From positions 5,047 to 69,046 of the forward strand of contig CBFGUK010000004.1 in the NCBI GenBank assembly GCA_965651925.1: a stretch of 64,000 bases of DNA, in the 5' to 3' direction. Source of the DNA: an uncultured bacterium (GTDB lineage: Bacteria; Desulfobacterota; Binatia; HRBIN30; CADEER01). Below are positions 1-64,000 of this stretch, in pieces. Positions within the stretch are counted from its first letter, which is position 1; each line of letters starts with the position of its first letter. The notes beneath the pieces are model-generated. The model was not told the DNA's origin. It saw nothing but the letters and a program-made list of their open reading frames with translations, and did not search any database. The translations under genes were made by a program, and so were the position numbers.

Positions 1-1138
1 GCATCGCGCCCTTCAGGGTCTTCATCGCGACGACGCCGACGTCGTGCTGCTTCGCCTTCTCGAGGATGTGGCCGAAGCTCGGCCACATGCCGTAGTGGTA
101 GGCGAGCATCATCACGTCGAAGCGCCCCGAGTCGATCGCCGCGTTCGCCACCTCCTCGAGGTTCGGCGTGTGCGTGCTGACGCCGAGGAAGCGCACCTTG
201 CCCTGCTCCTTCAGGCGGTCGAACGCCTCGTGGATGTTCGGCGCCATGAGGCGGTCGACGCGGTCGCAGGAATGCACGTGGATGAGGTCGACGTGATCGG
301 TCTGCAGGCGGCGCAGGCTGGCCTCGACCGCCTCGATGATCTGCGGCACCGGCGTCTCGTTCGGCAGGTGGCCGTCGGCGACGCAGAACTTCGTCGCGAC
401 GAACATCCGGTCGCGGTGGCCCTTCATCGCCTCGCCGAGGATGAACTCGGAGTTCGTGCCCGAATAGTCGGGCGAGGTGTCGAAGTACGTGATGCCGCGA
501 TCGATCGCGGCACGTGCGAGCTCGATCGCCCGCTGGGCGCTTTCTCCCTCGGTCCCCGCGGCGCCGATGCGGCCGGCGCCGAGCGAGATGTCGGAGACCT
601 CGACGTTCGTGCGCCCGAGGCGGCGATAGCTGCGCACCGTGGCGCCCTGCCAGCCATCCTGCGGGGCCGGCGCCAGGTACTCGACGTCGGCGGCGAAGAA
701 GTCGCCCGCGACCGGCAGCCATTTGCGGTTGCGCAGCACGGCGGCACCGAGGCCCGCCGCGGTGGCGGCGACGGTCGCCCCGCCGGCGCCGAGGGCGCGC
801 AGCGCCACGCGGCGCGTCGCATGCGTGCCGGACAGGATCGCCGCCGCCTGCGGCGCGGCGAGCGGCTCGAACAGCCCGCGCGGCGGGCACGTCGGGCAGA
901 CCGGTTGCCGGCGCCGCACGAACGTCGCCGCGACCGCGAGGAGCAGGACCGCGCCCGGCACGAGCACCTTCCACAGCGGCAACTGCGTGCGGTCGAGCCC
1001 TTCGGCGAGATCGTGCACGAACTGGCCGCCGAGCACGTAGGCGAGCAGCAGTCCGAGCACATAGAGGCCGATCACCACCACGCGTCGCACCCGCACCACG
1101 CCGGGATTCCGGGAACTACCGCAGTGTGGACACTGCAT
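1..1138 (-). CDS. Aldo/keto reductase with N-terminal CxxC-TM-TM-CxxC module (3' end outside window)
   Basis: Manual translation, not in the ORF track: MQCPHCGS...VCPTC...YRRLGRTNVEVSDISLG...GITYFDTSPDY...FVATKF...SLRRLQTDHVDLIHVH...VGVVAMKTLKG. GGAGGT lies 5 nt before the ATG at 1138. Confidence 0.85.
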   Translation of the reverse strand, partial: MQCPHCGSSRNPGVVRVRRVVVIGLYVLGLLLAYVLGGQFVHDLAEGLDRTQLPLWKVLVPGAVLLLAVAATFVRRRQPVCPTCPPRGLFEPLAAPQAAAILSGTHATRRVALRALGAGGATVAATAAGLGAAVLRNRKWLPVAGDFFAADVEYLAPAPQDGWQGATVRSYRRLGRTNVEVSDISLGAGRIGAAGTEGESAQRAIELARAAIDRGITYFDTSPDYSGTNSEFILGEAMKGHRDRMFVATKFCVADGHLPNETPVPQIIEAVEASLRRLQTDHVDLIHVHSCDRVDRLMAPNIHEAFDRLKEQGKVRFLGVSTHTPNLEEVANAAIDSGRFDVMMLAYHYGMWPSFGHILEKAKQHDVGVVAMKTLKGAM

Positions 1139-1305
1139 GCGCCACCTCCGTCTGGGGTGCCGCGACCCTTAGCGCGCGCCGCGGGACCGTGTCCATTGCC
1201 GCCGCGCGCCGCGGTCGTGCCCTGCGGCTTGCGGGGATGGCACCCTTCGGGTAGGAGCGGTCGGCGGCGTCGGGCCGCTGGGCGGGCGGTGCCTCGGGAA
1301 CTCGC

Positions 1306-1908
1306 ATGGCGCTGGACAGATCATCGCGGCAACGGCCCGCGCAACGCTACACGGTGCTCGCCGTCGAGGTGCTCGGCCTCGCCATCCTCTGGCTCCTGTT
1401 CTCGGGCAAGTTCGACGCGCTGCATCTGGCGTTCGGTGCGCTGTCGATCCTGATCGTGCTCGCCATGTCGGGCGACGTGCTCGCCCCGACCGGACCCTCG
1501 TCGGAAGTGGCCCAGCTGGCGCGCGTGCAGCCGCTGCGGGCACTGGCGTATCTCGCCTGGCTGGTGCGCGAGATCGTCGTGGCGAACATCGACATCGCCA
1601 GGCTCGTGCTCCATCCGCGCATGCCGATCGATCCGGTGCTCGGCTGCTTCCGGACGCATCTCCCCGGGCGCCTGCCCAAGGTCGCGCTCGGCAACTCGAT
1701 CACGCTCACGCCCGGCACGCTGACGCTGCACATCCGCGGCACTGAGGTGATCGTGCACGCGATCACGCCGGGCTCGGCGACCGGTCCGACGATCGACGAG
1801 ATGGAACGGCGCCTGGCGGCCGTGTTCGGCGCGCCGCCGCCGCCCGCGCCGGTGGCGATGTCGCTGTCGCGCGGCCTGCCGCCGGCGCGGGGAGCGCAGC
1901 GCCCGTGA
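1306..1908 (+). CDS. mrpE: Mrp/Mnh Na+/H+ antiporter subunit E
   Basis: ANIDIARLVL...LGNSITLTPGTLT...VHAI motif; first gene of the operon. Confidence 0.9.
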   Translation: MALDRSSRQRPAQRYTVLAVEVLGLAILWLLFSGKFDALHLAFGALSILIVLAMSGDVLAPTGPSSEVAQLARVQPLRALAYLAWLVREIVVANIDIARLVLHPRMPIDPVLGCFRTHLPGRLPKVALGNSITLTPGTLTLHIRGTEVIVHAITPGSATGPTIDEMERRLAAVFGAPPPPAPVAMSLSRGLPPARGAQRP

Positions 1909-2177
1909 CCGTGCTCATCATCGGGCTGGCGTTCGTCCTCGTCGTCGCCAGCCTGCTGCCGTTCTACCGCGTCGTGCGCGGGCCGACCATTTTCGACCGC
2001 ATGATCGGGGTCGGCGTGATCGGCACCAAGACCGTCATCCTCGTCTGCCTGGCCGGATTCGCGTACGGTCGGATCGACATGTTCATCGACATCGCGATCG
2101 CGTACGCGATGCTGAACTTCATCGGCACGCTGGTGATCGCGAAGTATCTCGCCACCACACGCGAGGTGCCGCGATGA
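1905..2177 (+). CDS. mrpF: Mrp antiporter subunit F
   Basis: RVVRGPTIFDR...FIDIAIAYAMLNFIGT; GTGA overlap. Confidence 0.9.
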   Translation: MTVLIIGLAFVLVVASLLPFYRVVRGPTIFDRMIGVGVIGTKTVILVCLAGFAYGRIDMFIDIAIAYAMLNFIGTLVIAKYLATTREVPR

Positions 2178-2506
2178 TCGCGCACCTGCTCGGCATCCCG
2201 TTCCTGATCACCGGGGCGGCGTTCGCGCTGATCGGCAGCATCGGCGTCGTGCGCCTGCCGGACTTCTATTCCCGCACGCACGCCGCCAGCAAGCTCGACA
2301 CGCTCGGGCTGGGCCTGTTCATGATCGGCCTCGCGATCCTCAACGGCGCCGACCTCGACAGCGGCAAGCTCCTGCTGATCGTCGTGTTCGTCGGCATCGC
2401 CAACCCCGTCGCCGCGCACGCGCTCGGGCGCGCGGCGCTGCGCGCGCGCCTCGCCCCGTGGGTGCGGCCGGACACCGACGGCGACGACGCGGAGGACGGC
2501 CGGTGA
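2174..2506 (+). CDS. mrpG: Mrp antiporter subunit G
   Basis: GVVRLPDFYSRTHAASKLDTLG...NPVAAHAL. Confidence 0.92.
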   Translation: MIAHLLGIPFLITGAAFALIGSIGVVRLPDFYSRTHAASKLDTLGLGLFMIGLAILNGADLDSGKLLLIVVFVGIANPVAAHALGRAALRARLAPWVRPDTDGDDAEDGR

Positions 2507-2736
2507 TCGCGCTGCTGTTCGTCCTGGCGACGGTCACGGCGCTCGTCGCGCTGCAGCTCCGCGACCTGCTCGCCGCCACCGTGGCGCTGTCGGTGTTCAG
2601 CTTCCTCGTCGCGCTGCTCTATGCGGCGCTCGGCGCGGTCGACGTCGGGTTCAACGAGGCGGTGCTCGGCGCCGGCGTGACCGGCGTGCTGTTCGTCGTG
2701 GCGCTGTTCCACACCCGCCGGAGATCGGTGGATTGA
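2503..2736 (+). CDS. Mrp DUF4040-type subunit (free-standing MrpA C-terminal / MrpB N-terminal part)
   Basis: GTG overlaps the mrpG stop; LGAVDVGFNEAVLGAG motif. Confidence 0.8.
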   Translation: MIALLFVLATVTALVALQLRDLLAATVALSVFSFLVALLYAALGAVDVGFNEAVLGAGVTGVLFVVALFHTRRRSVD

Positions 2737-3473
2737 ACGCGCTCGCGCTGCTCACCGTCGCGGCGTGCGGGCTCGTGCTGCTCGCCGCCGGCGCCGGCCT
2801 GCCGGCCTTCGGCGATCCGCAGGCGCCGGCGGCGCTGCACGTCGCCGACGCGTACATCCGCGGCTCGTACGTCGACGCGCACACGCCGAACATCGTGACG
2901 ACGATGATCGCCGACTACCGCAGCTTCGACACGCTCGGCGAGTCGATCGTCGTCTTCACCGCCGGGCTCGCGTGCATGCTGCTCCTGCGCACGCCGGTGC
3001 CGCTGCCGCCGGGCAGCATCGGCCGGCCGCAGCCGAGCATCATCTCGGATGTCGTCGCGCGGGCGATGGTGCCGTTCATCCAGATCTTCGGTCTCTATGT
3101 CGTCTTCCATGGCCACTACAGCCCGGGCGGCGGCTTCCAGGGCGGCGCGCTGATCGCCGGCAGCATCCTGCTGGCGCGCGTCGTGTTCGGGTACGAGCCG
3201 TCGCAGCGCATTTTCCCGACGCGCCTCGCCACGCCGCTCGGCCTGCTCGGCATCGCCGTGTACGCCACCGTGGGCCTCGTCGCGCTGCCCGCCGGCAGCG
3301 GGCTGCTCGACTACGCGCAGCTGCCACTGCCGCTGCCGGCCGACCTGCGCCGCAACTGGGGCATCCTGCTGGTCGAGATCGGCGTCGCGCTCGCGGTGAG
3401 CGGCACGCTGGTGTCGATCTTCGACGACCTGGCGCGCGGCGGCCGCGGCTGGCGCGCCTCCCGGGCCCGCTAG
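2733..3473 (+). CDS. mrpB: Mrp antiporter subunit B
   Basis: NIVTTMIADYRSFDTLGE and GHYSPGGGFQGG motifs. Confidence 0.9.
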   Translation: MNALALLTVAACGLVLLAAGAGLPAFGDPQAPAALHVADAYIRGSYVDAHTPNIVTTMIADYRSFDTLGESIVVFTAGLACMLLLRTPVPLPPGSIGRPQPSIISDVVARAMVPFIQIFGLYVVFHGHYSPGGGFQGGALIAGSILLARVVFGYEPSQRIFPTRLATPLGLLGIAVYATVGLVALPAGSGLLDYAQLPLPLPADLRRNWGILLVEIGVALAVSGTLVSIFDDLARGGRGWRASRAR

Positions 3474-3863
3474 ATGGACTGGCCGCTTGCCACCGCGGTG
3501 CTCGACCGCGCGCCGTACGTGTTCACGGTCCTGCTGCTGCTCATCGGCCTGCACGCGATGATGGTGAAGCAGAACCTGCTGAAGAAGCTGATCGGGATGA
3601 ACGTGTTCCAGGGCGCGATCATCCTGTTCTACATCGTCTTCGCCTATCGCCACGACGCGACGGTCCCGGTGCTCGACGCGGCGATCACCGATCCGACGGC
3701 CTACCACAATCCGATTCCGCACGGCCTGATGCTGACCGCGATCGTCGTCTCGGTGGCGACCTCCGGCGTGGCGATGGCGCTCCTCATCCGCATCTATCGC
3801 CGCTTCGGAACGATCGACGAAGCGGCGCTCCTCACCCGCCTGCGCCGCACGCCGCCGTCGTGA
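3474..3863 (+). CDS. mrpC: Mrp antiporter subunit C
   Basis: NLLKKLIG...NPIPHGLMLTAIVV. Confidence 0.9.
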   Translation: MDWPLATAVLDRAPYVFTVLLLLIGLHAMMVKQNLLKKLIGMNVFQGAIILFYIVFAYRHDATVPVLDAAITDPTAYHNPIPHGLMLTAIVVSVATSGVAMALLIRIYRRFGTIDEAALLTRLRRTPPS

Positions 3864-5362
3864 TGCCCGTCTACCCCGAAAGCATCCTGCCGGTCGGCAT
3901 CTCGGTGCTGCTGCTTGGCGGTGCGGTCCTGACCGTCGGCAGCGGCCTCGTGCGCCGCGAGCTGGCCTGGCCGGTGGCGTTCGCCAGCCTCGTCGCGACG
4001 CTCGCCGACGCGCTGGCGCTGCTCGCGGCGGTGATGCGGCAGGGGCCGGTGCGCCATACGCTCGCCGGCTGGCCTGCGCCGATCGGCATCGAGTACGTCG
4101 TCGACGGCCTCGGCGCCTTCGTCGTCGCCGTCATCGCCGCGATCGCGGTGGTGGTGGCCATCTACGGACGCGAGGCGATCCGCCGCGAGACGCCCGATCA
4201 GGAGGTCGCGTTTCTCGGCATGCTGCTGACCCTGCTCCTCGGGCTCACCGGCATGGTGCTCACCGGCGACCTGTTCAACCTCTACGTCTTCTTCGAGATC
4301 AGCGCGCTCGCCGGCTACGCGCTGCTCGCCGTCGGCAGCGATCGCGCCCCGCTCGCGAGCTTCCGCTACCTGCTGCTCGGCACCACCGGCGCATCGTTCT
4401 ACCTGCTCGGCATCGGCTTCCTCTACTTCCTGACCGGCAGCCTGAACATGGCCGACGTCGCGCGGCTGCTGCCGGCGGTGCAGGACAATCCCGCCGTGCC
4501 GGTGGCGCTGGCGCTGATCATCATCGGGGTCGCGCTGAAGATGGCGATGTTCCCGCTCTACGCGTGGCTGCCCGACGCGTACACGTACGCGAGCAGCACG
4601 ACGACGGCGATCATCGCCCCGGTGATGACCAAGGTCGCGGCGTTCGCCCTGCTGCGCGTGCTGTTCTTCGTCTTCGGCGTCGAGCTCGTCGCCTCGCTGC
4701 TGCCCGCCGGGCGGCTGATCGCCTGGCTGTCGGCGGTCGGTATCGTCGCGTCCTCCGTGATGGCGATCGCGCAGCGGGACGTGAAGCGGATGCTCGCCTA
4801 CAGCTCGATCGCGCAGCTCGGCTACATCGGCGTCGGCATCGGCCTCGCGAACCCGTTCGCGCTGATCGGCGCCGTGCTGCACATCCTCAACCACGCGACG
4901 ATGAAGTGCTGCCTGTTCCTCGTCGCCGGCAGCGTCGCCCAGCACGCCGGGCGCTCCTCGGTCGGCGAGTACGCCGGGCTCGGCCGGCTGATGCCGTGGA
5001 GCTTCGCGAGCTTCACGATCGCGGCGCTGGCGATGGTCGGCCTGCCGCCGACGAACGGCTTCTTCAGCAAGTGGTATCTCGTGCTCGGCACGATCGCCGA
5101 CGGCGACTGGCTGCTCGTCGCCGTGGTCGTCGGCGCGAGCCTGCTCACCGCGGTGTACTTCTTCCGCCTGCTCGAACGCATCTACACGTACCCGGTAACC
5201 GGCGGCGTGGCCGCGCCGCACGGCGACGTCGCGCTCGCGATGCGGATCCCGGCGGTGGTGCTCGGCGTCGCCGTGCTGGTCCTCGGCCTGTGCAACGCGT
5301 GGATCGTGACCTCGGTGCTGCAGCCGTCGCTGCCCGCCGGGGCGCGCCTGCCCGGCATGTGA
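3863..5362 (+). CDS. mrpD: Mrp antiporter subunit D, copy 1
   Basis: C-terminal part of ORF 2765..5362; GDLFNLYVFFEI, WLPDAY, KRMLAYSSIAQ, PPTNGFFSKW. Confidence 0.9.
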   Translation: MPVYPESILPVGISVLLLGGAVLTVGSGLVRRELAWPVAFASLVATLADALALLAAVMRQGPVRHTLAGWPAPIGIEYVVDGLGAFVVAVIAAIAVVVAIYGREAIRRETPDQEVAFLGMLLTLLLGLTGMVLTGDLFNLYVFFEISALAGYALLAVGSDRAPLASFRYLLLGTTGASFYLLGIGFLYFLTGSLNMADVARLLPAVQDNPAVPVALALIIIGVALKMAMFPLYAWLPDAYTYASSTTTAIIAPVMTKVAAFALLRVLFFVFGVELVASLLPAGRLIAWLSAVGIVASSVMAIAQRDVKRMLAYSSIAQLGYIGVGIGLANPFALIGAVLHILNHATMKCCLFLVAGSVAQHAGRSSVGEYAGLGRLMPWSFASFTIAALAMVGLPPTNGFFSKWYLVLGTIADGDWLLVAVVVGASLLTAVYFFRLLERIYTYPVTGGVAAPHGDVALAMRIPAVVLGVAVLVLGLCNAWIVTSVLQPSLPAGARLPGM

Positions 5363-5364
5363 GC

Positions 5365-6864
5365 ATGGACGGCGCCGCGGTCCTCTCGCTGCGTCCGTTC
5401 TGGGCGCTGCTGCCGTCGCTGCTGGCGGTGCCGCTGATCCTCGTCAGCCACGCGCGGCCGAACCTGCGCGAGACGTGGACGCTGCTCGCGGCGCTCATCA
5501 AGGCGGCGATCGTGCTCTCGATGATTCCCGCGGTGCTCGGCGGGACGACGTTCGACTGCCCGCTCTGGGAGCTGTCGCCCGGCATCACCCTCGCGTTGCG
5601 CGTCGATTCGCTCGGCCTCGTGTTCGCCATCGTCTCGAGCACGCTCTGGGTGCTGACCTCGATCTACTCGATCGGCTACGTGCGCGGCGCCGGCGAGCAG
5701 CACCAGACCCGCTACTTCGCCAGCTTCGCGCTCTGCCTGAGCGCGACGATCGGCATCGCGTTCGCCGCCAATCTGCTGACGTTTCTCGTCTTCTTCGAGA
5801 TGCTGACGATCGCGACGTACCCGCTCGTGCTGCACAAGCAGACCGCCGAGGCGCGGTACGGCTCGCGCATCTATCTCGCGTATACCCTGCCCGCCGGACT
5901 GGCGCTGCTGCTTGCCACCGCGCTCACGTGGTCACTCGCCGGCACGGTGACGTTCGCGCCGGGCGGGTTCCTCGACGCCGGCATGGCCTCGCCCGCCACC
6001 CTGTCGGCGCTGTTCGTGCTCTTCGTGCTCGGTGTCGGCGTCAAGGCGGGCCTGATGCCGCTGCACGCCTGGCTGCCGGCGGCGATGGTCGCCCCGACAC
6101 CGGTCAGCGCCCTGTTGCACGCCGTCGCGGTGGTGAAAGCGGGCGTCTTCGGCGTGCTGCGCGTCACCGGCTTCGTGTTCGGCCCGACGCTGCTCGGCGA
6201 GCTCGGCGTCGGCACCGCCCTCGCGTGGCTGGCGGGATTCACGCTGCTCGTCGCCTCGCTGCTCGCGCTCGCGCAGGACAACCTCAAGCGCCGGCTCGCC
6301 TACAGCACCGTCGGCCACCTCAGCTACATCGTGCTCGGCGCAGCGCTGGTGAACACGTGGAGCTGGGCGGGCGCGATCCTGCACCTCGTCTTCCACGCGA
6401 CGATGAAGATCACGCTCTTCTTCTGCGCCGGCGCGATCTACGTGCGCACGCATCGCGAACAGATCAGCGAACTCGACGGCATCGGGCGCCAGATGCCGAT
6501 CACCATGGCGGCGTTCGCGATCGGCAGCATCGGGCTCGCCGGCGTGCCGCCGGTCAACGGCTTCGTCAGCAAATGGGGGCTCGCCACCGGCACCGTGGCC
6601 GCCGACCAGCCGCTGCTGCTGGCGCTGCTGGCGCTGAGCGGCGTGCTCAACGCGGCGTACTTCTTCCCGATCGTGCATGCGGCGTTCTTCAAGCGCTCGC
6701 CGGCGTTTGCGCAGTTCGGCGAGGCGAGCGCGCTGCTCGTCGCGCCGCTGGTGCTGACCGCGCTCGCCTCGCTGGCGCTCGGCGTGGCACCCGACCTCGG
6801 CGTGCACGCCTGGCAGCTCGCCCACGCCACGGCGGTGCGGGTCATCGGAGCGCCGCTGCCATGA
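5365..6864 (+). CDS. mrpD: Mrp antiporter subunit D, copy 2
   Basis: C-terminal part of ORF 4564..6864; PLHAWLPAAMVAPTPVSALLHA, KRRLAYST. Confidence 0.88.
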   Translation: MDGAAVLSLRPFWALLPSLLAVPLILVSHARPNLRETWTLLAALIKAAIVLSMIPAVLGGTTFDCPLWELSPGITLALRVDSLGLVFAIVSSTLWVLTSIYSIGYVRGAGEQHQTRYFASFALCLSATIGIAFAANLLTFLVFFEMLTIATYPLVLHKQTAEARYGSRIYLAYTLPAGLALLLATALTWSLAGTVTFAPGGFLDAGMASPATLSALFVLFVLGVGVKAGLMPLHAWLPAAMVAPTPVSALLHAVAVVKAGVFGVLRVTGFVFGPTLLGELGVGTALAWLAGFTLLVASLLALAQDNLKRRLAYSTVGHLSYIVLGAALVNTWSWAGAILHLVFHATMKITLFFCAGAIYVRTHREQISELDGIGRQMPITMAAFAIGSIGLAGVPPVNGFVSKWGLATGTVAADQPLLLALLALSGVLNAAYFFPIVHAAFFKRSPAFAQFGEASALLVAPLVLTALASLALGVAPDLGVHAWQLAHATAVRVIGAPLP

Positions 6865-7127
6865 AGCTCGCCCGTCCGCAGCCGCGCACGCTCGCGTGGG
6901 CCGCCGTGGCCGGCACCGTCGCCGTGGCGCTGCCGCTCGTCGTGCCCGTCGAGCACCATTTCCCGTGGGACGCGGTGCCGGGCTTCTACGCGCTGTTCGG
7001 CGCCCTCGGCGGCGCCGCGATCGTCGTCGTGTCGAAGTGGCTCGGGCACGCGCTGCTGCAGCGCCCGGAGACGTGGTACGGCGAGGCCGACGCGCCCGAG
7101 CGGCCGGGGCCGGACGGACCGGCATGA
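6861..7127 (+). CDS. Small two-TM Mrp-associated membrane protein
   Basis: MKLARP...HFPWDAVPGFYALFG...LLQRPETWY; ATGA overlaps on both sides. Confidence 0.75.
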   Translation: MKLARPQPRTLAWAAVAGTVAVALPLVVPVEHHFPWDAVPGFYALFGALGGAAIVVVSKWLGHALLQRPETWYGEADAPERPGPDGPA

Positions 7128-8851
7128 TCCTCGTACCGCCTGCCCTGCTGCTCGTCGCCGGCGCGGCGCTGCTGGCGGTCGCGCCGCGCGCCTGGCGCGC
7201 GCCGCTCGCCGTCCTCGTCCCGCTCGCCACCCTCGCCTATCTCGTCACCGGCGTGCCCGACGGCGCGTCGCTGCGCTGGCCGTTCCTCTCGTTCGAGCTC
7301 GAGGTGCTGCGCGCCGACCGGTTGTCGCTGCTGTTTGCCGGCATCTTCTGCCTGATCGGCGCCATCGCCGGCCTGTATGCGTGGCCGACGGCGGACGACG
7401 GCCAGCGCGTCGCGGCGCTGCTCTACACGGCGGGGGCGGTCGGCGTGACCTTCGCCGGCGACCTCTTCACGCTCTACGCGTTCTGGGAGCTCATGGCGGT
7501 CACCGCCGTCGTGCTCGTCTGGGCGCGGCGGACGCGCGGCGCGGCGCGCGCCGGGACGCGCTATCTGCTCGTGCACCTGACCGGCGGCGCGGTGCTCCTG
7601 GCCGGCATCCTGCTGCACGCCGGCACGAGTGGCTCGCTCGCGTTCGGCGCCTTCGATGCGAGCGCGCCGACGTTCGCCGCGTGGCTGATCCTCGTCGGCT
7701 TCTGCGTCAACGCGGCGGTGCCGCCGCTCGGCGCCTGGCTGCCCGACGCCTACCCGCGCGCCACCGTGAGCGGCGCGGTCTTCCTGTCGGCGCTGACGAC
7801 GAAGACCGCGGTGTATGCGCTGCTGCGCGGGTTCCCCGGCTGGGAGATTCTCGTGCCATTCGGCGTGCTGATGACGCTCTACGGCGTCGTCTACGCCGTG
7901 CTCGCCAACGACATCCGCACGCTGCTCGCCTACCACATCATCTCGCAGGTCGGGTACATGGTCGCCGGCGCCGGTCTCGGCACGCCGCTGGCGATCAACG
8001 GCGCCGCGGCGCACGCCGTCTGCCACATCCTCTACAAGGCGCTGCTCTTCATGGGTGCCGGCGCGGTGCTCGCGACGACCGGGCGCAGTCACGTCTGCGA
8101 TCTCGGCGGCTTCGCGCGCCGCCAGCCGTGGGTCGTGGCGCTGTACATGATCGGCGCGTTCTCGATCAGCGGCGTGCCGCTGTGGAACGGGTTCATCAGC
8201 AAGTCGATGGTGATCGCCGCCGCCGGCGAGGCGCACCGCGACGGCGCCTACCTGCTCCTCACGCTCGCGTCGGTCGGCACGTTCCTGTCAGTCGGCCTGA
8301 AGCTGCCGCACGCGACCTGGTTCGGGCCCGACCGCGGAATCCGCCCCGCGCCGACGCCGGTCCCGATGCTCGCCGCGATGGCGGTGGCAGCGGCGCTGTG
8401 CACGATCACCGGCATTGCCCCCGAGCTGCTCTACCGGCTGCTGCCGTATCCCACCGCCTACGACCCGTTCACCGCCACGCACCTGATCGAGAGCGTGCAG
8501 CTCCTGCTGTTCACGTTCTTCGCGTTCGCCGTGTTCCTGCCGAGCTTCGTCGGCGAGCGCACGATCGCGCTCGACACCGACGTGTTCTACCGCCGGCCCG
8601 CCGCGCTCGTGCGGCGCGTGGTCGTCGGCGGTGTCAACGCGCTGTTCGGCGCGGTCGAAGCCGCCGCCGAGCGCCTGGCGCGGGCCGCGGCGCAGGCGGT
8701 GCGCGATCCGAGCGCGTGGGGCGCGACCGGCCTGCGCCCGGAGGAGGATTTCGATCCCGACCTCGCGCGGCCGCCGCTGCTCACGCCGCTGCTGCTGACG
8801 ATCGTCACCTTCGTCGCCGTCGCGCTGGCGCTGCTCTCCTGGCGCGCCTGA
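7124..8851 (+). CDS. mrpD: Mrp antiporter subunit D-like, copy 3
   Basis: WLPDAYPRAT, TTKTAVY, LLAYHIISQVG, PLWNGFISKS. Confidence 0.88.
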   Translation: MILVPPALLLVAGAALLAVAPRAWRAPLAVLVPLATLAYLVTGVPDGASLRWPFLSFELEVLRADRLSLLFAGIFCLIGAIAGLYAWPTADDGQRVAALLYTAGAVGVTFAGDLFTLYAFWELMAVTAVVLVWARRTRGAARAGTRYLLVHLTGGAVLLAGILLHAGTSGSLAFGAFDASAPTFAAWLILVGFCVNAAVPPLGAWLPDAYPRATVSGAVFLSALTTKTAVYALLRGFPGWEILVPFGVLMTLYGVVYAVLANDIRTLLAYHIISQVGYMVAGAGLGTPLAINGAAAHAVCHILYKALLFMGAGAVLATTGRSHVCDLGGFARRQPWVVALYMIGAFSISGVPLWNGFISKSMVIAAAGEAHRDGAYLLLTLASVGTFLSVGLKLPHATWFGPDRGIRPAPTPVPMLAAMAVAAALCTITGIAPELLYRLLPYPTAYDPFTATHLIESVQLLLFTFFAFAVFLPSFVGERTIALDTDVFYRRPAALVRRVVVGGVNALFGAVEAAAERLARAAAQAVRDPSAWGATGLRPEEDFDPDLARPPLLTPLLLTIVTFVAVALALLSWRA

Positions 8852-8922
8852 CGGCGGGCGGCGCGGTCGCGCCCCGCTCGGGTGCGTGACGGCTGGGGAC
8901 GCGACGCCGCGGTGGTGCCGCC

Positions 8923-11412
8923 TCAGGCCGGCTCGTCCTCCGCCTCGCCCTCGGTGCCGCCGTTCCCGTTCTCCTTGCCGTCGCCGTTCTCGCCCTCGGC
9001 CAGGCAGGCCACGCCGACGACCTTCTCGCCCTCGGCGAGGTCGATGAGGCGGACGCCCTGGGTGTTGCGGCCGATGATCGAGATGTCGTGCACCGGCATG
9101 CGGATGACCTTGCCGCCGTCGGTGATCAGCATGATGTGCTCGTCCTCGCGCACCATGCGCACGCCGACGACGCGGCCGACGCGTTCGGTGACGTTCATGG
9201 TGATCACGCCCTTGCCGCCGCGATTGGTGAGCCGGTACTCGTCGAGGCTCGTCCGCTTGCCGTAGCCCTTCTCGGCCACGGCGAGCAGCAGCGCGTCGGG
9301 CGTGACGACGTCGAGCGCGACGACCTCGTCGCCCGGCTCGAGCGAGATGCCGCGCACCCCGGCGGCGTTGCGGCCCATTGTGCGGACGTCGGACTCGCGG
9401 AAGCGGATCGTCTGGCCGCCGGCGGTCGAGAGCACGACGTCCTGGTTGCCGTCGGTCAGCCGCACGCCGACCAGCTCGTCGCCGTCGTTGAGCTTGATCG
9501 CGATGATGCCCGACGGCCGCGGGTTCGCGTACTCGTCGAGCGCGGTCTTCTTCACCGTGCCGTCCTTGGTGGCGAACAGCACGAAGCGGCCGGCTTCGAA
9601 CTCGCGCACCGGCAGGAAGGCCGACACCTTCTCGCCGGCGCCGAGATTGAGCAGGTTGACGATCGCCTTGCCGCGCGCCGCGCGGCCGGCCTGCGGCAGC
9701 GCGTGCACCTTGATCCAGTAGAGCTTGCCGACGGTCGTGAAGACGAGGATGTAGGCGTGCGTCGAGGCGACGAAGAGGTGCTCGATGAAGTCCTCGTCCT
9801 TCGTCGTCGCGCCGATCCGGCCGCGGCCGCCGCGCCGCTGCGCGCGGTACTCGGCGACCGGGTTCCGCTTGACGTATCCCTCGTGGGAGACCGTCACCAC
9901 CATGTCCTCTTCGGCGATGAGGTCCTCGATATCGAGGTCGGCGGCGGCGTCGACGATCACCGTGCGGCGGGCATCGCCGTACTGCTCGCCGATCTCGCGC
10001 AGCTCGGTGACGACGATCTTCGCGACTTCGCGCTCGTCGGACAGGATCTCCTGGTAGCGCGCGATCAGCTTGAGCGTGTCGGCGTGCTCCTCGAGGATCT
10101 TGTCGCGCTCCATGCTGGTCAGGCGCTGCAGCCGCATGTCGAGGATGGCTTGCGCCTGCAGCTCGCTGAGCCCGAACTGGCTGACGAGGCCGGCGCGCGC
10201 CGTCGCCGGATCGCTGGCGGCGCGGATGAGCGCGATCACCGCGTCGAGGTGCTCGAGCGCGATGCGCAGGCCTTCGAGGATGTGCAGCCGTTCCTGGGCT
10301 TTGCGCAGGTCGTACACCGTGCGCCGGGTGATGACCTCCTTGCGGTGGTCGATGAACACCCGCAGCGCATCGCGCAGCGTGAGGAGCTGCGGACGCCCGC
10401 CGACGATGGCGAGCATGTTGATACCGAACGAGTCCTGCAGCTGGCTGAGCTTGAAGAGCTGATTCTGCACCACTTCGGGGACCGCGTCGCGCTTGAGCTC
10501 GATGACGACGCGCATGCCGTCGCGGTCGGACTCGTCGCGCAGGTCGGAAATGCCGTCGATGCGCTTCTCGGTCACCAGCTCCGCGATGCGCTCGATCAGC
10601 CGTGCCTTGTTCACCTGGTAGGGCAGCTCGCGGACGATGAGCTTCGTCTTGCCCCGGTCGCCGCCGTCCTCGATCTCGACCTTGGCGCGCACGCACAGCA
10701 CGCCGCGCCCGGTGGTGTACGCCTCGTGGATCGCGGCGCGGCCGTGGATGAACCCGGCGGTCGGGAAGTCCGGGCCGGGGATGTACTGCATCAGCTCGGC
10801 GCTGGTCAGGGCGGGATTCTCGACCAGGGCGATGAGGCCGGCGACGACCTCGCCGAGATTGTGCGGCGGGATGTTCGTCGCCATGCCGACGGCGATGCCC
10901 GAGGAGCCGTTGATCAGCAGGTTCGGGATGCGTGCCGGCAGGACCACCGGCTCCTGCGTCGTCTCGTCGTAGTTCGGCGCGAAGTCGACGGTTTCCTTGT
11001 CGAGGTCCGCCAGCATCTCGCCGGCGATGCGCGCCATGCGCACCTCGGTGTAGCGCATTGCCGCCGGCGGATCGCCGTCGACCGAGCCGAAGTTCCCCTG
11101 GCCGTCGATCAGCGGGTAGCGCAGCGAGAACTCCTGCGCCATGCGCACGATGGTGTCGTACACCGCCGAGTCGCCGTGCGGGTGGTACTTGCCGATGACG
11201 TCGCCGACGATGCGCGCCGACTTCTTGTACGGGCGGTTCCAGTCGTTGCTGAGGTCGTACATCGCGTACAGGGCACGGCGATGCACCGGCTTCAGCCCGT
11301 CGCGCGCATCCGGCAGCGCGCGCGCGATGATGACGGACATGGCGTAGTCCATGAAGGACTGCCGCATCTCGTCTTCGATGGAGACGGGAACCTTGTTCGT
11401 ATTATCGGTCAC
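8923..11412 (-). CDS. gyrA: DNA gyrase subunit A
   Basis: [17 protein letters not shown], GyrA-box QRRGGRG. Confidence 0.98.
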
Positions 11413-11464
11413 TATCGCGAACCTTATTGCGAACCGTCGCCCATGATTCAGAGGGCGTTGGTTG

Positions 11465-11537
11465 TCAGCCGTCAGCGATCAGCTGTCGGCCACTCCGCAT
11501 TTCTGGCTGAGAGCTGATGGCTGAAGCTGAGAGCTGC
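11465..11537. repeat. Inverted 7-nt-periodic repeat element (TCAGC / GCTGA arms)
   Basis: TCAGC at 11465, 11472, 11479 and TCGGC at 11486; GCTGA at 11506, 11513, 11520, 11526 and GCTGC at 11533. Confidence 0.8.
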
Positions 11538-11538
11538 T

Positions 11539-14022
<2,484 letters not shown>

Positions 14023-14167
14023 TCAGGTCCGGCGCCCGAATGAAAGGCGGTTGTGAAAAGAATATGCGTGATATTTCAGCCACTTACCGGATCGATTGAC
14101 CCTTTTCGCCGGGCTGCTCGGAAGGCGCGCCGGAGGGCCGTGCAACGGGCGCGATCCGCGCCCGTTC

Positions 14168-15274
14168 TCAGAGCCGCATCGGCATCACGATATAACAGTA
14201 GTCTGCGTCGTCGACGGTGCGCACGACGCCCGGACTGACCTCGTCGTTGAGGCCGATCTCAATGCGCTTGTCGGCCGGCAGGACGGCGAGCACGTCGAGC
14301 AGGTAGCGGGCGTTGAAACCGATGCTGACCGGCGGGCCGTCATACTCGATCTCGAGCTCTTCGGCCGCCTCGCCGACGTCGGGGTTGATCGAAGTGATTT
14401 CGAGGCGCTGCGGCTCGACCTGCAGCTTCACGCCGCGCGTGCGCTCGCTGGAGACGATCTGGACGCGGCGCAGGGCCCCATGCAGGGCGGCCGCATCGAC
14501 GAGCGCGTGCCGCTCGGAACGGCTCGGCACGACCTGGTGGTAGTCGGGGAACTCGCCTTCGACCAGGCGCATCGACATCTGCACGCGCCCGCGATTCACG
14601 TGCGCGAGCCCGCCCTCGACGCTCAGCTCGACCGGCTCCTCGCCGCCTTCGAGCACCTTGCGCAGCTCGGTGACCGCCTTGCGCGGAATGGTCACCGCCT
14701 TCGGCAGGTCCGCGCGGTCGACCGCCCGGGTGACCATCGCCAGGCGGTGCCCATCGGTTGCGACGAGCCGCAGGCGGCCATCGGCCTGCGCCTCGACGTG
14801 GATGCCGTTCAGGTTGGCGCGGGCGTCGTCGGCGGACACCGCGAACAGCGTGTACTCGATCATCTGCGCCAGCGTCTCGGCGGCGATGCCGACGGTCGCG
14901 GCGCCCTCCGGCGCCGGCGGCATGGCCGGAAACTCGCGCGGATCGAGGCCGACGAGGCGGAAGCGGGACTTGCCGGCCGCCACCTCGAGCCAGGCGTTGT
15001 CCTGCTGCCGGATGCGCAGGTCGCCCTCGGGCAGCTCGCGCACCACGTCGTACAGCTTGCGCGCGCTCGCGGTTACCGATCCGGCCTTCTTCACCGCCGC
15101 CGTGCAGACGCGGCGCACCGCGATCTCCTGATCGGTGGCGGCGACCACGACGCCATCGCCGCCCGATTCGATCAGCACGTTGGCGAGGATCGGCACCGTC
15201 GTCCGCCGTTCGACGATGCCCTGGGTCAGGTACAGACCGGCGAGAAGCTCACTGCGCTGGATGGTGAATTCCAT
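14168..15274 (-). CDS. dnaN: DNA polymerase III beta sliding clamp
   Basis: VATDGHRLA, GEFPDY, GFNARYLLD, C-terminal VMPMRL. Confidence 0.97.
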   Translation of the reverse strand: MEFTIQRSELLAGLYLTQGIVERRTTVPILANVLIESGGDGVVVAATDQEIAVRRVCTAAVKKAGSVTASARKLYDVVRELPEGDLRIRQQDNAWLEVAAGKSRFRLVGLDPREFPAMPPAPEGAATVGIAAETLAQMIEYTLFAVSADDARANLNGIHVEAQADGRLRLVATDGHRLAMVTRAVDRADLPKAVTIPRKAVTELRKVLEGGEEPVELSVEGGLAHVNRGRVQMSMRLVEGEFPDYHQVVPSRSERHALVDAAALHGALRRVQIVSSERTRGVKLQVEPQRLEITSINPDVGEAAEELEIEYDGPPVSIGFNARYLLDVLAVLPADKRIEIGLNDEVSPGVVRTVDDADYCYIVMPMRL

Positions 15275-15308
15275 GGCTCACCGCGTGCGCCATTCGGGCG
15301 CTACTCTG

Positions 15309-15496
15309 ATTCTTTTTAAAAGAAGAAAGAAAAGAAACCAGTCGATAGTAGGGGCTGTGGATGTGTGGAAATCGGTGCGGCACATGGCCGAAACCAGCGT
15401 GCGGGTGCGGAGAACGGGTGCGGAAACCCGGCTGCGCGTCCCTGCCTCACCATTCCGCTCACATCCCCTCCACCGCGTCTCCGCATGTCATCCACA
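15309..15496 (-). other. oriC: Replication origin oriC (DnaA boxes, DnaA-trios, AT-rich unwinding element)
   Basis: dnaA-dnaN intergenic region. Overlapping box-like TGTGGATGT (15356-64) and TGTGGAAAT (15364-72), GGGG spacer, GATAGTAG trios, AT-rich tract 15309-15337, and TCATCCACA at 15488-96. Confidence 0.85.
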
Positions 15497-15549
15497 GGGG
15501 CACGCCGCGGGCGCACCGGCCGGCGGATTGATGGCGTACTCATGGCACT

Positions 15550-16893
15550 TCAGCTCGATCGTTCCAAGAGTCGCTCGAGGCGTTCGACGGTCGCGCGGAA
15601 GGCGGGATCCTCGCGCAGCCGGCGTTCGATGACCTGCGCCGCGTGGATGACCGTCGAGTGGTCGCGGCCGCCAAAGCGGTCGCCGATGACCGGGAACGAC
15701 GCGCTCGTGTAGCGCCGGCAGAGATACATGGCGATCTGGCGCGGCTCGGTGACGTTGCGCGTACGCTTCTTCGAGCGCAGGTCGTTGGGGCGGATGCGGT
15801 AGAACTCGCAGACCGCCTTCTGGATCGACTCGATCGTCACCGCGTGCTCGGCGCGATCGCGCAGGACGCTCTGCAGGACCTCGCGCGCGAAGTCGACCGT
15901 CAGCGGGCACTTGTTCAGCGAGGCGAAGGCGCCCAGGCGCGTCAGCGAGCCCTCGAGCTCGCGGACGTTCGAGTCGATGTTGGTGGCCAGGTAGAGCGCG
16001 ACCTCCTGCGGCAGCTCGATGCCCTCGACCTCGGCCTTCTTCTCGAGAATCGCGACCCGCGTCTCGATGTCGGGCGGCTGGATGTCGGCGATCAGGCCCC
16101 ACTCGAAGCGGTTGCGCAGCCGCTCCTCGAGATCCGGGATCTCCTTCGGGAACTTGTCGGACGTGAGGACGATCTGGTGGTGACTGTCGTAGAGCGAGTT
16201 GAACGTGTGGAAGAACTCCTCCTGCGTCCGTTCGCGGCCGGCGAGGAACTGCACGTCATCGACGATCAGCACGTCGATGCGCCGGAAGCGGGACTTGAAC
16301 TCGTCCATGCGGTCGCGGCGCAGCGCGCCGATGAGCTCGTTCATGAACGATTCGGAGGAGAGATAGACGACGCGCGCGTCCTCGTTGCGGTCGAGCACGC
16401 GGTGGCCGATCGCGTTGACGAGGTGCGTCTTGCCGAGGCCGACCCCGCCGTAGATGAACAGCGGGTTGTAGTGGTCGCCCGGCTGGTTGGCGACCGCCTG
16501 CGACGCGGCGTGCGCGAACTGGTTGCTCGCCCCGACGACGAACGTGTCGAACGTGTACTTCGGCAGCAGCGCCTGGCGGCGCGGCGAGACGCGCGGCGGC
16601 GGGGGCTCCTGCGGGGCCGGTGGCGGCGGCGGGAAGAGCTCCTGCTGCCCGCTGTTGGCGACCGTCAGCGTGATCGTGCGCAGGCCGCCCGCACTCGCCT
16701 GGACGAGCGCCCGCTCGAGCAGCGACAGGCAGCGCTCGCGCACGACATCGGCCGCCAGCTTGCCCGGCGCCTCGACGACGATCGTCTCGCCGCGCGCCAC
16801 CACCGGCCGCAACCGGGCGAGTGTCTCGCGCACATCGGCTTCCGCGATCAGGTTGGTGACGGTCTCAAGCGCCGCCCGCCAGGTTTTTTCCAT
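15550..16893 (-). CDS. dnaA: Chromosomal replication initiator DnaA
   Basis: YTFDTFVVGASN, YNPLFIYGGVGLGKTHL, QEEFFHTFN, GGRDHSTV; start moved to MEKTW. Confidence 0.97.
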   Translation of the reverse strand: MEKTWRAALETVTNLIAEADVRETLARLRPVVARGETIVVEAPGKLAADVVRERCLSLLERALVQASAGGLRTITLTVANSGQQELFPPPPPAPQEPPPPRVSPRRQALLPKYTFDTFVVGASNQFAHAASQAVANQPGDHYNPLFIYGGVGLGKTHLVNAIGHRVLDRNEDARVVYLSSESFMNELIGALRRDRMDEFKSRFRRIDVLIVDDVQFLAGRERTQEEFFHTFNSLYDSHHQIVLTSDKFPKEIPDLEERLRNRFEWGLIADIQPPDIETRVAILEKKAEVEGIELPQEVALYLATNIDSNVRELEGSLTRLGAFASLNKCPLTVDFAREVLQSVLRDRAEHAVTIESIQKAVCEFYRIRPNDLRSKKRTRNVTEPRQIAMYLCRRYTSASFPVIGDRFGGRDHSTVIHAAQVIERRLREDPAFRATVERLERLLERSS

Positions 16894-16907
16894 AGCTACC
16901 GGAGAAG

Positions 16908-16996
16908 TTGTCAACAGCCGGGGATCGTGAAAAACCGCCTGTATATCCGAGACGTTGCGGACGCTGTGCGGGGTCTCTCCACAGCGCAATCCACAG
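16908..16996. promoter_or_regulatory. Degenerate DnaA-box cluster upstream of dnaA
   Basis: TTGTCAACA (16908), CTCTCCACA (16975), CAATCCACA (16987). Confidence 0.55.
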
Positions 16997-17068
16997 GTCG
17001 TTCCGGATCCGATGCCAGTAGTCTTTTGCGTCGGGAAAAGGAATGTTCCCCGCCGAGGACGGGCGAGC

Positions 17069-17097
17069 GATGTACCCCGTTCGCCGTGGGCGGGCAA
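17069..17097 (-). promoter_or_regulatory. Candidate sigma70 promoter for dnaA
   Basis: TTGCCC-17 nt-TACATC on the minus strand. Confidence 0.35.
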
Positions 17098-17254
17098 GGA
17101 AAATCTCCGCCGGACGGCCGTTCGCGGCGGACGCACACGGCAGTGCCTGCGACGGCGCGGCGGGGGGCGAGAGGCGCGCGAATGCGGAGCAGTGTCGTCG
17201 GGCATCCGGGCGCAGCATCTTGCTCGGCACGGCGGCGAGAGATAGCGGCGCGGC

Positions 17255-18541
17255 ATGAAGCACGGCATCTCCGAGAAGCTGTTCGCCGAGGCGGCAGCAT
17301 TGATCCCCGGCGGCGTCAACAGCCCGGTGCGCGCCTGGAAGGCGGTCGGTGGGGCGCCGCGCTTCATCCAGCGCGCGGCGGGCTGCACGATCACCGATGC
17401 CGACGGCAACTCGTACATCGACTACGTCGGCTCGTGGGGGCCGATGATCGTCGGCCACGCCCACCATCAGGTGCTGCGGGCGATCCAGGCGGCGATGAAG
17501 GAGGGCACGAGCTTCGGGGCGCCGACGCCGCGCGAGATCGAGATGGCGCGCCGGCTGACGGCGGCGCTGCCGTCGATGGATCAGGTGCGCCTGGTCTCCT
17601 CCGGCACCGAGGCGACGATGACCGCGATCCGCCTCGCGCGTGCCTTCACCGGGCGGCCGAAGATCATCAAGTTCGACGGCTGCTATCACGGCCACGCCGA
17701 CGCCCTGCTGGTGCGCGCCGGCTCGGGCGCGATGACGCTCGGCGTCCCTGACAGCCCGGGGGTGCCGGAGGCGATCGCCAGCCTGACGCTGGTGGCGCGG
17801 TTCAACGATCTCGACGAGCTCGCGGCGCGCTTTGCCGCCGAGGGCGAGGCGATCGCCGCCGTCATCGTCGAGCCGGTGGTCGGCAACATGGGTCTCGTCC
17901 CGCCGGCACCGGGGTTCCTCGAGGGGCTGCGCCGACTGACCGCCGATCACGGCGCGGTGCTGATCTTCGACGAGGTGATGACTGGCTTCCGCCTCGCCTG
18001 GGGCGGCGTGCAGAACCCCATGGGCATCCGGCCGGACCTGACCTGTCTCGGCAAGGTGATCGGCGGCGGCCTGCCGCTCGCCGCGGTCGGCGGCCGGCGC
18101 GAGATCATGGAGCAGCTCGCGCCGATCGGCGCCGTCTACCAGGCAGGGACGCTCTCCGGAAACCCGCTTGCGGTGAACGCCGGGCTGGCGACGCTCGACC
18201 TGCTCGACAAGCCGGGCACCTACGAGCGGCTCGAGGCGGCGGGCGCGGCCCTCGAGGCGGGGCTGCGCGACGCCTTGCAGCGTCACGGCGTGCCGGGCTG
18301 CGTCAGCCGCCGCGGCTCGATGTGGACGCTGTTCTTCGGCGTCGAGTCGGTCACCGACGCCGGCGATGCCCGGCGCGCCGACACCGCCCGGTTCGCCCGC
18401 TTCTTCACCGCGATGCTCGAGCGCGGCGTCTACCTGCCGCCGTCCCAGTTCGAGGCGGCGTTCCTCTCGCTCGCCCACGGCGACGGCGACATCGAGACGA
18501 CGCTGACGGCGGCGGACCAGGCGTTGGCGACGGTGCGCTGA
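17255..18541 (+). CDS. hemL: Glutamate-1-semialdehyde 2,1-aminomutase
   Basis: [50 protein letters not shown]. Confidence 0.97.
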
Positions 18542-18545
18542 GCCG

Positions 18546-18598
18546 CCAGCGATCAGCGGTCAGTCTTCAGGCCGGCTGACCGCTGACAGCAGACGGCC
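18546..18598. repeat. Inverted 7-nt-periodic repeat element, same unit as 11465
   Basis: CCAGC, TCAGC, TCAGT, TCAG at 18546, 18553, 18560, 18567; GCTGAC, GCTGAC, GCAGAC at 18575, 18582, 18589. Confidence 0.75.
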
Positions 18599-18617
18599 GT
18601 TTGCGTACTGTCGTTCC

Positions 18618-18830
18618 ATGCAGCTCGACCGCCAGTTCGTCGTCAACAGCGGCCGCTACCTCGCGCTCGGGTTCCAGATCGCCGGCTCGATCGTCGGCGG
18701 GCTGATCGCCGGCTACTACCTCGACCACTGGCTCGGCACGGCACCGCTCTTCACGCTGCTGTTCGCGATCGGCGGGCTGTACGGCTCCCTCCGTATCTTG
18801 CTCTGGTCGTTGAAAAGACCTAGTCGGTAA
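18618..18830 (+). CDS. AtpZ/AtpI-family F0 accessory protein
   Basis: LGFQIAGSIVGG...GYYLDHWLGTAP; first gene of the F0 operon. Confidence 0.85.
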   Translation: MQLDRQFVVNSGRYLALGFQIAGSIVGGLIAGYYLDHWLGTAPLFTLLFAIGGLYGSLRILLWSLKRPSR

Positions 18831-18838
18831 CGGTTTCC

Positions 18839-19201
18839 ATGACGGCTCGGTTGCGCGACATCGAGCGGCTCCACGTCGGGCTGCTGGCGGTGGTGGTGTG
18901 TGCCGTTTGGCTCACCGGCTGGCTGTCCGTCCCGGGCGTCCTGCTCGGCGGCGCGGTGATGGGGGTCAACTTCTGGCTCATGCGCCAGCTCGCCGCGCGG
19001 CTGCTCGTGCCGGCCCGCGTCGAGCAGCCCGGGCTCGTCATGCTGTTCATGGTCGCGAAGTTCGCGCTCTTCGTCGGCCTTCTCGCGCTGCTCTTCTGGC
19101 GCGTTCCGGTCGACGGCGTCAGCTTCGCCGCCGGCGCCACACTGCTGCTGGTCGCGAGCGTGCTCACGACGCTGCGCGCCCCGCAGCCCGTTCACTCCTG
19201 A
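18839..19201 (+). CDS. atpI: ATP synthase subunit I-like membrane protein
   Basis: Four hydrophobic segments, GVNFWLM; directly before atpB. Confidence 0.75.
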
Positions 19202-19212
19202 GGCAGGAATCC

Positions 19213-19974
19213 ATGGCTGCAGGCACCGAACACGGCTTTACCTGGATGCAGGTCATCCCCGGGCTGAACCTGCTCCCCGATCACGTCGCCACCGCCGGCG
19301 TCGTCACCGCCGGGCTGATCGGCACCGCCTGGCTGGCGCGCCGCCAGCTGGCGCGCACGGTCGATGTCGCGGTGCCCGACGGCACGCTGACGGCGCGCAA
19401 TTTCATGGAGATCTTCGTCGAGCAGTTCGGCGCGCTCGCCGAAGGCATCATCGGCCCGAAGGGCCGGCAGTACATGCCGCTCTACGGCGCGCTCTTCCTG
19501 TTCATCCTCATCAACAACCTCATCGGCCTGGTGCCCGGCTTTTCGCCGGCGACGAGCAACGTCAACACGACGCTCGGCCTCGGGGCGCTGTCGTTCGTCA
19601 TGTACAACGTCTACGGCTTCCGGGAGCACGGCATCGGCTACCTGAAGCACTTCCTCGGGCCGATCTGGTGGCTGGTGTTCCTCATGCTGCCGCTGGAGAT
19701 CATCGACAACATCCTGCGGCCGCTGACGCTCAATCTGCGTCTGTTGATGAACATGTTCGCCGATCACCTGGTGCTCGACATCTTCACCGACCTCACCAAG
19801 GTGATCATTCCGGTCGTCTTCTACATGCTCGGGACGTTCGTCTGTGTCATCCAGGCGTTCGTCTTCACGCTGCTCAGCATGGTGTACGTGTCGCTCGCCA
19901 CCGCGAGCCACGGCCACGACGAGGAGCACGGGCACGGCGGTCATGCGGCCGCCCACGCTCACGGGCATCACTGA
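19213..19974 (+). CDS. atpB: ATP synthase F0 subunit a
   Basis: [35 protein letters not shown]; His-rich tail. Confidence 0.95.
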
Positions 19975-20084
19975 GTCGTTCCATTTCCACAGGGGTTCGC
20001 GTGGCCGAGGTGGTGGCGAGGAGGACAGAGAGGCGTGGCCGGGAAGCGACCCCTCCTATCCGCATCGAAAGGAGGACTGAGACG

Positions 20085-20402
20085 ATGCGCAAGAAACTGA
20101 TGTGGGTGAGCACGCTGCTGCTCGGAGTGTTTGCGCCGAGCCTGGCCGCCGCGCAGGAGGCGGCGGGCGGGACCGGTGACGGCCTGATCGCCGTCGGCGC
20201 CGGCCTCGGCATCGGCATCGCCGCGATCGGTGCCGGCCTCGGCCAGGGCAAGGCGGTGGCCGCCGCGATGGAGTCGATCGGCCGCAATCCGAACGCCGCC
20301 GATCGCATCCAGACGCCGCTGATCATCGGCCTCGCGTTCATGGAAGCGCTGGCGATCTACGCCCTGGTGATCGCGTTCTTCCTGCAGGGCAAGGTCGGCT
20401 GA
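20085..20402 (+). CDS. atpE: ATP synthase F0 subunit c with N-terminal extension
   Basis: [22 protein letters not shown]; AGGAGG ribosome-binding site. Confidence 0.95.
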
Positions 20403-20429
20403 GCCGATCCGCAGAGCACGAAGCATCGA

Positions 20430-20460
20430 GGGGCAGGCTGCGAGGCCTGCCCCTTTTTTT
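20430..20460 (+). terminator. Rho-independent terminator after atpE
   Basis: GGGGCAGGC / GCCTGCCCC stem followed by T7. Confidence 0.9.
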
Positions 20461-20463
20461 ATC

Positions 20464-20488
20464 CGCAGATCACGCAGATGACGCAGAT
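20464..20488 (+). repeat. 9-nt-periodic CGCAGAT triplet
   Basis: CGCAGAT at 20464, 20473, 20482. Confidence 0.6.
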
Positions 20489-20791
20489 CAGCGATCGAAC
20501 ACCGTCATCGGCGGATGACCGCAGTTGCCGTCGTCAGCCCAGCCGGCTGCCTGCGGTCCAGGGCCGGAGCAGCGCGAGACGACGCATGGAGCCCCCTTTC
20601 CCCAGCGGCGGCGGGATCGGAACCACGGCCGGCCGCACCACAACCGCTGCCGCGCCCATATGGCAGTCGGCGCGGCAAGTCCATTCGACCACGGGCGCGG
20701 TGCCGGCGTGCAGGAAGTCGGCGGAGCGGCACAGCGGAGCGCGACCGTTTCCTTGTCGTTGACGCACAGTCGCGGTAAGAGTCCGCGGCAG

Positions 20792-21631
20792 ATGGCGCTG
20801 ACGCGGACGGTGGTGGCGGGGACGATTCTGCGCGGATCGCGGACGACGCTGACCGCGGTGCCGATCGACCGGGTGCATCCGAATCCCGAGCAGCCGCGCC
20901 GCCACTTCGACGAGGACGCGCTCGCCGAGCTCGCCGCGTCGATCAACCAGCACGGCATCCTGCAGCCGGTAATCGTCAAGCGCGACGGCGACGGGTTCCT
21001 GATCATGGCCGGCGAGCGCCGCTACCGCGCCGCCCGCCTCGCCGGGCTCACCGTCATCCCGGCGCTGGTGCGCAACGACGATCCGCTCGAGATCGCGATC
21101 ATCGAAAACCTGCAGCGCGAGAACCTCTCGCCACTCGAGGAAGCCGAAGGCCTCGGGGCGTTGATCGATCAGTACGGCTACACCCACGAGGCGCTCGCCG
21201 AGGTGATCGGCAAGAGCCGGCCGTACGTCAGCAACACGCTGGCGTTGCGCCGCCTGCCCGAGGACATCAAGCGCGAGGTGCACGCGCAGCCGGACGTGTC
21301 GCGCGAGATTCTCATCTCGCTCGCGCGCGCCGAGACGCCCGAGAAGCAGGCGACGCTCTGGCGCCTGACGCGCGCGCGCAAGCTGTCGGTGCAGCGCTTC
21401 CGCGCCGAGCAGGCGGGCGCACCGGTGGCGCGCGACGAGATCGCGGATCTCGCGCGCCAGCTGCGCCGGCTCGGCCGCCGGCTGCGCGCACTCGACACCG
21501 CCGTTCTCGCGCCCGCCGAGCGCCAGCAGCTCGACCGGCTGCTGCGCCGCGCCAACGCCCGCATCCTGCGCACGCTGGCGGCGCTGGAAACACGGGCCGA
21601 CACCGAGCCTGCCGTCCCCCCCGGCCAATGA
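20792..21631 (+). CDS. Orphan ParB/Spo0J-family CTPase DNA-binding protein
   Basis: PNPEQPRRHF, GILQPVIV, AGERRYRA, IIENLQRENL, HTH GKSRPYVSN; start uncertain. Confidence 0.9.
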   Translation: MALTRTVVAGTILRGSRTTLTAVPIDRVHPNPEQPRRHFDEDALAELAASINQHGILQPVIVKRDGDGFLIMAGERRYRAARLAGLTVIPALVRNDDPLEIAIIENLQRENLSPLEEAEGLGALIDQYGYTHEALAEVIGKSRPYVSNTLALRRLPEDIKREVHAQPDVSREILISLARAETPEKQATLWRLTRARKLSVQRFRAEQAGAPVARDEIADLARQLRRLGRRLRALDTAVLAPAERQQLDRLLRRANARILRTLAALETRADTEPAVPPGQ

Positions 21632-21748
21632 ACACGGCACCCCTGCCCGGTCGCGGGCCAGGGGCGGATCGGTGGTCATCGGCGAGGTGGAGCGGCGGAA
21701 ACCGTGTCCATCTGTGTTTCCGTGCGTGCGTCAACTACAGTCGTGCCC

Positions 21749-22096
21749 ATGTCGAGCAAGGAAGAGCTCTTCGACAAGGCGGTCGACTGCATCGCCGACG
21801 GCGACCTGGCCGGCGCCGTGGCGGCGTATGAGGCGGCGCTGACGATCGATCCGGACTACGCCGACGCGCTCGAAGGGCTGTCGATGGCACTGGCCGACCT
21901 CGGTCGCTTCGACGAGGCGATCGCTGCCGCCGAGCGCGTTGCCGAGCTGCAGCCCGACGAGATCCTCTCCTACACGAACGTCTCGCGCATCTATCAGCGC
22001 GCCGGCGACGTGCCGAAGGCGGAGGAGTGGGCGGCCAAGGGCCGCATGCTCGACTGGAAACAGCAGCTCAAGAGCGGGAAGCCGCCCGGGAGCTGA
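21749..22096 (+). CDS. TPR-repeat protein
   Basis: AVAAYEAALTIDPDYADAL...ALADLGRFDEAIAAAERVAELQPDE. Confidence 0.8.
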   Translation: MSSKEELFDKAVDCIADGDLAGAVAAYEAALTIDPDYADALEGLSMALADLGRFDEAIAAAERVAELQPDEILSYTNVSRIYQRAGDVPKAEEWAAKGRMLDWKQQLKSGKPPGS

Positions 22097-23048
22097 GCGC
22101 CGGCGCCGGCGCGTAGCGCCGGGCGACGGTCTCGGCGAGCCACGGCTCGGCAGGCAGCACGGCGGCCCACACGGCGGCCTCCTCCCGCTCCGGATCGTGC
22201 ACCACGGCGTCGGCGGCGCGGTTCGCGTTGTAGAGCCTGGCCGAGACCTCGCGGTGGCGGCGCACGAGCGCGGTGCGGTCGTCGCGCGGAGCGAGCAGGC
22301 GGAGCTGCTCGGCCAGCGCCAGGAAGCACGCCGGATCGTGCAGCTCCTCGGCGGTGACGTCGACCACGCTGGCGCCGAGCGCGGCGAGCTGCGCGCCGTA
22401 CGCCTGCTGGCGGCGCTCCATCTCGAGCGCGTACCAGAAGCAGAGCTGGTAATCGCTGTACGCCGTCCAGCCCGGCAGGGGCAGCACGCCCGGGTCACCC
22501 GGGTGCACGAGGTACTTGAAGCCCAGCTTGCCGCGCCCGGGCACGGTGCGGCGGGTCAGCAGGCTGCGCGCGATGTCGCGCGGGTGGCGGCGCAGCAGCA
22601 CGAAACCGGGCAGGAGCCCGAGCGCGAGCAGCGGCTCGAGAAATCCCTTGGCGAACAGGTGGCTCGTCTCGACGTAGCGGCCTGCGCCCGTCGCCGCGAT
22701 CGCCGGCAGCTTGAACTCGAGCAGGAAGCGCGTCGCGAGCGACGGGCGACGCTGCACCTGACGGAGGAAATGCACGTAGGACGGTTGCGGCTCATGCACG
22801 CTCACCGTGTCCGGCAGCAGCTCGCACAGCCGCGTCAGATAGGTCGTGCCGGTGCGACCGGCGGTGATCGTGAACACGAGCTCGCGCCGGTGCAGCTCGG
22901 CGAGCAGCGCATCGCTGTCGACCGCCGGCCGCCGCCACGCCGCGATGCGCCGCATCCGGCGGTGCTGGTTGAGGAGGAAGACGCGTTCGGCCGTCCAGTG
23001 CGACAGCCGGCTGCGCCGGGCTCGGGCACCCGCCGGGACGTGGTTCAC
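22068..23048 (-). CDS. Sulfotransferase-fold (P-loop) protein
   Basis: VFTITAGRTGTTYL, SVHEP, LRRHPRDIARS. Confidence 0.65.
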   Translation of the reverse strand: MNHVPAGARARRSRLSHWTAERVFLLNQHRRMRRIAAWRRPAVDSDALLAELHRRELVFTITAGRTGTTYLTRLCELLPDTVSVHEPQPSYVHFLRQVQRRPSLATRFLLEFKLPAIAATGAGRYVETSHLFAKGFLEPLLALGLLPGFVLLRRHPRDIARSLLTRRTVPGRGKLGFKYLVHPGDPGVLPLPGWTAYSDYQLCFWYALEMERRQQAYGAQLAALGASVVDVTAEELHDPACFLALAEQLRLLAPRDDRTALVRRHREVSARLYNANRAADAVVHDPEREEAAVWAAVLPAEPWLAETVARRYAPAPALSSRAASRS

Positions 23049-23129
23049 GTGCGACCGTTGTGCGCCGCCGCGCCGGAAGTCAACTAAAAGGCGGCGCGGG
23101 GCCTGTGCCGACGCGCCCCGGGCAGACGA

Positions 23130-24101
23130 TCAGAAGCGATCGGACAGCCAGTAGCGGCTGCGCGTCGCCGGCAGCAGCTCGGTGAAAAAGTCTTCGGCCT
23201 GCACCGCGGACATCGGCAGGCGCAGCCGCGCGGCCAGGCGCTCGGCATCGATCGCGCGCCACATCCAGCAGCCATCGTCGACCGTGTGCAGCGCGAGATC
23301 GCGCGCCGCCAGGGCGTCGGCGAGCGCCGGATCGGGGACGACCTGGAGGAGCGTGCCGGGCAGCGGCGGCGCGCCGGCATGCAGGCCGGCAATCAGCGCC
23401 GCCAGGGCGGCGGTCTCGCCGGGCCGGCAGCCGTGCTCGTGCACGACGTGCAGGTCGTAGAGCGTCGTCGCGCGCGCATAGGCGATCACGGACCCGGCGC
23501 GGCGCGCGACCACGAACCGCTCGCCGGGATTGCCGGCGTAGTGCAGCTGTCCGTCCCAGTACGCCGCATCGCGCACCACGGCGCCGGGCACGCCCGCGTT
23601 GTAGGCCTCGTACACGGCGCGCACCGCGGCGAGGTCGCGCGCGCGGTCGAACGGCTCGAGCGCCGGTGCCGCGTCCGCCCCGCCGCCGGCGGCGACGAAC
23701 GTCAGCGCGCGCGGCACGCTGCGCCAGCCGAACCGGCCGTAGAAGGCGAGGCGGGTGGCGAACAGCAGCGAGACGTCGAAGTCGTGCTGCGCGATGACCG
23801 GGAGGGCGTGCGCGAGCAGGGCGCTGGCGACACCGGCGCCACGATGCGCGGGGTCGGTGTAGACGTTGCCGACCGCGGCAACGGCGAGCCGGGCGCCGTC
23901 GACCTGCACGGTCTTGCGGAACACCTGCAGGGTGCTGACCGGACGGCCGCCGACCGTGGCGACGAAGCACAGATCGTCGCGGAAGGTCGGATCGTGCGCG
24001 AAGTAGCGCGCGAAGAACGCGCGATCGAGCCAGCCGGCGAGCAGATCGAGCACCGCGTCGCGCTCGGCGGCGGTGATGCAGCGCAGCACGAGATCGGCCA
24101 T
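23130..24101 (-). CDS. Eis-like GNAT N-acetyltransferase
   Basis: VGNVYTDPAHRGAGVASALL, FYGRFGW. Confidence 0.85.
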   Translation of the reverse strand: MADLVLRCITAAERDAVLDLLAGWLDRAFFARYFAHDPTFRDDLCFVATVGGRPVSTLQVFRKTVQVDGARLAVAAVGNVYTDPAHRGAGVASALLAHALPVIAQHDFDVSLLFATRLAFYGRFGWRSVPRALTFVAAGGGADAAPALEPFDRARDLAAVRAVYEAYNAGVPGAVVRDAAYWDGQLHYAGNPGERFVVARRAGSVIAYARATTLYDLHVVHEHGCRPGETAALAALIAGLHAGAPPLPGTLLQVVPDPALADALAARDLALHTVDDGCWMWRAIDAERLAARLRLPMSAVQAEDFFTELLPATRSRYWLSDRF

Positions 24102-24170
24102 GCGCGGTGCACCGTGCCGCGCCGTGCGCCCGGGTTGCAAACCCGCCGGGCATTGCCGACAGTCGGCGGT

Positions 24171-24383
24171 GTGAAGCGCACGCCGCTGATCGAAGAGCTC
24201 GCGGTCGGCAAGCGCGGCGAGATCGTGCTGCCGCGACGCCTGCGCCGCGCGCTCGCCTGGCAGGAAGGCGACCGGCTGCTGGTCAGCGTCGAGGACGGCC
24301 GGCTCGTGATCGAGCGGCGGGCGCGCTCGTTCGGCGCGGTGCTCGACGTGCTCGTCGGCCCGGGCGGCGGGCGCGAGGCGTGA
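24171..24383 (+). CDS. AbrB/MazE/SpoVT-family DNA-binding protein
   Basis: Tail of ORF 23286..24383: VGKRGEIVLPRRLRRALAWQEGDRL...EDGRLVI. Confidence 0.75.
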   Translation: MKRTPLIEELAVGKRGEIVLPRRLRRALAWQEGDRLLVSVEDGRLVIERRARSFGAVLDVLVGPGGGREA

Positions 24384-24724
24384 TGGCGCGCGCCGCCCAT
24401 CCCGTCGAGGTGCGCCGCGAGCCCGAGGCGCGCCGTGTGCGCATCACGTGGAGCGACGGGCACGAGAGCGAGTATCCGTTCGCCTATCTGCGCGGCTGGT
24501 GCCCGTGCGCCGCCTGCCAGGGCCACTCGGGCGAGAAGCGCTACGTCCACAGCGAGCACACCACGCTCGAACGCATCGCGCCCGTCGGCCGCTACGCGCT
24601 GACCTTCGTGTGGGACGACGGCCACGAGACGGGCATCTACTCGTACCCGTACCTGCGCGAGCTGTGCGCCTGCGCGGCCTGCGGGAAGCGCCCGGCACCG
24701 GATGACGCGGCGTCGACGGACTGA
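24383..24724 (+). CDS. DUF971 (GBBH-N-like) protein
   Basis: ITWSDGHES...LRGWCPCAAC, PVGRYAL...WDDGHETGIYSY. Confidence 0.85.
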   Translation: MARAAHPVEVRREPEARRVRITWSDGHESEYPFAYLRGWCPCAACQGHSGEKRYVHSEHTTLERIAPVGRYALTFVWDDGHETGIYSYPYLRELCACAACGKRPAPDDAASTD

Positions 24725-24766
24725 CGACCTGATCCGTGCATCCGCGACATGCGTGCGCGAGCCGTT

Positions 24767-25384
24767 TCAGGTGAACTGGCTGACGTAGGGGAGGCGCGCG
24801 GCGGTGGCGCGGATCGCCGGCGTCGCCTCGAGCAGCACGCGCGTCGCATCCCAGGTGCCGGCGAGGAACTGGTTGCGGATGCCGGCGGGCAGGTGCACGG
24901 GGATGATCAGCGAGCCGCAGGTCGCCGTCTGCGCATCGAGGTCGACGGCGAGCTCCTGCAGCGGATCGGCCTCGATCGCGTCCATCAGGCGGGCGATGTC
25001 GGCTTCGCTCGCGGTCACGCACGGCATGCCGAGTGCGACGCAGTTGCCGAAGAAGATGTCGGCGAACGACTCGCCGACCAGCGCCTTGATGCCCCAGCGG
25101 AGCAGGGCCTGCGGTGCGTGCTCACGCGACGAGCCGCAGCCGAAGTTCTTGTTGACCACCGCGATGCGCGGCCCCTTCGCCTGGAAGCGCGGGTCGTCGA
25201 GCACATGTCCGCGCAGATTGCCCTGCGCATCGTACCGCTCGTCGTAGAACGCCGCGGCGCCGAGGCCGTCGAAGGTGACCGCCTTCAGGTAGCGCGCCGG
25301 GATGATGCGGTCGGTGTCGATGTCGTTGCCGCGCAGCGGAATCGGCCGGCCGGCGACGCGGGTGATCTTCACCAGCTGACTCAT
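24767..25384 (-). CDS. leuD: 3-isopropylmalate dehydratase small subunit
   Basis: DIDTDRIIPARYL, NFGCGSSREHA, SFADIFFGN. Confidence 0.95.
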   Translation of the reverse strand: MSQLVKITRVAGRPIPLRGNDIDTDRIIPARYLKAVTFDGLGAAAFYDERYDAQGNLRGHVLDDPRFQAKGPRIAVVNKNFGCGSSREHAPQALLRWGIKALVGESFADIFFGNCVALGMPCVTASEADIARLMDAIEADPLQELAVDLDAQTATCGSLIIPVHLPAGIRNQFLAGTWDATRVLLEATPAIRATAARLPYVSQFT

Positions 25385-26793
25385 CACGCCCTCCCCAGGA
25401 GGTCGCGGACATCGGTGACCGCGCCCTCGATTGCCGCCGCGGCGACCATCGCCGGGCTCATCAGCAGCGTGCGCCCGGTCGGACTGCCCTGGCGCCCCTT
25501 GAAGTTGCGGTTGCTCGACGAGGCGCAGATCTGGCGGCCGCTCAGCTTGTCGGGATTCATCGCCAGACACATCGAGCAGCCCGGCAGCCGCCACTCGAAA
25601 CCGGCAGCCCGGAACACCTCGTGCAGCCCCTCCTGCTCGGCCTGGCGGGCGACCTCCTGCGAGCCCGGCACGACGATCGCCTTGACCGTCGACTTCACCC
25701 GGCCGAGCCGTGCGACGCGCGCCGCCTCGCGCAGGTCGGAAAGGCGGCCGTTGGTGCACGAGCCGATGAACGCGACGTCGATCTTCGTGCCGGCGATCGG
25801 CGCGCCCGGCTTCCAGTCCATGTAGGCATATGCGTCCTCGACGACGTCGCGCTCGTCCGCGGCGAACGCGTCGACGCCGGGGATGCGCTCGCCGACGCCG
25901 ATCGCCTGGCCGGGGTTGATGCCCCAGGTGACCACGGGCGTCAGGCTGGTGCCGTCGAGGCGCGTCACCGCGTCGTAGCTGGCGCCGGCGTCGGAGGCCA
26001 TCGACCGCCACCACGTCACGGCGCGCTCGAAGGCCTCGCCGGCCGGGGCGAGCGGCCGGCCGCGCAGATAGTCGAAGGTCGTCTGGTCGGGGTTGACGTA
26101 GCCGCAGCGCGCGCCGCCCTCGATGCTCATGTTGCAGACGGTCATGCGCTCTTCCATCGTCATCGCGTCGAACGTCGTGCCGGCGTACTCGTACGCGTAG
26201 CCGACGCCGCCCTTGACGCCGAGTGTGCGGATGATGTGCAGGATCACGTCCTTCGCGTACACGCCCGCCGGCAGCGCGCCGTTCACCTCGACGCGCCGGA
26301 TCTTCGGCTTCTCGATCGCCAGACACTGCGAGGCGAGCACGTCGCGCACCTGGCTGGTGCCGATGCCGAACGCGATGCTGCCGAACGCACCGTGCGTGCT
26401 GGTGTGGCTGTCGCCGCAGGCGATCGTCATGCCGGGCTGCGTCAGGCCCATCTCCGGGCCGATCACGTGCACGATGCCCTGATGGCCGGAGGCGCGGTCG
26501 TAGAGGCGGATGCCGGCGGCGCGACAGTTGCGCTCGATCTCCGACATCATCGTCTCGGCCTGCTCGTCGGCAAACGGCCGCTCGGCGGTGTGCGTCGGGA
26601 TGATGTGATCGACCGTGGCAACGGTGCGGTCGGGGAAGAGCACCGGCAGACCGAGCTCGCGCAGCATCTGGAACGCCTGCGGGCTGGTGACCTCGTGCAC
26701 CAGGTGCAGGCCGATGAAGAGCTGCGTCTGCCCGCTCGGCAGCTCGGCGACGGTATGGGCCTCCCACACCTTGTCCAGCAGGGTTCTCGCCAT
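25384..26793 (-). CDS. leuC: 3-isopropylmalate dehydratase large subunit
   Basis: [37 protein letters not shown]. Confidence 0.97.
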
Positions 26794-27006
26794 CGTGTGT
26801 CCTCCGAAACCGTCTTTCCTAGCCTGCCCGCCGCGGGGAGGCGAGAGGCCGGGTGCCGCGGGTCGGCAGCACCCGGCGGTGGATCATCTGCTTGACCGGC
26901 GGCGCCGCATCAGGCCTACCTGTGGGACGCCCGGCGGGCCGTCGGGCTCGGAAGGAAGCTCGAGAATGCAGGTATACGCCATGACCCGTCGCGGCTGGAG
27001 GTCGGC

Positions 27007-27753
27007 ATGCGCGGGATGACCATCGCGATCATCGGCATCGCCGTCGCGGTCCTGATCGGTATTGCCGTCTTCATGCACGGCGGAAACGACCCCGCCCCCT
27101 TTGCGAGTGCACCGGGCGCCGCGCCGGGTGCGGCAGGCAGCGAGCCGCGCGGCAGTGGCGGCAGCATGCGCAGCGCCCGGGTCGAGGACCGCCTCAACCA
27201 GCTGCGCGCCGAGTACGAGCGCCGCGACGTGAACGCCGCCAACCCGGCCGCCCGCGAGCGCGAGGTGCCGACCCAGCCGCCGGCGATGCGCGAGATGGTC
27301 GAGCGCGTCGAGCGCGAGATGGAAGGCGGCGAGGACGAGGATCCCGAGGAGCTCGCCGAGCTGCGCGAGACGCTGTTCAACGATCCCGACCCCGACGAAC
27401 GGATCGGGGCGATCCTGCTGCTCACCGGCGACGAGGGGCCGGAGTCGATGCGCATGCTGATCGAGGCGATGGACGATCCGGAGGCCGAGGTCCGCGTCGC
27501 CGTCATCGAGGCGCTCGGCGATCGCGTCGAGGACTTCAGTCCGAGCCTGCTCAACAAGCCGCTGCGCGACCCGGATCCGGAGGTGCGCTTCGAGGCGGTG
27601 AGCGTGCTCGGCGACATGGAGCATCCGGAAGCGCTCAACCTCGTGCGCCTGGCGCTCGAGGACCCCGACGAAGACGTGCGCGCGCTGGCCGAGGGGATTC
27701 TCGATTTCAGTGCCGACGACGAGTCTGACGATGCCCGCCCGGACGCACACTGA
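27007..27753 (+). CDS. Membrane-anchored HEAT-repeat protein
   Basis: N-terminal TM; repeated DPDPDER / DPEAEVR / DPDPEVR / DPDEDVR. Confidence 0.8.
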   Translation: MRGMTIAIIGIAVAVLIGIAVFMHGGNDPAPFASAPGAAPGAAGSEPRGSGGSMRSARVEDRLNQLRAEYERRDVNAANPAAREREVPTQPPAMREMVERVEREMEGGEDEDPEELAELRETLFNDPDPDERIGAILLLTGDEGPESMRMLIEAMDDPEAEVRVAVIEALGDRVEDFSPSLLNKPLRDPDPEVRFEAVSVLGDMEHPEALNLVRLALEDPDEDVRALAEGILDFSADDESDDARPDAH

Positions 27754-28948
27754 CGTCGACGCCCTCAAGGCGCGCGCCGCGGCGCGCATCGACGCCGAAC
27801 AGCGTGCGCTGATCGGCCTGAGTGCCCGCATCCACGCGCACCCGGAGCTCTGCTTCGAGGAACGCCACGCCGCCGACTGGCTGTGCGAGTATCTCGCCGC
27901 CCAGGGCCTGACCGTCGAGCGCGAGGCCTACGGGCTGCCGACGGCGTTTGCGGCGCGCGCCGGAAGCGGCCGGCCGCGCGTCGCCGTGCTCTGCGAGTAC
28001 GACGCCCTGCCCGGCATCGGCCATGCGTGCGGCCACAACATCATCGCCGCCGCCGGCGCCGGCGCCGGCGTGGCGCTCGCCGGACTGGTCGGCGACATCG
28101 GCGGCAGCGTCGTCGTGCTCGGCACGCCCGCCGAGGAAGGTGGCGGCGGCAAGGTGCTGATGGCGCGAGCCGGCGCGTTCGACGAGGTCGACGCGGCCTT
28201 GATGATCCATCCCGCCAGCCTCGAGCTGATCGCGATGAACGTGCTGGCGATCAGCGCCGTCGAGGTCGAATATCGCGGGCGCGCCGCCCATGCGGCCGCG
28301 GCCCCGCACGCCGGCATCAACGCGCTCGACGGCCTCATCACCGCCTACCAGGCGATCGCCCAGCTCCGGCAGCACATCCGCCCGACCGAGCGCGTCCACG
28401 GCATCATCACCGACGGCGGTCAGAAGCCGAACATCGTGCCGGAGCGCGCCGCCGGGCTGTTCTACATCCGCGCCGCCGACGAGCGGCGCCTGGCGCGCCT
28501 GAAGGGGCGGGTCGAGGCGTGCTTCCACGCCGGCGCGCAGGCGAGCGGCGCCGAGCTCACGCTGCACCGGCACGGCGAGGACTACAGCGAGATGTGGACG
28601 AATGGGCCGCTCGCCGCCGCCTACCGCGCCAACCTCGCGACACTCGGCCGCGCGGTCGAGGAGCACCCGCCGGAGCACATCAGCGGCAGCACGGACATGG
28701 GCAACGTCAGCAAGCTCGTGCCTGCCATTCACCCGATGATCGCCATCGCACCGCCGCACGTCGCCCTGCACACCGAAGAGTTCGCGCGCTGGGCGGGGTC
28801 GGAAACCGGCGCGCGCGGCGTCGTCGACGGCGCCAAGGTGCTCGCGCTGACGGCGCTCGATGTCCTGTGCTCGCCGGAGCTGCTGGACGGGATGCGCGCG
28901 GCGTTTGCCGCGGACCGCGGGGCCGAGGGCGAAGGGCAGAGGGCGTAG
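27731..28948 (+). CDS. M20-family amidohydrolase (ACY1L2/AbgB-like)
   Basis: EYDALPGIGHACGHN, GTPAEEGGGGK, GSTDMGNVS. Confidence 0.9.
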   Translation: MPARTHTDVDALKARAAARIDAEQRALIGLSARIHAHPELCFEERHAADWLCEYLAAQGLTVEREAYGLPTAFAARAGSGRPRVAVLCEYDALPGIGHACGHNIIAAAGAGAGVALAGLVGDIGGSVVVLGTPAEEGGGGKVLMARAGAFDEVDAALMIHPASLELIAMNVLAISAVEVEYRGRAAHAAAAPHAGINALDGLITAYQAIAQLRQHIRPTERVHGIITDGGQKPNIVPERAAGLFYIRAADERRLARLKGRVEACFHAGAQASGAELTLHRHGEDYSEMWTNGPLAAAYRANLATLGRAVEEHPPEHISGSTDMGNVSKLVPAIHPMIAIAPPHVALHTEEFARWAGSETGARGVVDGAKVLALTALDVLCSPELLDGMRAAFAADRGAEGEGQRA

Positions 28949-28982
28949 GCGAGAGGGCGTCTCACGCCCCTCGCCTCCCGTC
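28927..28982. repeat. Degenerate 7-nt-periodic GGGCG / CGCC inverted element
   Basis: GGGCGAA GGGCAGA GGGCGTA GGCGAGA GGGCG, then CGCCCCT CGCCTCC CGTC. Confidence 0.5.
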
Positions 28983-29074
28983 TGGTCGGACGGGGTCTGA
29001 CCAGAGTCCGATTCGTCGCTGCCGCCCTATCCGTCCCGTCGGGCGGCGGGCGTCTCGGCCGGCGCTGGTGCACC

Positions 29075-29578
29075 GTGAATGCCGCTGACGACGAGTCGGT
29101 TACCCTCCTTACGGCCGGGATTGAGGCGAGAGTCTGGCGGCTCGGACTGCTGATCCTCCCGCTGCTCGCCGCCAGCCCGTTCCTGTTCAACATCTGGGCG
29201 AGGCCCTCAGCCGATGGCATCGCTCCGAAGGTCGTCGTGTCGGTCATCACGCTGACCTATGCGTTCGCGCTCTCGACCGGTCCCAACCTCCTCTACATTC
29301 TCGGCCTGACGCGATTGGCCGCGGCGCTGTCGCGGCGGGGATTTCCGCACATCGGCCTCGCGCTGCTGGTCTCCGGGGCCGCATCCGGCGGTGTCGCTGG
29401 CGTCGCAGTCGGCGCACTGATCTCCTCCCGAATGAGCGAGGATGCCCCGATGCTTGTCCTGCTGTGCATCTTCGGGTTTTCCGGCCTGGCCGCCGGATGT
29501 GCCGGCGCCGTGCTGCTGTATGCCTTGCTCCGACATCCCGTTCAGCGGCGGCTCCGCCCGACCCGGCGGTCCACCTGA
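29075..29578 (+). CDS. Hypothetical membrane protein
   Basis: About four hydrophobic segments; fills the gap between convergent neighbours; no motif recognised. Confidence 0.5.
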   Translation: MNAADDESVTLLTAGIEARVWRLGLLILPLLAASPFLFNIWARPSADGIAPKVVVSVITLTYAFALSTGPNLLYILGLTRLAAALSRRGFPHIGLALLVSGAASGGVAGVAVGALISSRMSEDAPMLVLLCIFGFSGLAAGCAGAVLLYALLRHPVQRRLRPTRRST

Positions 29579-29657
29579 CGCGCCCCGGTGCCCAGCGGCG
29601 CGGCGCGCGAGAGGCCGGGATGCAAATAGACCGCAGCGCGCGGTCGCGCCGCGCGCG

Positions 29658-31088
<1,431 letters not shown>

Positions 31089-31101
31089 CGATCCTTCACG
31101 C

Positions 31102-32226
31102 CTACAGGCGCAGGTGCGTCGCCACCAGATCCTTCATCAGCTCGGAGACGCCGCCGCCGAGGCTGAGCACCCGGACATCGCGATAGACGCGCGTCACCCA
31201 GTTTTCCTCGAGGAAGCCCGCTCCGCCGTGCAGCTGCAGGCACTGTTCGACCGCGCGCTGCACGATCTCGACGACCTTGAACTTGATCATGCTGATCTCG
31301 CGCTGCATCTGCTGGCCGTCGCGGAGCTCGACGCCCACCGAGTGGACGAAGCGGCGCGCCATCTCGATCTCGGCGGCGATGTCCGCGATGCGGTGGCGCA
31401 CCGCCTGCAGCCCGGCCAGCGTCGCGCCGTACGCGGGTCGCGCGCGGACGTGGTCGATGGTCGCCTCGAGTACCAGCGTCGCGGCGGCGACGGCGCTCGC
31501 CGCGCCGAGCAGGCGCTCCAGTCCGAGAGTCTGCGTGACGTAGAAGTAGCCGACGTGCGGCTTGCCGAGCAGCGCGGTCTTCGGCAGCGCACAGCGCTCG
31601 AACGTCAGCCAGCCGGTCGGCGAGGTGTGCATGCCGAGCTTGCGCAGCGTCTCGACGCGGAACCCCGGCGTGTCGGTCGGCACGATGAAGAGTGACAGGC
31701 TGTTCGGCGACGGCTCGGGCCGGGTGCGCGCCAGGACGAGGACGAAGTCGGCGATCGGACCGTTGGTGATGAACTTCTTCTCGCCGCTCAGCACCCAGCG
31801 GTCGCCGTGCTCCTCGGCCGTGCAGTGCACGGCGCGCACGATGTCGGATCCGCCGGTGGGTTCGGTGATCGCCAGCGCACCGATCTTCTCGCCGCGCCGC
31901 GCCGGCACGAGAAAGGTCTCCTGCTGCGCCGGCGTGCCGAAGCGCTCGAGCAGTCCCGAGAAGAATGTCGCCTGGGCGAGCACACTCAGCGCCAGGCCCA
32001 TCATCCGCGACCGCGGCAGCTCCTCGGCGAGGATGACCGCATGCCCGAGGTCGCCGCCGTCGGCCGGCGCCACGTGCAGGAACCCGGCCCCGCCGAGCGC
32101 GGTGAACACCGAGCGCGGCAGGGTGGCCTCGCGTTCCCAGGTGTCGGCGTGCGGGGTCAGGTGCTGCTCGATGAACGCGCGCAGCCGGGCGCGGAACGCC
32201 GCATGCGCGGGACCGAAGAGGCTCAT
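31102..32226 (-). CDS. Acyl-CoA (or acyl-ACP) dehydrogenase
   Basis: ALAITEPTGGSD, GEKKFITNG, QLHGGAG, YRDVR. Confidence 0.92.
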   Translation of the reverse strand: MSLFGPAHAAFRARLRAFIEQHLTPHADTWEREATLPRSVFTALGGAGFLHVAPADGGDLGHAVILAEELPRSRMMGLALSVLAQATFFSGLLERFGTPAQQETFLVPARRGEKIGALAITEPTGGSDIVRAVHCTAEEHGDRWVLSGEKKFITNGPIADFVLVLARTRPEPSPNSLSLFIVPTDTPGFRVETLRKLGMHTSPTGWLTFERCALPKTALLGKPHVGYFYVTQTLGLERLLGAASAVAAATLVLEATIDHVRARPAYGATLAGLQAVRHRIADIAAEIEMARRFVHSVGVELRDGQQMQREISMIKFKVVEIVQRAVEQCLQLHGGAGFLEENWVTRVYRDVRVLSLGGGVSELMKDLVATHLRL

Positions 32227-32492
32227 GCGCGCGCCGCCACCACGCCGTGGATGTACTCGACGATGGCGCCGAACCGGTTCAGCTCGACGATGTGAATCGG
32301 ATCGAGCTCGACACCGTACTCGTCCTCGAGCGCCACCTGCAGCTCGAGGAACGCGACCGACTGCATGCGCAGATCCTCATCGATCAGCGCGGCATCCGAC
32401 ACCTGCTCGGGCGGAATCTTCGCGATCTCCTCCAGCAGCGCGACGATCCGCTGGCGCACCGCAGCACGAGTCGGCGTTACTTCGTTCATCAT
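32223..32492 (-). CDS. Acyl carrier protein-like
   Basis: Acidic, 89 aa; LIDEDLRMQSVAFLELQVALEDEYGVEL; ATGA overlap with the dehydrogenase. Confidence 0.8.
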   Translation of the reverse strand: MMNEVTPTRAAVRQRIVALLEEIAKIPPEQVSDAALIDEDLRMQSVAFLELQVALEDEYGVELDPIHIVELNRFGAIVEYIHGVVAARA

Positions 32493-32625
32493 CTCTCGTC
32501 CCTGTCCCCGCTGTGCGTCGGCAGGCGCGGCTTATCGGGAATCCCGCTGGAAGTCGACGCGCGACACCCTCGTTCACGAGCACTTTCCTGCTGCACACCG
32601 CGCCGTTCCGGCCTATGCTCGGCGC

Positions 32626-32955
32626 GTGACCGGGTGGAAGACGCTGCTTCTCGTCGCGGCCGGCGTGCTCGCGCTGGCTGACAGCGGCCGCGCCGACGAT
32701 CCTGCCAACGCGCTCGCCGGCGATTCGGTGCGGGCGCTGCAGCAGCGCATCCTGTCCAATCCGGCCACCACCGAGCGGGCGATGGCGCTGCGGGAGGATC
32801 CCGAGATGCAGGCCGTGCTCGCCGATCCGGCCATCTCGGCGGCGCTGGCGCGCGGCGACTATTCGACGCTGCTCGCCGATCCGCGCATCCAGCGCCTGGC
32901 CGACAATCCCGCGATTCAGGATCTGATGCGCGACGCCGTGCCGGCGGCGAAGTAG
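32626..32955 (+). CDS. Small secreted protein with DP/NP helical repeats
   Basis: Signal-like GWKTLLLVAAGVLALADSGRA; DPEMQAVLADPAI...LADPRIQRLADNPAIQ. Confidence 0.65.
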   Translation: MTGWKTLLLVAAGVLALADSGRADDPANALAGDSVRALQQRILSNPATTERAMALREDPEMQAVLADPAISAALARGDYSTLLADPRIQRLADNPAIQDLMRDAVPAAK

Positions 32956-33030
32956 ACGGGCCCGGGGCGATCGTCCCCACGTCCGTCGGAACCGGTTGCA
33001 ACGCTCCCGGCCAGCGGGAAAGGTGACGGG

Positions 33031-34398
33031 ATGCTCGATCCCGCGCCCCGCGCCGTGCTGGTCGGCGTGCAGCTCCCCGGCGTGACCGATGCCGACCACG
33101 CTGCGTCGCTCACCGAGCTCGCCCGCCTCGCCAGGACGCTCGGCATGGACGTCGTCGCGCAGGTCAGCCAGAAGCGACCCGCGCTCGCCCCGGCGGCGGT
33201 GCTCGGCGCGGGCAAGCTGCGTGAGCTGGCGCGCTGGACCGGCGGTACGGGCGTCGTGCCGTCCGGCGTGCCGGCGCACCGCGTCCGCGCCGCGGCGGAG
33301 CGGCGCGAGCCGGCGGAGGACGGCGAGGACGAGAGCGCCGGGGCAGACGCGCCGGCCGCGGACGAGCCCGCCGGCGGGCGCGCGAGCCTCGTGCTCGTCG
33401 ATCACGACATCAGCCCCTCGCAGGCGCGCAATCTCGAGCGCGCCACCGGCGCCGAGGTGCTCGACCGCAGCATGGTCATCCTGGCGATCTTTCAGCGGCA
33501 CGCGCGCAGCCGGGAGGCGCGCCTGCAGGTCGAGATCGCCCGGCTCGCGTATCTCGCGCCGCGGATGCGCGAAACCGGCGGGGGCGACCGCCAGGGCGGC
33601 GGTATCGGCGCCAAGGGCGCCGGCGAGTCGCACATCGAGCTCGACCGCCGCAAGGTGCGCGACCGCATCGCGCAGCTGCGCCGCGAGCTGGTGACGATCG
33701 AGCAGGATGCCACCACCCGCCGGCGGCGGCGCGGCGAGCAGCGCACGGTGGCGATCGTCGGCTACACCAACGCCGGCAAGTCGTCGCTGATGCGCGCCCT
33801 GACCCGCACCGACCTGCTGGTCGCCGACCAGCTGTTCGCGACGCTCGACACCACCGTGCGCGCACTGCAGCCCGAGACGAGGCCGCGCATTCTCGTCAGC
33901 GACACCGTCGGCTTCATCAAGAAGCTGCCGCACGATCTCGTCGCCTCGTTCCGCTCGACCCTCGATGAAGCGCGCGAGGCGGCGCTGCTGCTGCACGTCG
34001 TCGACGCCGCCGATCCGGATTTCGCCGGCCAGATCGCCGTCACGCTGCAGGTGCTCGCCGAGATCGGAGCCGGCGACGTGCCGCGGCTGCTGGTCCTGAA
34101 CAAGGCCGACCGGCTCGATGCGGCGCGGCGCGCCGAGCTCGTCGCGGCGTATCCCGATGCGATCCTCATGTCGGCGCGCGTCGCCGCCGATGTTGCCGCC
34201 CTGCGCGAGCGCCTGATCGCGTACTTCGAACGCGACATGGTCGAGGAGGAGCTGCTCGTGCCCTACGCGCAGCAGCAGCTCGTCGGCGAGATCCACGCCA
34301 CCTGCCGCGTGCTCGCCGAGCGCTACGACGAAACCGGCCGGCACCTCCGCCTGCGCACGACCCCCGCCAACCTCGCCCGCCTGCGCGCCCGCGTCTGA
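33031..34398 (+). CDS. hflX: Ribosome-splitting GTPase HflX
   Basis: GYTNAGKS, LFATLDTT, DTVGFI, NKAD. Confidence 0.95.
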   Translation: MLDPAPRAVLVGVQLPGVTDADHAASLTELARLARTLGMDVVAQVSQKRPALAPAAVLGAGKLRELARWTGGTGVVPSGVPAHRVRAAAERREPAEDGEDESAGADAPAADEPAGGRASLVLVDHDISPSQARNLERATGAEVLDRSMVILAIFQRHARSREARLQVEIARLAYLAPRMRETGGGDRQGGGIGAKGAGESHIELDRRKVRDRIAQLRRELVTIEQDATTRRRRRGEQRTVAIVGYTNAGKSSLMRALTRTDLLVADQLFATLDTTVRALQPETRPRILVSDTVGFIKKLPHDLVASFRSTLDEAREAALLLHVVDAADPDFAGQIAVTLQVLAEIGAGDVPRLLVLNKADRLDAARRAELVAAYPDAILMSARVAADVAALRERLIAYFERDMVEEELLVPYAQQQLVGEIHATCRVLAERYDETGRHLRLRTTPANLARLRARV

Positions 34399-34534
34399 CC
34401 GGGCGGCGGCGGAGGCCGCACGCGACCGCTGTTCGTGCGGAGCGCACGCGCGGCGCAAATCGCGATTGCGGCAGCGGGCATTCTCCGGCAAGCAGACGCG
34501 TGGCGGTCGCGGGCAGCGACCCCGGGGAGGTGCG

Positions 34535-36709
34535 ATGCGGGGCGGAGTGGTGATGATCGGGGTGCTGGCGGCGCTGCTCGCGTCGGCGTGCGGCGACGGC
34601 GACAGCGGCGGGACGCGCGCGGCGCGGCCGAACATCCTGTTCGTCATCATGGACGACGTCGGCATCGATCAGTTGGCGACGTTCGGCTATGGCGGCGAGA
34701 CGCCGCCGAGCACGCCGGACATCACCGCCCTTGCCGACCGCGGGCTGCGCTTCCGCAACACCTGGGCGATGCCCGCCTGCACGACCAGCCGGGGCGTGTT
34801 CTTCGACGCGCGCTTCCCGCTGCGCACCAACGTCAAGGGCGCGCTCGGACCCGACGATCTCGCCAACTCGATGGTGTCGCCGTACGAGGTGACCGTTCCC
34901 AGGCTGCTCGCCGCAGAGGGATACGAGAGCGCGCTGTTCGGCAAGTTCCACCTCGGTCTGCAGGGCAAGGATCCCGCCGGGCTCGGCATGCCGGCCAATC
35001 TGGGCTGGGACTGCTTCGCCGGCTGGCTCGACGAGACCGGCGATCCGTCGTCCATCGACACCACCGCCGGTGGCGTGGCGCCGGCGGACCGGTGGTCGTG
35101 CGGGTTCGTCGGCGGCGCCGCCGCGGGCGGCGCGGACCGCGGCGCCTGCTACTTCGCCGACGACAGCTGCATCGAGCTCGAGAACAGCATCGTGCCGCCC
35201 GGCCGGATCTGCCGCGATCGCGGCGGCATCTTCGATCCGGCGCCGCCGCCGCAGGGCAGCACGCAATACTGCCGCACGCCGCGACCGGCGTACGTCGACT
35301 TCAGCATCCTGAGCGGCCACTACGTTTCGCCGCTCGTCTACAATCGTCCGGGCAGCGCGCCGGAAAAGGTCGAGCCGACCGATCCGCGCGCCCGCCAGTT
35401 CCGCGCCAGCTTCGTGGTCGATGCGGCGATCGAGTGGATTAACGCTCGTCCCGCGAACACGCCGTGGATGGCGACGGTGAGCTTCGCCTCCGATCACACG
35501 CCGCTCATGCAGCCGCCGTACGATCCCGACGTGCCGGGCAGCGCCGCGGCCTCGGCGCTCGACTGCACCGAGCCGGTCGACCAGCGCGTGCTGTCGAACC
35601 TGATGATCGAATCCCTCGACCGCGAGCTCGGCCGCCTGCTGGTGGCAACCGGTCTGGCGCGGCGCGGCCGCGACGGTCGGCTGGTCTACCGCCCCGGTGC
35701 GACGGACACGATGATCATCATCGTCGGCGACAACGGCAGCCTCGGCACGACGGTGAAGGTGCCGTTCGACGTCTCGCGCGCCAAGGGCACCGCGTACCAG
35801 ACCGGGGTGTGGGTGCCGCTGGTCGTCGCCGGCCCGCTCGTCGCGCACCCCGGCCGCGCCGTGCCGCACATGGTCAACGTCGCCGATCTCTTCGCCCTGT
35901 TCGGCGAGATCGCCGGCATCGACGACGTCCAGGCGCGCGTGCCGCGTCCGATCGACGCCGTCCCGATGCTCCCGTACCTCACCAACCCGCGCCAGGAGGC
36001 GCTGCGCGCCTGGAACTACACCGAGGTCGGCGTGAACCTGCAGGCCGACGGCGCCATCAACGCGCCGTGCGTGATCGGTGGCGGCTGTACGCAGATCCCC
36101 GTGTCGCAGAGCGTCTGCGAGGACAACAACGGCGTCTGGTGGGGCCCCGGGCACGATGCCGCGATCACCGAGGGCGCGCCCGAGGAGGGATTCCAGTACT
36201 GCTGCGAGGTGAACGCCTTCGTCATCGCCAATCAGCGCGAGGAGGAACCGTACAACATCACGCCGTTGACCTCGGTGGGCATTCGCAATGCGCGCTACAA
36301 GATCGTCGAGAATCAGCTGCGCGCCTACGTTTCGCAGGACGAGCCCTGCGTCGACACCACCACCGTCGAGTTCTTCGAGATCAACGAGGCAGTGCCCGTG
36401 CCGAAACTCGATCGCGAGGAAGACGCGCTGCCGCTCGATGCGCTGACGCCGGAGCAGCAGCGCCAGTTCGACGCGCTCTCGGCCCAGCTCGCCGCGATCC
36501 GCGCCTCGGTGCCGGACTGTGTCGGCGACGGCAATGCCGACTTCGTCGTCGACCAGACCGACCTCGAGGAGTGGCAGCGCTACGCCGATGCCGGCGGGGG
36601 GTCGAGCTGGTACGACATCAATCTCGACGGCGTCACCGACGAGCTCGATCGGCAGATCATCGCCGCCCGACTCGGCTCCCAGTGCAGCGCCCCGCCGGTC
36701 TCGCCGTAG
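34535..36709 (+). CDS. Sulfatase-family lipoprotein with C-terminal dockerin/EF-hand-like repeats
   Basis: Lipobox LASAC; PNILFVIMDDVG; CTTSR; GKFHLG; GDNG; GDGNADFVVDQTDL and DINLDGVTDELD. Confidence 0.85.
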   Translation: MRGGVVMIGVLAALLASACGDGDSGGTRAARPNILFVIMDDVGIDQLATFGYGGETPPSTPDITALADRGLRFRNTWAMPACTTSRGVFFDARFPLRTNVKGALGPDDLANSMVSPYEVTVPRLLAAEGYESALFGKFHLGLQGKDPAGLGMPANLGWDCFAGWLDETGDPSSIDTTAGGVAPADRWSCGFVGGAAAGGADRGACYFADDSCIELENSIVPPGRICRDRGGIFDPAPPPQGSTQYCRTPRPAYVDFSILSGHYVSPLVYNRPGSAPEKVEPTDPRARQFRASFVVDAAIEWINARPANTPWMATVSFASDHTPLMQPPYDPDVPGSAAASALDCTEPVDQRVLSNLMIESLDRELGRLLVATGLARRGRDGRLVYRPGATDTMIIIVGDNGSLGTTVKVPFDVSRAKGTAYQTGVWVPLVVAGPLVAHPGRAVPHMVNVADLFALFGEIAGIDDVQARVPRPIDAVPMLPYLTNPRQEALRAWNYTEVGVNLQADGAINAPCVIGGGCTQIPVSQSVCEDNNGVWWGPGHDAAITEGAPEEGFQYCCEVNAFVIANQREEEPYNITPLTSVGIRNARYKIVENQLRAYVSQDEPCVDTTTVEFFEINEAVPVPKLDREEDALPLDALTPEQQRQFDALSAQLAAIRASVPDCVGDGNADFVVDQTDLEEWQRYADAGGGSSWYDINLDGVTDELDRQIIAARLGSQCSAPPVSP

Positions 36710-36732
36710 GCCGGCGGCGGTCCGGTGTCCGC

Positions 36733-36843
36733 TCAGAACGCCACGTACACGAACGGTTCGAGCGGCAGGCCGATGCGATACAGCATCCAGTGCAGCACGA
36801 CGGCGGCCGCGACGCCGAGCAGCAGCGCGCGCAGGGTGGTCAT
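36733..36843 (-). CDS. 36-aa DltX-like single-TM peptide with C-terminal tyrosine motif
   Basis: MTTLRALLLGVAAAVVLHWMLYRIGLPLEPFVYVAF*; ATGA overlap with the upstream stop; GGGAGAGAG ribosome-binding site. Confidence 0.8.
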   Translation of the reverse strand: MTTLRALLLGVAAAVVLHWMLYRIGLPLEPFVYVAF

Positions 36844-37982
36844 TGGTTCTCTCTCCCGAGGTGTGACGCCAGACGCCTGACCGCAGGAGCCACGGCGGCG
36901 GCGAGCTTGTCGCCGCCGCTCGGGGTCAGATGCGTCACATCGAGGTAATCCGCTGCGGTGAAATCCCGCCCGGTGATCACGCTGTGGTAGCCGGCCGCCC
37001 GCCAGCGCTGCAGCGTGCCGGCAAGCATGCGGGCGTGCCGATCGGCATCGCGCGGCGGCAATGCGGCGCGCACGGCGGGATTGACGTCGACGGTCACCAT
37101 GAGCGTGCGCTCGCGCAGCGCGGGTGGCATCACGGCGTGCGTTTCGCGTTCGAATTGCTCCCACGGCTCCGGGCGTTCGACCCAGCCGCCGCCCTGGTCG
37201 GCGAACAGGGCGCTGCTCCAGCGCTGCACCTGCCGCGGCGCCAGTCGCGCGCCGCGCGGCGGCAGCGGCGGGACCGGATCCGGATAGAACCGGCGGGCGC
37301 GGAAGATGCTGTCGGTGGTCTGCAGCGACCAGGCGCTGAACACCCAGCGATAGCCGATCGCGGTCCACAAGTCGTCGAAGAAGAACACGGCGTCGAGCGC
37401 GCCATGCAGCCGCCGCTCGTCATCGTCCGGCTCCGGTGTGGCGTCGACCGCGACGCGGGCGTCGTCAGGGAAGGCGAGCAGGCCTTTCCAGTAGGCGTCC
37501 CAGAACAGATAGCGGAACGGCCGTGCGCCGCCGGGCGGTCCGCAGGTGGCGGGGATCGCGTTGGCGACCAACAGCACGCGCGGGTAGCGGTTCCAGAGCA
37601 CGTTCAGCATCACGCTGGGGATGTCGCCCGGGAGGCTGAACGCGGTCGCGAGGTTGACGACGCAGAACGACGGACCGAGGAGCGCTTCGAGCCGTGCGGT
37701 CCAGATGCGCTCGGGTGGCTGGCCGTAGCCATTGAAGACCGAGTTGCCGCCGACGAGCACGACCGTCTGATCGCGCGCGCAGCGCGCCTCGACGGTGGCG
37801 AGCAGCTGGGACGCGGTCGGGAAGAAGTTCGTCTCCGCCGCCGTGTAGCGATGCAGGCGGACGAATCCATCGTCGGCGAGCGGATGCGCGGCGAACCAGC
37901 GTCCCGCCAGAGCGCACGCGAGCAACCCGCACACGACGCCGAGCAGGAAACGACGCGGAGCGGTCGCCGCCGTACCACTCAC
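36840..37982 (-). CDS. Membrane-anchored SGNH/DltD/AlgJ-like acyltransferase
   Basis: N-terminal TM, VLVGGNSVF (block-I Ser), DYLDVTHLTPSG (DxxH); GTGA overlap with the MBOAT stop. Confidence 0.75.
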   Translation of the reverse strand: MSGTAATAPRRFLLGVVCGLLACALAGRWFAAHPLADDGFVRLHRYTAAETNFFPTASQLLATVEARCARDQTVVLVGGNSVFNGYGQPPERIWTARLEALLGPSFCVVNLATAFSLPGDIPSVMLNVLWNRYPRVLLVANAIPATCGPPGGARPFRYLFWDAYWKGLLAFPDDARVAVDATPEPDDDERRLHGALDAVFFFDDLWTAIGYRWVFSAWSLQTTDSIFRARRFYPDPVPPLPPRGARLAPRQVQRWSSALFADQGGGWVERPEPWEQFERETHAVMPPALRERTLMVTVDVNPAVRAALPPRDADRHARMLAGTLQRWRAAGYHSVITGRDFTAADYLDVTHLTPSGGDKLAAAVAPAVRRLASHLGRENQ

Positions 37983-39187
37983 GGCGTCACCAGCAGCCGC
38001 GCGATCTCGAGCGCGCGCGGCACGGGATAGAAGAACAGCAGCCAGCCGAACCACACGAACGCGGTGGTCAGCGCCCAGCCGACGATCGGCGCTCGCGCCA
38101 GCACGGCGGCGATGCCGCGGCCGACCGGTCCGAACGCCGTCGCGTAGGTGGCACTCAGGCCGAGACCGACGCCGTGGTACACGCCCCAGAGGACGAAGTT
38201 CCACGCCGGCCCATGCCACAGTCCGCACAGGGCCATCGCGGCGAAGGCGTTGCCGACGCGGCGCGCGCCGCCATAGCGGTTCCCGCCGAGCGGGATGTAG
38301 ATGTAGTCGCGGATCCAGGTCGACAGCGAGATGTGCCAGCGTCCCCAGAATTCCTGCAGGCTGGTCGCGACATACGGCCAGTTGAAGTTCTCGGGCAGCC
38401 GGATACCGAGGACCCGCGCGAGACCGATGGCGATGTCGCTGTAGGCGCTGAAGTCGGCGAGAATGCGGAACGCCAGCGCCGCCAGGAAGAGCCAGCGCTC
38501 GGCCAGCGACGCGGTGCCGAGGTGCTGTTCCGCCTGCCCGATCCAGCCGGTCAGATTGTCGGCGATCAGCAGCTTCTTGCCGTAGCCGAGCGCGATGCGC
38601 GCGACGCCGGCGGCGAGGTCGGCGAGACGTCGTTCGTGGTCCCGGCGGGCGACGCTGCTGCGCAGCTCGGGGAGGAAGTCGCCGTAGCGCTTGATCGGCC
38701 CGGCGGCCAGTGACGGAAAGAAGATCGTGAAGAGCGCGAATTCGGCGGGGTTGCGGATCGCTCCGTGCCCGCGCCGCACTTCCATCAGGTAGTGCACGAA
38801 CTCGAAGGTGAAGAAGCTGATGGCGAGCGGTGGCGCGGCCGGCAGGATCTGCTCGAACGCCGTGCGCACCGCCTCCCCGAATCCGGGATGGATCGGCGCC
38901 AGGATGCCGTCGGAGATGAAGGCGCCGTACTTGTAGACGATCAGCGCCGCGGCGGCGAAGACGATGCCGCACGTGCACGCCGTTCGTCCGCCGAGCAGCG
39001 CGAGGCTGTACGTCGCCACGCCGATGACCACGATCGGCGCCACGCCGGCCGCGCCGGCGAAGTGGCCGTGGAAGATGATCGACGCGACGAGCAGCCACGC
39101 GAGCCGCACCCATCCCGCTGGTGCGAGCAGCAGTCCCGCGCACGCGACGACCGCGAAGACGACGAACCAGTACGTCGTGAAGATCAT
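37979..39187 (-). CDS. MBOAT-family O-acyltransferase (AlgI/DltB-like)
   Basis: PLAISFFTF, FFPSLAAGPI, DFSAYSDIAIG, PENFNWPY, FWGRWHISLSTWIRDYIYIPLGG, GLWHG. Confidence 0.95.
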   Translation of the reverse strand: MIFTTYWFVVFAVVACAGLLLAPAGWVRLAWLLVASIIFHGHFAGAAGVAPIVVIGVATYSLALLGGRTACTCGIVFAAAALIVYKYGAFISDGILAPIHPGFGEAVRTAFEQILPAAPPLAISFFTFEFVHYLMEVRRGHGAIRNPAEFALFTIFFPSLAAGPIKRYGDFLPELRSSVARRDHERRLADLAAGVARIALGYGKKLLIADNLTGWIGQAEQHLGTASLAERWLFLAALAFRILADFSAYSDIAIGLARVLGIRLPENFNWPYVATSLQEFWGRWHISLSTWIRDYIYIPLGGNRYGGARRVGNAFAAMALCGLWHGPAWNFVLWGVYHGVGLGLSATYATAFGPVGRGIAAVLARAPIVGWALTTAFVWFGWLLFFYPVPRALEIARLLVTP

Positions 39188-39378
39188 GCGCGTCTGCCGG
39201 CCCGCGCGTCGGCCCGCGCGACGACCAGCCGCGAGATGTGAGCGGGGCTCGGCGCCTGGTCTGTCCCGCTTCGGTCCCGCACGTCCCCTCGCTCGCTTCT
39301 CTACTCGCTCCGGGCGGCCGAAAAGGCAAAGTCGACCGGCGCCGTCCGCGTTGCCCGCGGACGGCACGTTGCCGACGG

Positions 39379-40581
39379 TCAGGCGAGGGCGAGCAGGGCG
39401 TCGCCGATCGCGGTCAGCGCGCGTTCGGTATCCCGCTCGGAGATGATCAGTGGCGGCGCAAGGCGGACGACGGTGTCGCGGTGCAGCGTCCAGTTGAGGA
39501 TCAGCCCGCGGCGGAGCGCCTCGGCGCAGAACGCCTGGGTGAGTGCCGGCGAGGCGAAATCGAGACCGAGCAGCAGGCCGCGTCCACGCACCCCGGTGAG
39601 CACCGGGCCGGTCAGCTCACCGAGGCGGTACCGCCAGCGGCTGCCGACCTCGGCGGCGCGCGCCGGCAGATCCTCGCGCGCCAGCACCTCGAGTGCCGCA
39701 AGCCCGGCGGCACAGGAGAGCGGGTGGCCGCCGAACGTCGTCACGTGCGCGAGCGGCGGATCGTGGGAGAGCGTCGCCATCAGTTCCGGGCGACCGACGA
39801 ATGCGCCGAGCGGCAGGCCGCCGCCGAGTGCCTTGGCGAGCACGAGCACGTCGGGCACGACGTCCCACTGCTCGCAGGCGAACCAGGTGCCGGTGCGGCC
39901 GAAGCCGGTCATCACCTCGTCGCATACGAGCAGCGCGCCGGTGGCATCGCAGCGCGCGCGCAGGGCCGGCAGAAACGCCGGTCCCGGGACCCGCACGCCC
40001 CCCTCGCCCTGGATCGGTTCGACGACCACCGCAGCGACGCGGTGATCGATGCGATCGAGCGCCTCGAGATCGTCGAACGGCAGGAACTCGACGTCGCCGA
40101 GCAGCGGCTCGAACGGCGGCCGGTAAACCGGACTGTCGCACAGCGACAGCGCGCCCATCGTGTCGCCGTGATAGGCGCCGCGGAAGGTGACGAAACGCGA
40201 TCGACCGGTCGCCTTGCGAGCCAGCTTGAGCGCGCCTTCGATCGCCTCGGTGCCGCTGTTGCAGAAGTAGGTGACCGACAGCGCTCCCGGTGCCCGCGCC
40301 GCGAGCGCCGCGGCGAGGTGGACCTGCGGCGCCTCGACCGCCTCGCCGTACACCATTACGTGCAGGTAGCGCTCGGCCTGCGCGCGCACCGCGGCGATGA
40401 CCTCGGGATGACCGTGTCCGACGTTCGCGACGCCGATGCCGGAGAGCAGATCGAGGTACTCGCGACCCTCGACATCCCACACCGACGTTCCAGCGGCGCG
40501 CTCGACGACGATGCCGAGCGGCGCCGGCGACGTCTGGCAGACATGGCGCAGGAACAGCCCGCGCAGCGCGTCAGCCGTCAT
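39379..40581 (-). CDS. Class-III PLP aminotransferase (ArgD/ornithine aminotransferase-like)
   Basis: NSGTEAIE, YHGDT, EPIQGEGG, DEVMTGFGRTG, LAKALGGG, TTFGGHP. Confidence 0.92.
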   Translation of the reverse strand: MTADALRGLFLRHVCQTSPAPLGIVVERAAGTSVWDVEGREYLDLLSGIGVANVGHGHPEVIAAVRAQAERYLHVMVYGEAVEAPQVHLAAALAARAPGALSVTYFCNSGTEAIEGALKLARKATGRSRFVTFRGAYHGDTMGALSLCDSPVYRPPFEPLLGDVEFLPFDDLEALDRIDHRVAAVVVEPIQGEGGVRVPGPAFLPALRARCDATGALLVCDEVMTGFGRTGTWFACEQWDVVPDVLVLAKALGGGLPLGAFVGRPELMATLSHDPPLAHVTTFGGHPLSCAAGLAALEVLAREDLPARAAEVGSRWRYRLGELTGPVLTGVRGRGLLLGLDFASPALTQAFCAEALRRGLILNWTLHRDTVVRLAPPLIISERDTERALTAIGDALLALA

Positions 40582-41824
40582 CGGTCACCCAATCCGTGAG
40601 GCGCGGCCGTCCGCCCTGCCGCCACGCGAGCGGCGGCTGCTGCATCGCGCCGAGCGGGCTGACCAGCGCCACGCCGCACGCCGCGAGCCGCTGCGCGATC
40701 GTCTCCCAGCGTTCCGGTTCGGCGCCGAGCCCGGTGCCTTCCAGTACACTGCACACCGGGGCGAGCAGCGCCGGGAGCGCATCGAGATCGGCGATCGGCA
40801 TGACGCGCAGCGTGCGCCCGAGCGGCGACGGGACGAAACGGGCGCGGGGTTCGACGATCACCGTGCCTGCCGCCTCATCGGCCGCGGCCAGCAGGGAAAT
40901 GCGTTCGCCGTCGAACGTCGCCCACTCGGCCGAATCGCGCAGGCGGCGGATGGCGAGGCGCTGTCCCAGCGACATCGACGCGGGCGGCAATGACTCGGCG
41001 AGCCGTGCGAGCTCGGCGGCGAGCTCGGTGGCGAAGGCCTCCGCCTGCGCGCGGGTCCCCTCGACGAAGCAGAGCTGTGGTGACAGGCAGCCGCGCTGAT
41101 CCCACAGGGCGGTATCGAATGCCAGCGCGGCGGCACTGGTCCGCTCGCGGGCGGCGGCGGCAGTGACGAGCGCGAAGCTGATCCGGTGTCCGTGGCCGAT
41201 GAATCGGCCGCGGGTACGGGCGGCGAGGGCGGCGATCGTCTCATCGTCGCCGGCGGCGACGACGAGATCGGCGGTGTCGAGCGCGAGCGCGCCGGCGGTG
41301 TGGTCGTCGCCTGGCCAGTAGTGCACCGCGAGCGCGTCGGCGAGGCTGCGATCATGTGCGGCGAGGCTGGCGTGAAACAGAGCGGGGAAGACGCGATCGC
41401 CGCGACCGGGCTTGATGAGGGCGGCGGAACCGATGGCGAGCGACAGCGCCGCGGGAATCGCGGCGAGGCCAGGCAGGTTCCCGGGCAGGATGTGGAGAAT
41501 GAGCGGCGGGCCGTGCCGGGTGCCGGCCTCGCGCGCCACCAGCGCGGCGAGCGCCGGCGCGCGCAGCGGCGTGAGCATGGTGGGCAGGGCGGTGCGCAGC
41601 ATCGGGAGCGAGAAGCCGGTCGCGGTGGGCAGCTCGGCGAGCGCGCGGTCCATCCACGGCGAGTCGGGCGCGAGCCAGGCCTCGACGATGGCGTCGAGCG
41701 CCGCGAGGACGTCGTCGCGCCGGCGAGCACGCAGCGCGCGGCGCGCTTCACGCAGAGCGACCAGGCCCGCGCGCAGGTCGGCGGCATCGGGACGCGTCGC
41801 GGCAGCGGGATCGAGATCGCTCAT
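40571..41824 (-). CDS. LuxC-like acyl-protein/acyl-CoA reductase
   Basis: Tail of ORF 40571..43492: HILPGNLPG, FIGHGHRISF, WDQRGCLSPQ (catalytic Cys), GAMQQPP. Confidence 0.85.
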   Translation of the reverse strand: MSDLDPAAATRPDAADLRAGLVALREARRALRARRRDDVLAALDAIVEAWLAPDSPWMDRALAELPTATGFSLPMLRTALPTMLTPLRAPALAALVAREAGTRHGPPLILHILPGNLPGLAAIPAALSLAIGSAALIKPGRGDRVFPALFHASLAAHDRSLADALAVHYWPGDDHTAGALALDTADLVVAAGDDETIAALAARTRGRFIGHGHRISFALVTAAAARERTSAAALAFDTALWDQRGCLSPQLCFVEGTRAQAEAFATELAAELARLAESLPPASMSLGQRLAIRRLRDSAEWATFDGERISLLAAADEAAGTVIVEPRARFVPSPLGRTLRVMPIADLDALPALLAPVCSVLEGTGLGAEPERWETIAQRLAACGVALVSPLGAMQQPPLAWRQGGRPRLTDWVTDDG

Positions 41825-42888
41825 GGCGCGTCCCACTGCAGGGCGCTGAGCGAGCAGCCGCGGGCCTCGGCACCGGGGGCGCGACCGAGGAGCTGAAAGC
41901 CGTCCTGGTCCGCGACGCCGAGGTCTTCGGACAGCACGGCGACGGCGCTGCCGGCGTTCGCGAGGTCGACGTGGCACAGCAGGCCCGGTGTGCCGGGCGG
42001 CACCGGCGCGAGCGTTGCGGGATCGAGGATCCGTACGCGCGCCCAGTGCGGGCCGCGCTTGCGACGCGGGGCATGGCGGCCGGCGACGCGGTCGGCGATG
42101 ACGCTGTCGTAGTACTGGCTCGACAGCTCCGCCATGCCGTACTCGTTGACGACGAAGTAGCCGGGGATGGCGAACGCGTTCCACACCGCGTGCAGCAGTC
42201 CCCGGCGCGACAGCGCCCGCGGGGCGCCCTTGTCGCCGCCGGTATCCATCAGGCGGCTGCCGTGCGGCAGACGCACCGCAATGGCGCGGGCCGCGAGCGC
42301 ATCGAGGGCGCGGATCAGCGCTCCGGTGGTGGTGAGAATGGCGAGCGGACGGCCGTCGCGTTCGCTCGCCGCGAGCGCGGCGATGAACGCCTCGGTATCG
42401 AGCGCATCGACGGCGGCGGCGTAGCGGACATCCGCGCCGTGCGTCTCGATCGCCCAGGCGACCATCTGCGCGAGCGACGACTGCGGCTGCGCACTGGCGG
42501 GCGGAATGAGCGACACGATGCGCATGCGCTCGACATCGGGGAAGAGGAAGCGGCGCAGGCCGGCACGCGCCGACTGATGATACAGACGCAGGTCGGGCAC
42601 GAGGTGGCGCGAGCGCGTCTCGGGGCCGGCGGTCGTGCCGCTCGAGAGGAACGTGCGCTCCGGCGGGCCGCAGGTCAGGGCGGCGTGCTTGAAGGCGACG
42701 ATCGGCACCGGCGGAATCGCGCGCCAGTCGGCGACCGTCGCCGGGGTCGCGCCGCGGCGCTCGGCGTACTCCCGATACGCGGGACAGCAGGCGAACTGAT
42801 GCGCGAACACCGCCAGCGCGAGGTCTTCGAAGCGATCGGCGGCGGGGTCGGCGATGAACGCCAGGACCCGATCGTAGGGCGCGTCCAC
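41821..42888 (-). CDS. LuxE-like acyl-protein synthetase
   Basis: IPPVPIVAFK, FLSSGTT, MDTGGDKG, NEYGMAELSSQ, DLAN, LLGR...EARGCS. Confidence 0.88.
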   Translation of the reverse strand: MDAPYDRVLAFIADPAADRFEDLALAVFAHQFACCPAYREYAERRGATPATVADWRAIPPVPIVAFKHAALTCGPPERTFLSSGTTAGPETRSRHLVPDLRLYHQSARAGLRRFLFPDVERMRIVSLIPPASAQPQSSLAQMVAWAIETHGADVRYAAAVDALDTEAFIAALAASERDGRPLAILTTTGALIRALDALAARAIAVRLPHGSRLMDTGGDKGAPRALSRRGLLHAVWNAFAIPGYFVVNEYGMAELSSQYYDSVIADRVAGRHAPRRKRGPHWARVRILDPATLAPVPPGTPGLLCHVDLANAGSAVAVLSEDLGVADQDGFQLLGRAPGAEARGCSLSALQWDAP

Positions 42889-42941
42889 CCGCCGACGGTA
42901 GCCGGTCGCCGGCAGCGATGCCACGCGCCCGCGAGAGCACC

Positions 42942-42970
42942 TTGACACGTTCCATGGTGACAGACAGCAT
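42942..42970 (+). promoter_or_regulatory. Candidate sigma70 promoter
   Basis: TTGACA-17 nt-CAGCAT, 16 nt upstream of ATG 42987. Confidence 0.35.
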
Positions 42971-42986
42971 CTCGAACTGGACGCAG

Positions 42987-44081
42987 ATGATGGAACGCGG
43001 GAACCTGATCGTCATCGTGGTGGTTGTAGCGGCGCTGGCGCTGTTCGGGCTGCGCTTTTTTTCCGGCGGCGCGGGCGATGTCGATCTCGCCAGCCTGAGC
43101 AACGGTGAGCTGGGGCGCCCCGGCGACCCGAACGGCGGATTCGCGGACGGCGACGAACGCGCGCTGCGCGGCGGCGGTCTCGGCGGCCGCGGTGGTGGCG
43201 ACGCCAGCGGCCGTGGACGCGGTGCCTTCGGCGCGAGCGGCACGCGGCTCGGCCCCGGACGCGGCTTCGACAGCGCGCGCGGCGGCAGCGGCGGCGCGGC
43301 GGATCTCGCGCGGGGTGGCGGCAGCCGCGCGGGTGGCGGGGTGGTCGGCGGCGGTGGCGGGTCCGGCTCCCTCGGCTCGGGTGGCTCGGCCGCGATTGCC
43401 GACTCCGAGAGCGGTGGCCGTCTGGCGCAGCGCCGCGACACGCTCGTCGAGTCGCTCGGATCGCGCCAGCCGCTGCGCAGCGACCTGATCAATCAGCCCG
43501 TCCCGGGTGAGAACGTCGCGCTGCAGGTCAACTCGACCGAAGACATCGCCGAGCACGCCGGCTACGCCGAGGGCGAGGTGCGCGACGCCGACAGCGATAC
43601 CGGCATCGAGATCACGGAGAACTCGCGCATCGAGTTCCCCAACGCGGGCAACGCCTCGAAGGAAGGGAACATCTCCTTCACGATCAAGCCGGAGTGGGCC
43701 GGGGGCGATGCGACGAACAACGCGCTCGTGCAGATCCGTCAGGAACACGAGTGGAACAATCGCCTCGAGATCGTGAAGAACGGCGAGTTCCTGCGCGCCA
43801 TCCTCACCGACAACACCGGCAAGGAAGCCGACATCAGCTATCGCATCACCGACTGGCAGCCCGGCCAGGAGTACGAGGTCAACTTCTCGTGGGGCGAGGG
43901 CCGCACCGAGCTGAGCGTCAACAACCAGATCGTCGGCCGCAACGAGTATCCCGGCCAGATCGAGTTCCGCTCCGGCACGCCGATGATCTTCGGCGCCGAC
44001 CACCCGGGCAGCGCCTACGGCAGCGCCCAGGCGACGATCAAGCACTTCACCGTCGGCCAGCAACCCAACTGGACGCAGTGA
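42987..44081 (+). CDS. Membrane-anchored Gly-rich protein with C-terminal beta-sandwich (LamG-like) domain
   Basis: N-terminal TM, long G/S/R linker, GNISFTIKPEW...WQPGQEYEVNFSW...LSVNNQIVG. Confidence 0.7.
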   Translation: MMERGNLIVIVVVVAALALFGLRFFSGGAGDVDLASLSNGELGRPGDPNGGFADGDERALRGGGLGGRGGGDASGRGRGAFGASGTRLGPGRGFDSARGGSGGAADLARGGGSRAGGGVVGGGGGSGSLGSGGSAAIADSESGGRLAQRRDTLVESLGSRQPLRSDLINQPVPGENVALQVNSTEDIAEHAGYAEGEVRDADSDTGIEITENSRIEFPNAGNASKEGNISFTIKPEWAGGDATNNALVQIRQEHEWNNRLEIVKNGEFLRAILTDNTGKEADISYRITDWQPGQEYEVNFSWGEGRTELSVNNQIVGRNEYPGQIEFRSGTPMIFGADHPGSAYGSAQATIKHFTVGQQPNWTQ

Positions 44082-44139
44082 GCGGCACCGGCCGCGCCGC
44101 CGGAGTGCGCCGGTCGGGTTGACCGCCATCCGGACAAAC

Positions 44140-44173
44140 GGCCCGCAGCAGAGTTCTGCTGCGGGCCTTTTTT
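44140..44173 (+). terminator. Rho-independent terminator
   Basis: GGCCCGCAGCAG / CTGCTGCGGGCC stem followed by T6. Confidence 0.85.
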
Positions 44174-44192
44174 CGTCGCTGGCGGAGAGCGG

Positions 44193-44235
44193 AAACACGA
44201 AGGCCCGCCGCCGGAAGTCGGCAGCGGGCCTTCGT
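44193..44235 (-). terminator. Terminator-like hairpin after groEL
   Basis: ACGAAGGCCCGC / GCGGGCCTTCGT stem. Confidence 0.75.
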
Positions 44236-44260
44236 TTGTGTCAGGTGCGGGTGGTGCGGC

Positions 44261-46227
<1,967 letters not shown>

Positions 46228-46368
46228 TCCCTCTCTCTCCTTTCCTTCTCCGAGTGGTGTGGTGATTGTGGCTGGCGGATCGGTGGTGCGCGCAACGAGG
46301 ACGACCCCCCGACCGTAAACGGCCGCGGCGTAGGTAGACACGGCCGGATCGCTGTCAACCCGGACGGG

Positions 46369-46644
46369 TCAACTTTTCTGCTTGCGATGCTCCTCGTCCA
46401 TGTAGCGCTGGTAGAGGATGTCCCATTCGCGGCTGCCAGGCGGAACCTTGCGCGACAGGGACGCGATCTTGCGCCGGACGATCTCGTCGAGACGGGCCTC
46501 GGCTTCGCGCTGCCCCTCGAGCGCGCGCTTGATCTCCTGCAGCGCGAGGCGCTCGTTGGCGACGTCGGCCAGACCCTCGGCGCGCAGGACCGCGAGGATC
46601 CGGTGCGCCAGGTAGGACAGGCGGCCTTCGCTGAAGCGGATCAC
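46369..46644 (-). CDS. DUF507-family protein
   Basis: RFSEGRLSYLAH...SLSRKVPPGSREWDILY. Confidence 0.8.
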   Translation of the reverse strand: MIRFSEGRLSYLAHRILAVLRAEGLADVANERLALQEIKRALEGQREAEARLDEIVRRKIASLSRKVPPGSREWDILYQRYMDEEHRKQKS

Positions 46645-46916
46645 AGGATAAAACCCCGTTCCTTGGCGAGGCGGACCTTGATGCCTTCGATCAACTTGCG
46701 CTGATCCATCCCCAGCGCCTGACGACCGAGCTTCGTGGCGGCACGCTCGGCCTCCTCCTCGAGCTCCTGCTCGGCGCGCAGGTTCTCGATGAGCAGGCGC
46801 GCGACGCGCTCGACGAGCTGCTTCTCGGGCACTTTGGGGACGACGAACCCCGGCGCGGCGATGGCACGGACCACCTGATCCGCCAACCGGTTGATCGCCG
46901 CCTCGGGAATCCGCAT
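46641..46916 (-). CDS. DUF507-family protein
   Basis: MRIPEAAINRLA...EQELEEEA...LAKERGFIL. Confidence 0.8.
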   Translation of the reverse strand: MRIPEAAINRLADQVVRAIAAPGFVVPKVPEKQLVERVARLLIENLRAEQELEEEAERAATKLGRQALGMDQRKLIEGIKVRLAKERGFIL

Positions 46917-46958
46917 CCGAGTTGCATAGCGCGCCCGCCCCGGCCGGGTAAACCACCC

Positions 46959-47103
46959 TCCCGGAGGCCTGGCGAAGACGAGCGGTCCCCAGACGGGGGA
47001 GGACACACGGTCGAAACTCAGTCCGGTGAGTGAGTCGACTCGAAGTCCTCCAGCCCTCGGTGGCCATTCGGGGACCGATCCCGGCAGCGGCTGACGGCCG
47101 GGA
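46959..47103. ncRNA. Putative structured RNA (rod with internal loops)
   Basis: Nested complementary pairs CGGTCCCC/GGGGACCG, GGAGGAC/GTCCTCC, GTCGA/TCGAC, CTCA/TGAG and TCCCGG/CCGGGA; family not identified. Confidence 0.35.
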
Positions 47104-47141
47104 CGCTCCACCTTTTGTCCCATTCGTGTCACGGTGCGGGC

Positions 47142-48641
47142 GTGCCGCTCCTCGATGCGCTGCTGCAGCTCGATCGATCCGCGCTGGCCCTCGGCGCCGC
47201 CGCCGGGGTGCTGTTCGGGACGCTGTTCGGCTGGCTGATCGCGCGAGCGCGTGCCGTGCGCCTGCTGGCCGATGCCGCGGCACGCTGCAGCGAGGTGGAG
47301 GCACGGCTCGACGAGCGCGCCGGGCGGGCGGCGCAACTCGAGGCGGAACGCGATCGCGCGCTGACCGAGGCGGCGGCGCTGCGTGACCAGGTCACCGAGC
47401 TGCGCACCGCGCAGGCGCGGCTCGTCGCCCAGGCGGAAGGCGAGCGCCGCGCCGCCGCCGACAAGCTCGCGCTGCTGCAGGCGACCGAGGCGAAGCTGCG
47501 CGAGGCGTTTACGTCACTCTCCGCCGATGCCCTGCGCGCCAACAGCCAGTCGTTCCTCGAGCTCGCGAAGACCTCGATGGGCGAGTTCCAGAAGGGCGCG
47601 ACGAACGAGCTCGAGACGCGACAGAAGGCGATCGCCGACCTCGTGCAGCCGATCCGCGAGTCGCTCGTCCAGGTCGGGGCCAAGCTCGAGGAAGTCGAGA
47701 AGCAGCGCATCGGACACTATGCGACGCTCGGCCAGCAGGTCGAGTCGCTGGCGCAGATGCAGCTGCGGCTGCAGGCGGAGACCGGCAATCTCGTCAAGGC
47801 GCTGCGCGCGCCGGCGGTGCGCGGACGCTGGGGCGAAATCCAGCTGCGGCGGGTCGTCGAGCTCGCCGGCATGCTCGCGTACTGCGATTTCGACGAGCAG
47901 CGCGTCACCGCCACCGACGACGGGGTGGTGCGGCCGGACGTGATCGTCCGTCTGCCGGGCGGCAAGCAGGTGGTCATCGACGCCAAGGCGCCGCTCGGTG
48001 CCTACCTCGAGGCGCTCGAGGCGAACGACGAGGCGCACCGCGCCGAGCACCTGCGCGCCCATGCCCGCCAGGTGCGCACGCACATGCAGAAACTCAGCGA
48101 GAAGGCGTACCAGAAGCAGTTCGCCGCGACGCCCGAGTTCGTCGTCATGTTCCTGCCCGGCGAGACGTTCTTCAGCGCCGCACTGCAGCATGATCCGCAG
48201 CTGATCGAGTTCGGCGTCGACCAGCGCGTGATTCCCGCCAGCCCGACCACGCTGATCGCGCTGCTGCGCGCCGTCGCCTACGGCTGGCGGCAGGAGCAGC
48301 TCGCCGAGAATGCCCAGCAGATCAGCAAGCTCGGCGGCGACCTGCACGACCGCCTGCGCGTGTTCGGCGAGCACCTTGAAACGATGGGGCGCGAGCTCGA
48401 CGCCGCAGTGCGTGCCTACAACCGCGCCGTCGGATCGCTCGAGTCGCGCGTGCTGGTCAGCGCCCGCAAGCTGAAGGATCTCGGCGCCGGCTCGAGCGAG
48501 GACATCCCGGCGCTCGACGTCGTCGAACGCGTGCCGCGGCAGATCACCGTGTCGCCGGCCGGCGCCGCGCCGCCCGATGCCGCGGCGGCGGAGGGTGGTG
48601 CGGACGCGGCGGGGGTTCCGAGGGTGGGGGTTCGGGGTTAG
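47142..48641 (+). CDS. rmuC: DNA recombination protein RmuC
   Basis: TM plus coiled coil; [38 protein letters not shown]. Confidence 0.93.
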
Positions 48642-48647
48642 GGGTCG
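48611..48647 (+). repeat. 7-nt-periodic GGGGT repeat (G-quadruplex-capable)
   Basis: GGGT GGGGGTTC GGGGTTA GGGGTCG. Confidence 0.5.
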
Positions 48648-48683
48648 GCGCGTCGGTTGCCAACCGAATCGCGTCTTGCGCCC

Positions 48684-50993
48684 ATGCGGGCCTTCATCCT
48701 CACGCCGACCTACCGCATCCGCGACGGGGTGCCGGAAGTCCACCTGCACTGCGTGCTCGAGAACGGCCGGCCGGCCCTGATCGTCGACGACCGCGTGCGG
48801 CCGTACTTCTTCGTGCGCGCCACCGACGCTGCGCGCGCCGCGGCGCTGGCTCCGGCGCTGCGCGTCGAGGCGACGGCGCTGCGCACGTTTGCCGGCGAGC
48901 CGGTGGCGCGGGCCTCGGCGAACCTGCCCGGCGACGTGCCGGGCCTGCGGGCGCGCCTCGAGGCGGTGGGCATCACCTGCTTCGAGGCCGACCTGCGCTT
49001 CGCTTCCCGCTACCTCATCGATCACGGCATCCGCGGCGGGCTGCGGCTGGCGGGGCATGGCGAACCGCACGGGCGCGCCGGCCTGCTGTTCCGCAACCCG
49101 CGGCTCGAGCCGTGCCGGTGGACGCCGACCCTGCGCGTGCTGTCGATCGACATCGAAACCGATCCGCACGCCGACCAGATCCTGTCGGTCGCGCTGCACA
49201 CGCCGGAATTCAGCCGCGTGCTGATCGTGCATCACGAGGTGTTTCCGCATGCCGAGCCGGTGCATTCCGAGCGCGAGCTGCTGCACCGCTTCCTCGCCTA
49301 CGTCGACGAGCTCGATCCCGACATTATCACCGGCTGGAACGTCGCCGCATTCGATCTCGCGATGCTGGCGCGCCGCGCCCACCACTACAGCATCCCGTTC
49401 ACGATCGGCCGCACCGACGAGCCGTTCGCGCTGCGCCGCGAGCTCTCGTACACCCGCGAAGCGCGCGCCATCGTCGCCGGACGCCTCGTCCTCGACGGTC
49501 CGTCGCTGCTGCGCGGCGCCTTCGTGCGCCTGCCCGACTACCGGCTCGAGACCGCCGCGCAGGCGCTGCTCGGCCGCGGCAAGCTGATCGGCGGCACGCA
49601 CCGGCTCGACGCCATCCTGCGCGCCTACCGCGAGGATCCCGCGCATTTCGTCGCCTACAACCTCGAAGACGCGCGGCTGGTCAGCGAGCTGCTCGAGCGC
49701 ACGGGGCTCATCGCCCTCGCCGTCGAACGCAGCCTTCTCACCGGCATGCCGCTCGACCGCGTCAGCGCCGCGATCGCCTCGGTCGACGCACTCTACCTCG
49801 GCGCGCTGCGCGCCCGCGGCCACGTCGCGCCGTCGGTCGAGCCGTTCGACCGCGACGTCCACCTCACCGGCGGCTACGTCATGGATTCGCGGCCGGGGCT
49901 CTACCGCAACGTGCTCGTCTTCGACTTCAAGAGCCTGTACCCGAGCATCATTTGCACCTTCAATCTCGACCCCCTCTCGCTGCTGCCCGACGCGGCGGAC
50001 GATGCCGATGCGCTCGTCGCGCCCAACGGCGCGCGCTTCCGCCGCGCGCCGCGCGGCATCCTGCCCGAGCTCGTCGAGCGGCTCGGCGCCGAGCGCGAGC
50101 AGGCAAAACGCGACGGCCACGCGGTGAAGGCCAACGCCATCAAGATCCTGATGAACTCGCTCTACGGCGTGCTCGGGGCCGGGGCGTCGCGCCTGTTCTC
50201 CCCCGCGGTGTCGAACGCCATCACCCACTTCGGACAACTGCTCATCCGCGCGGCGGCCGAACTGGCGCGCGCCGCGGGCTACCGGGTCATCTATGGCGAC
50301 ACCGACTCGCTGTTCGTCGACGCGGGGACCGCCGATCCGAGCGCGGCCCTGGCGCGCGCCGCGACGTTGCGCGCGACGATCGGGGACGGCATCACGCGCC
50401 TCGTGCACGACGAGTTCGGCTGTGACAGCGTGCTCGATCTGGAGTTCGAGAAGCTCTACCTGCGCTTCTTCCTGCCCGAGGTGCGCAGCGGCGCGGCGGG
50501 AAGCAAGAAGCGGTACGCCGGGTTGCTGCGCGATGAGGCCCACGGCGAGTACATCGAGTTCGTCGGCCTCGAATCCGTGCGTCGCGACTGGAGCGAGGTG
50601 AGCAAGCGCTTCCAGCTCGGCCTGCTCGAGCGCGTCTTCCGCGACGAGCCGGTGGCCGACTTCGTGCGGGACTTCGTCGCCGACCTGCGCGCCGGCCGCC
50701 ACGACGATGCGCTCGTCTACCGCAAGGCGGTGCGCAAGGAGCTCGCCGCGTACACGCGTACGACACCGCCGCACGTCCGCGCCGCCCGCCGCCTCGGCGA
50801 GCACGCGGGGCGCATCGTCGCCTACACGATCACGCGCAATGGTCCCGAGCCGGCCGGGGAGGAAACCGCGCCGCCGGACTACACCCACTACGTCGAGCAT
50901 CAGCTCCGGCCGGTCGGAGACGCGATCCTGCGCTTCCTCGGCACGGATTTCGACACGCTCACCGGCGCGCAGCGACAGCTGTCGCTGTTCTGA
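48684..50993 (+). CDS. polB: DNA polymerase II (family B)
   Basis: SIDIET, DFKSLYPSII, KILMNSLYG, YGDTDS, KKRYAG, C-terminal QLSLF. Confidence 0.95.
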   Translation: MRAFILTPTYRIRDGVPEVHLHCVLENGRPALIVDDRVRPYFFVRATDAARAAALAPALRVEATALRTFAGEPVARASANLPGDVPGLRARLEAVGITCFEADLRFASRYLIDHGIRGGLRLAGHGEPHGRAGLLFRNPRLEPCRWTPTLRVLSIDIETDPHADQILSVALHTPEFSRVLIVHHEVFPHAEPVHSERELLHRFLAYVDELDPDIITGWNVAAFDLAMLARRAHHYSIPFTIGRTDEPFALRRELSYTREARAIVAGRLVLDGPSLLRGAFVRLPDYRLETAAQALLGRGKLIGGTHRLDAILRAYREDPAHFVAYNLEDARLVSELLERTGLIALAVERSLLTGMPLDRVSAAIASVDALYLGALRARGHVAPSVEPFDRDVHLTGGYVMDSRPGLYRNVLVFDFKSLYPSIICTFNLDPLSLLPDAADDADALVAPNGARFRRAPRGILPELVERLGAEREQAKRDGHAVKANAIKILMNSLYGVLGAGASRLFSPAVSNAITHFGQLLIRAAAELARAAGYRVIYGDTDSLFVDAGTADPSAALARAATLRATIGDGITRLVHDEFGCDSVLDLEFEKLYLRFFLPEVRSGAAGSKKRYAGLLRDEAHGEYIEFVGLESVRRDWSEVSKRFQLGLLERVFRDEPVADFVRDFVADLRAGRHDDALVYRKAVRKELAAYTRTTPPHVRAARRLGEHAGRIVAYTITRNGPEPAGEETAPPDYTHYVEHQLRPVGDAILRFLGTDFDTLTGAQRQLSLF

Positions 50994-50999
50994 GGACAG

Positions 51000-51473
51000 A
51001 TGATGAATGCCCCAACCGCTCGTCGCACCCGATTCGCCGCGCTCGTCGCAGGCACCATGCTGCTGCTGCCGGCGTGTGCCGCCCGCGAGCCGCAGCTCCT
51101 GACGCCCGGGCCGCCCACCATCACCGCGGCGGCCGCCACGACGAAGCCGTTGCGTCCCGGCGAGAGCATCCGGCCGCTCGAGCTGCGCCGCTCCGACAGC
51201 GCCAGCATCTCGCTTATCCGCATCCGCGACCGCGAATCGCCGCACATGCACACCCGCTACGATCTCACCGTCGTGCTGGTCGAGGGCACCGGGACGTTGT
51301 GGCTCGACGGCGCTCCGCTGCCGATGCGGATCGGCGACGTCGCGTTCATCCCGCGCGGCGTGCCGCACTGGTTCGTCAACGAATCGAGCGCGCCCGCCGC
51401 CGCCCTGGTGACGTTCGCTCCCGCCTACACGGGTCCCGATCAGGTGCCCGCCGGCCTCGGCATGGCGCGCTGA
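51000..51473 (+). CDS. Cupin-domain lipoprotein
   Basis: Lipobox LLPAC; PHMH...GDVAFIPRGVPHW. Confidence 0.8.
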   Translation: MMNAPTARRTRFAALVAGTMLLLPACAAREPQLLTPGPPTITAAAATTKPLRPGESIRPLELRRSDSASISLIRIRDRESPHMHTRYDLTVVLVEGTGTLWLDGAPLPMRIGDVAFIPRGVPHWFVNESSAPAAALVTFAPAYTGPDQVPAGLGMAR

Positions 51474-51482
51474 GCTCGGCGG

Positions 51483-51607
51483 AAGCGCAAAGCGGAAAGC
51501 GAGAAGCGGAAAGCGGGAAGCAGGGAAGGCGGAAGAGCGAAGAGGAGCGCTCCTTGGTGAAAGGCGCGCCTTCTTTCCGCTTTTACCTTTCCGCTTTCCG
51601 CTCCGCT
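51483..51607. repeat. Inverted 7-nt-periodic repeat element (AAGCG / TTTCCGC arms)
   Basis: AAGCG at 51483, 51490, 51497, 51504, 51511 and AAGCA at 51518; TTTCCGC TTTTACC TTTCCGC TTTCCGC from 51574. Confidence 0.8.
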
Positions 51608-51650
51608 CCGCCTGTAGCGATCCGCCGGGATCTGTGGCCTTCTCCAGGCC

Positions 51651-52307
51651 ATGGCGATCAACATCACGCGCGTGTACACGCGCACCGGCGATCAGGGGAC
51701 GACTGCGCTCGTCGGCGGCGCGCGGGTGACGAAGGATGCGCGGCGCGTCGAGTGCTACGGCGCCATCGACGAGCTCAACGCGATTCTCGGCATCGCGCGC
51801 AGCGGCAATCGGCAGAGCCCGGCCGGCCCGGCGCGCGAGCGCCTCGAAGAGATCCTGCGCGCACTGCAGAACGAGCTGTTCGATCTCGGCAGCGAGCTCG
51901 CGACGCCGCCCGAGGCCGAGTACGAGGGCATGTTCAAGGTCGGCGCCGCCGACGTGCAGGCGCTCGAGACGCTCATGGACGAGTGCCAGCATGACCTCGA
52001 GCCGCTGCAGTCGTTCGTGCTGCCCGGCGGCGGCATGGTCAGCGCCATGCTGCACCAGGCGCGCACCGTCTGCCGGCGTGCGGAACGCGAGATCATCCGG
52101 CTCGCCCGCGAGGAGCCGATCGGCGAGTTCGTCGTGCCGTACGTCAATCGCCTGAGCGACCTGCTGTTCGTGCTCTCCCGCTGGGTCAGCCGGCAGTACG
52201 GCGAACCCGAGTTCCTCTGGGAACGCGGTCTGCGCAATCGCACGCGCCCCGCCGCCGCGGGACGCAAGCCCGTCCGGCGCGCGCCCGCCGCCCCGCGCCG
52301 CCGCTGA
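51651..52307 (+). CDS. PduO-type ATP:cob(I)alamin adenosyltransferase
   Basis: VYTRTGDQGTT, YGAIDELN, LFDLGSELA, RTVCRRAER, NRLSDLLF. Confidence 0.93.
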   Translation: MAINITRVYTRTGDQGTTALVGGARVTKDARRVECYGAIDELNAILGIARSGNRQSPAGPARERLEEILRALQNELFDLGSELATPPEAEYEGMFKVGAADVQALETLMDECQHDLEPLQSFVLPGGGMVSAMLHQARTVCRRAEREIIRLAREEPIGEFVVPYVNRLSDLLFVLSRWVSRQYGEPEFLWERGLRNRTRPAAAGRKPVRRAPAAPRRR

Positions 52308-52311
52308 GGAG

Positions 52312-52995
52312 GTGACGATGGCGCTCTATCTCAAGCAGCTCCCGCTCGGACCGATGCAGAACTTCGTCTACCTCATCGGCGACACGACGACGCGCCGCGC
52401 CGTGGTGGTCGATCCCGCATGGGACATCGACGCGATCGAACGCACGCTCGCCGCCGACGACATGACGCTCGAGGCGGCACTGATCACGCACTTCCATCCC
52501 GACCACCTCGGCGGCGATCTGATGGGGCACCACATCCCCGGCGCGGTCGAGCTGCTGGCGCGCGGGGCGAAGATCAAGGTGCACGTGCACAAGGACGAAG
52601 CCGAGTACGTGCCGCGCGTCTGCGGCTTGTCGCGCAGCGATCTCGTGCTCACCGAAAGCGGCGACGACCTCACCGTCGGTACGCATCGCATCCGCTTCCT
52701 GCACACTCCCGGGCACACACCCGGCTCGCAGTGCTTTCTCGTCGACAACAATCTCGTCTCGGGCGACACGCTGTTCATCGGTGGCTGCGGCCGCGTCGAC
52801 CTGCCGGGCAGTGATCCGGCGCAGATGTACGACAGCCTCGTCAACAAGCTGCGCGCCCTGCCCGACGAGACCGTGCTCTATCCCGGCCACGACTACGCCG
52901 CACGCCCGTCGTCGACGATGGGCGAGGAGAAGCGGCGCAATCTCTACCTGCGCTTCGAACGCCTCGAGGACTTCCTCGGGAGGATGGGATACTGA
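52312..52995 (+). CDS. Metallo-beta-lactamase-fold hydrolase (glyoxalase II-like)
   Basis: THFHPDH, HTPGHTPGS, GDTLF, YPGHDY. Confidence 0.9.
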   Translation: MTMALYLKQLPLGPMQNFVYLIGDTTTRRAVVVDPAWDIDAIERTLAADDMTLEAALITHFHPDHLGGDLMGHHIPGAVELLARGAKIKVHVHKDEAEYVPRVCGLSRSDLVLTESGDDLTVGTHRIRFLHTPGHTPGSQCFLVDNNLVSGDTLFIGGCGRVDLPGSDPAQMYDSLVNKLRALPDETVLYPGHDYAARPSSTMGEEKRRNLYLRFERLEDFLGRMGY

Positions 52996-53093
52996 CCCGC
53001 GCCTCTCTGCCCGAGGTGCGCGCTCTCCCGTCGGAAGCTGCCCTCACCCGAAGCGCGCGGCGTGCTAGGGTGTTCTCGCGATCGCTCGACGCC

Positions 53094-53453
53094 ATGCGCA
53101 CACTGTTCGCCTACGGCACGCTGAAGGATGCGTTGCAGCGCCAGGTGGTGCTGCGCGGCGCGTCGGCCCGCGTGATCGGCAGCGGCACCGTGACGGGGGC
53201 CCTGTACGAGGTCGGGTACTTCCCCGGACTGGTCTGCGACGGGGCCGGCGATCCGATCCCCGGCGTGCTGCTCGAGCTGTCCGACGACACCGCGCTCGAG
53301 CATCTCGATGCGTACGAAGACGTGGCCGGCGGGCTGTTCGTCCGCCGCCGCGTCGAGGTGCAGCTCGACGACGGCTCGACGCGCGAGGCCTGGACGTACG
53401 AGTACAACCGCCCGGTGCACGGGTTGCGCAGGATCCCCGCCTGGGGCGGCTGA
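53094..53453 (+). CDS. Gamma-glutamylcyclotransferase (AIG2-like)
   Basis: LFAYGTL, LEHLDAYE, AWTY. Confidence 0.85.
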   Translation: MRTLFAYGTLKDALQRQVVLRGASARVIGSGTVTGALYEVGYFPGLVCDGAGDPIPGVLLELSDDTALEHLDAYEDVAGGLFVRRRVEVQLDDGSTREAWTYEYNRPVHGLRRIPAWGG

Positions 53454-53472
53454 CCACCCTGCCGCACCCCGG

Positions 53473-55137
53473 CTACACGATCCCGGCAGCCTGCAGCGCC
53501 TGGTACGTCGTGTAGCCGCCCGACAGGTTGGCGGCGCGATAGCCGTGCTGGGTGAGAAAGCGGGTCGCGTAATACGCGCGCTGTCCGACGCCGCAGTAGA
53601 GGAGCAGCGGTGCGTCGGCCGGCAGCTCGCGGTAGCGCGCGCGCAGCTGCGACAACGGCAGGTTGAGCGCCCCGTCGACGTGCCCGGCGGCGTACTCGGC
53701 GGGCTCGCGCACGTCGACCACGACCGAGCCGCGCTCGTGCAGTTCCCGCCAGTCGGCGAGCGGCATCAGCCCGTCGAGATGATTCGTCGCGATCATGCCG
53801 GCGAGGTTGGCGGGATCCTTCGCGCCGCCGAACTGCGGCGCGTAGCAGAGCTCGGCCTCGGCGAGATCGCGCACCGTACCGCCGAGCTGGATCATCGTCG
53901 CGATGACGTCGATGCGCTTGTCGACGCCTTCGCGCCCGACGGCCTGTGCGCCGAGGATGCGTCCATCCGGCACGCCGAAGAGCAGCTTGAGATGGATCGG
54001 CTGCGCGCCGGGGTAGTACGCGGCGTGGTGGCCGGGATGAAGATAGACGGCGGCAAAGTCGCGCACGCCGGCGCGGCGCAGTCCCTTTTCACTCGCGCCG
54101 GTGGTGGCGACCGCCTGCCCGAAGACACCGACGATGGCGGTGGCCTGCACGCCGCGGAAGGCCCGTGGCCGGCCGGCGATCGACTCGGCGGCAATCCGGC
54201 CCTGACGGTTCGCCGGGCCGGCGAGCGGCACGATGACCTCCTGCCCGCTGATCACGTCGCGCACCTCGACCGCGTCGCCGACCGCCCAGATGTGCGGGTC
54301 CGCGGTGCGCATCTCCGCATCGACCGCGATGCCCCCGCGTTCGCCGAGCGGCAGCCCGGCGGCGGCCGCCAGCCCGGTTTCCGGACGGACGCCGATCGAC
54401 AGGATGACGAGGTCGGCGGGCAACCGCGCCCCGCGCTCGGTGAGCACGACGAGACCGGGCCCGTCGGGCTCGAAGCCGGCGAGCCCGTCACCGAGGTGCG
54501 CGATGACCCCCTGCGTTGCGAGGTGTGCCTGTACCGTGGCCGCCATCTCCGGATCGAGCGGCGGCAGGACCTGCGGCAGCTTCTCGACCAGCGTCACTTT
54601 CAGGCCGCGATGCGCGAGGTTCTCGGCCATCTCGAGGCCGATGAAGCCCGCACCGATGATGACGGCGCGCGTCGGCGCGCGCTCGGTGATCCAGGCGCGG
54701 ATGCGGCGGGTGTCGGGAATGGTGCGCACGGCGAAGATCCCGGGCAGATCGATGCCGGGCAGCGGCGGCCGCACCGGCGCGGCGCCCGGCGCAAGGAGGA
54801 GCGCATCGTAGGGTTCGTCGCGCTCGCGCGGGCCGTCCGGCGCGTCGAGCTCGCGCACGCGGATTGTACGCCGCGCCCGGTCCAGCGCGACGACTTCGTG
54901 ACGCGTGCGCACGTCGATGTTGAAGCGCTCGCGGAACAGCTCGCTCGACGCCACGAGCAGAGTCTGCTCCTCGGCGATGACGTTGCCGACGTGGTACGGC
55001 AGGCCGCAGTTCGCGAACGACACGTACGGACCGCGATCGAAGATCACGATCTCCGCGGTTTCATCGAGCCGCCGCAGCCGCGCCGCGCACGAGGCGCCAC
55101 CTGCTACGCCGCCGACGATCAACACCCGCTTGCCCAT
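53473..55137 (-). CDS. CoA-disulfide/persulfide reductase with C-terminal rhodanese domain
   Basis: GGVAGG, SFANCGLPY, GAGFIGLE, CYAPQF, DVREPAEY, YCGVGQRA. Confidence 0.92.
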   Translation of the reverse strand: MGKRVLIVGGVAGGASCAARLRRLDETAEIVIFDRGPYVSFANCGLPYHVGNVIAEEQTLLVASSELFRERFNIDVRTRHEVVALDRARRTIRVRELDAPDGPRERDEPYDALLLAPGAAPVRPPLPGIDLPGIFAVRTIPDTRRIRAWITERAPTRAVIIGAGFIGLEMAENLAHRGLKVTLVEKLPQVLPPLDPEMAATVQAHLATQGVIAHLGDGLAGFEPDGPGLVVLTERGARLPADLVILSIGVRPETGLAAAAGLPLGERGGIAVDAEMRTADPHIWAVGDAVEVRDVISGQEVIVPLAGPANRQGRIAAESIAGRPRAFRGVQATAIVGVFGQAVATTGASEKGLRRAGVRDFAAVYLHPGHHAAYYPGAQPIHLKLLFGVPDGRILGAQAVGREGVDKRIDVIATMIQLGGTVRDLAEAELCYAPQFGGAKDPANLAGMIATNHLDGLMPLADWRELHERGSVVVDVREPAEYAAGHVDGALNLPLSQLRARYRELPADAPLLLYCGVGQRAYYATRFLTQHGYRAANLSGGYTTYQALQAAGIV

Positions 55138-55296
55138 TGGGTCACCTCGCCCGGAGTGTAGCGTTCCGATCCGCGCGGCGGCAGACAAAGAACGAACGGG
55201 TACCATCCGCGCCGCGCCGCGCGCACGCCGCCGCCGCGCGTGGTTGACCATACGCGCGGCGCTCCCGTAGCGTCCGCTGCCACGAGGAGCTCCGGC

Positions 55297-55509
55297 ATGG
55301 TCGAGAAGACGATCACGCTCACCGGCACGTCGCCGACCAGCATCGAGGATGCGGTCAACGTTGCCGTGGCGCGTGCGGCGGTGACCATCGACGCGATCCG
55401 CCGTGTCGACGTCGTCCGCGTCAGCGGGACGGTCGAGCAGGGCGCGGTCGCCACCTGGCGGGTGAAGGTGCGGCTCACCTTCCTCGTTCAGGACCGGCTG
55501 CACGAGTAG
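55297..55509 (+). CDS. Dodecin-family flavin-binding protein
   Basis: KTITLTGTSPTSIEDAV...WRVKVRLTF. Confidence 0.85.
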   Translation: MVEKTITLTGTSPTSIEDAVNVAVARAAVTIDAIRRVDVVRVSGTVEQGAVATWRVKVRLTFLVQDRLHE

Positions 55510-55518
55510 CGCACCGCC

Positions 55519-56502
55519 ATGGAAGCGAAGCTGCGCGAGGTGCTGCCGGGCATTCACCTGCTGCACCTGCCGCTGCCGATGAAGCCGACGATCGTCAACG
55601 TCGTCCTGATCGACGGCGGCGACGAGTGGGCGCTGGTCGATACCGGCATGCACACCGCCGACAGCCTCGCGACCTTCGACGCGGCGCTCGCGCAGCTGCG
55701 GCTCGCTCCCGACCGGGTGCGGGCGATCATCTGTACCCACCATCATCCCGATCATTTCGGCACCTCGCGGGCGTATCGCGAGCGCACCGGCGCGACGCTG
55801 TACCTGCATCCCGCGGAGTGGGAGCGCGCGCAGCAGATGCTGCCGAGCGATCGTCCGGCGGAGGTGGTCCGCTTCTTCCGCATCCACGGCATCCCGCTCG
55901 ACCGCTTCGCGCACGTGCCGCGGCCGCGCGACATCTGGGGCAGCGTCTACGTCACCGCCGCGCCCGACCGCGCGCTCGCCGACGGCCAGGTGCTCACCGT
56001 CGGGACGCGCCGTCTCGAGGTGATCTGGACGCCGGGGCACGCCCCGGGACACTGCGTGCTCTACCTGCCGCGCGAACGGGCCCTGATCGTCGGCGATCAC
56101 CTGCTGCCGAAAATCACCCCGCACGTCGGCTTCGGGCCGGGGTCGACCGGCGACCCGCTTGGCGACTTCCTCGCCTCACAGGAGAAGCTGCAGCCCCTCG
56201 CCGTCGATGTCGTGCTGCCGGCGCACGGCGGCGTGTTCGCCGATCACCGGCACCGCGCCCGCCAGATCATCCAGCACCACCAGGTCCGCCTGCGCGACAT
56301 GCTCGACATCGTCCACCGCCAGGCGCACACCGCCTACGATGTCGCGCGCCGGGCGTTCGCGTTCGACAGCGACAGCCCGCTCACCTACCAGTTCCCGGCG
56401 ACCTTCGAGACGCTCGCCCATCTCGAGCACCTGCGCCAGACCGGCGCTGTCCTGTGCGAGACACGCGACGAGCGCGTCGTCTGGCGCGCGGCGCGCACCT
56501 AG
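55519..56502 (+). CDS. Metallo-beta-lactamase-fold hydrolase with C-terminal helical domain
   Basis: LVDTG, THHHPDH, TPGHAPGH, GDHLLPKITP, ETLAHLEHL. Confidence 0.88.
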   Translation: MEAKLREVLPGIHLLHLPLPMKPTIVNVVLIDGGDEWALVDTGMHTADSLATFDAALAQLRLAPDRVRAIICTHHHPDHFGTSRAYRERTGATLYLHPAEWERAQQMLPSDRPAEVVRFFRIHGIPLDRFAHVPRPRDIWGSVYVTAAPDRALADGQVLTVGTRRLEVIWTPGHAPGHCVLYLPRERALIVGDHLLPKITPHVGFGPGSTGDPLGDFLASQEKLQPLAVDVVLPAHGGVFADHRHRARQIIQHHQVRLRDMLDIVHRQAHTAYDVARRAFAFDSDSPLTYQFPATFETLAHLEHLRQTGAVLCETRDERVVWRAART

Positions 56503-56599
56503 CGCGCCGGGACACGACCGTTCCGCGGAGCGGCGGATCCGCAATCACGCGGACCGGAGCCGCGCAAACGGCGCACGCCGCGGTCGGCCGGGCCGGCGA

Positions 56600-57706
56600 T
56601 CACGGCACCGGGTAGTGGAAGCCGAGATCGACGGGCGGATCGTCCGGCGTGCCGTCGGGCACCGTGGTGCGATCGAAGAGCTGCGAGACGAGGACGTCGC
56701 CGATCTGTCCCGTGCCGGCATCGATCGCCGGGCTCGCGCCGGGATCGAGGTGGAAGTCGCCGCTATCCTCGTCCACGAAGACCGCATCGGCGTTGACGTC
56801 CTGCGTGCCGACGATGGTGGTCGGGCGGTAGGTTTTCGTCTGGTCGGCGAGCGGCGCGTAGAACACGAGGTTGAAGTTGCCGGAGTAGCCGTCGAGCGCG
56901 CTCGGCGGCCCGGTTTCGATGCTCAGGCTGACGTTGTTGTTGTTCTGGATGATGTTGTTGCGCAGCATCGCGCCGGTGGCGGCGATGTTGGCGCTGTTCG
57001 CGCCGCCGATCGCGACGCCGCGGTTTCGGTTGTTGACGATGGTGTTGTTGATCAGCCGCGCGCGCCGCGCGCCGTTGCTGATGCGGACGCCGCGGTTGGT
57101 GTTGCCGTAGATGAGATTGTTGAAGATGAGCGCGTCATCGGAGTTCTCGACGCGGATGCCGTCGCCGCCGTTGGTGATGATGCAGTTGCGCACCGTGACG
57201 TTCGGAGACGTGCTGCGCACCTGGACGCCGGCGCCGTTGTTGCCGCGCGCCCCGACGATCCGGAAGCCATCGATGTCGATATGGCTCGAGCGCGAGACGC
57301 GGATGCCGATTGACGCGTCATCGGTATCGATCAGCACCTCGCCAGCCGGGACCCCGGTGTGCTCGCCGCGGATGTCGGCGATCAGCCGCACGGGGCTCGC
57401 GGCCGTGCCGGCGACATCGGCGATGTTCACCGCTTCGGTCGGCCGCGGCTCGCCCGGGGGCACGGGCAGCAGGGTGTAGGTACCGGGGGCGACGTAGACC
57501 GTGTCGCCGGGCCGCAGCAGGCTGGCCGCGCGCGCGATGGTGCGCAGCGGCCGGTCGACCGCGAGCCCGTCATTGTCGTCGTGCCCGGTCGGGGCGACGT
57601 ACATCGTGCGCGCACCAGGCGGAGGGGCGCTGCTGCCGCCTCCCCCACCGCCGCCACAGGCGGCGCCGAGCAGCGAAACAGCGAGCGCAAGAGCTACATG
57701 ACGCAT
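56600..57706 (-). CDS. Right-handed beta-helix (pectate-lyase-like) lipoprotein
   Basis: Lipobox LGAAC; YVAPTGHDDNDG...PLRTI; N-rich NNLIYGN / NNTIVNN repeats. Confidence 0.85.
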   Translation of the reverse strand: MRHVALALAVSLLGAACGGGGGGGSSAPPPGARTMYVAPTGHDDNDGLAVDRPLRTIARAASLLRPGDTVYVAPGTYTLLPVPPGEPRPTEAVNIADVAGTAASPVRLIADIRGEHTGVPAGEVLIDTDDASIGIRVSRSSHIDIDGFRIVGARGNNGAGVQVRSTSPNVTVRNCIITNGGDGIRVENSDDALIFNNLIYGNTNRGVRISNGARRARLINNTIVNNRNRGVAIGGANSANIAATGAMLRNNIIQNNNNVSLSIETGPPSALDGYSGNFNLVFYAPLADQTKTYRPTTIVGTQDVNADAVFVDEDSGDFHLDPGASPAIDAGTGQIGDVLVSQLFDRTTVPDGTPDDPPVDLGFHYPVP

Positions 57707-57827
57707 ACGTTCGGGTGCTCCTTTGCAGGATCGTTGGACGCTACCAACGCGTCGAATCTATTGAAAGCGAGAACACCGGGCGGTGCCGGACGGCCACCGT
57801 CAGCGGTCGGCGGCGGGACGCGGGCGC

Positions 57828-58886
57828 TCAGAACAGGCGCAGCTGATCGCCGGCACGCGGCGGGACGCGGAAGGCATCGGCCCGCAGCGGCGGCAGCCGC
57901 CGGTCGAGCCCGCATCGGCGCGCGGCGAGCGCGAACAGGTCGCGTACCTGGGCGGCGTACGTGCCCTCGCCGCGCATGCGCTTGCCGAAGCGGCTGTCGC
58001 TCAGCTTGCCCGCCCGGCATTGCCGCAGGCGGCCGAGCACGCGCAACATGCTGTCAGGGTAGTGGCGCTCGAGCCACGCGGTGAACAGCTGGTCGAGCGG
58101 CGAGGCGAGGCGGAGCAGGACCCAGCCGGCGCTGCGCGCGCCGGCGGCCGCGGCGCGCTCGAGCAGGGCGGGCACCTCGTGATCGTTGAGGCCGGGGATG
58201 ATCGGCGCGGTCAGCACGCCGACGGGAATGCCCGCGGCGGCGAGTGCCGCCACCGCCTGCAGGCGCCGCTCCGGCGTCGCCGCGCGTGGCTCCATGCGCC
58301 GGGCGAGATCGGCGTCGAGTGTGGTCAGCGACACGAACACGTGCACGGCGCCGTGCGCGGCGAGCTCGCCGAGGAGGTCGAGGTCGCGCATCACCAGCGC
58401 CGACTTCGTCACGATGCTCACCGGATTGCGGAACTCCGCGAACACCTCGAGACAGCCGCGCGTCAGCCGCAGCTGCCGTTCGACGGGCTGATAGCAGTCG
58501 GTGTTGCCGGACAGCGCGACCACCTGCGGCTGCCAGCGCGGCGCCGCCAGCGCCTCGCGCAGGAGCGCCGGCGCGTCCGGTTTGACGAGCAGCCGGCGCT
58601 CGAAATCGAGCCCGGCGCTGAAGCCGAGATACTCGTGCGAGGGACGCGCATAGCAGTAGATGCAGCCGTGCTCGCAGCCGCGATACGGGTTCAGGCTGAA
58701 GCGGAACCCGATGTCGGGGCTATCGTTCTCGGCGAGAATCGCGCGGCTTGCGTCGCGGTAGATTTCGGTCGGCACCGGTGGCGCGCCGCCGTCCTCGTCG
58801 TGCGGTTCGGGCTCGAGATGCAGCCGCTCGAAACGGTTGGCGGGATTGAGCCGCGTACCGCGGCCGTCGAGCTCGGAGGACGACAT
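57828..58886 (-). CDS. PA0069/SplB-like radical SAM protein
   Basis: SLNPYRGCEHGCIYCYARP, TDCYQPVE, C-terminal QLRLF. Confidence 0.92.
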   Translation of the reverse strand: MSSSELDGRGTRLNPANRFERLHLEPEPHDEDGGAPPVPTEIYRDASRAILAENDSPDIGFRFSLNPYRGCEHGCIYCYARPSHEYLGFSAGLDFERRLLVKPDAPALLREALAAPRWQPQVVALSGNTDCYQPVERQLRLTRGCLEVFAEFRNPVSIVTKSALVMRDLDLLGELAAHGAVHVFVSLTTLDADLARRMEPRAATPERRLQAVAALAAAGIPVGVLTAPIIPGLNDHEVPALLERAAAAGARSAGWVLLRLASPLDQLFTAWLERHYPDSMLRVLGRLRQCRAGKLSDSRFGKRMRGEGTYAAQVRDLFALAARRCGLDRRLPPLRADAFRVPPRAGDQLRLF

Positions 58887-59100
58887 GCTTTCGCCATTTC
58901 TTCTCCCATGCTCGCCACCGTCCGGCAAGATGGAATCTCCGGACTGCGGGCGTCCCCGCCCGCATGCAGCGCGGGAATTCTCCCCTGCACGTTCGGATGC
59001 GCCGCTTGCCAATGCCGCGGGGACGCCGCGCGGTCCCAAGGGGAGCGGTCCGGACGCGTGCCGGCTGTAATCCACCCCGCAAGCTGCTACCTCGCGCCGC

Positions 59101-60003
59101 ATGACGAAACCCGCACTGAGCTTTGCGGCGATGCCGGGGCGGCGGCGCGCGACGATCGAGCTGGCGCAGGACCTCGAGCGGCGGGGCTACGCCGGGCTCT
59201 ACTGCCCGAGCTTCGGCGACGGCATGGCGCTCTGCGAGGCGCTCGCGCTGTCGACGACGACGATTCCGTTCGGCACCAGCATCGCGAACATCTACACGCG
59301 GCACGCCTACGACTACGCGCAGAGCGTGGCGTTCATTCACGAGCTCAGCGGCGGCCGGTTCCGCTTCGGCGTCGGGGTCAGCCACGCGCCGATGAACCGC
59401 TGGTTCGGTCTGCCGCCCGGCAAGCCGCTCGCCGACATGCGGCGCTTCGTCACCGATCTGCGCGCCGGCGCGGCGCGTGCCGGCGATCTGCCGCCGCTCG
59501 TCCTCGCGGCGCTGCGCCGGCCGATGGTGGCCCTCGCCGGTGAGCTCGCCGATGGCGCGGTGTGGGCGAACGCGGCGCGCTCGCACATGCCGGCATCGCT
59601 GCAGGCGCTGCCCGAGCGCGCGCGCCGCGACGACTTCTTCATCGGCAACATGATTCCGACCTGCGTCAGCGACGACCGCGCCGCGGCCGCCGCGGTGTTG
59701 CGCCGCGTGCTGCGCAGCTATGTCATGCTGCCCAACTACCAGGCCTACTGGATCGAGGCCGGCTACGAGGACGAGATGCGCGCCATTCAGCGCGCCATCG
59801 CCGAGCAGCGCCCCGACGACATCGCGAAGTGCATGAGCGACCGCTGGCTCGAGGACGTCACCCTCTTCGGCCCGGCCCGCCGCATCCGTGACGGCCTCGC
59901 CGCCTGGCGCGCCGCCGGCGTGAAGACGCCGATCCTCGTGCCGTCATCGACGAAGGGCGGCCAGTTCGAGGCGATCAGCGAGCTGTGTGCGGTCTTCGAC
60001 TGA
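59101..60003 (+). CDS. Luciferase-like (LLM class) flavin-dependent oxidoreductase
   Basis: GTSIANIYTR, ELSGGRFRFGVG, LAGELADG. Confidence 0.85.
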   Translation: MTKPALSFAAMPGRRRATIELAQDLERRGYAGLYCPSFGDGMALCEALALSTTTIPFGTSIANIYTRHAYDYAQSVAFIHELSGGRFRFGVGVSHAPMNRWFGLPPGKPLADMRRFVTDLRAGAARAGDLPPLVLAALRRPMVALAGELADGAVWANAARSHMPASLQALPERARRDDFFIGNMIPTCVSDDRAAAAAVLRRVLRSYVMLPNYQAYWIEAGYEDEMRAIQRAIAEQRPDDIAKCMSDRWLEDVTLFGPARRIRDGLAAWRAAGVKTPILVPSSTKGGQFEAISELCAVFD

Positions 60004-60012
60004 AACAAGGGC

Positions 60013-60120
60013 GTGACCGGTGACCAGTGACCGGTGAGCGGTGGCGCCGCTGTGCGGCGCCTCGTTGCGCGCGAGCACGGGCAAGCCCCCACCGGTCACT
60101 GGTCACCGGTCACTGGTCAC
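60013..60120. repeat. Inverted 7-nt-periodic repeat element (GTGACC / GGTCAC arms)
   Basis: GTGACC at 60013, 60020, 60027 and GTGAGC at 60034; GGTCAC at 60094, 60101, 60108, 60115. Confidence 0.85.
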
Positions 60121-60648
60121 GCTTTTCGACCCGACCAGCGCCCACCAGAGCAGGAACGGCAGCGCGGCGAAGCCGACGAGCCCGTAGAAGCCGTAGAACA
60201 CGTTGATCAGCTGGTTGATGCGCCGCATCCAGGTGACGCCGAGCGTTGCCTGCGGGTGACCGGTCATCCAGGGGCCGAGGAGCACGAGCCCGGCGTGGAA
60301 GACGAACAGGGCCGCGAGCCCGACCCCCGCGGCACGCAGGCGGGCGCGCCATGGCACACCGCTGCTGGCGCCGACCAGGGCGAGAAACGTGATCACGCCG
60401 GAGAAGATCTCGCGCGGCTGGAACGGGACGACTTCGCGGATCGCGTCGCGGCGGATGACGATGTTCAGGCCGCGCGACGTCGCATCGACGCGGTCGAGCG
60501 CGAAGCCGCTGGTCAGCCGCATCAGCGGGCTGGCGATCCGGACGACGGTGCGCCCGTAGGCGTCGCCGAACCCGGCGAACGACCAGAGCGCGAACAGCAC
60601 GCCGACCAGGGCGAGCGTTCTAAGCAGGAACGCTGCGGAGACTCGCAC
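60103..60648 (-). CDS. Exosortase-associated membrane protein
   Basis: Multi-TM; TFLALVGAS...WRAR, ALPFLLWW; overlaps the exosortase gene. Confidence 0.65.
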   Translation of the reverse strand: MRVSAAFLLRTLALVGVLFALWSFAGFGDAYGRTVVRIASPLMRLTSGFALDRVDATSRGLNIVIRRDAIREVVPFQPREIFSGVITFLALVGASSGVPWRARLRAAGVGLAALFVFHAGLVLLGPWMTGHPQATLGVTWMRRINQLINVFYGFYGLVGFAALPFLLWWALVGSKSVTSDR

Positions 60649-61165
60649 GGCGCACCTGCTCGGTCCACAGCGAGGCGAGCACGGCCAGCAACGCGATGAA
60701 CAGCCCCTGGAAGAAATACTCGTGGAAGTACGCGAACCACTCCGGCCGGCGGCTGGCGATGAGCGTCAGCACCACCAGGCGGCCGAGGTTGACGGCGGTG
60801 AGTGTGAGGAAGCCGATGACGAGCCCGCTCAGCCGTTGCAGCCAGCTCGCCGGGTAGGCGAGCACGAACGCCGCGTAGACGAGCAGCACGAACACGCCGG
60901 TGCATTCGTGGTTGATGTCGAGCGCGGCGTGGGGCGTGCTGATGATCGTCTCGGTGGCGCGCGCCCCGGCGCCGAACCAGTTGGCGACCACCGTGACGCT
61001 GCCCGCCATCCACGTCTGTATCGGCGTCATGTGCAGGTGCAGCTCGCCGAGCGAGAAGGCGAGGCTGGCGAGAAAGAGATAGACGAACAGGCGGACGACG
61101 AAGCCGGTGAACGTCGGCGGCCGCGTGCCGGCGGCGGTGTTCGGAGCGCTGGGTCGGGCGGCCAT
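60620..61165 (-). CDS. Short exosortase/archaeosortase (XrtH-like)
   Basis: INHECTG (Cys), NLGRL (Arg), YFHEY (His). Confidence 0.85.
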   Translation of the reverse strand: MAARPSAPNTAAGTRPPTFTGFVVRLFVYLFLASLAFSLGELHLHMTPIQTWMAGSVTVVANWFGAGARATETIISTPHAALDINHECTGVFVLLVYAAFVLAYPASWLQRLSGLVIGFLTLTAVNLGRLVVLTLIASRRPEWFAYFHEYFFQGLFIALLAVLASLWTEQVRRASLRSVPA

Positions 61166-61341
61166 GATGCAGCGGCGCAGATCAACCACATACGCGTGCC
61201 GCCAGCAACGGCAACCGCTCCGCCGTCCGCGTCCGCAGATGACGCCGCTGGCGGTCGCATGAAGCTCAGGGTGACCTCTGCGGATCCGTGCGCGCTGCCC
61301 CCTCCGTGGCGCCGCGCCGGCATCTGTGATCTCTGGAGACC

Positions 61342-61530
61342 GTGGGCAACAGAGTCGTCCGCTGTCCCGCGTGTCGCACCGCAGTGCGCTGGGACGACAA
61401 TCCGCACCGGCCGTTCTGTTCGGAACGCTGTCGCGTGCTCGATCTCGGCGCCTGGGCGGCCGAACGCTATCGGATTCCCGGCGAGCCGGTGCGCGAGGAC
61501 GACGAGCCGGACAACGGCACCAGGCACTGA
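61342..61530 (+). CDS. yacG: DNA gyrase inhibitor YacG
   Basis: CPAC...[17 protein letters not shown]. Confidence 0.9.
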
Positions 61531-62330
61531 TGCCGATTCACCCGACGGCGCTGGTCGACGCGCGCGCCGAGATCGACCCGACGGCCGAGATCGGCCCCTA
61601 CGTCGTCATCGACGGGCCGGCGGTCGTCGGTCCCGGCACCCGCCTGGGCCCCTACGTCCACCTCGCGGGTGCGGTCGTGCTCGGGCGCGACAACGTCATC
61701 CACAGCGGCGCGGTGCTCGGCGGCCCGCCGCAGGACCTCAGCTACCGCGGCGCGCCGACGGGCGTCCGGCTCGGCGACCGCAACATCCTGCGCGAGCACG
61801 TCGAGGTGAACCGCGCGACACGGCTCGAGCAGCCGACGGAGCTCGGCAACGACACCTACCTCATGGGGCACGCGCACGTCGGGCACGACTGCCGCGTCGG
61901 CGACGGCGTCATTCTCGCCAACGGCGCCATGCTCGGCGGTCACGTGCAGGTCGACGCACGGGCGTTCGTCTCCGGCAACTGCGTCGTTCACCAGCACGTG
62001 CGGGTCGGCCGGCTGACGATGCTGCGCGGCGGCTCGCGCACCAGCCGCGACGTGCCGCCGTTTGCGATCATGGACTGGACGCACACGGTGCGTGGCATCA
62101 ACCGCATCGGCCTGCGGCGCGCCGGCATCCCCGCCGACCGGATCCGCGCCCTGCAGCAGGCGTTCGCCGTGCTGTTCGGCCGGCGGCGCAACCTGCGCGA
62201 CGCGCTCGCCGAGGTCGCGGCCGGGCCGCTCAGCGAGGAGGTCGCCGAGCTGCTGGCGTTCATCCGCGCGTCCCGCCGCGGCGTCTGTTTCGGGCCCCGG
62301 ACCGGCGGCGACGAGGGCGAGGAGGCGTGA
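61530..62330 (+). CDS. lpxA: LpxA-like acyl-ACP:UDP-GlcNAc acyltransferase
   Basis: IHPTALVD, hexapeptide repeats, PQDLSY, HVGHDC, VHQH, DVPPF, GINRIGLRR. Confidence 0.82.
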   Translation: MPIHPTALVDARAEIDPTAEIGPYVVIDGPAVVGPGTRLGPYVHLAGAVVLGRDNVIHSGAVLGGPPQDLSYRGAPTGVRLGDRNILREHVEVNRATRLEQPTELGNDTYLMGHAHVGHDCRVGDGVILANGAMLGGHVQVDARAFVSGNCVVHQHVRVGRLTMLRGGSRTSRDVPPFAIMDWTHTVRGINRIGLRRAGIPADRIRALQQAFAVLFGRRRNLRDALAEVAAGPLSEEVAELLAFIRASRRGVCFGPRTGGDEGEEA

Positions 62331-62398
62331 GCCGGACGCGACGCGAGCGTCGGGTCACCCTTGTCCGGCCGGTGCGAACCGGTTAGCGTCCGTGAGCC

Positions 62399-62857
62399 AT
62401 GAATCGCTCCGTGAAGTTCGGCATCGGCGCGAGCCTGCTGGTCGCGGCCATCGGGTACCTCATGTTCGCCGGTCTGCAGACGTCGTCGACGTACTACTTC
62501 ACGATCGCCGAGTTCCTGCCGAAGAAGGAGGAGCTCGCCGGTCAGGGGGTGCGCGTCGCCGGCCGCGTCCACGCGGGCTCGCTGCAGAAGCAGACGTCCG
62601 CGAAGGGCACGGAAATGACGTTCGCGATCGCCGATTTCGCGGGCCCGGACCGCGAGCCGGTGGCCGGGTTGCTGCCAGTCACCTACACGGGCGTCGTGCC
62701 CGACATGTTCGGTGAAGGGCGCGACGTGATCATCGAGGGGCAATACCGGGACGGCGTACTGCAGGCGCACACCGTGCTGACGAGCTGTCCGTCGAAGTAC
62801 GAACCGGGCAGCGAGCCGGGAGGGGAAGGGGCGCCGGCACAGTCGGCGAGCCGCTGA
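62399..62857 (+). CDS. ccmE: Cytochrome c maturation heme chaperone CcmE (CxxxY type)
   Basis: N-terminal TM, VRVAGRV, YTGVVPDMF, LTSCPSKY. Confidence 0.9.
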   Translation: MNRSVKFGIGASLLVAAIGYLMFAGLQTSSTYYFTIAEFLPKKEELAGQGVRVAGRVHAGSLQKQTSAKGTEMTFAIADFAGPDREPVAGLLPVTYTGVVPDMFGEGRDVIIEGQYRDGVLQAHTVLTSCPSKYEPGSEPGGEGAPAQSASR

Positions 62858-64000
62858 TGCTCGAGCTCGGCCCGCTCAGCCTCCACCTGGGCCTCGTCCT
62901 CGCGGTCTACGCGATCGTCACCTCGCTCGCCGGCGCCTGGCGCGGGCGGCGCGACCTGGTCGCCAGCGGCGAACATGCCGCGCTCGCCGTGTGGGGCTGC
63001 GTGCTGGTCGCCACCGCGGCGCTGCTGCATGCGCTGGCGCTGCGCGATTTCCGCATCGAGTACGTCGCCGCCTACAGCAGCAGCACGCTGCCGCTCTACT
63101 ACACCGTCGCCGCGCTGTGGGGCGGACAGAAGGGCTCGCTGCTCTTCTGGCTGCTGATCCTGACCTCGATCACCGCGGTCGTCGAGCTGCAGAACCGCGT
63201 CCGCAACCGCGAGCTGATGCCGTACGTCACCGCGGTGCTGATGAGCATCGCGACGTTCTTCCTGCTCATGGTGGTGTTCATCACGCCGCCGTTCGAGACG
63301 CTCGCCGTGCCGGCGAAGGAAGGGCGCGATCTCAATCCGCTGCTGCAGAACTACTGGATGACGATTCATCCGCCGTCGCTGTATCTCGGCTTCGTCGGCA
63401 TGTCGGTGCCGTTCGCGTTCGCGATCGCGGCGCTCGCCACCGGCCGGCTGGGCGACGTGTGGATCCGCACCACCCGGCGCTGGACGCTGTTCGCCTGGTT
63501 CTTCCTCTCGCTCGGCAACCTGTTCGGCGCGCTGTGGGCGTACGAGGTGCTCGGCTGGGGCGGCTACTGGGCATGGGATCCGGTCGAGAACGCCGCCTTC
63601 ATGCCGTGGCTCACCGGCACCGCGTTCCTGCACTCGGTGATGATCCAGGAAAAGAAGAACATGCTGAAGGTGTGGAACATGGTGCTGGTCATCCTGACCT
63701 TCGCCCTGACCATCTTCGGCACGTTCCTGACCCGCAGCGGCGTCATCTCCTCGGTGCACTCGTTCACCCAATCGGGGCTCGGGCCGTTCTTCCTCGGGTT
63801 CCTCGGCCTCATCCTCGCGGTGTCGGTCGCGCTGCTCGTCTGGCGCCTGCCGCTGCTGCGCAGCGAGAACGAGCTCGACTCGCTGCTGTCGCGCGAGTCG
63901 GCGTTCCTGTTCAACAATCTCATCCTCGTCGGCATCGCGTTCGCGGTCTTCTGGGGCACGATGTTCCCGGTGATCTCCGAGTGGGTGCGCGGCGTGAAGA
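62857..64000 (+). CDS. ccmF: Cytochrome c heme lyase CcmF (runs off window)
   Basis: Manual translation: LWGGQKGSLLFW, LNPLLQN, IHPP, WAYEVLGWGGYWAWDPVENA, LTRSG, SVHSF. Confidence 0.95.
   Translation, partial: MLELGPLSLHLGLVLAVYAIVTSLAGAWRGRRDLVASGEHAALAVWGCVLVATAALLHALALRDFRIEYVAAYSSSTLPLYYTVAALWGGQKGSLLFWLLILTSITAVVELQNRVRNRELMPYVTAVLMSIATFFLLMVVFITPPFETLAVPAKEGRDLNPLLQNYWMTIHPPSLYLGFVGMSVPFAFAIAALATGRLGDVWIRTTRRWTLFAWFFLSLGNLFGALWAYEVLGWGGYWAWDPVENAAFMPWLTGTAFLHSVMIQEKKNMLKVWNMVLVILTFALTIFGTFLTRSGVISSVHSFTQSGLGPFFLGFLGLILAVSVALLVWRLPLLRSENELDSLLSRESAFLFNNLILVGIAFAVFWGTMFPVISEWVRGVK

Follow-up and report, generated by a model that had tools for sequence, protein, structure and literature searches.

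A 36-aa microprotein with a C-terminal tyrosine motif, encoded with a short MBOAT acyltransferase and an SGNH-fold protein: a probable split acyl relay outside the Dlt pathway

Three overlapping genes are located on the minus strand of the window (the whole stretch of 64 kb that was analysed, with a G+C content of 70.6%), between positions 36733 and 39187. They encode an MBOAT protein, an SGNH-fold protein and a 36-aa peptide, and are listed here together with a hairpin found ahead of them:

37979..39187, minus strand: short (DltB-type) MBOAT acyltransferase, 402 aa, ATG start (Pfam PF03062)
36840..37982, minus strand: SGNH-fold, DltD-like transferase, 380 aa, GTG start (AF2 fold and invariant residues)
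36733..36843, minus strand: single-helix microprotein, 36 aa, putative acyl-tyrosine shuttle, ATG start (homologous ORFs in related loci)
39320..39376, minus strand: G+C-rich hairpin with a U-containing tail (RNA fold of 39290-39385, minus strand)

The initial annotation had described three translationally coupled genes, and this is indeed the arrangement present: the stop codon of the MBOAT gene and the GTG start of the SGNH gene overlap in the sequence GTGA, while the stop codon of the SGNH gene and the ATG start of the peptide gene overlap in ATGA. The stretch GGGAGAGAG lies upstream of the peptide ATG. In the window, the neighbours of the trio are genes for HflX, a dockerin-bearing sulfatase, LuxE, LuxC and a class-III aminotransferase, and GroEL; no glycan-synthesis gene is encoded within 5 kb of the trio. 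The LuxE, LuxC and aminotransferase genes are adjacent to the trio on the same strand, with overlaps between LuxE and LuxC and between LuxC and the aminotransferase, and a spacer of 191 nt parts this set from the trio. The hairpin lies in this spacer, directly 3' of the aminotransferase stop codon and 130-190 nt ahead of the MBOAT start; it has a 12-bp G+C stem (-48.5 kcal/mol, z -2.0), and 5 of 200 shuffles fold equally well. It was left unflagged by a consensus promoter and terminator scan of positions 36500-39500, and is a weak hint that a terminator may part the trio from the upstream operon. The same scan found no promoter, and its sole terminator-like site is inside the SGNH gene and is no more than shuffles give.

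The first gene of the trio encodes a member of the MBOAT superfamily, matching Pfam PF03062 with 93.9 bits against a cut-off of 27. Its only NCBIfam match is the DltB model TIGR04091 (model positions 111-376 of 380), with a score of 168.7 bits that is below the cut-off of 375; the protein is DltB-like in architecture, not a DltB equivalog. Furthermore, its only sequence relatives in the PDB are the DltB entries 6bug and 8jem (E about 1e-30), and DltB is also the best Foldseek match of its AF2 model (pLDDT 84.3), with a TM score of 0.73/0.70 over about 420 columns (0.73 for 6bug as for 8jem); neither PDB search returned a PatA- or AlgI-type structure, so this closeness to DltB partly reflects the structures that were there to match. 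The motifs WHISLS and GLWHG align in the PDB sequence search to the histidine motifs of DltB, and their histidines, His285 and His325 respectively, are invariant among 23 homologues. In DltB, His336 and His289 are named as key residues in PMC11035591. The MBOAT had been annotated as short, ending in LLVTP without a terminal motif, and this description holds: the protein is of DltB length, terminates in LLVTP at residue 402 and aligns end-to-end with DltB, without a fused F-x-Y-x-x-F tail. All 22 homologues in the MBOAT alignment are 397-404 aa long and likewise have no C-terminal F-x-Y-x-x-F motif. The feature of PatA- and AlgI-type MBOATs, i.e. a C-terminal F-x-Y-x-x-F carried on two extra helices, is absent from the window protein.

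The second gene had been labelled as SGNH, an assignment that is borne out by predicted structure and invariant residues but not by the family libraries. Indeed, no Pfam or NCBIfam model matches the protein at E<=0.01, including the Pfam GDSL and DltD models, and a profile search against PDB sequences gave only matches of E about 1, to TesA-type enzymes. Across 103 sequences, Ser81 (in a GGNS motif), Gly103, Asn110 and His351 are invariant and Asp348 is conserved at 90% or more, forming with His351 a D-x-x-H block; these residues and the predicted fold place the protein in the SGNH superfamily. In the AF2 model (pLDDT 96.2), residues 8-31 form an N-terminal membrane helix, after which comes a catalytic domain that would lie on the outer face. 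Compared by VIA-align, this model reaches Z scores of 11-13 with many GDSL/SGNH structures, and of 13.4 with TesA 4jgg over 165 aligned residues. The longest alignments are those with DltD entries (267-285 residues, Z 12.3-13.2), which include 3bma (Z 13.2, 283 residues), 7dxm (Z 13.1, 281 residues) and 6o93 (Z 12.3, 285 residues), whereas the other top-ranked structures, small SGNH/GDSL esterases, align over 165-187 residues. The predicted architecture is thus that of DltD, in which a membrane helix at the N-terminus precedes an SGNH core bearing a DltD-type helical insertion, although the sequence is outside the DltD sequence models. The family comprises 639 clusters at 50% identity (E<=1e-3).

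The third gene encodes a peptide with a basic N-terminus, a single hydrophobic stretch at about residues 3-21 and the C-terminal sequence PFVYVAF (F31-V-Y33-V-A-F36), as expected from the initial annotation of one transmembrane helix ending in FVYVAF; its C-terminus would face outwards. It is the only one of 1058 stop-to-stop frames of at least 20 aa in the whole window that ends in F-x-Y-x-x-F. The G+C content at the third and second codon positions (GC3 0.92; GC2 0.41) is similar to that of the neighbouring genes. Contigs of four DNA runs, from four studies, yielded identical low-depth pieces with no variant in the ORF, a result that bears on neither expression nor selection; among RNA runs, none was found to contain the stretch. 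The search for a small ORF beside homologous MBOAT-SGNH pairs, which had been put forward as a check, found a homologous peptide ORF in 45 of the 52 related loci examined, which come from Opitutaceae and metagenomes. Among Opitutaceae, 21 of 121 sampled genomes carry the module. This ORF precedes the SGNH gene in 33 loci and follows it in 12, and its conservation through rearrangement, in two gene orders, argues for selection on the peptide gene itself. Purifying selection is indicated by a mean pS of 0.68 against a mean pN of 0.19 (595 pairs), and the codons of the invariant Pro, Phe and Tyr positions vary synonymously. On this sequence evidence, the 36-aa peptide is a real, conserved gene. 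It had been expected that gene callers would miss such a peptide, which is partly true: the family already has 1041 clusters among called proteins in public collections, though never correctly named.

In the alignment of 35 distinct peptide sequences, G10, H18, P30, F31 and F36 are invariant, Y33 is kept in 34 sequences, and Y19, Y22 and R23 are nearly invariant. The best conserved part is the tail, P-F-I/V-Y-x-x-F, which is almost invariant; a second conserved stretch, H-W/Y-x-x-Y-R, is found where the helix exits the membrane. The peptide therefore has the sequence features of the shuttle class, namely a single-pass microprotein with a C-terminal F-x-Y-x-x-F and a near-invariant tyrosine. 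However, the label "DltX-like" given to it is appropriate for this tail only, and by the Pfam model the peptide is outside the DltX family: none of the 35 sequences matches the DltX model PF12459 at E<=10, and a Pfam scan returned only chance membrane matches. As the peptide fails this model, homology with DltX is unproven, and the likeness consists of a 6-residue motif and a predicted topology. A complex prediction for the MBOAT and the peptide, run without controls, gave a score of 0.02, which speaks neither for nor against docking of the tail.

Related loci show how the motif, the MBOAT and the SGNH protein are distributed among genes. L048 encodes a long MBOAT to which an NFVYQGF tail is fused, and lacks a free peptide; the motif thus occurs in one of two states, fused or free, which would be expected if the two do the same job. 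In L016, the MBOAT and the SGNH protein are fused in one frame of 872 aa, with the peptide gene behind it. Two loci have a full upstream flank but no intact adjacent MBOAT: L008, which retains a 137-aa remnant, and L009, in which the MBOAT is lost and the peptide has a His in place of the tyrosine, the only such variant among the 35. In four of eight scanned loci (L010, L025, L040 and L047) the module is flanked by glycan-synthesis genes, which encode GT1, GT2 and GT9 glycosyltransferases, an epimerase, a carbamoyltransferase, Wzt and capsule synthesis proteins.

The genome itself encodes LpxC and Omp85, in line with the diderm envelope proposed in the initial annotation, and contains further related loci. 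In brief, these are: a second, tightly packed free-peptide trio on contig C78 (L060); a long MBOAT fused to a PFIYFQF tail, whose core is 40% identical to the window MBOAT (L061); and a Dlt-like locus on contig C91 with an ACP and a Pfam-recognised DltX, which is the only match to PF12459 in the whole genome (30.3 bits), the window giving none. L060 resembles the window trio in its MBOAT (398 aa, with 49% identity along the full length), in a small ORF ending in QFIYVAF and in an SGNH/GDSL gene. It differs in that its SGNH partner belongs to another family (BLASTP E 0.22; match to Pfam Lipase_GDSL_2) and its peptide has no H-Y-x-x-Y-R stretch.

Among known systems, the trio is close to the DltB-DltX-DltD core of the dltXABCD pathway, which carries out D-alanylation of teichoic acids in Bacillota (Schultz et al. 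2023, summarised in PMC12148441). The shared characteristics are (i) three separate parts, including an MBOAT of roughly 400 aa without a fused tail, (ii) a single-helix microprotein with an outward C-terminus ending in F-x-Y-x-x-F, (iii) an SGNH enzyme that is anchored in the membrane, has a length of about 380-390 aa and bears a Ser/Asp/His triad, and (iv) the folds, with a TM score of 0.73 between the MBOAT and DltB and a Z score of about 13 over about 283 residues between the SGNH protein and DltD. In contrast with Dlt, the host is a diderm (LpxC, Omp85) and the module has neither a DltA ligase nor a DltC carrier linked to it; the peptide fails the Pfam DltX model and has a conserved H-Y-x-x-Y-R-x-x-L-P stretch of its own; none of the Pfam and NCBIfam models, that of DltD included, recognises the SGNH protein; and the gene order is MBOAT-SGNH-peptide or MBOAT-peptide-SGNH, whereas in Dlt the peptide comes first. 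Of the earlier description of a complete DltB/DltD/DltX-like relay, what stands is a conserved module with a DltB-like MBOAT and an SGNH partner, but without DltA and DltC genes.

AlgI- and WssH-type systems are MBOAT-SGNH pairs of Gram-negative bacteria. Another such pair, PatA/PatB, acts in the O-acetylation of peptidoglycan by Gram-negative bacteria (Anderson et al. 2025, PMC12148441). The trio shares with these systems a diderm host, an MBOAT with an SGNH partner, a probable acyl-CoA donor and the same tyrosine motif, but there the MBOAT itself carries the motif, on two additional helices, whereas in the window it is encoded by a separate gene.

Taken together, the trio is probably a split MBOAT-SGNH acyl relay, similar in its working to DltB-DltX-DltD but not part of the Dlt pathway. 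The genes, their coupling, the folds, the catalytic residues and a strong co-conservation are observed, the acyl-tyrosine chemistry, the donor and the acceptor are inferred, and the relay would most likely O-acylate a surface glycan from an acyl-CoA donor. The 402-aa MBOAT would receive an acyl group from a thioester in the cytoplasm; acetyl-CoA or another acyl-CoA is the most likely donor, since neither a carrier protein nor a ligase accompanies the module in the loci examined. Through its tunnel, and by way of its conserved His325, the MBOAT would pass the group to Tyr33 on the outward-facing C-terminal tail of the microprotein. The tail would then swing to the membrane-anchored SGNH enzyme, whose putative triad Ser81/Asp348/His351 would accept the acyl group, and this enzyme would deliver it to an acceptor outside the cytoplasm, probably a glycan that is secreted or located at the surface. 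The same tyrosine motif is a proven acyl carrier in DltX and PatA, and the mechanism has been published (PMC12148441). This relay model leaves the conserved H18/Y19/Y22/R23 stretch without a role; the stretch could point to an additional function, for example gating of the tunnel or a further tyrosine that accepts acyl groups.

Alternatively, the microprotein could be a structural or regulatory subunit that holds the MBOAT and the SGNH protein together or gates the MBOAT tunnel without covalently carrying acyl groups; the MBOAT would then hand these straight to the SGNH serine or to the acceptor. The invariant G10 and H18 and the nearly invariant Y19, Y22 and R23, all outside the shuttle motif, would fit such packing or gating, and a regulatory role of DltX and DltD is considered in the 2024 DltB structure paper (PMC11035591). 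This seems unlikely, however, given that the tail is the best conserved part of the peptide, with its tyrosine in all but one of the distinct sequences, that this motif carries acyl groups in DltX and PatA (PMC12148441), and that a fused tail stands in for the free peptide in L048.

A carrier-dependent, Dlt-like (amino)acylation, with the ligase and the carrier encoded elsewhere in the genome, is rather improbable. In its favour, the only named relatives of the MBOAT are DltB proteins, which use DltC; the Dlt-like locus of C91, with its own ACP and DltX, could supply such genes; and the PP-binding gene nearest to the trio, an ACP at 32223-32492, is on the same strand at a distance of 4.2 kb. 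This ACP is nevertheless cut off from the trio by two genes of the opposite strand and is paired with an acyl-CoA dehydrogenase. Neither a DltA ligase nor a DltC carrier was found among the operon genes by Pfam and NCBIfam scans, and no carrier or ligase adjoins the module in the related loci examined: PP-binding families matched none of 61 neighbour ORFs from eight loci (E<=1e-5) and none of 15 candidate small ORFs in ten loci, these 15 having been retained from 214 small ORFs by a pre-filter for a D-S-hydrophobic motif. In addition, the closeness to DltB partly reflects the available structures, PatA- and AlgI-type entries being absent from the PDB results.

It is very improbable that the trio forms a six-gene pathway with the LuxE-like synthetase, the LuxC-like reductase and the class-III aminotransferase, which would provide or process an unusual fatty acyl or amine substrate, even though all six genes are adjacent on one strand and two pairs of the upstream set overlap. 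Of 61 genomes sampled from the lineage, 55 have the LuxC-like gene, whereas the SGNH family is significant only in the window's genome (with one more match at E 6e-4); in two relatives the orf387-LuxE-LuxC-aminotransferase synteny is kept and the trio is absent; the 52 related loci, many of them short, contain no LuxE, LuxC or aminotransferase match; and the spacer with its strong hairpin lies between the two gene sets. The upstream genes, which are genes of the lineage and adjoin the trio only in the window's genome, were rejected as part of the system. Finally, the probability that the 36-codon ORF is a chance open frame is negligible: it is very short, and long spurious frames are common in DNA of 70% G+C, but its conservation in both gene orders with pN well below pS, its 4-nt start/stop coupling, its gene-like codon-position G+C, the rarity of its motif and its many homologous clusters all argue against this.

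The workings of the acyl-tyrosine shuttle became known only in 2023-2025 and, in the current picture, a free peptide (DltX) is restricted to Gram-positive D-alanylation, the motif being fused everywhere else; non-Dlt MBOAT/SGNH pathways are stated to be without a DltX-like microprotein (PMC12148441, 2025). In the open-access literature, no description of such a peptide outside Dlt was found. The present locus and its relatives constitute a third arrangement, with a free shuttle peptide, a DltB-length MBOAT and a DltD-like enzyme, in Gram-negative-type lineages and without D-alanine genes. On balance, they may well represent a large, undescribed class of carrier-independent split acyl-tyrosine relays in diderms, with microproteins that show no detectable sequence relationship to DltX and at least two unrelated SGNH families. 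The same reading, held with a similarly modest lean, is that short DltB-like MBOATs handed the shuttle motif to free microproteins, and that SGNH pairing differs even within one genome. If true, this class would contradict the published absence of a microprotein in non-Dlt MBOAT/SGNH pathways (PMC12148441). The shuttle would then be a general and modular component of envelope acylation, a function would be gained for two large families without a Pfam or NCBIfam match (1041 and 639 clusters), and small three-gene cassettes would become available for testing the movement of the tail between two active sites.

Three coupled genes are encoded on the minus strand of the window (G+C 70.6%), each neighbouring pair overlapping by 4 bases:

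37979-39187, minus strand: MBOAT of 402 aa, starting MIFTTYWF and ending LLVTP
36840-37982, minus strand: protein of 380 aa, GTG start, GTGA overlap with the MBOAT stop
36733-36843, minus strand: small ORF of 36 codons, ATG start, ATGA overlap with the stop of the 380-aa gene

This layout is the one proposed in the initial annotation, including the short MBOAT without a terminal tyrosine motif and a last ORF with one transmembrane helix and an FVYVAF end. In the small protein, a basic N-terminus precedes a single hydrophobic stretch, and the end reads PFVYVAF. A purine-rich GGGAGAGAG stretch lies upstream of the small ORF, which is the sole one of the 1058 stop-to-stop frames (>=20 aa) of the window to end in F-x-Y-x-x-F and has a codon-position G+C (0.70/0.41/0.92) like that of real genes nearby.

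The MBOAT is a short DltB-type protein and not one of the longer PatA/AlgI type, as indicated by model scores, PDB relatives, predicted structure and the lengths of its tailless homologues. Indeed (i) it matches the Pfam MBOAT model at 93.9 bits, and its sole NCBIfam match is the DltB equivalog, at 168.7 bits, far under the cut-off of 375, the match reaching the model end (positions 111-376 of 380), (ii) its only sequence relatives in the PDB are the DltB entries 6bug and 8jem (E ~1e-30), (iii) its AlphaFold2 model (pLDDT 84.3) aligns with DltB along the whole length (TM 0.73/0.70, E 1e-11), and (iv) its 22 aligned homologues are 397-404 aa long, with a terminal tyrosine motif in none. PatA/AlgI-type MBOATs are described as longer, with the tyrosine motif on two extra helices (PMC12148441). 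The motifs WHISLS (His285) and GLWHG (His325) align to the two His motifs of DltB; a 2024 structure paper names His336 and His289 as key DltB residues (PMC11035591).

The 380-aa protein is matched by no Pfam or NCBIfam model. An initial search gave six relatives only, and an exhaustive profile search gave 639 clusters at E<=1e-3, 338 of them at E<=1e-30. Across 103 aligned members, Ser81 (in GGNS), Gly103, Asn110 and His351 do not vary and Asp348 hardly does (D-x-x-H), which constitutes an SGNH signature. The AlphaFold2 model (pLDDT 96.2, very confident) consists of an N-terminal helix (residues 8-31) followed by an alpha/beta domain, and is grouped with SGNH/GDSL enzymes by Foldseek and VIA-align (Z 11-13). 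Its longest structural alignments are to DltD (3bma, Z 13.2 over 283 residues; 7dxm, Z 13.1 over 281; 6o93, Z 12.3 over 285), and the remaining top-ranked small SGNH/GDSL esterases align over 165-187 residues only. This fold placement and the long alignments to DltD point to a predicted SGNH enzyme of DltD-like architecture from an unmodelled family; the SGNH label given initially is thereby upheld by the predicted fold and the invariant Ser/Gly/Asn/His.

Related loci were collected from species-representative genomes (7 loci, all from Opitutaceae/Opitutae MAGs, their SGNH proteins being 33-35% identical to that of the window) and from metagenomes (45 loci), giving 52, some of them duplicates. 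The initial annotation had made its proposal depend on conservation of the small ORF, and 45 of the 52 loci have a homologue, lying between the MBOAT and SGNH genes in 33 and after the SGNH gene, the window order, in 12. Among the loci without it, one (L048) encodes a long MBOAT with a fused NFVYQGF tail, three (L051, L055 and L056) are cut off in the flank expected to hold the peptide, and three (L052, L058 and L059) are fragments. In an alignment of 35 peptides (34 distinct full peptides and that of the window), G10, H18, P30, F31 and F36 are invariant, Y19, Y22, R23, L26, P27, I32 and Y33 are conserved in at least 90% of the sequences, and the invariant positions use all four Pro, both Phe and both Tyr codons. 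Mean pS is 0.68 against a mean pN of 0.19 (last 27 codons, 35 distinct DNA sequences, 595 pairs). Presence across loci, invariant residues, pN below pS and synonymous codon use all argue from sequence that the small ORF is a true gene and that purifying selection acts on it. Where the helix exits the membrane (residues 18-23), an invariant His18 is combined with near-invariant Tyr/Trp19, Tyr22 and Arg23; this stretch is separate from the FxYxxF tail and is not accounted for by the shuttle model. A profile search of public proteins with the peptide gave 1041 clusters at E<=0.01, and the 120 listed include none with a Pfam domain, their names, if any, being 'hypothetical' or obviously wrong. The expectation that gene callers would miss the peptide is therefore to be amended: the family is often called, yet among the matches listed it is named by nobody.

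The peptide resembles DltX, as had been claimed, in its size, single helix and terminal F-x-Y-x-x-F, but the likeness does not extend to the DltX Pfam model, which matches none of the 35 peptides at E<=10. Searched over the whole genome, this model finds nothing in the window and one true DltX-type ORF on another contig (C91), above the cut-off at 30.3 bits, whose association with an ACP and an MBOAT makes it an internal positive control. Since the model fails on the 35 peptides but finds this ORF, the window peptide would be a putative counterpart of DltX in function, related to it very distantly if at all. Other MBOAT loci of the genome are as follows:

contig C91, about 3611-9458, minus strand: Dlt-like locus (L074), in a diderm genome
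contig C78, 5584-8107, minus strand: second free-shuttle trio (L060)
contig C12, 6200-7663, plus strand: long MBOAT (487 aa) with a fused PFIYFQF tail (L061)

In brief, L074 holds an 82-aa ACP, a 499-aa ORF, an 818-aa ORF in which the MBOAT match lies, and the ORF passing the DltX cut-off, which ends GFIYQEF and is followed by a second tail copy 150 nt further on. L060 encodes a short MBOAT (398 aa, 49% identical to that of the window), a small ORF with a QFIYVAF end and its stop at 6732, and a GDSL-type SGNH protein (396 aa) with no sequence similarity to the window SGNH protein. The L061 MBOAT is neighboured by GT2 glycosyltransferases, a PMT_2-type protein and a sulfatase. Fused (L061), free (L060) and DltX-type (L074) versions of the shuttle thus occur side by side in one genome. 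No description of a free DltX-like microprotein outside the Dlt pathway was found in the literature searched.

Other genes of the window include the following:

39379-42948, minus strand: LuxE-like synthetase, LuxC-like reductase and class-III aminotransferase, tightly overlapping, upstream of the trio
34466-36709, plus strand: sulfatase-family protein of 747 aa, convergent with the trio
32223-32492, minus strand: 89-aa acyl carrier protein, nearest PP-binding gene, 4.2 kb from the trio
31102-32492, minus strand: the same acyl carrier protein, then an acyl-CoA dehydrogenase
8923-21631: replication-origin neighbourhood (gyrA, gyrB, dnaN, dnaA, parB)

On paper, the LuxE-LuxC-aminotransferase genes could convert an acid via an aldehyde to an amine. 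Of 61 genomes in a family/order/class sample (window's genome counted), 55 have the LuxC-like gene, whereas the SGNH family is confined in this lineage sample to the window's genome, apart from one match at E 6e-4. Two relatives keep the orf387-LuxE-LuxC-aminotransferase synteny, the trio being missing, and LuxE, LuxC or aminotransferase matches occur in 0 of the 52 related loci (many of them short). As lineage genes, they were therefore rejected as part of the system, and the trio is a patchily distributed cassette adjoining an unrelated operon. In the family to which G061 belongs (the genome carrying the Opitutaceae MAG locus L010), 21 of 121 genomes sampled have the trio. The aminotransferase stop is followed by 191 nt of spacer containing a strong G+C hairpin; as a separator of the trio from the upstream operon, the hairpin counts as weak evidence, not having been flagged by the consensus scan.

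The window trio has no linked DltA- or DltC-like gene, and HflX and the sulfatase, on the other strand, stand between the acyl carrier protein and the trio. Close to the C-terminus of the sulfatase there is a dockerin-type match, which is weak (E 7e-4, 20.1 bits vs a cut-off of 22.9). Among 61 neighbour ORFs scanned (8 loci; 129 candidates, 11 loci) there is no carrier or adenylating enzyme, and the 15 of 214 small ORFs scanned across 10 loci gave no PP-binding match. Glycan context (glycosyltransferases, epimerases, a carbamoyltransferase, Wzt transporter or capsule genes) is present in 4 of 8 scanned loci (L010, L025, L040 and L047). No glycan genes lie near the window trio, and the replication-origin genes place this acylation cassette in a housekeeping region, not a glycan island.

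Taken with the catalytic residues and co-conservation, this architecture is best read as a split acyl-tyrosine relay, in a host whose diderm nature, assumed initially, is confirmed by LpxC and two Omp85 genes. Acyl-tyrosine chemistry is described as established for DltX and PatA (PMC12148441). The relay reading is supported by the occurrence of the motif either free or fused (L048), and by a locus (L016) in which a peptide gene lies behind an MBOAT-SGNH fusion:

L016, 6567-9185, plus strand: MBOAT and SGNH in one 872-aa frame
L016, 9182-9304, plus strand: microprotein gene, overlapping the end of the 872-aa frame

An FkbH_N-domain protein is encoded directly upstream of this fused frame. Furthermore, the shuttle Tyr is replaced by His (FIHVAF) in L009 (7808-7906), the only such variant, and the MBOAT is lost upstream; that the replacement occurs only where the MBOAT is lost, at this single locus, also favours the relay. 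L008 (7311-7906) retains only 137 aa of the MBOAT, a remnant with an internal deletion, the peptide and SGNH gene being intact, so that, from both loci, the SGNH gene and peptide can be maintained where no MBOAT lies next to them. In the relay, the MBOAT would draw an acyl group from a thioester donor in the cytoplasm (probably acyl-CoA, given that the module is not accompanied by a carrier) and would load it onto Tyr33 on the outward tail of the peptide; the tail would then hand it to the membrane-anchored SGNH enzyme, at Ser81, and this enzyme would acylate an extracytoplasmic acceptor, probably a glycan.
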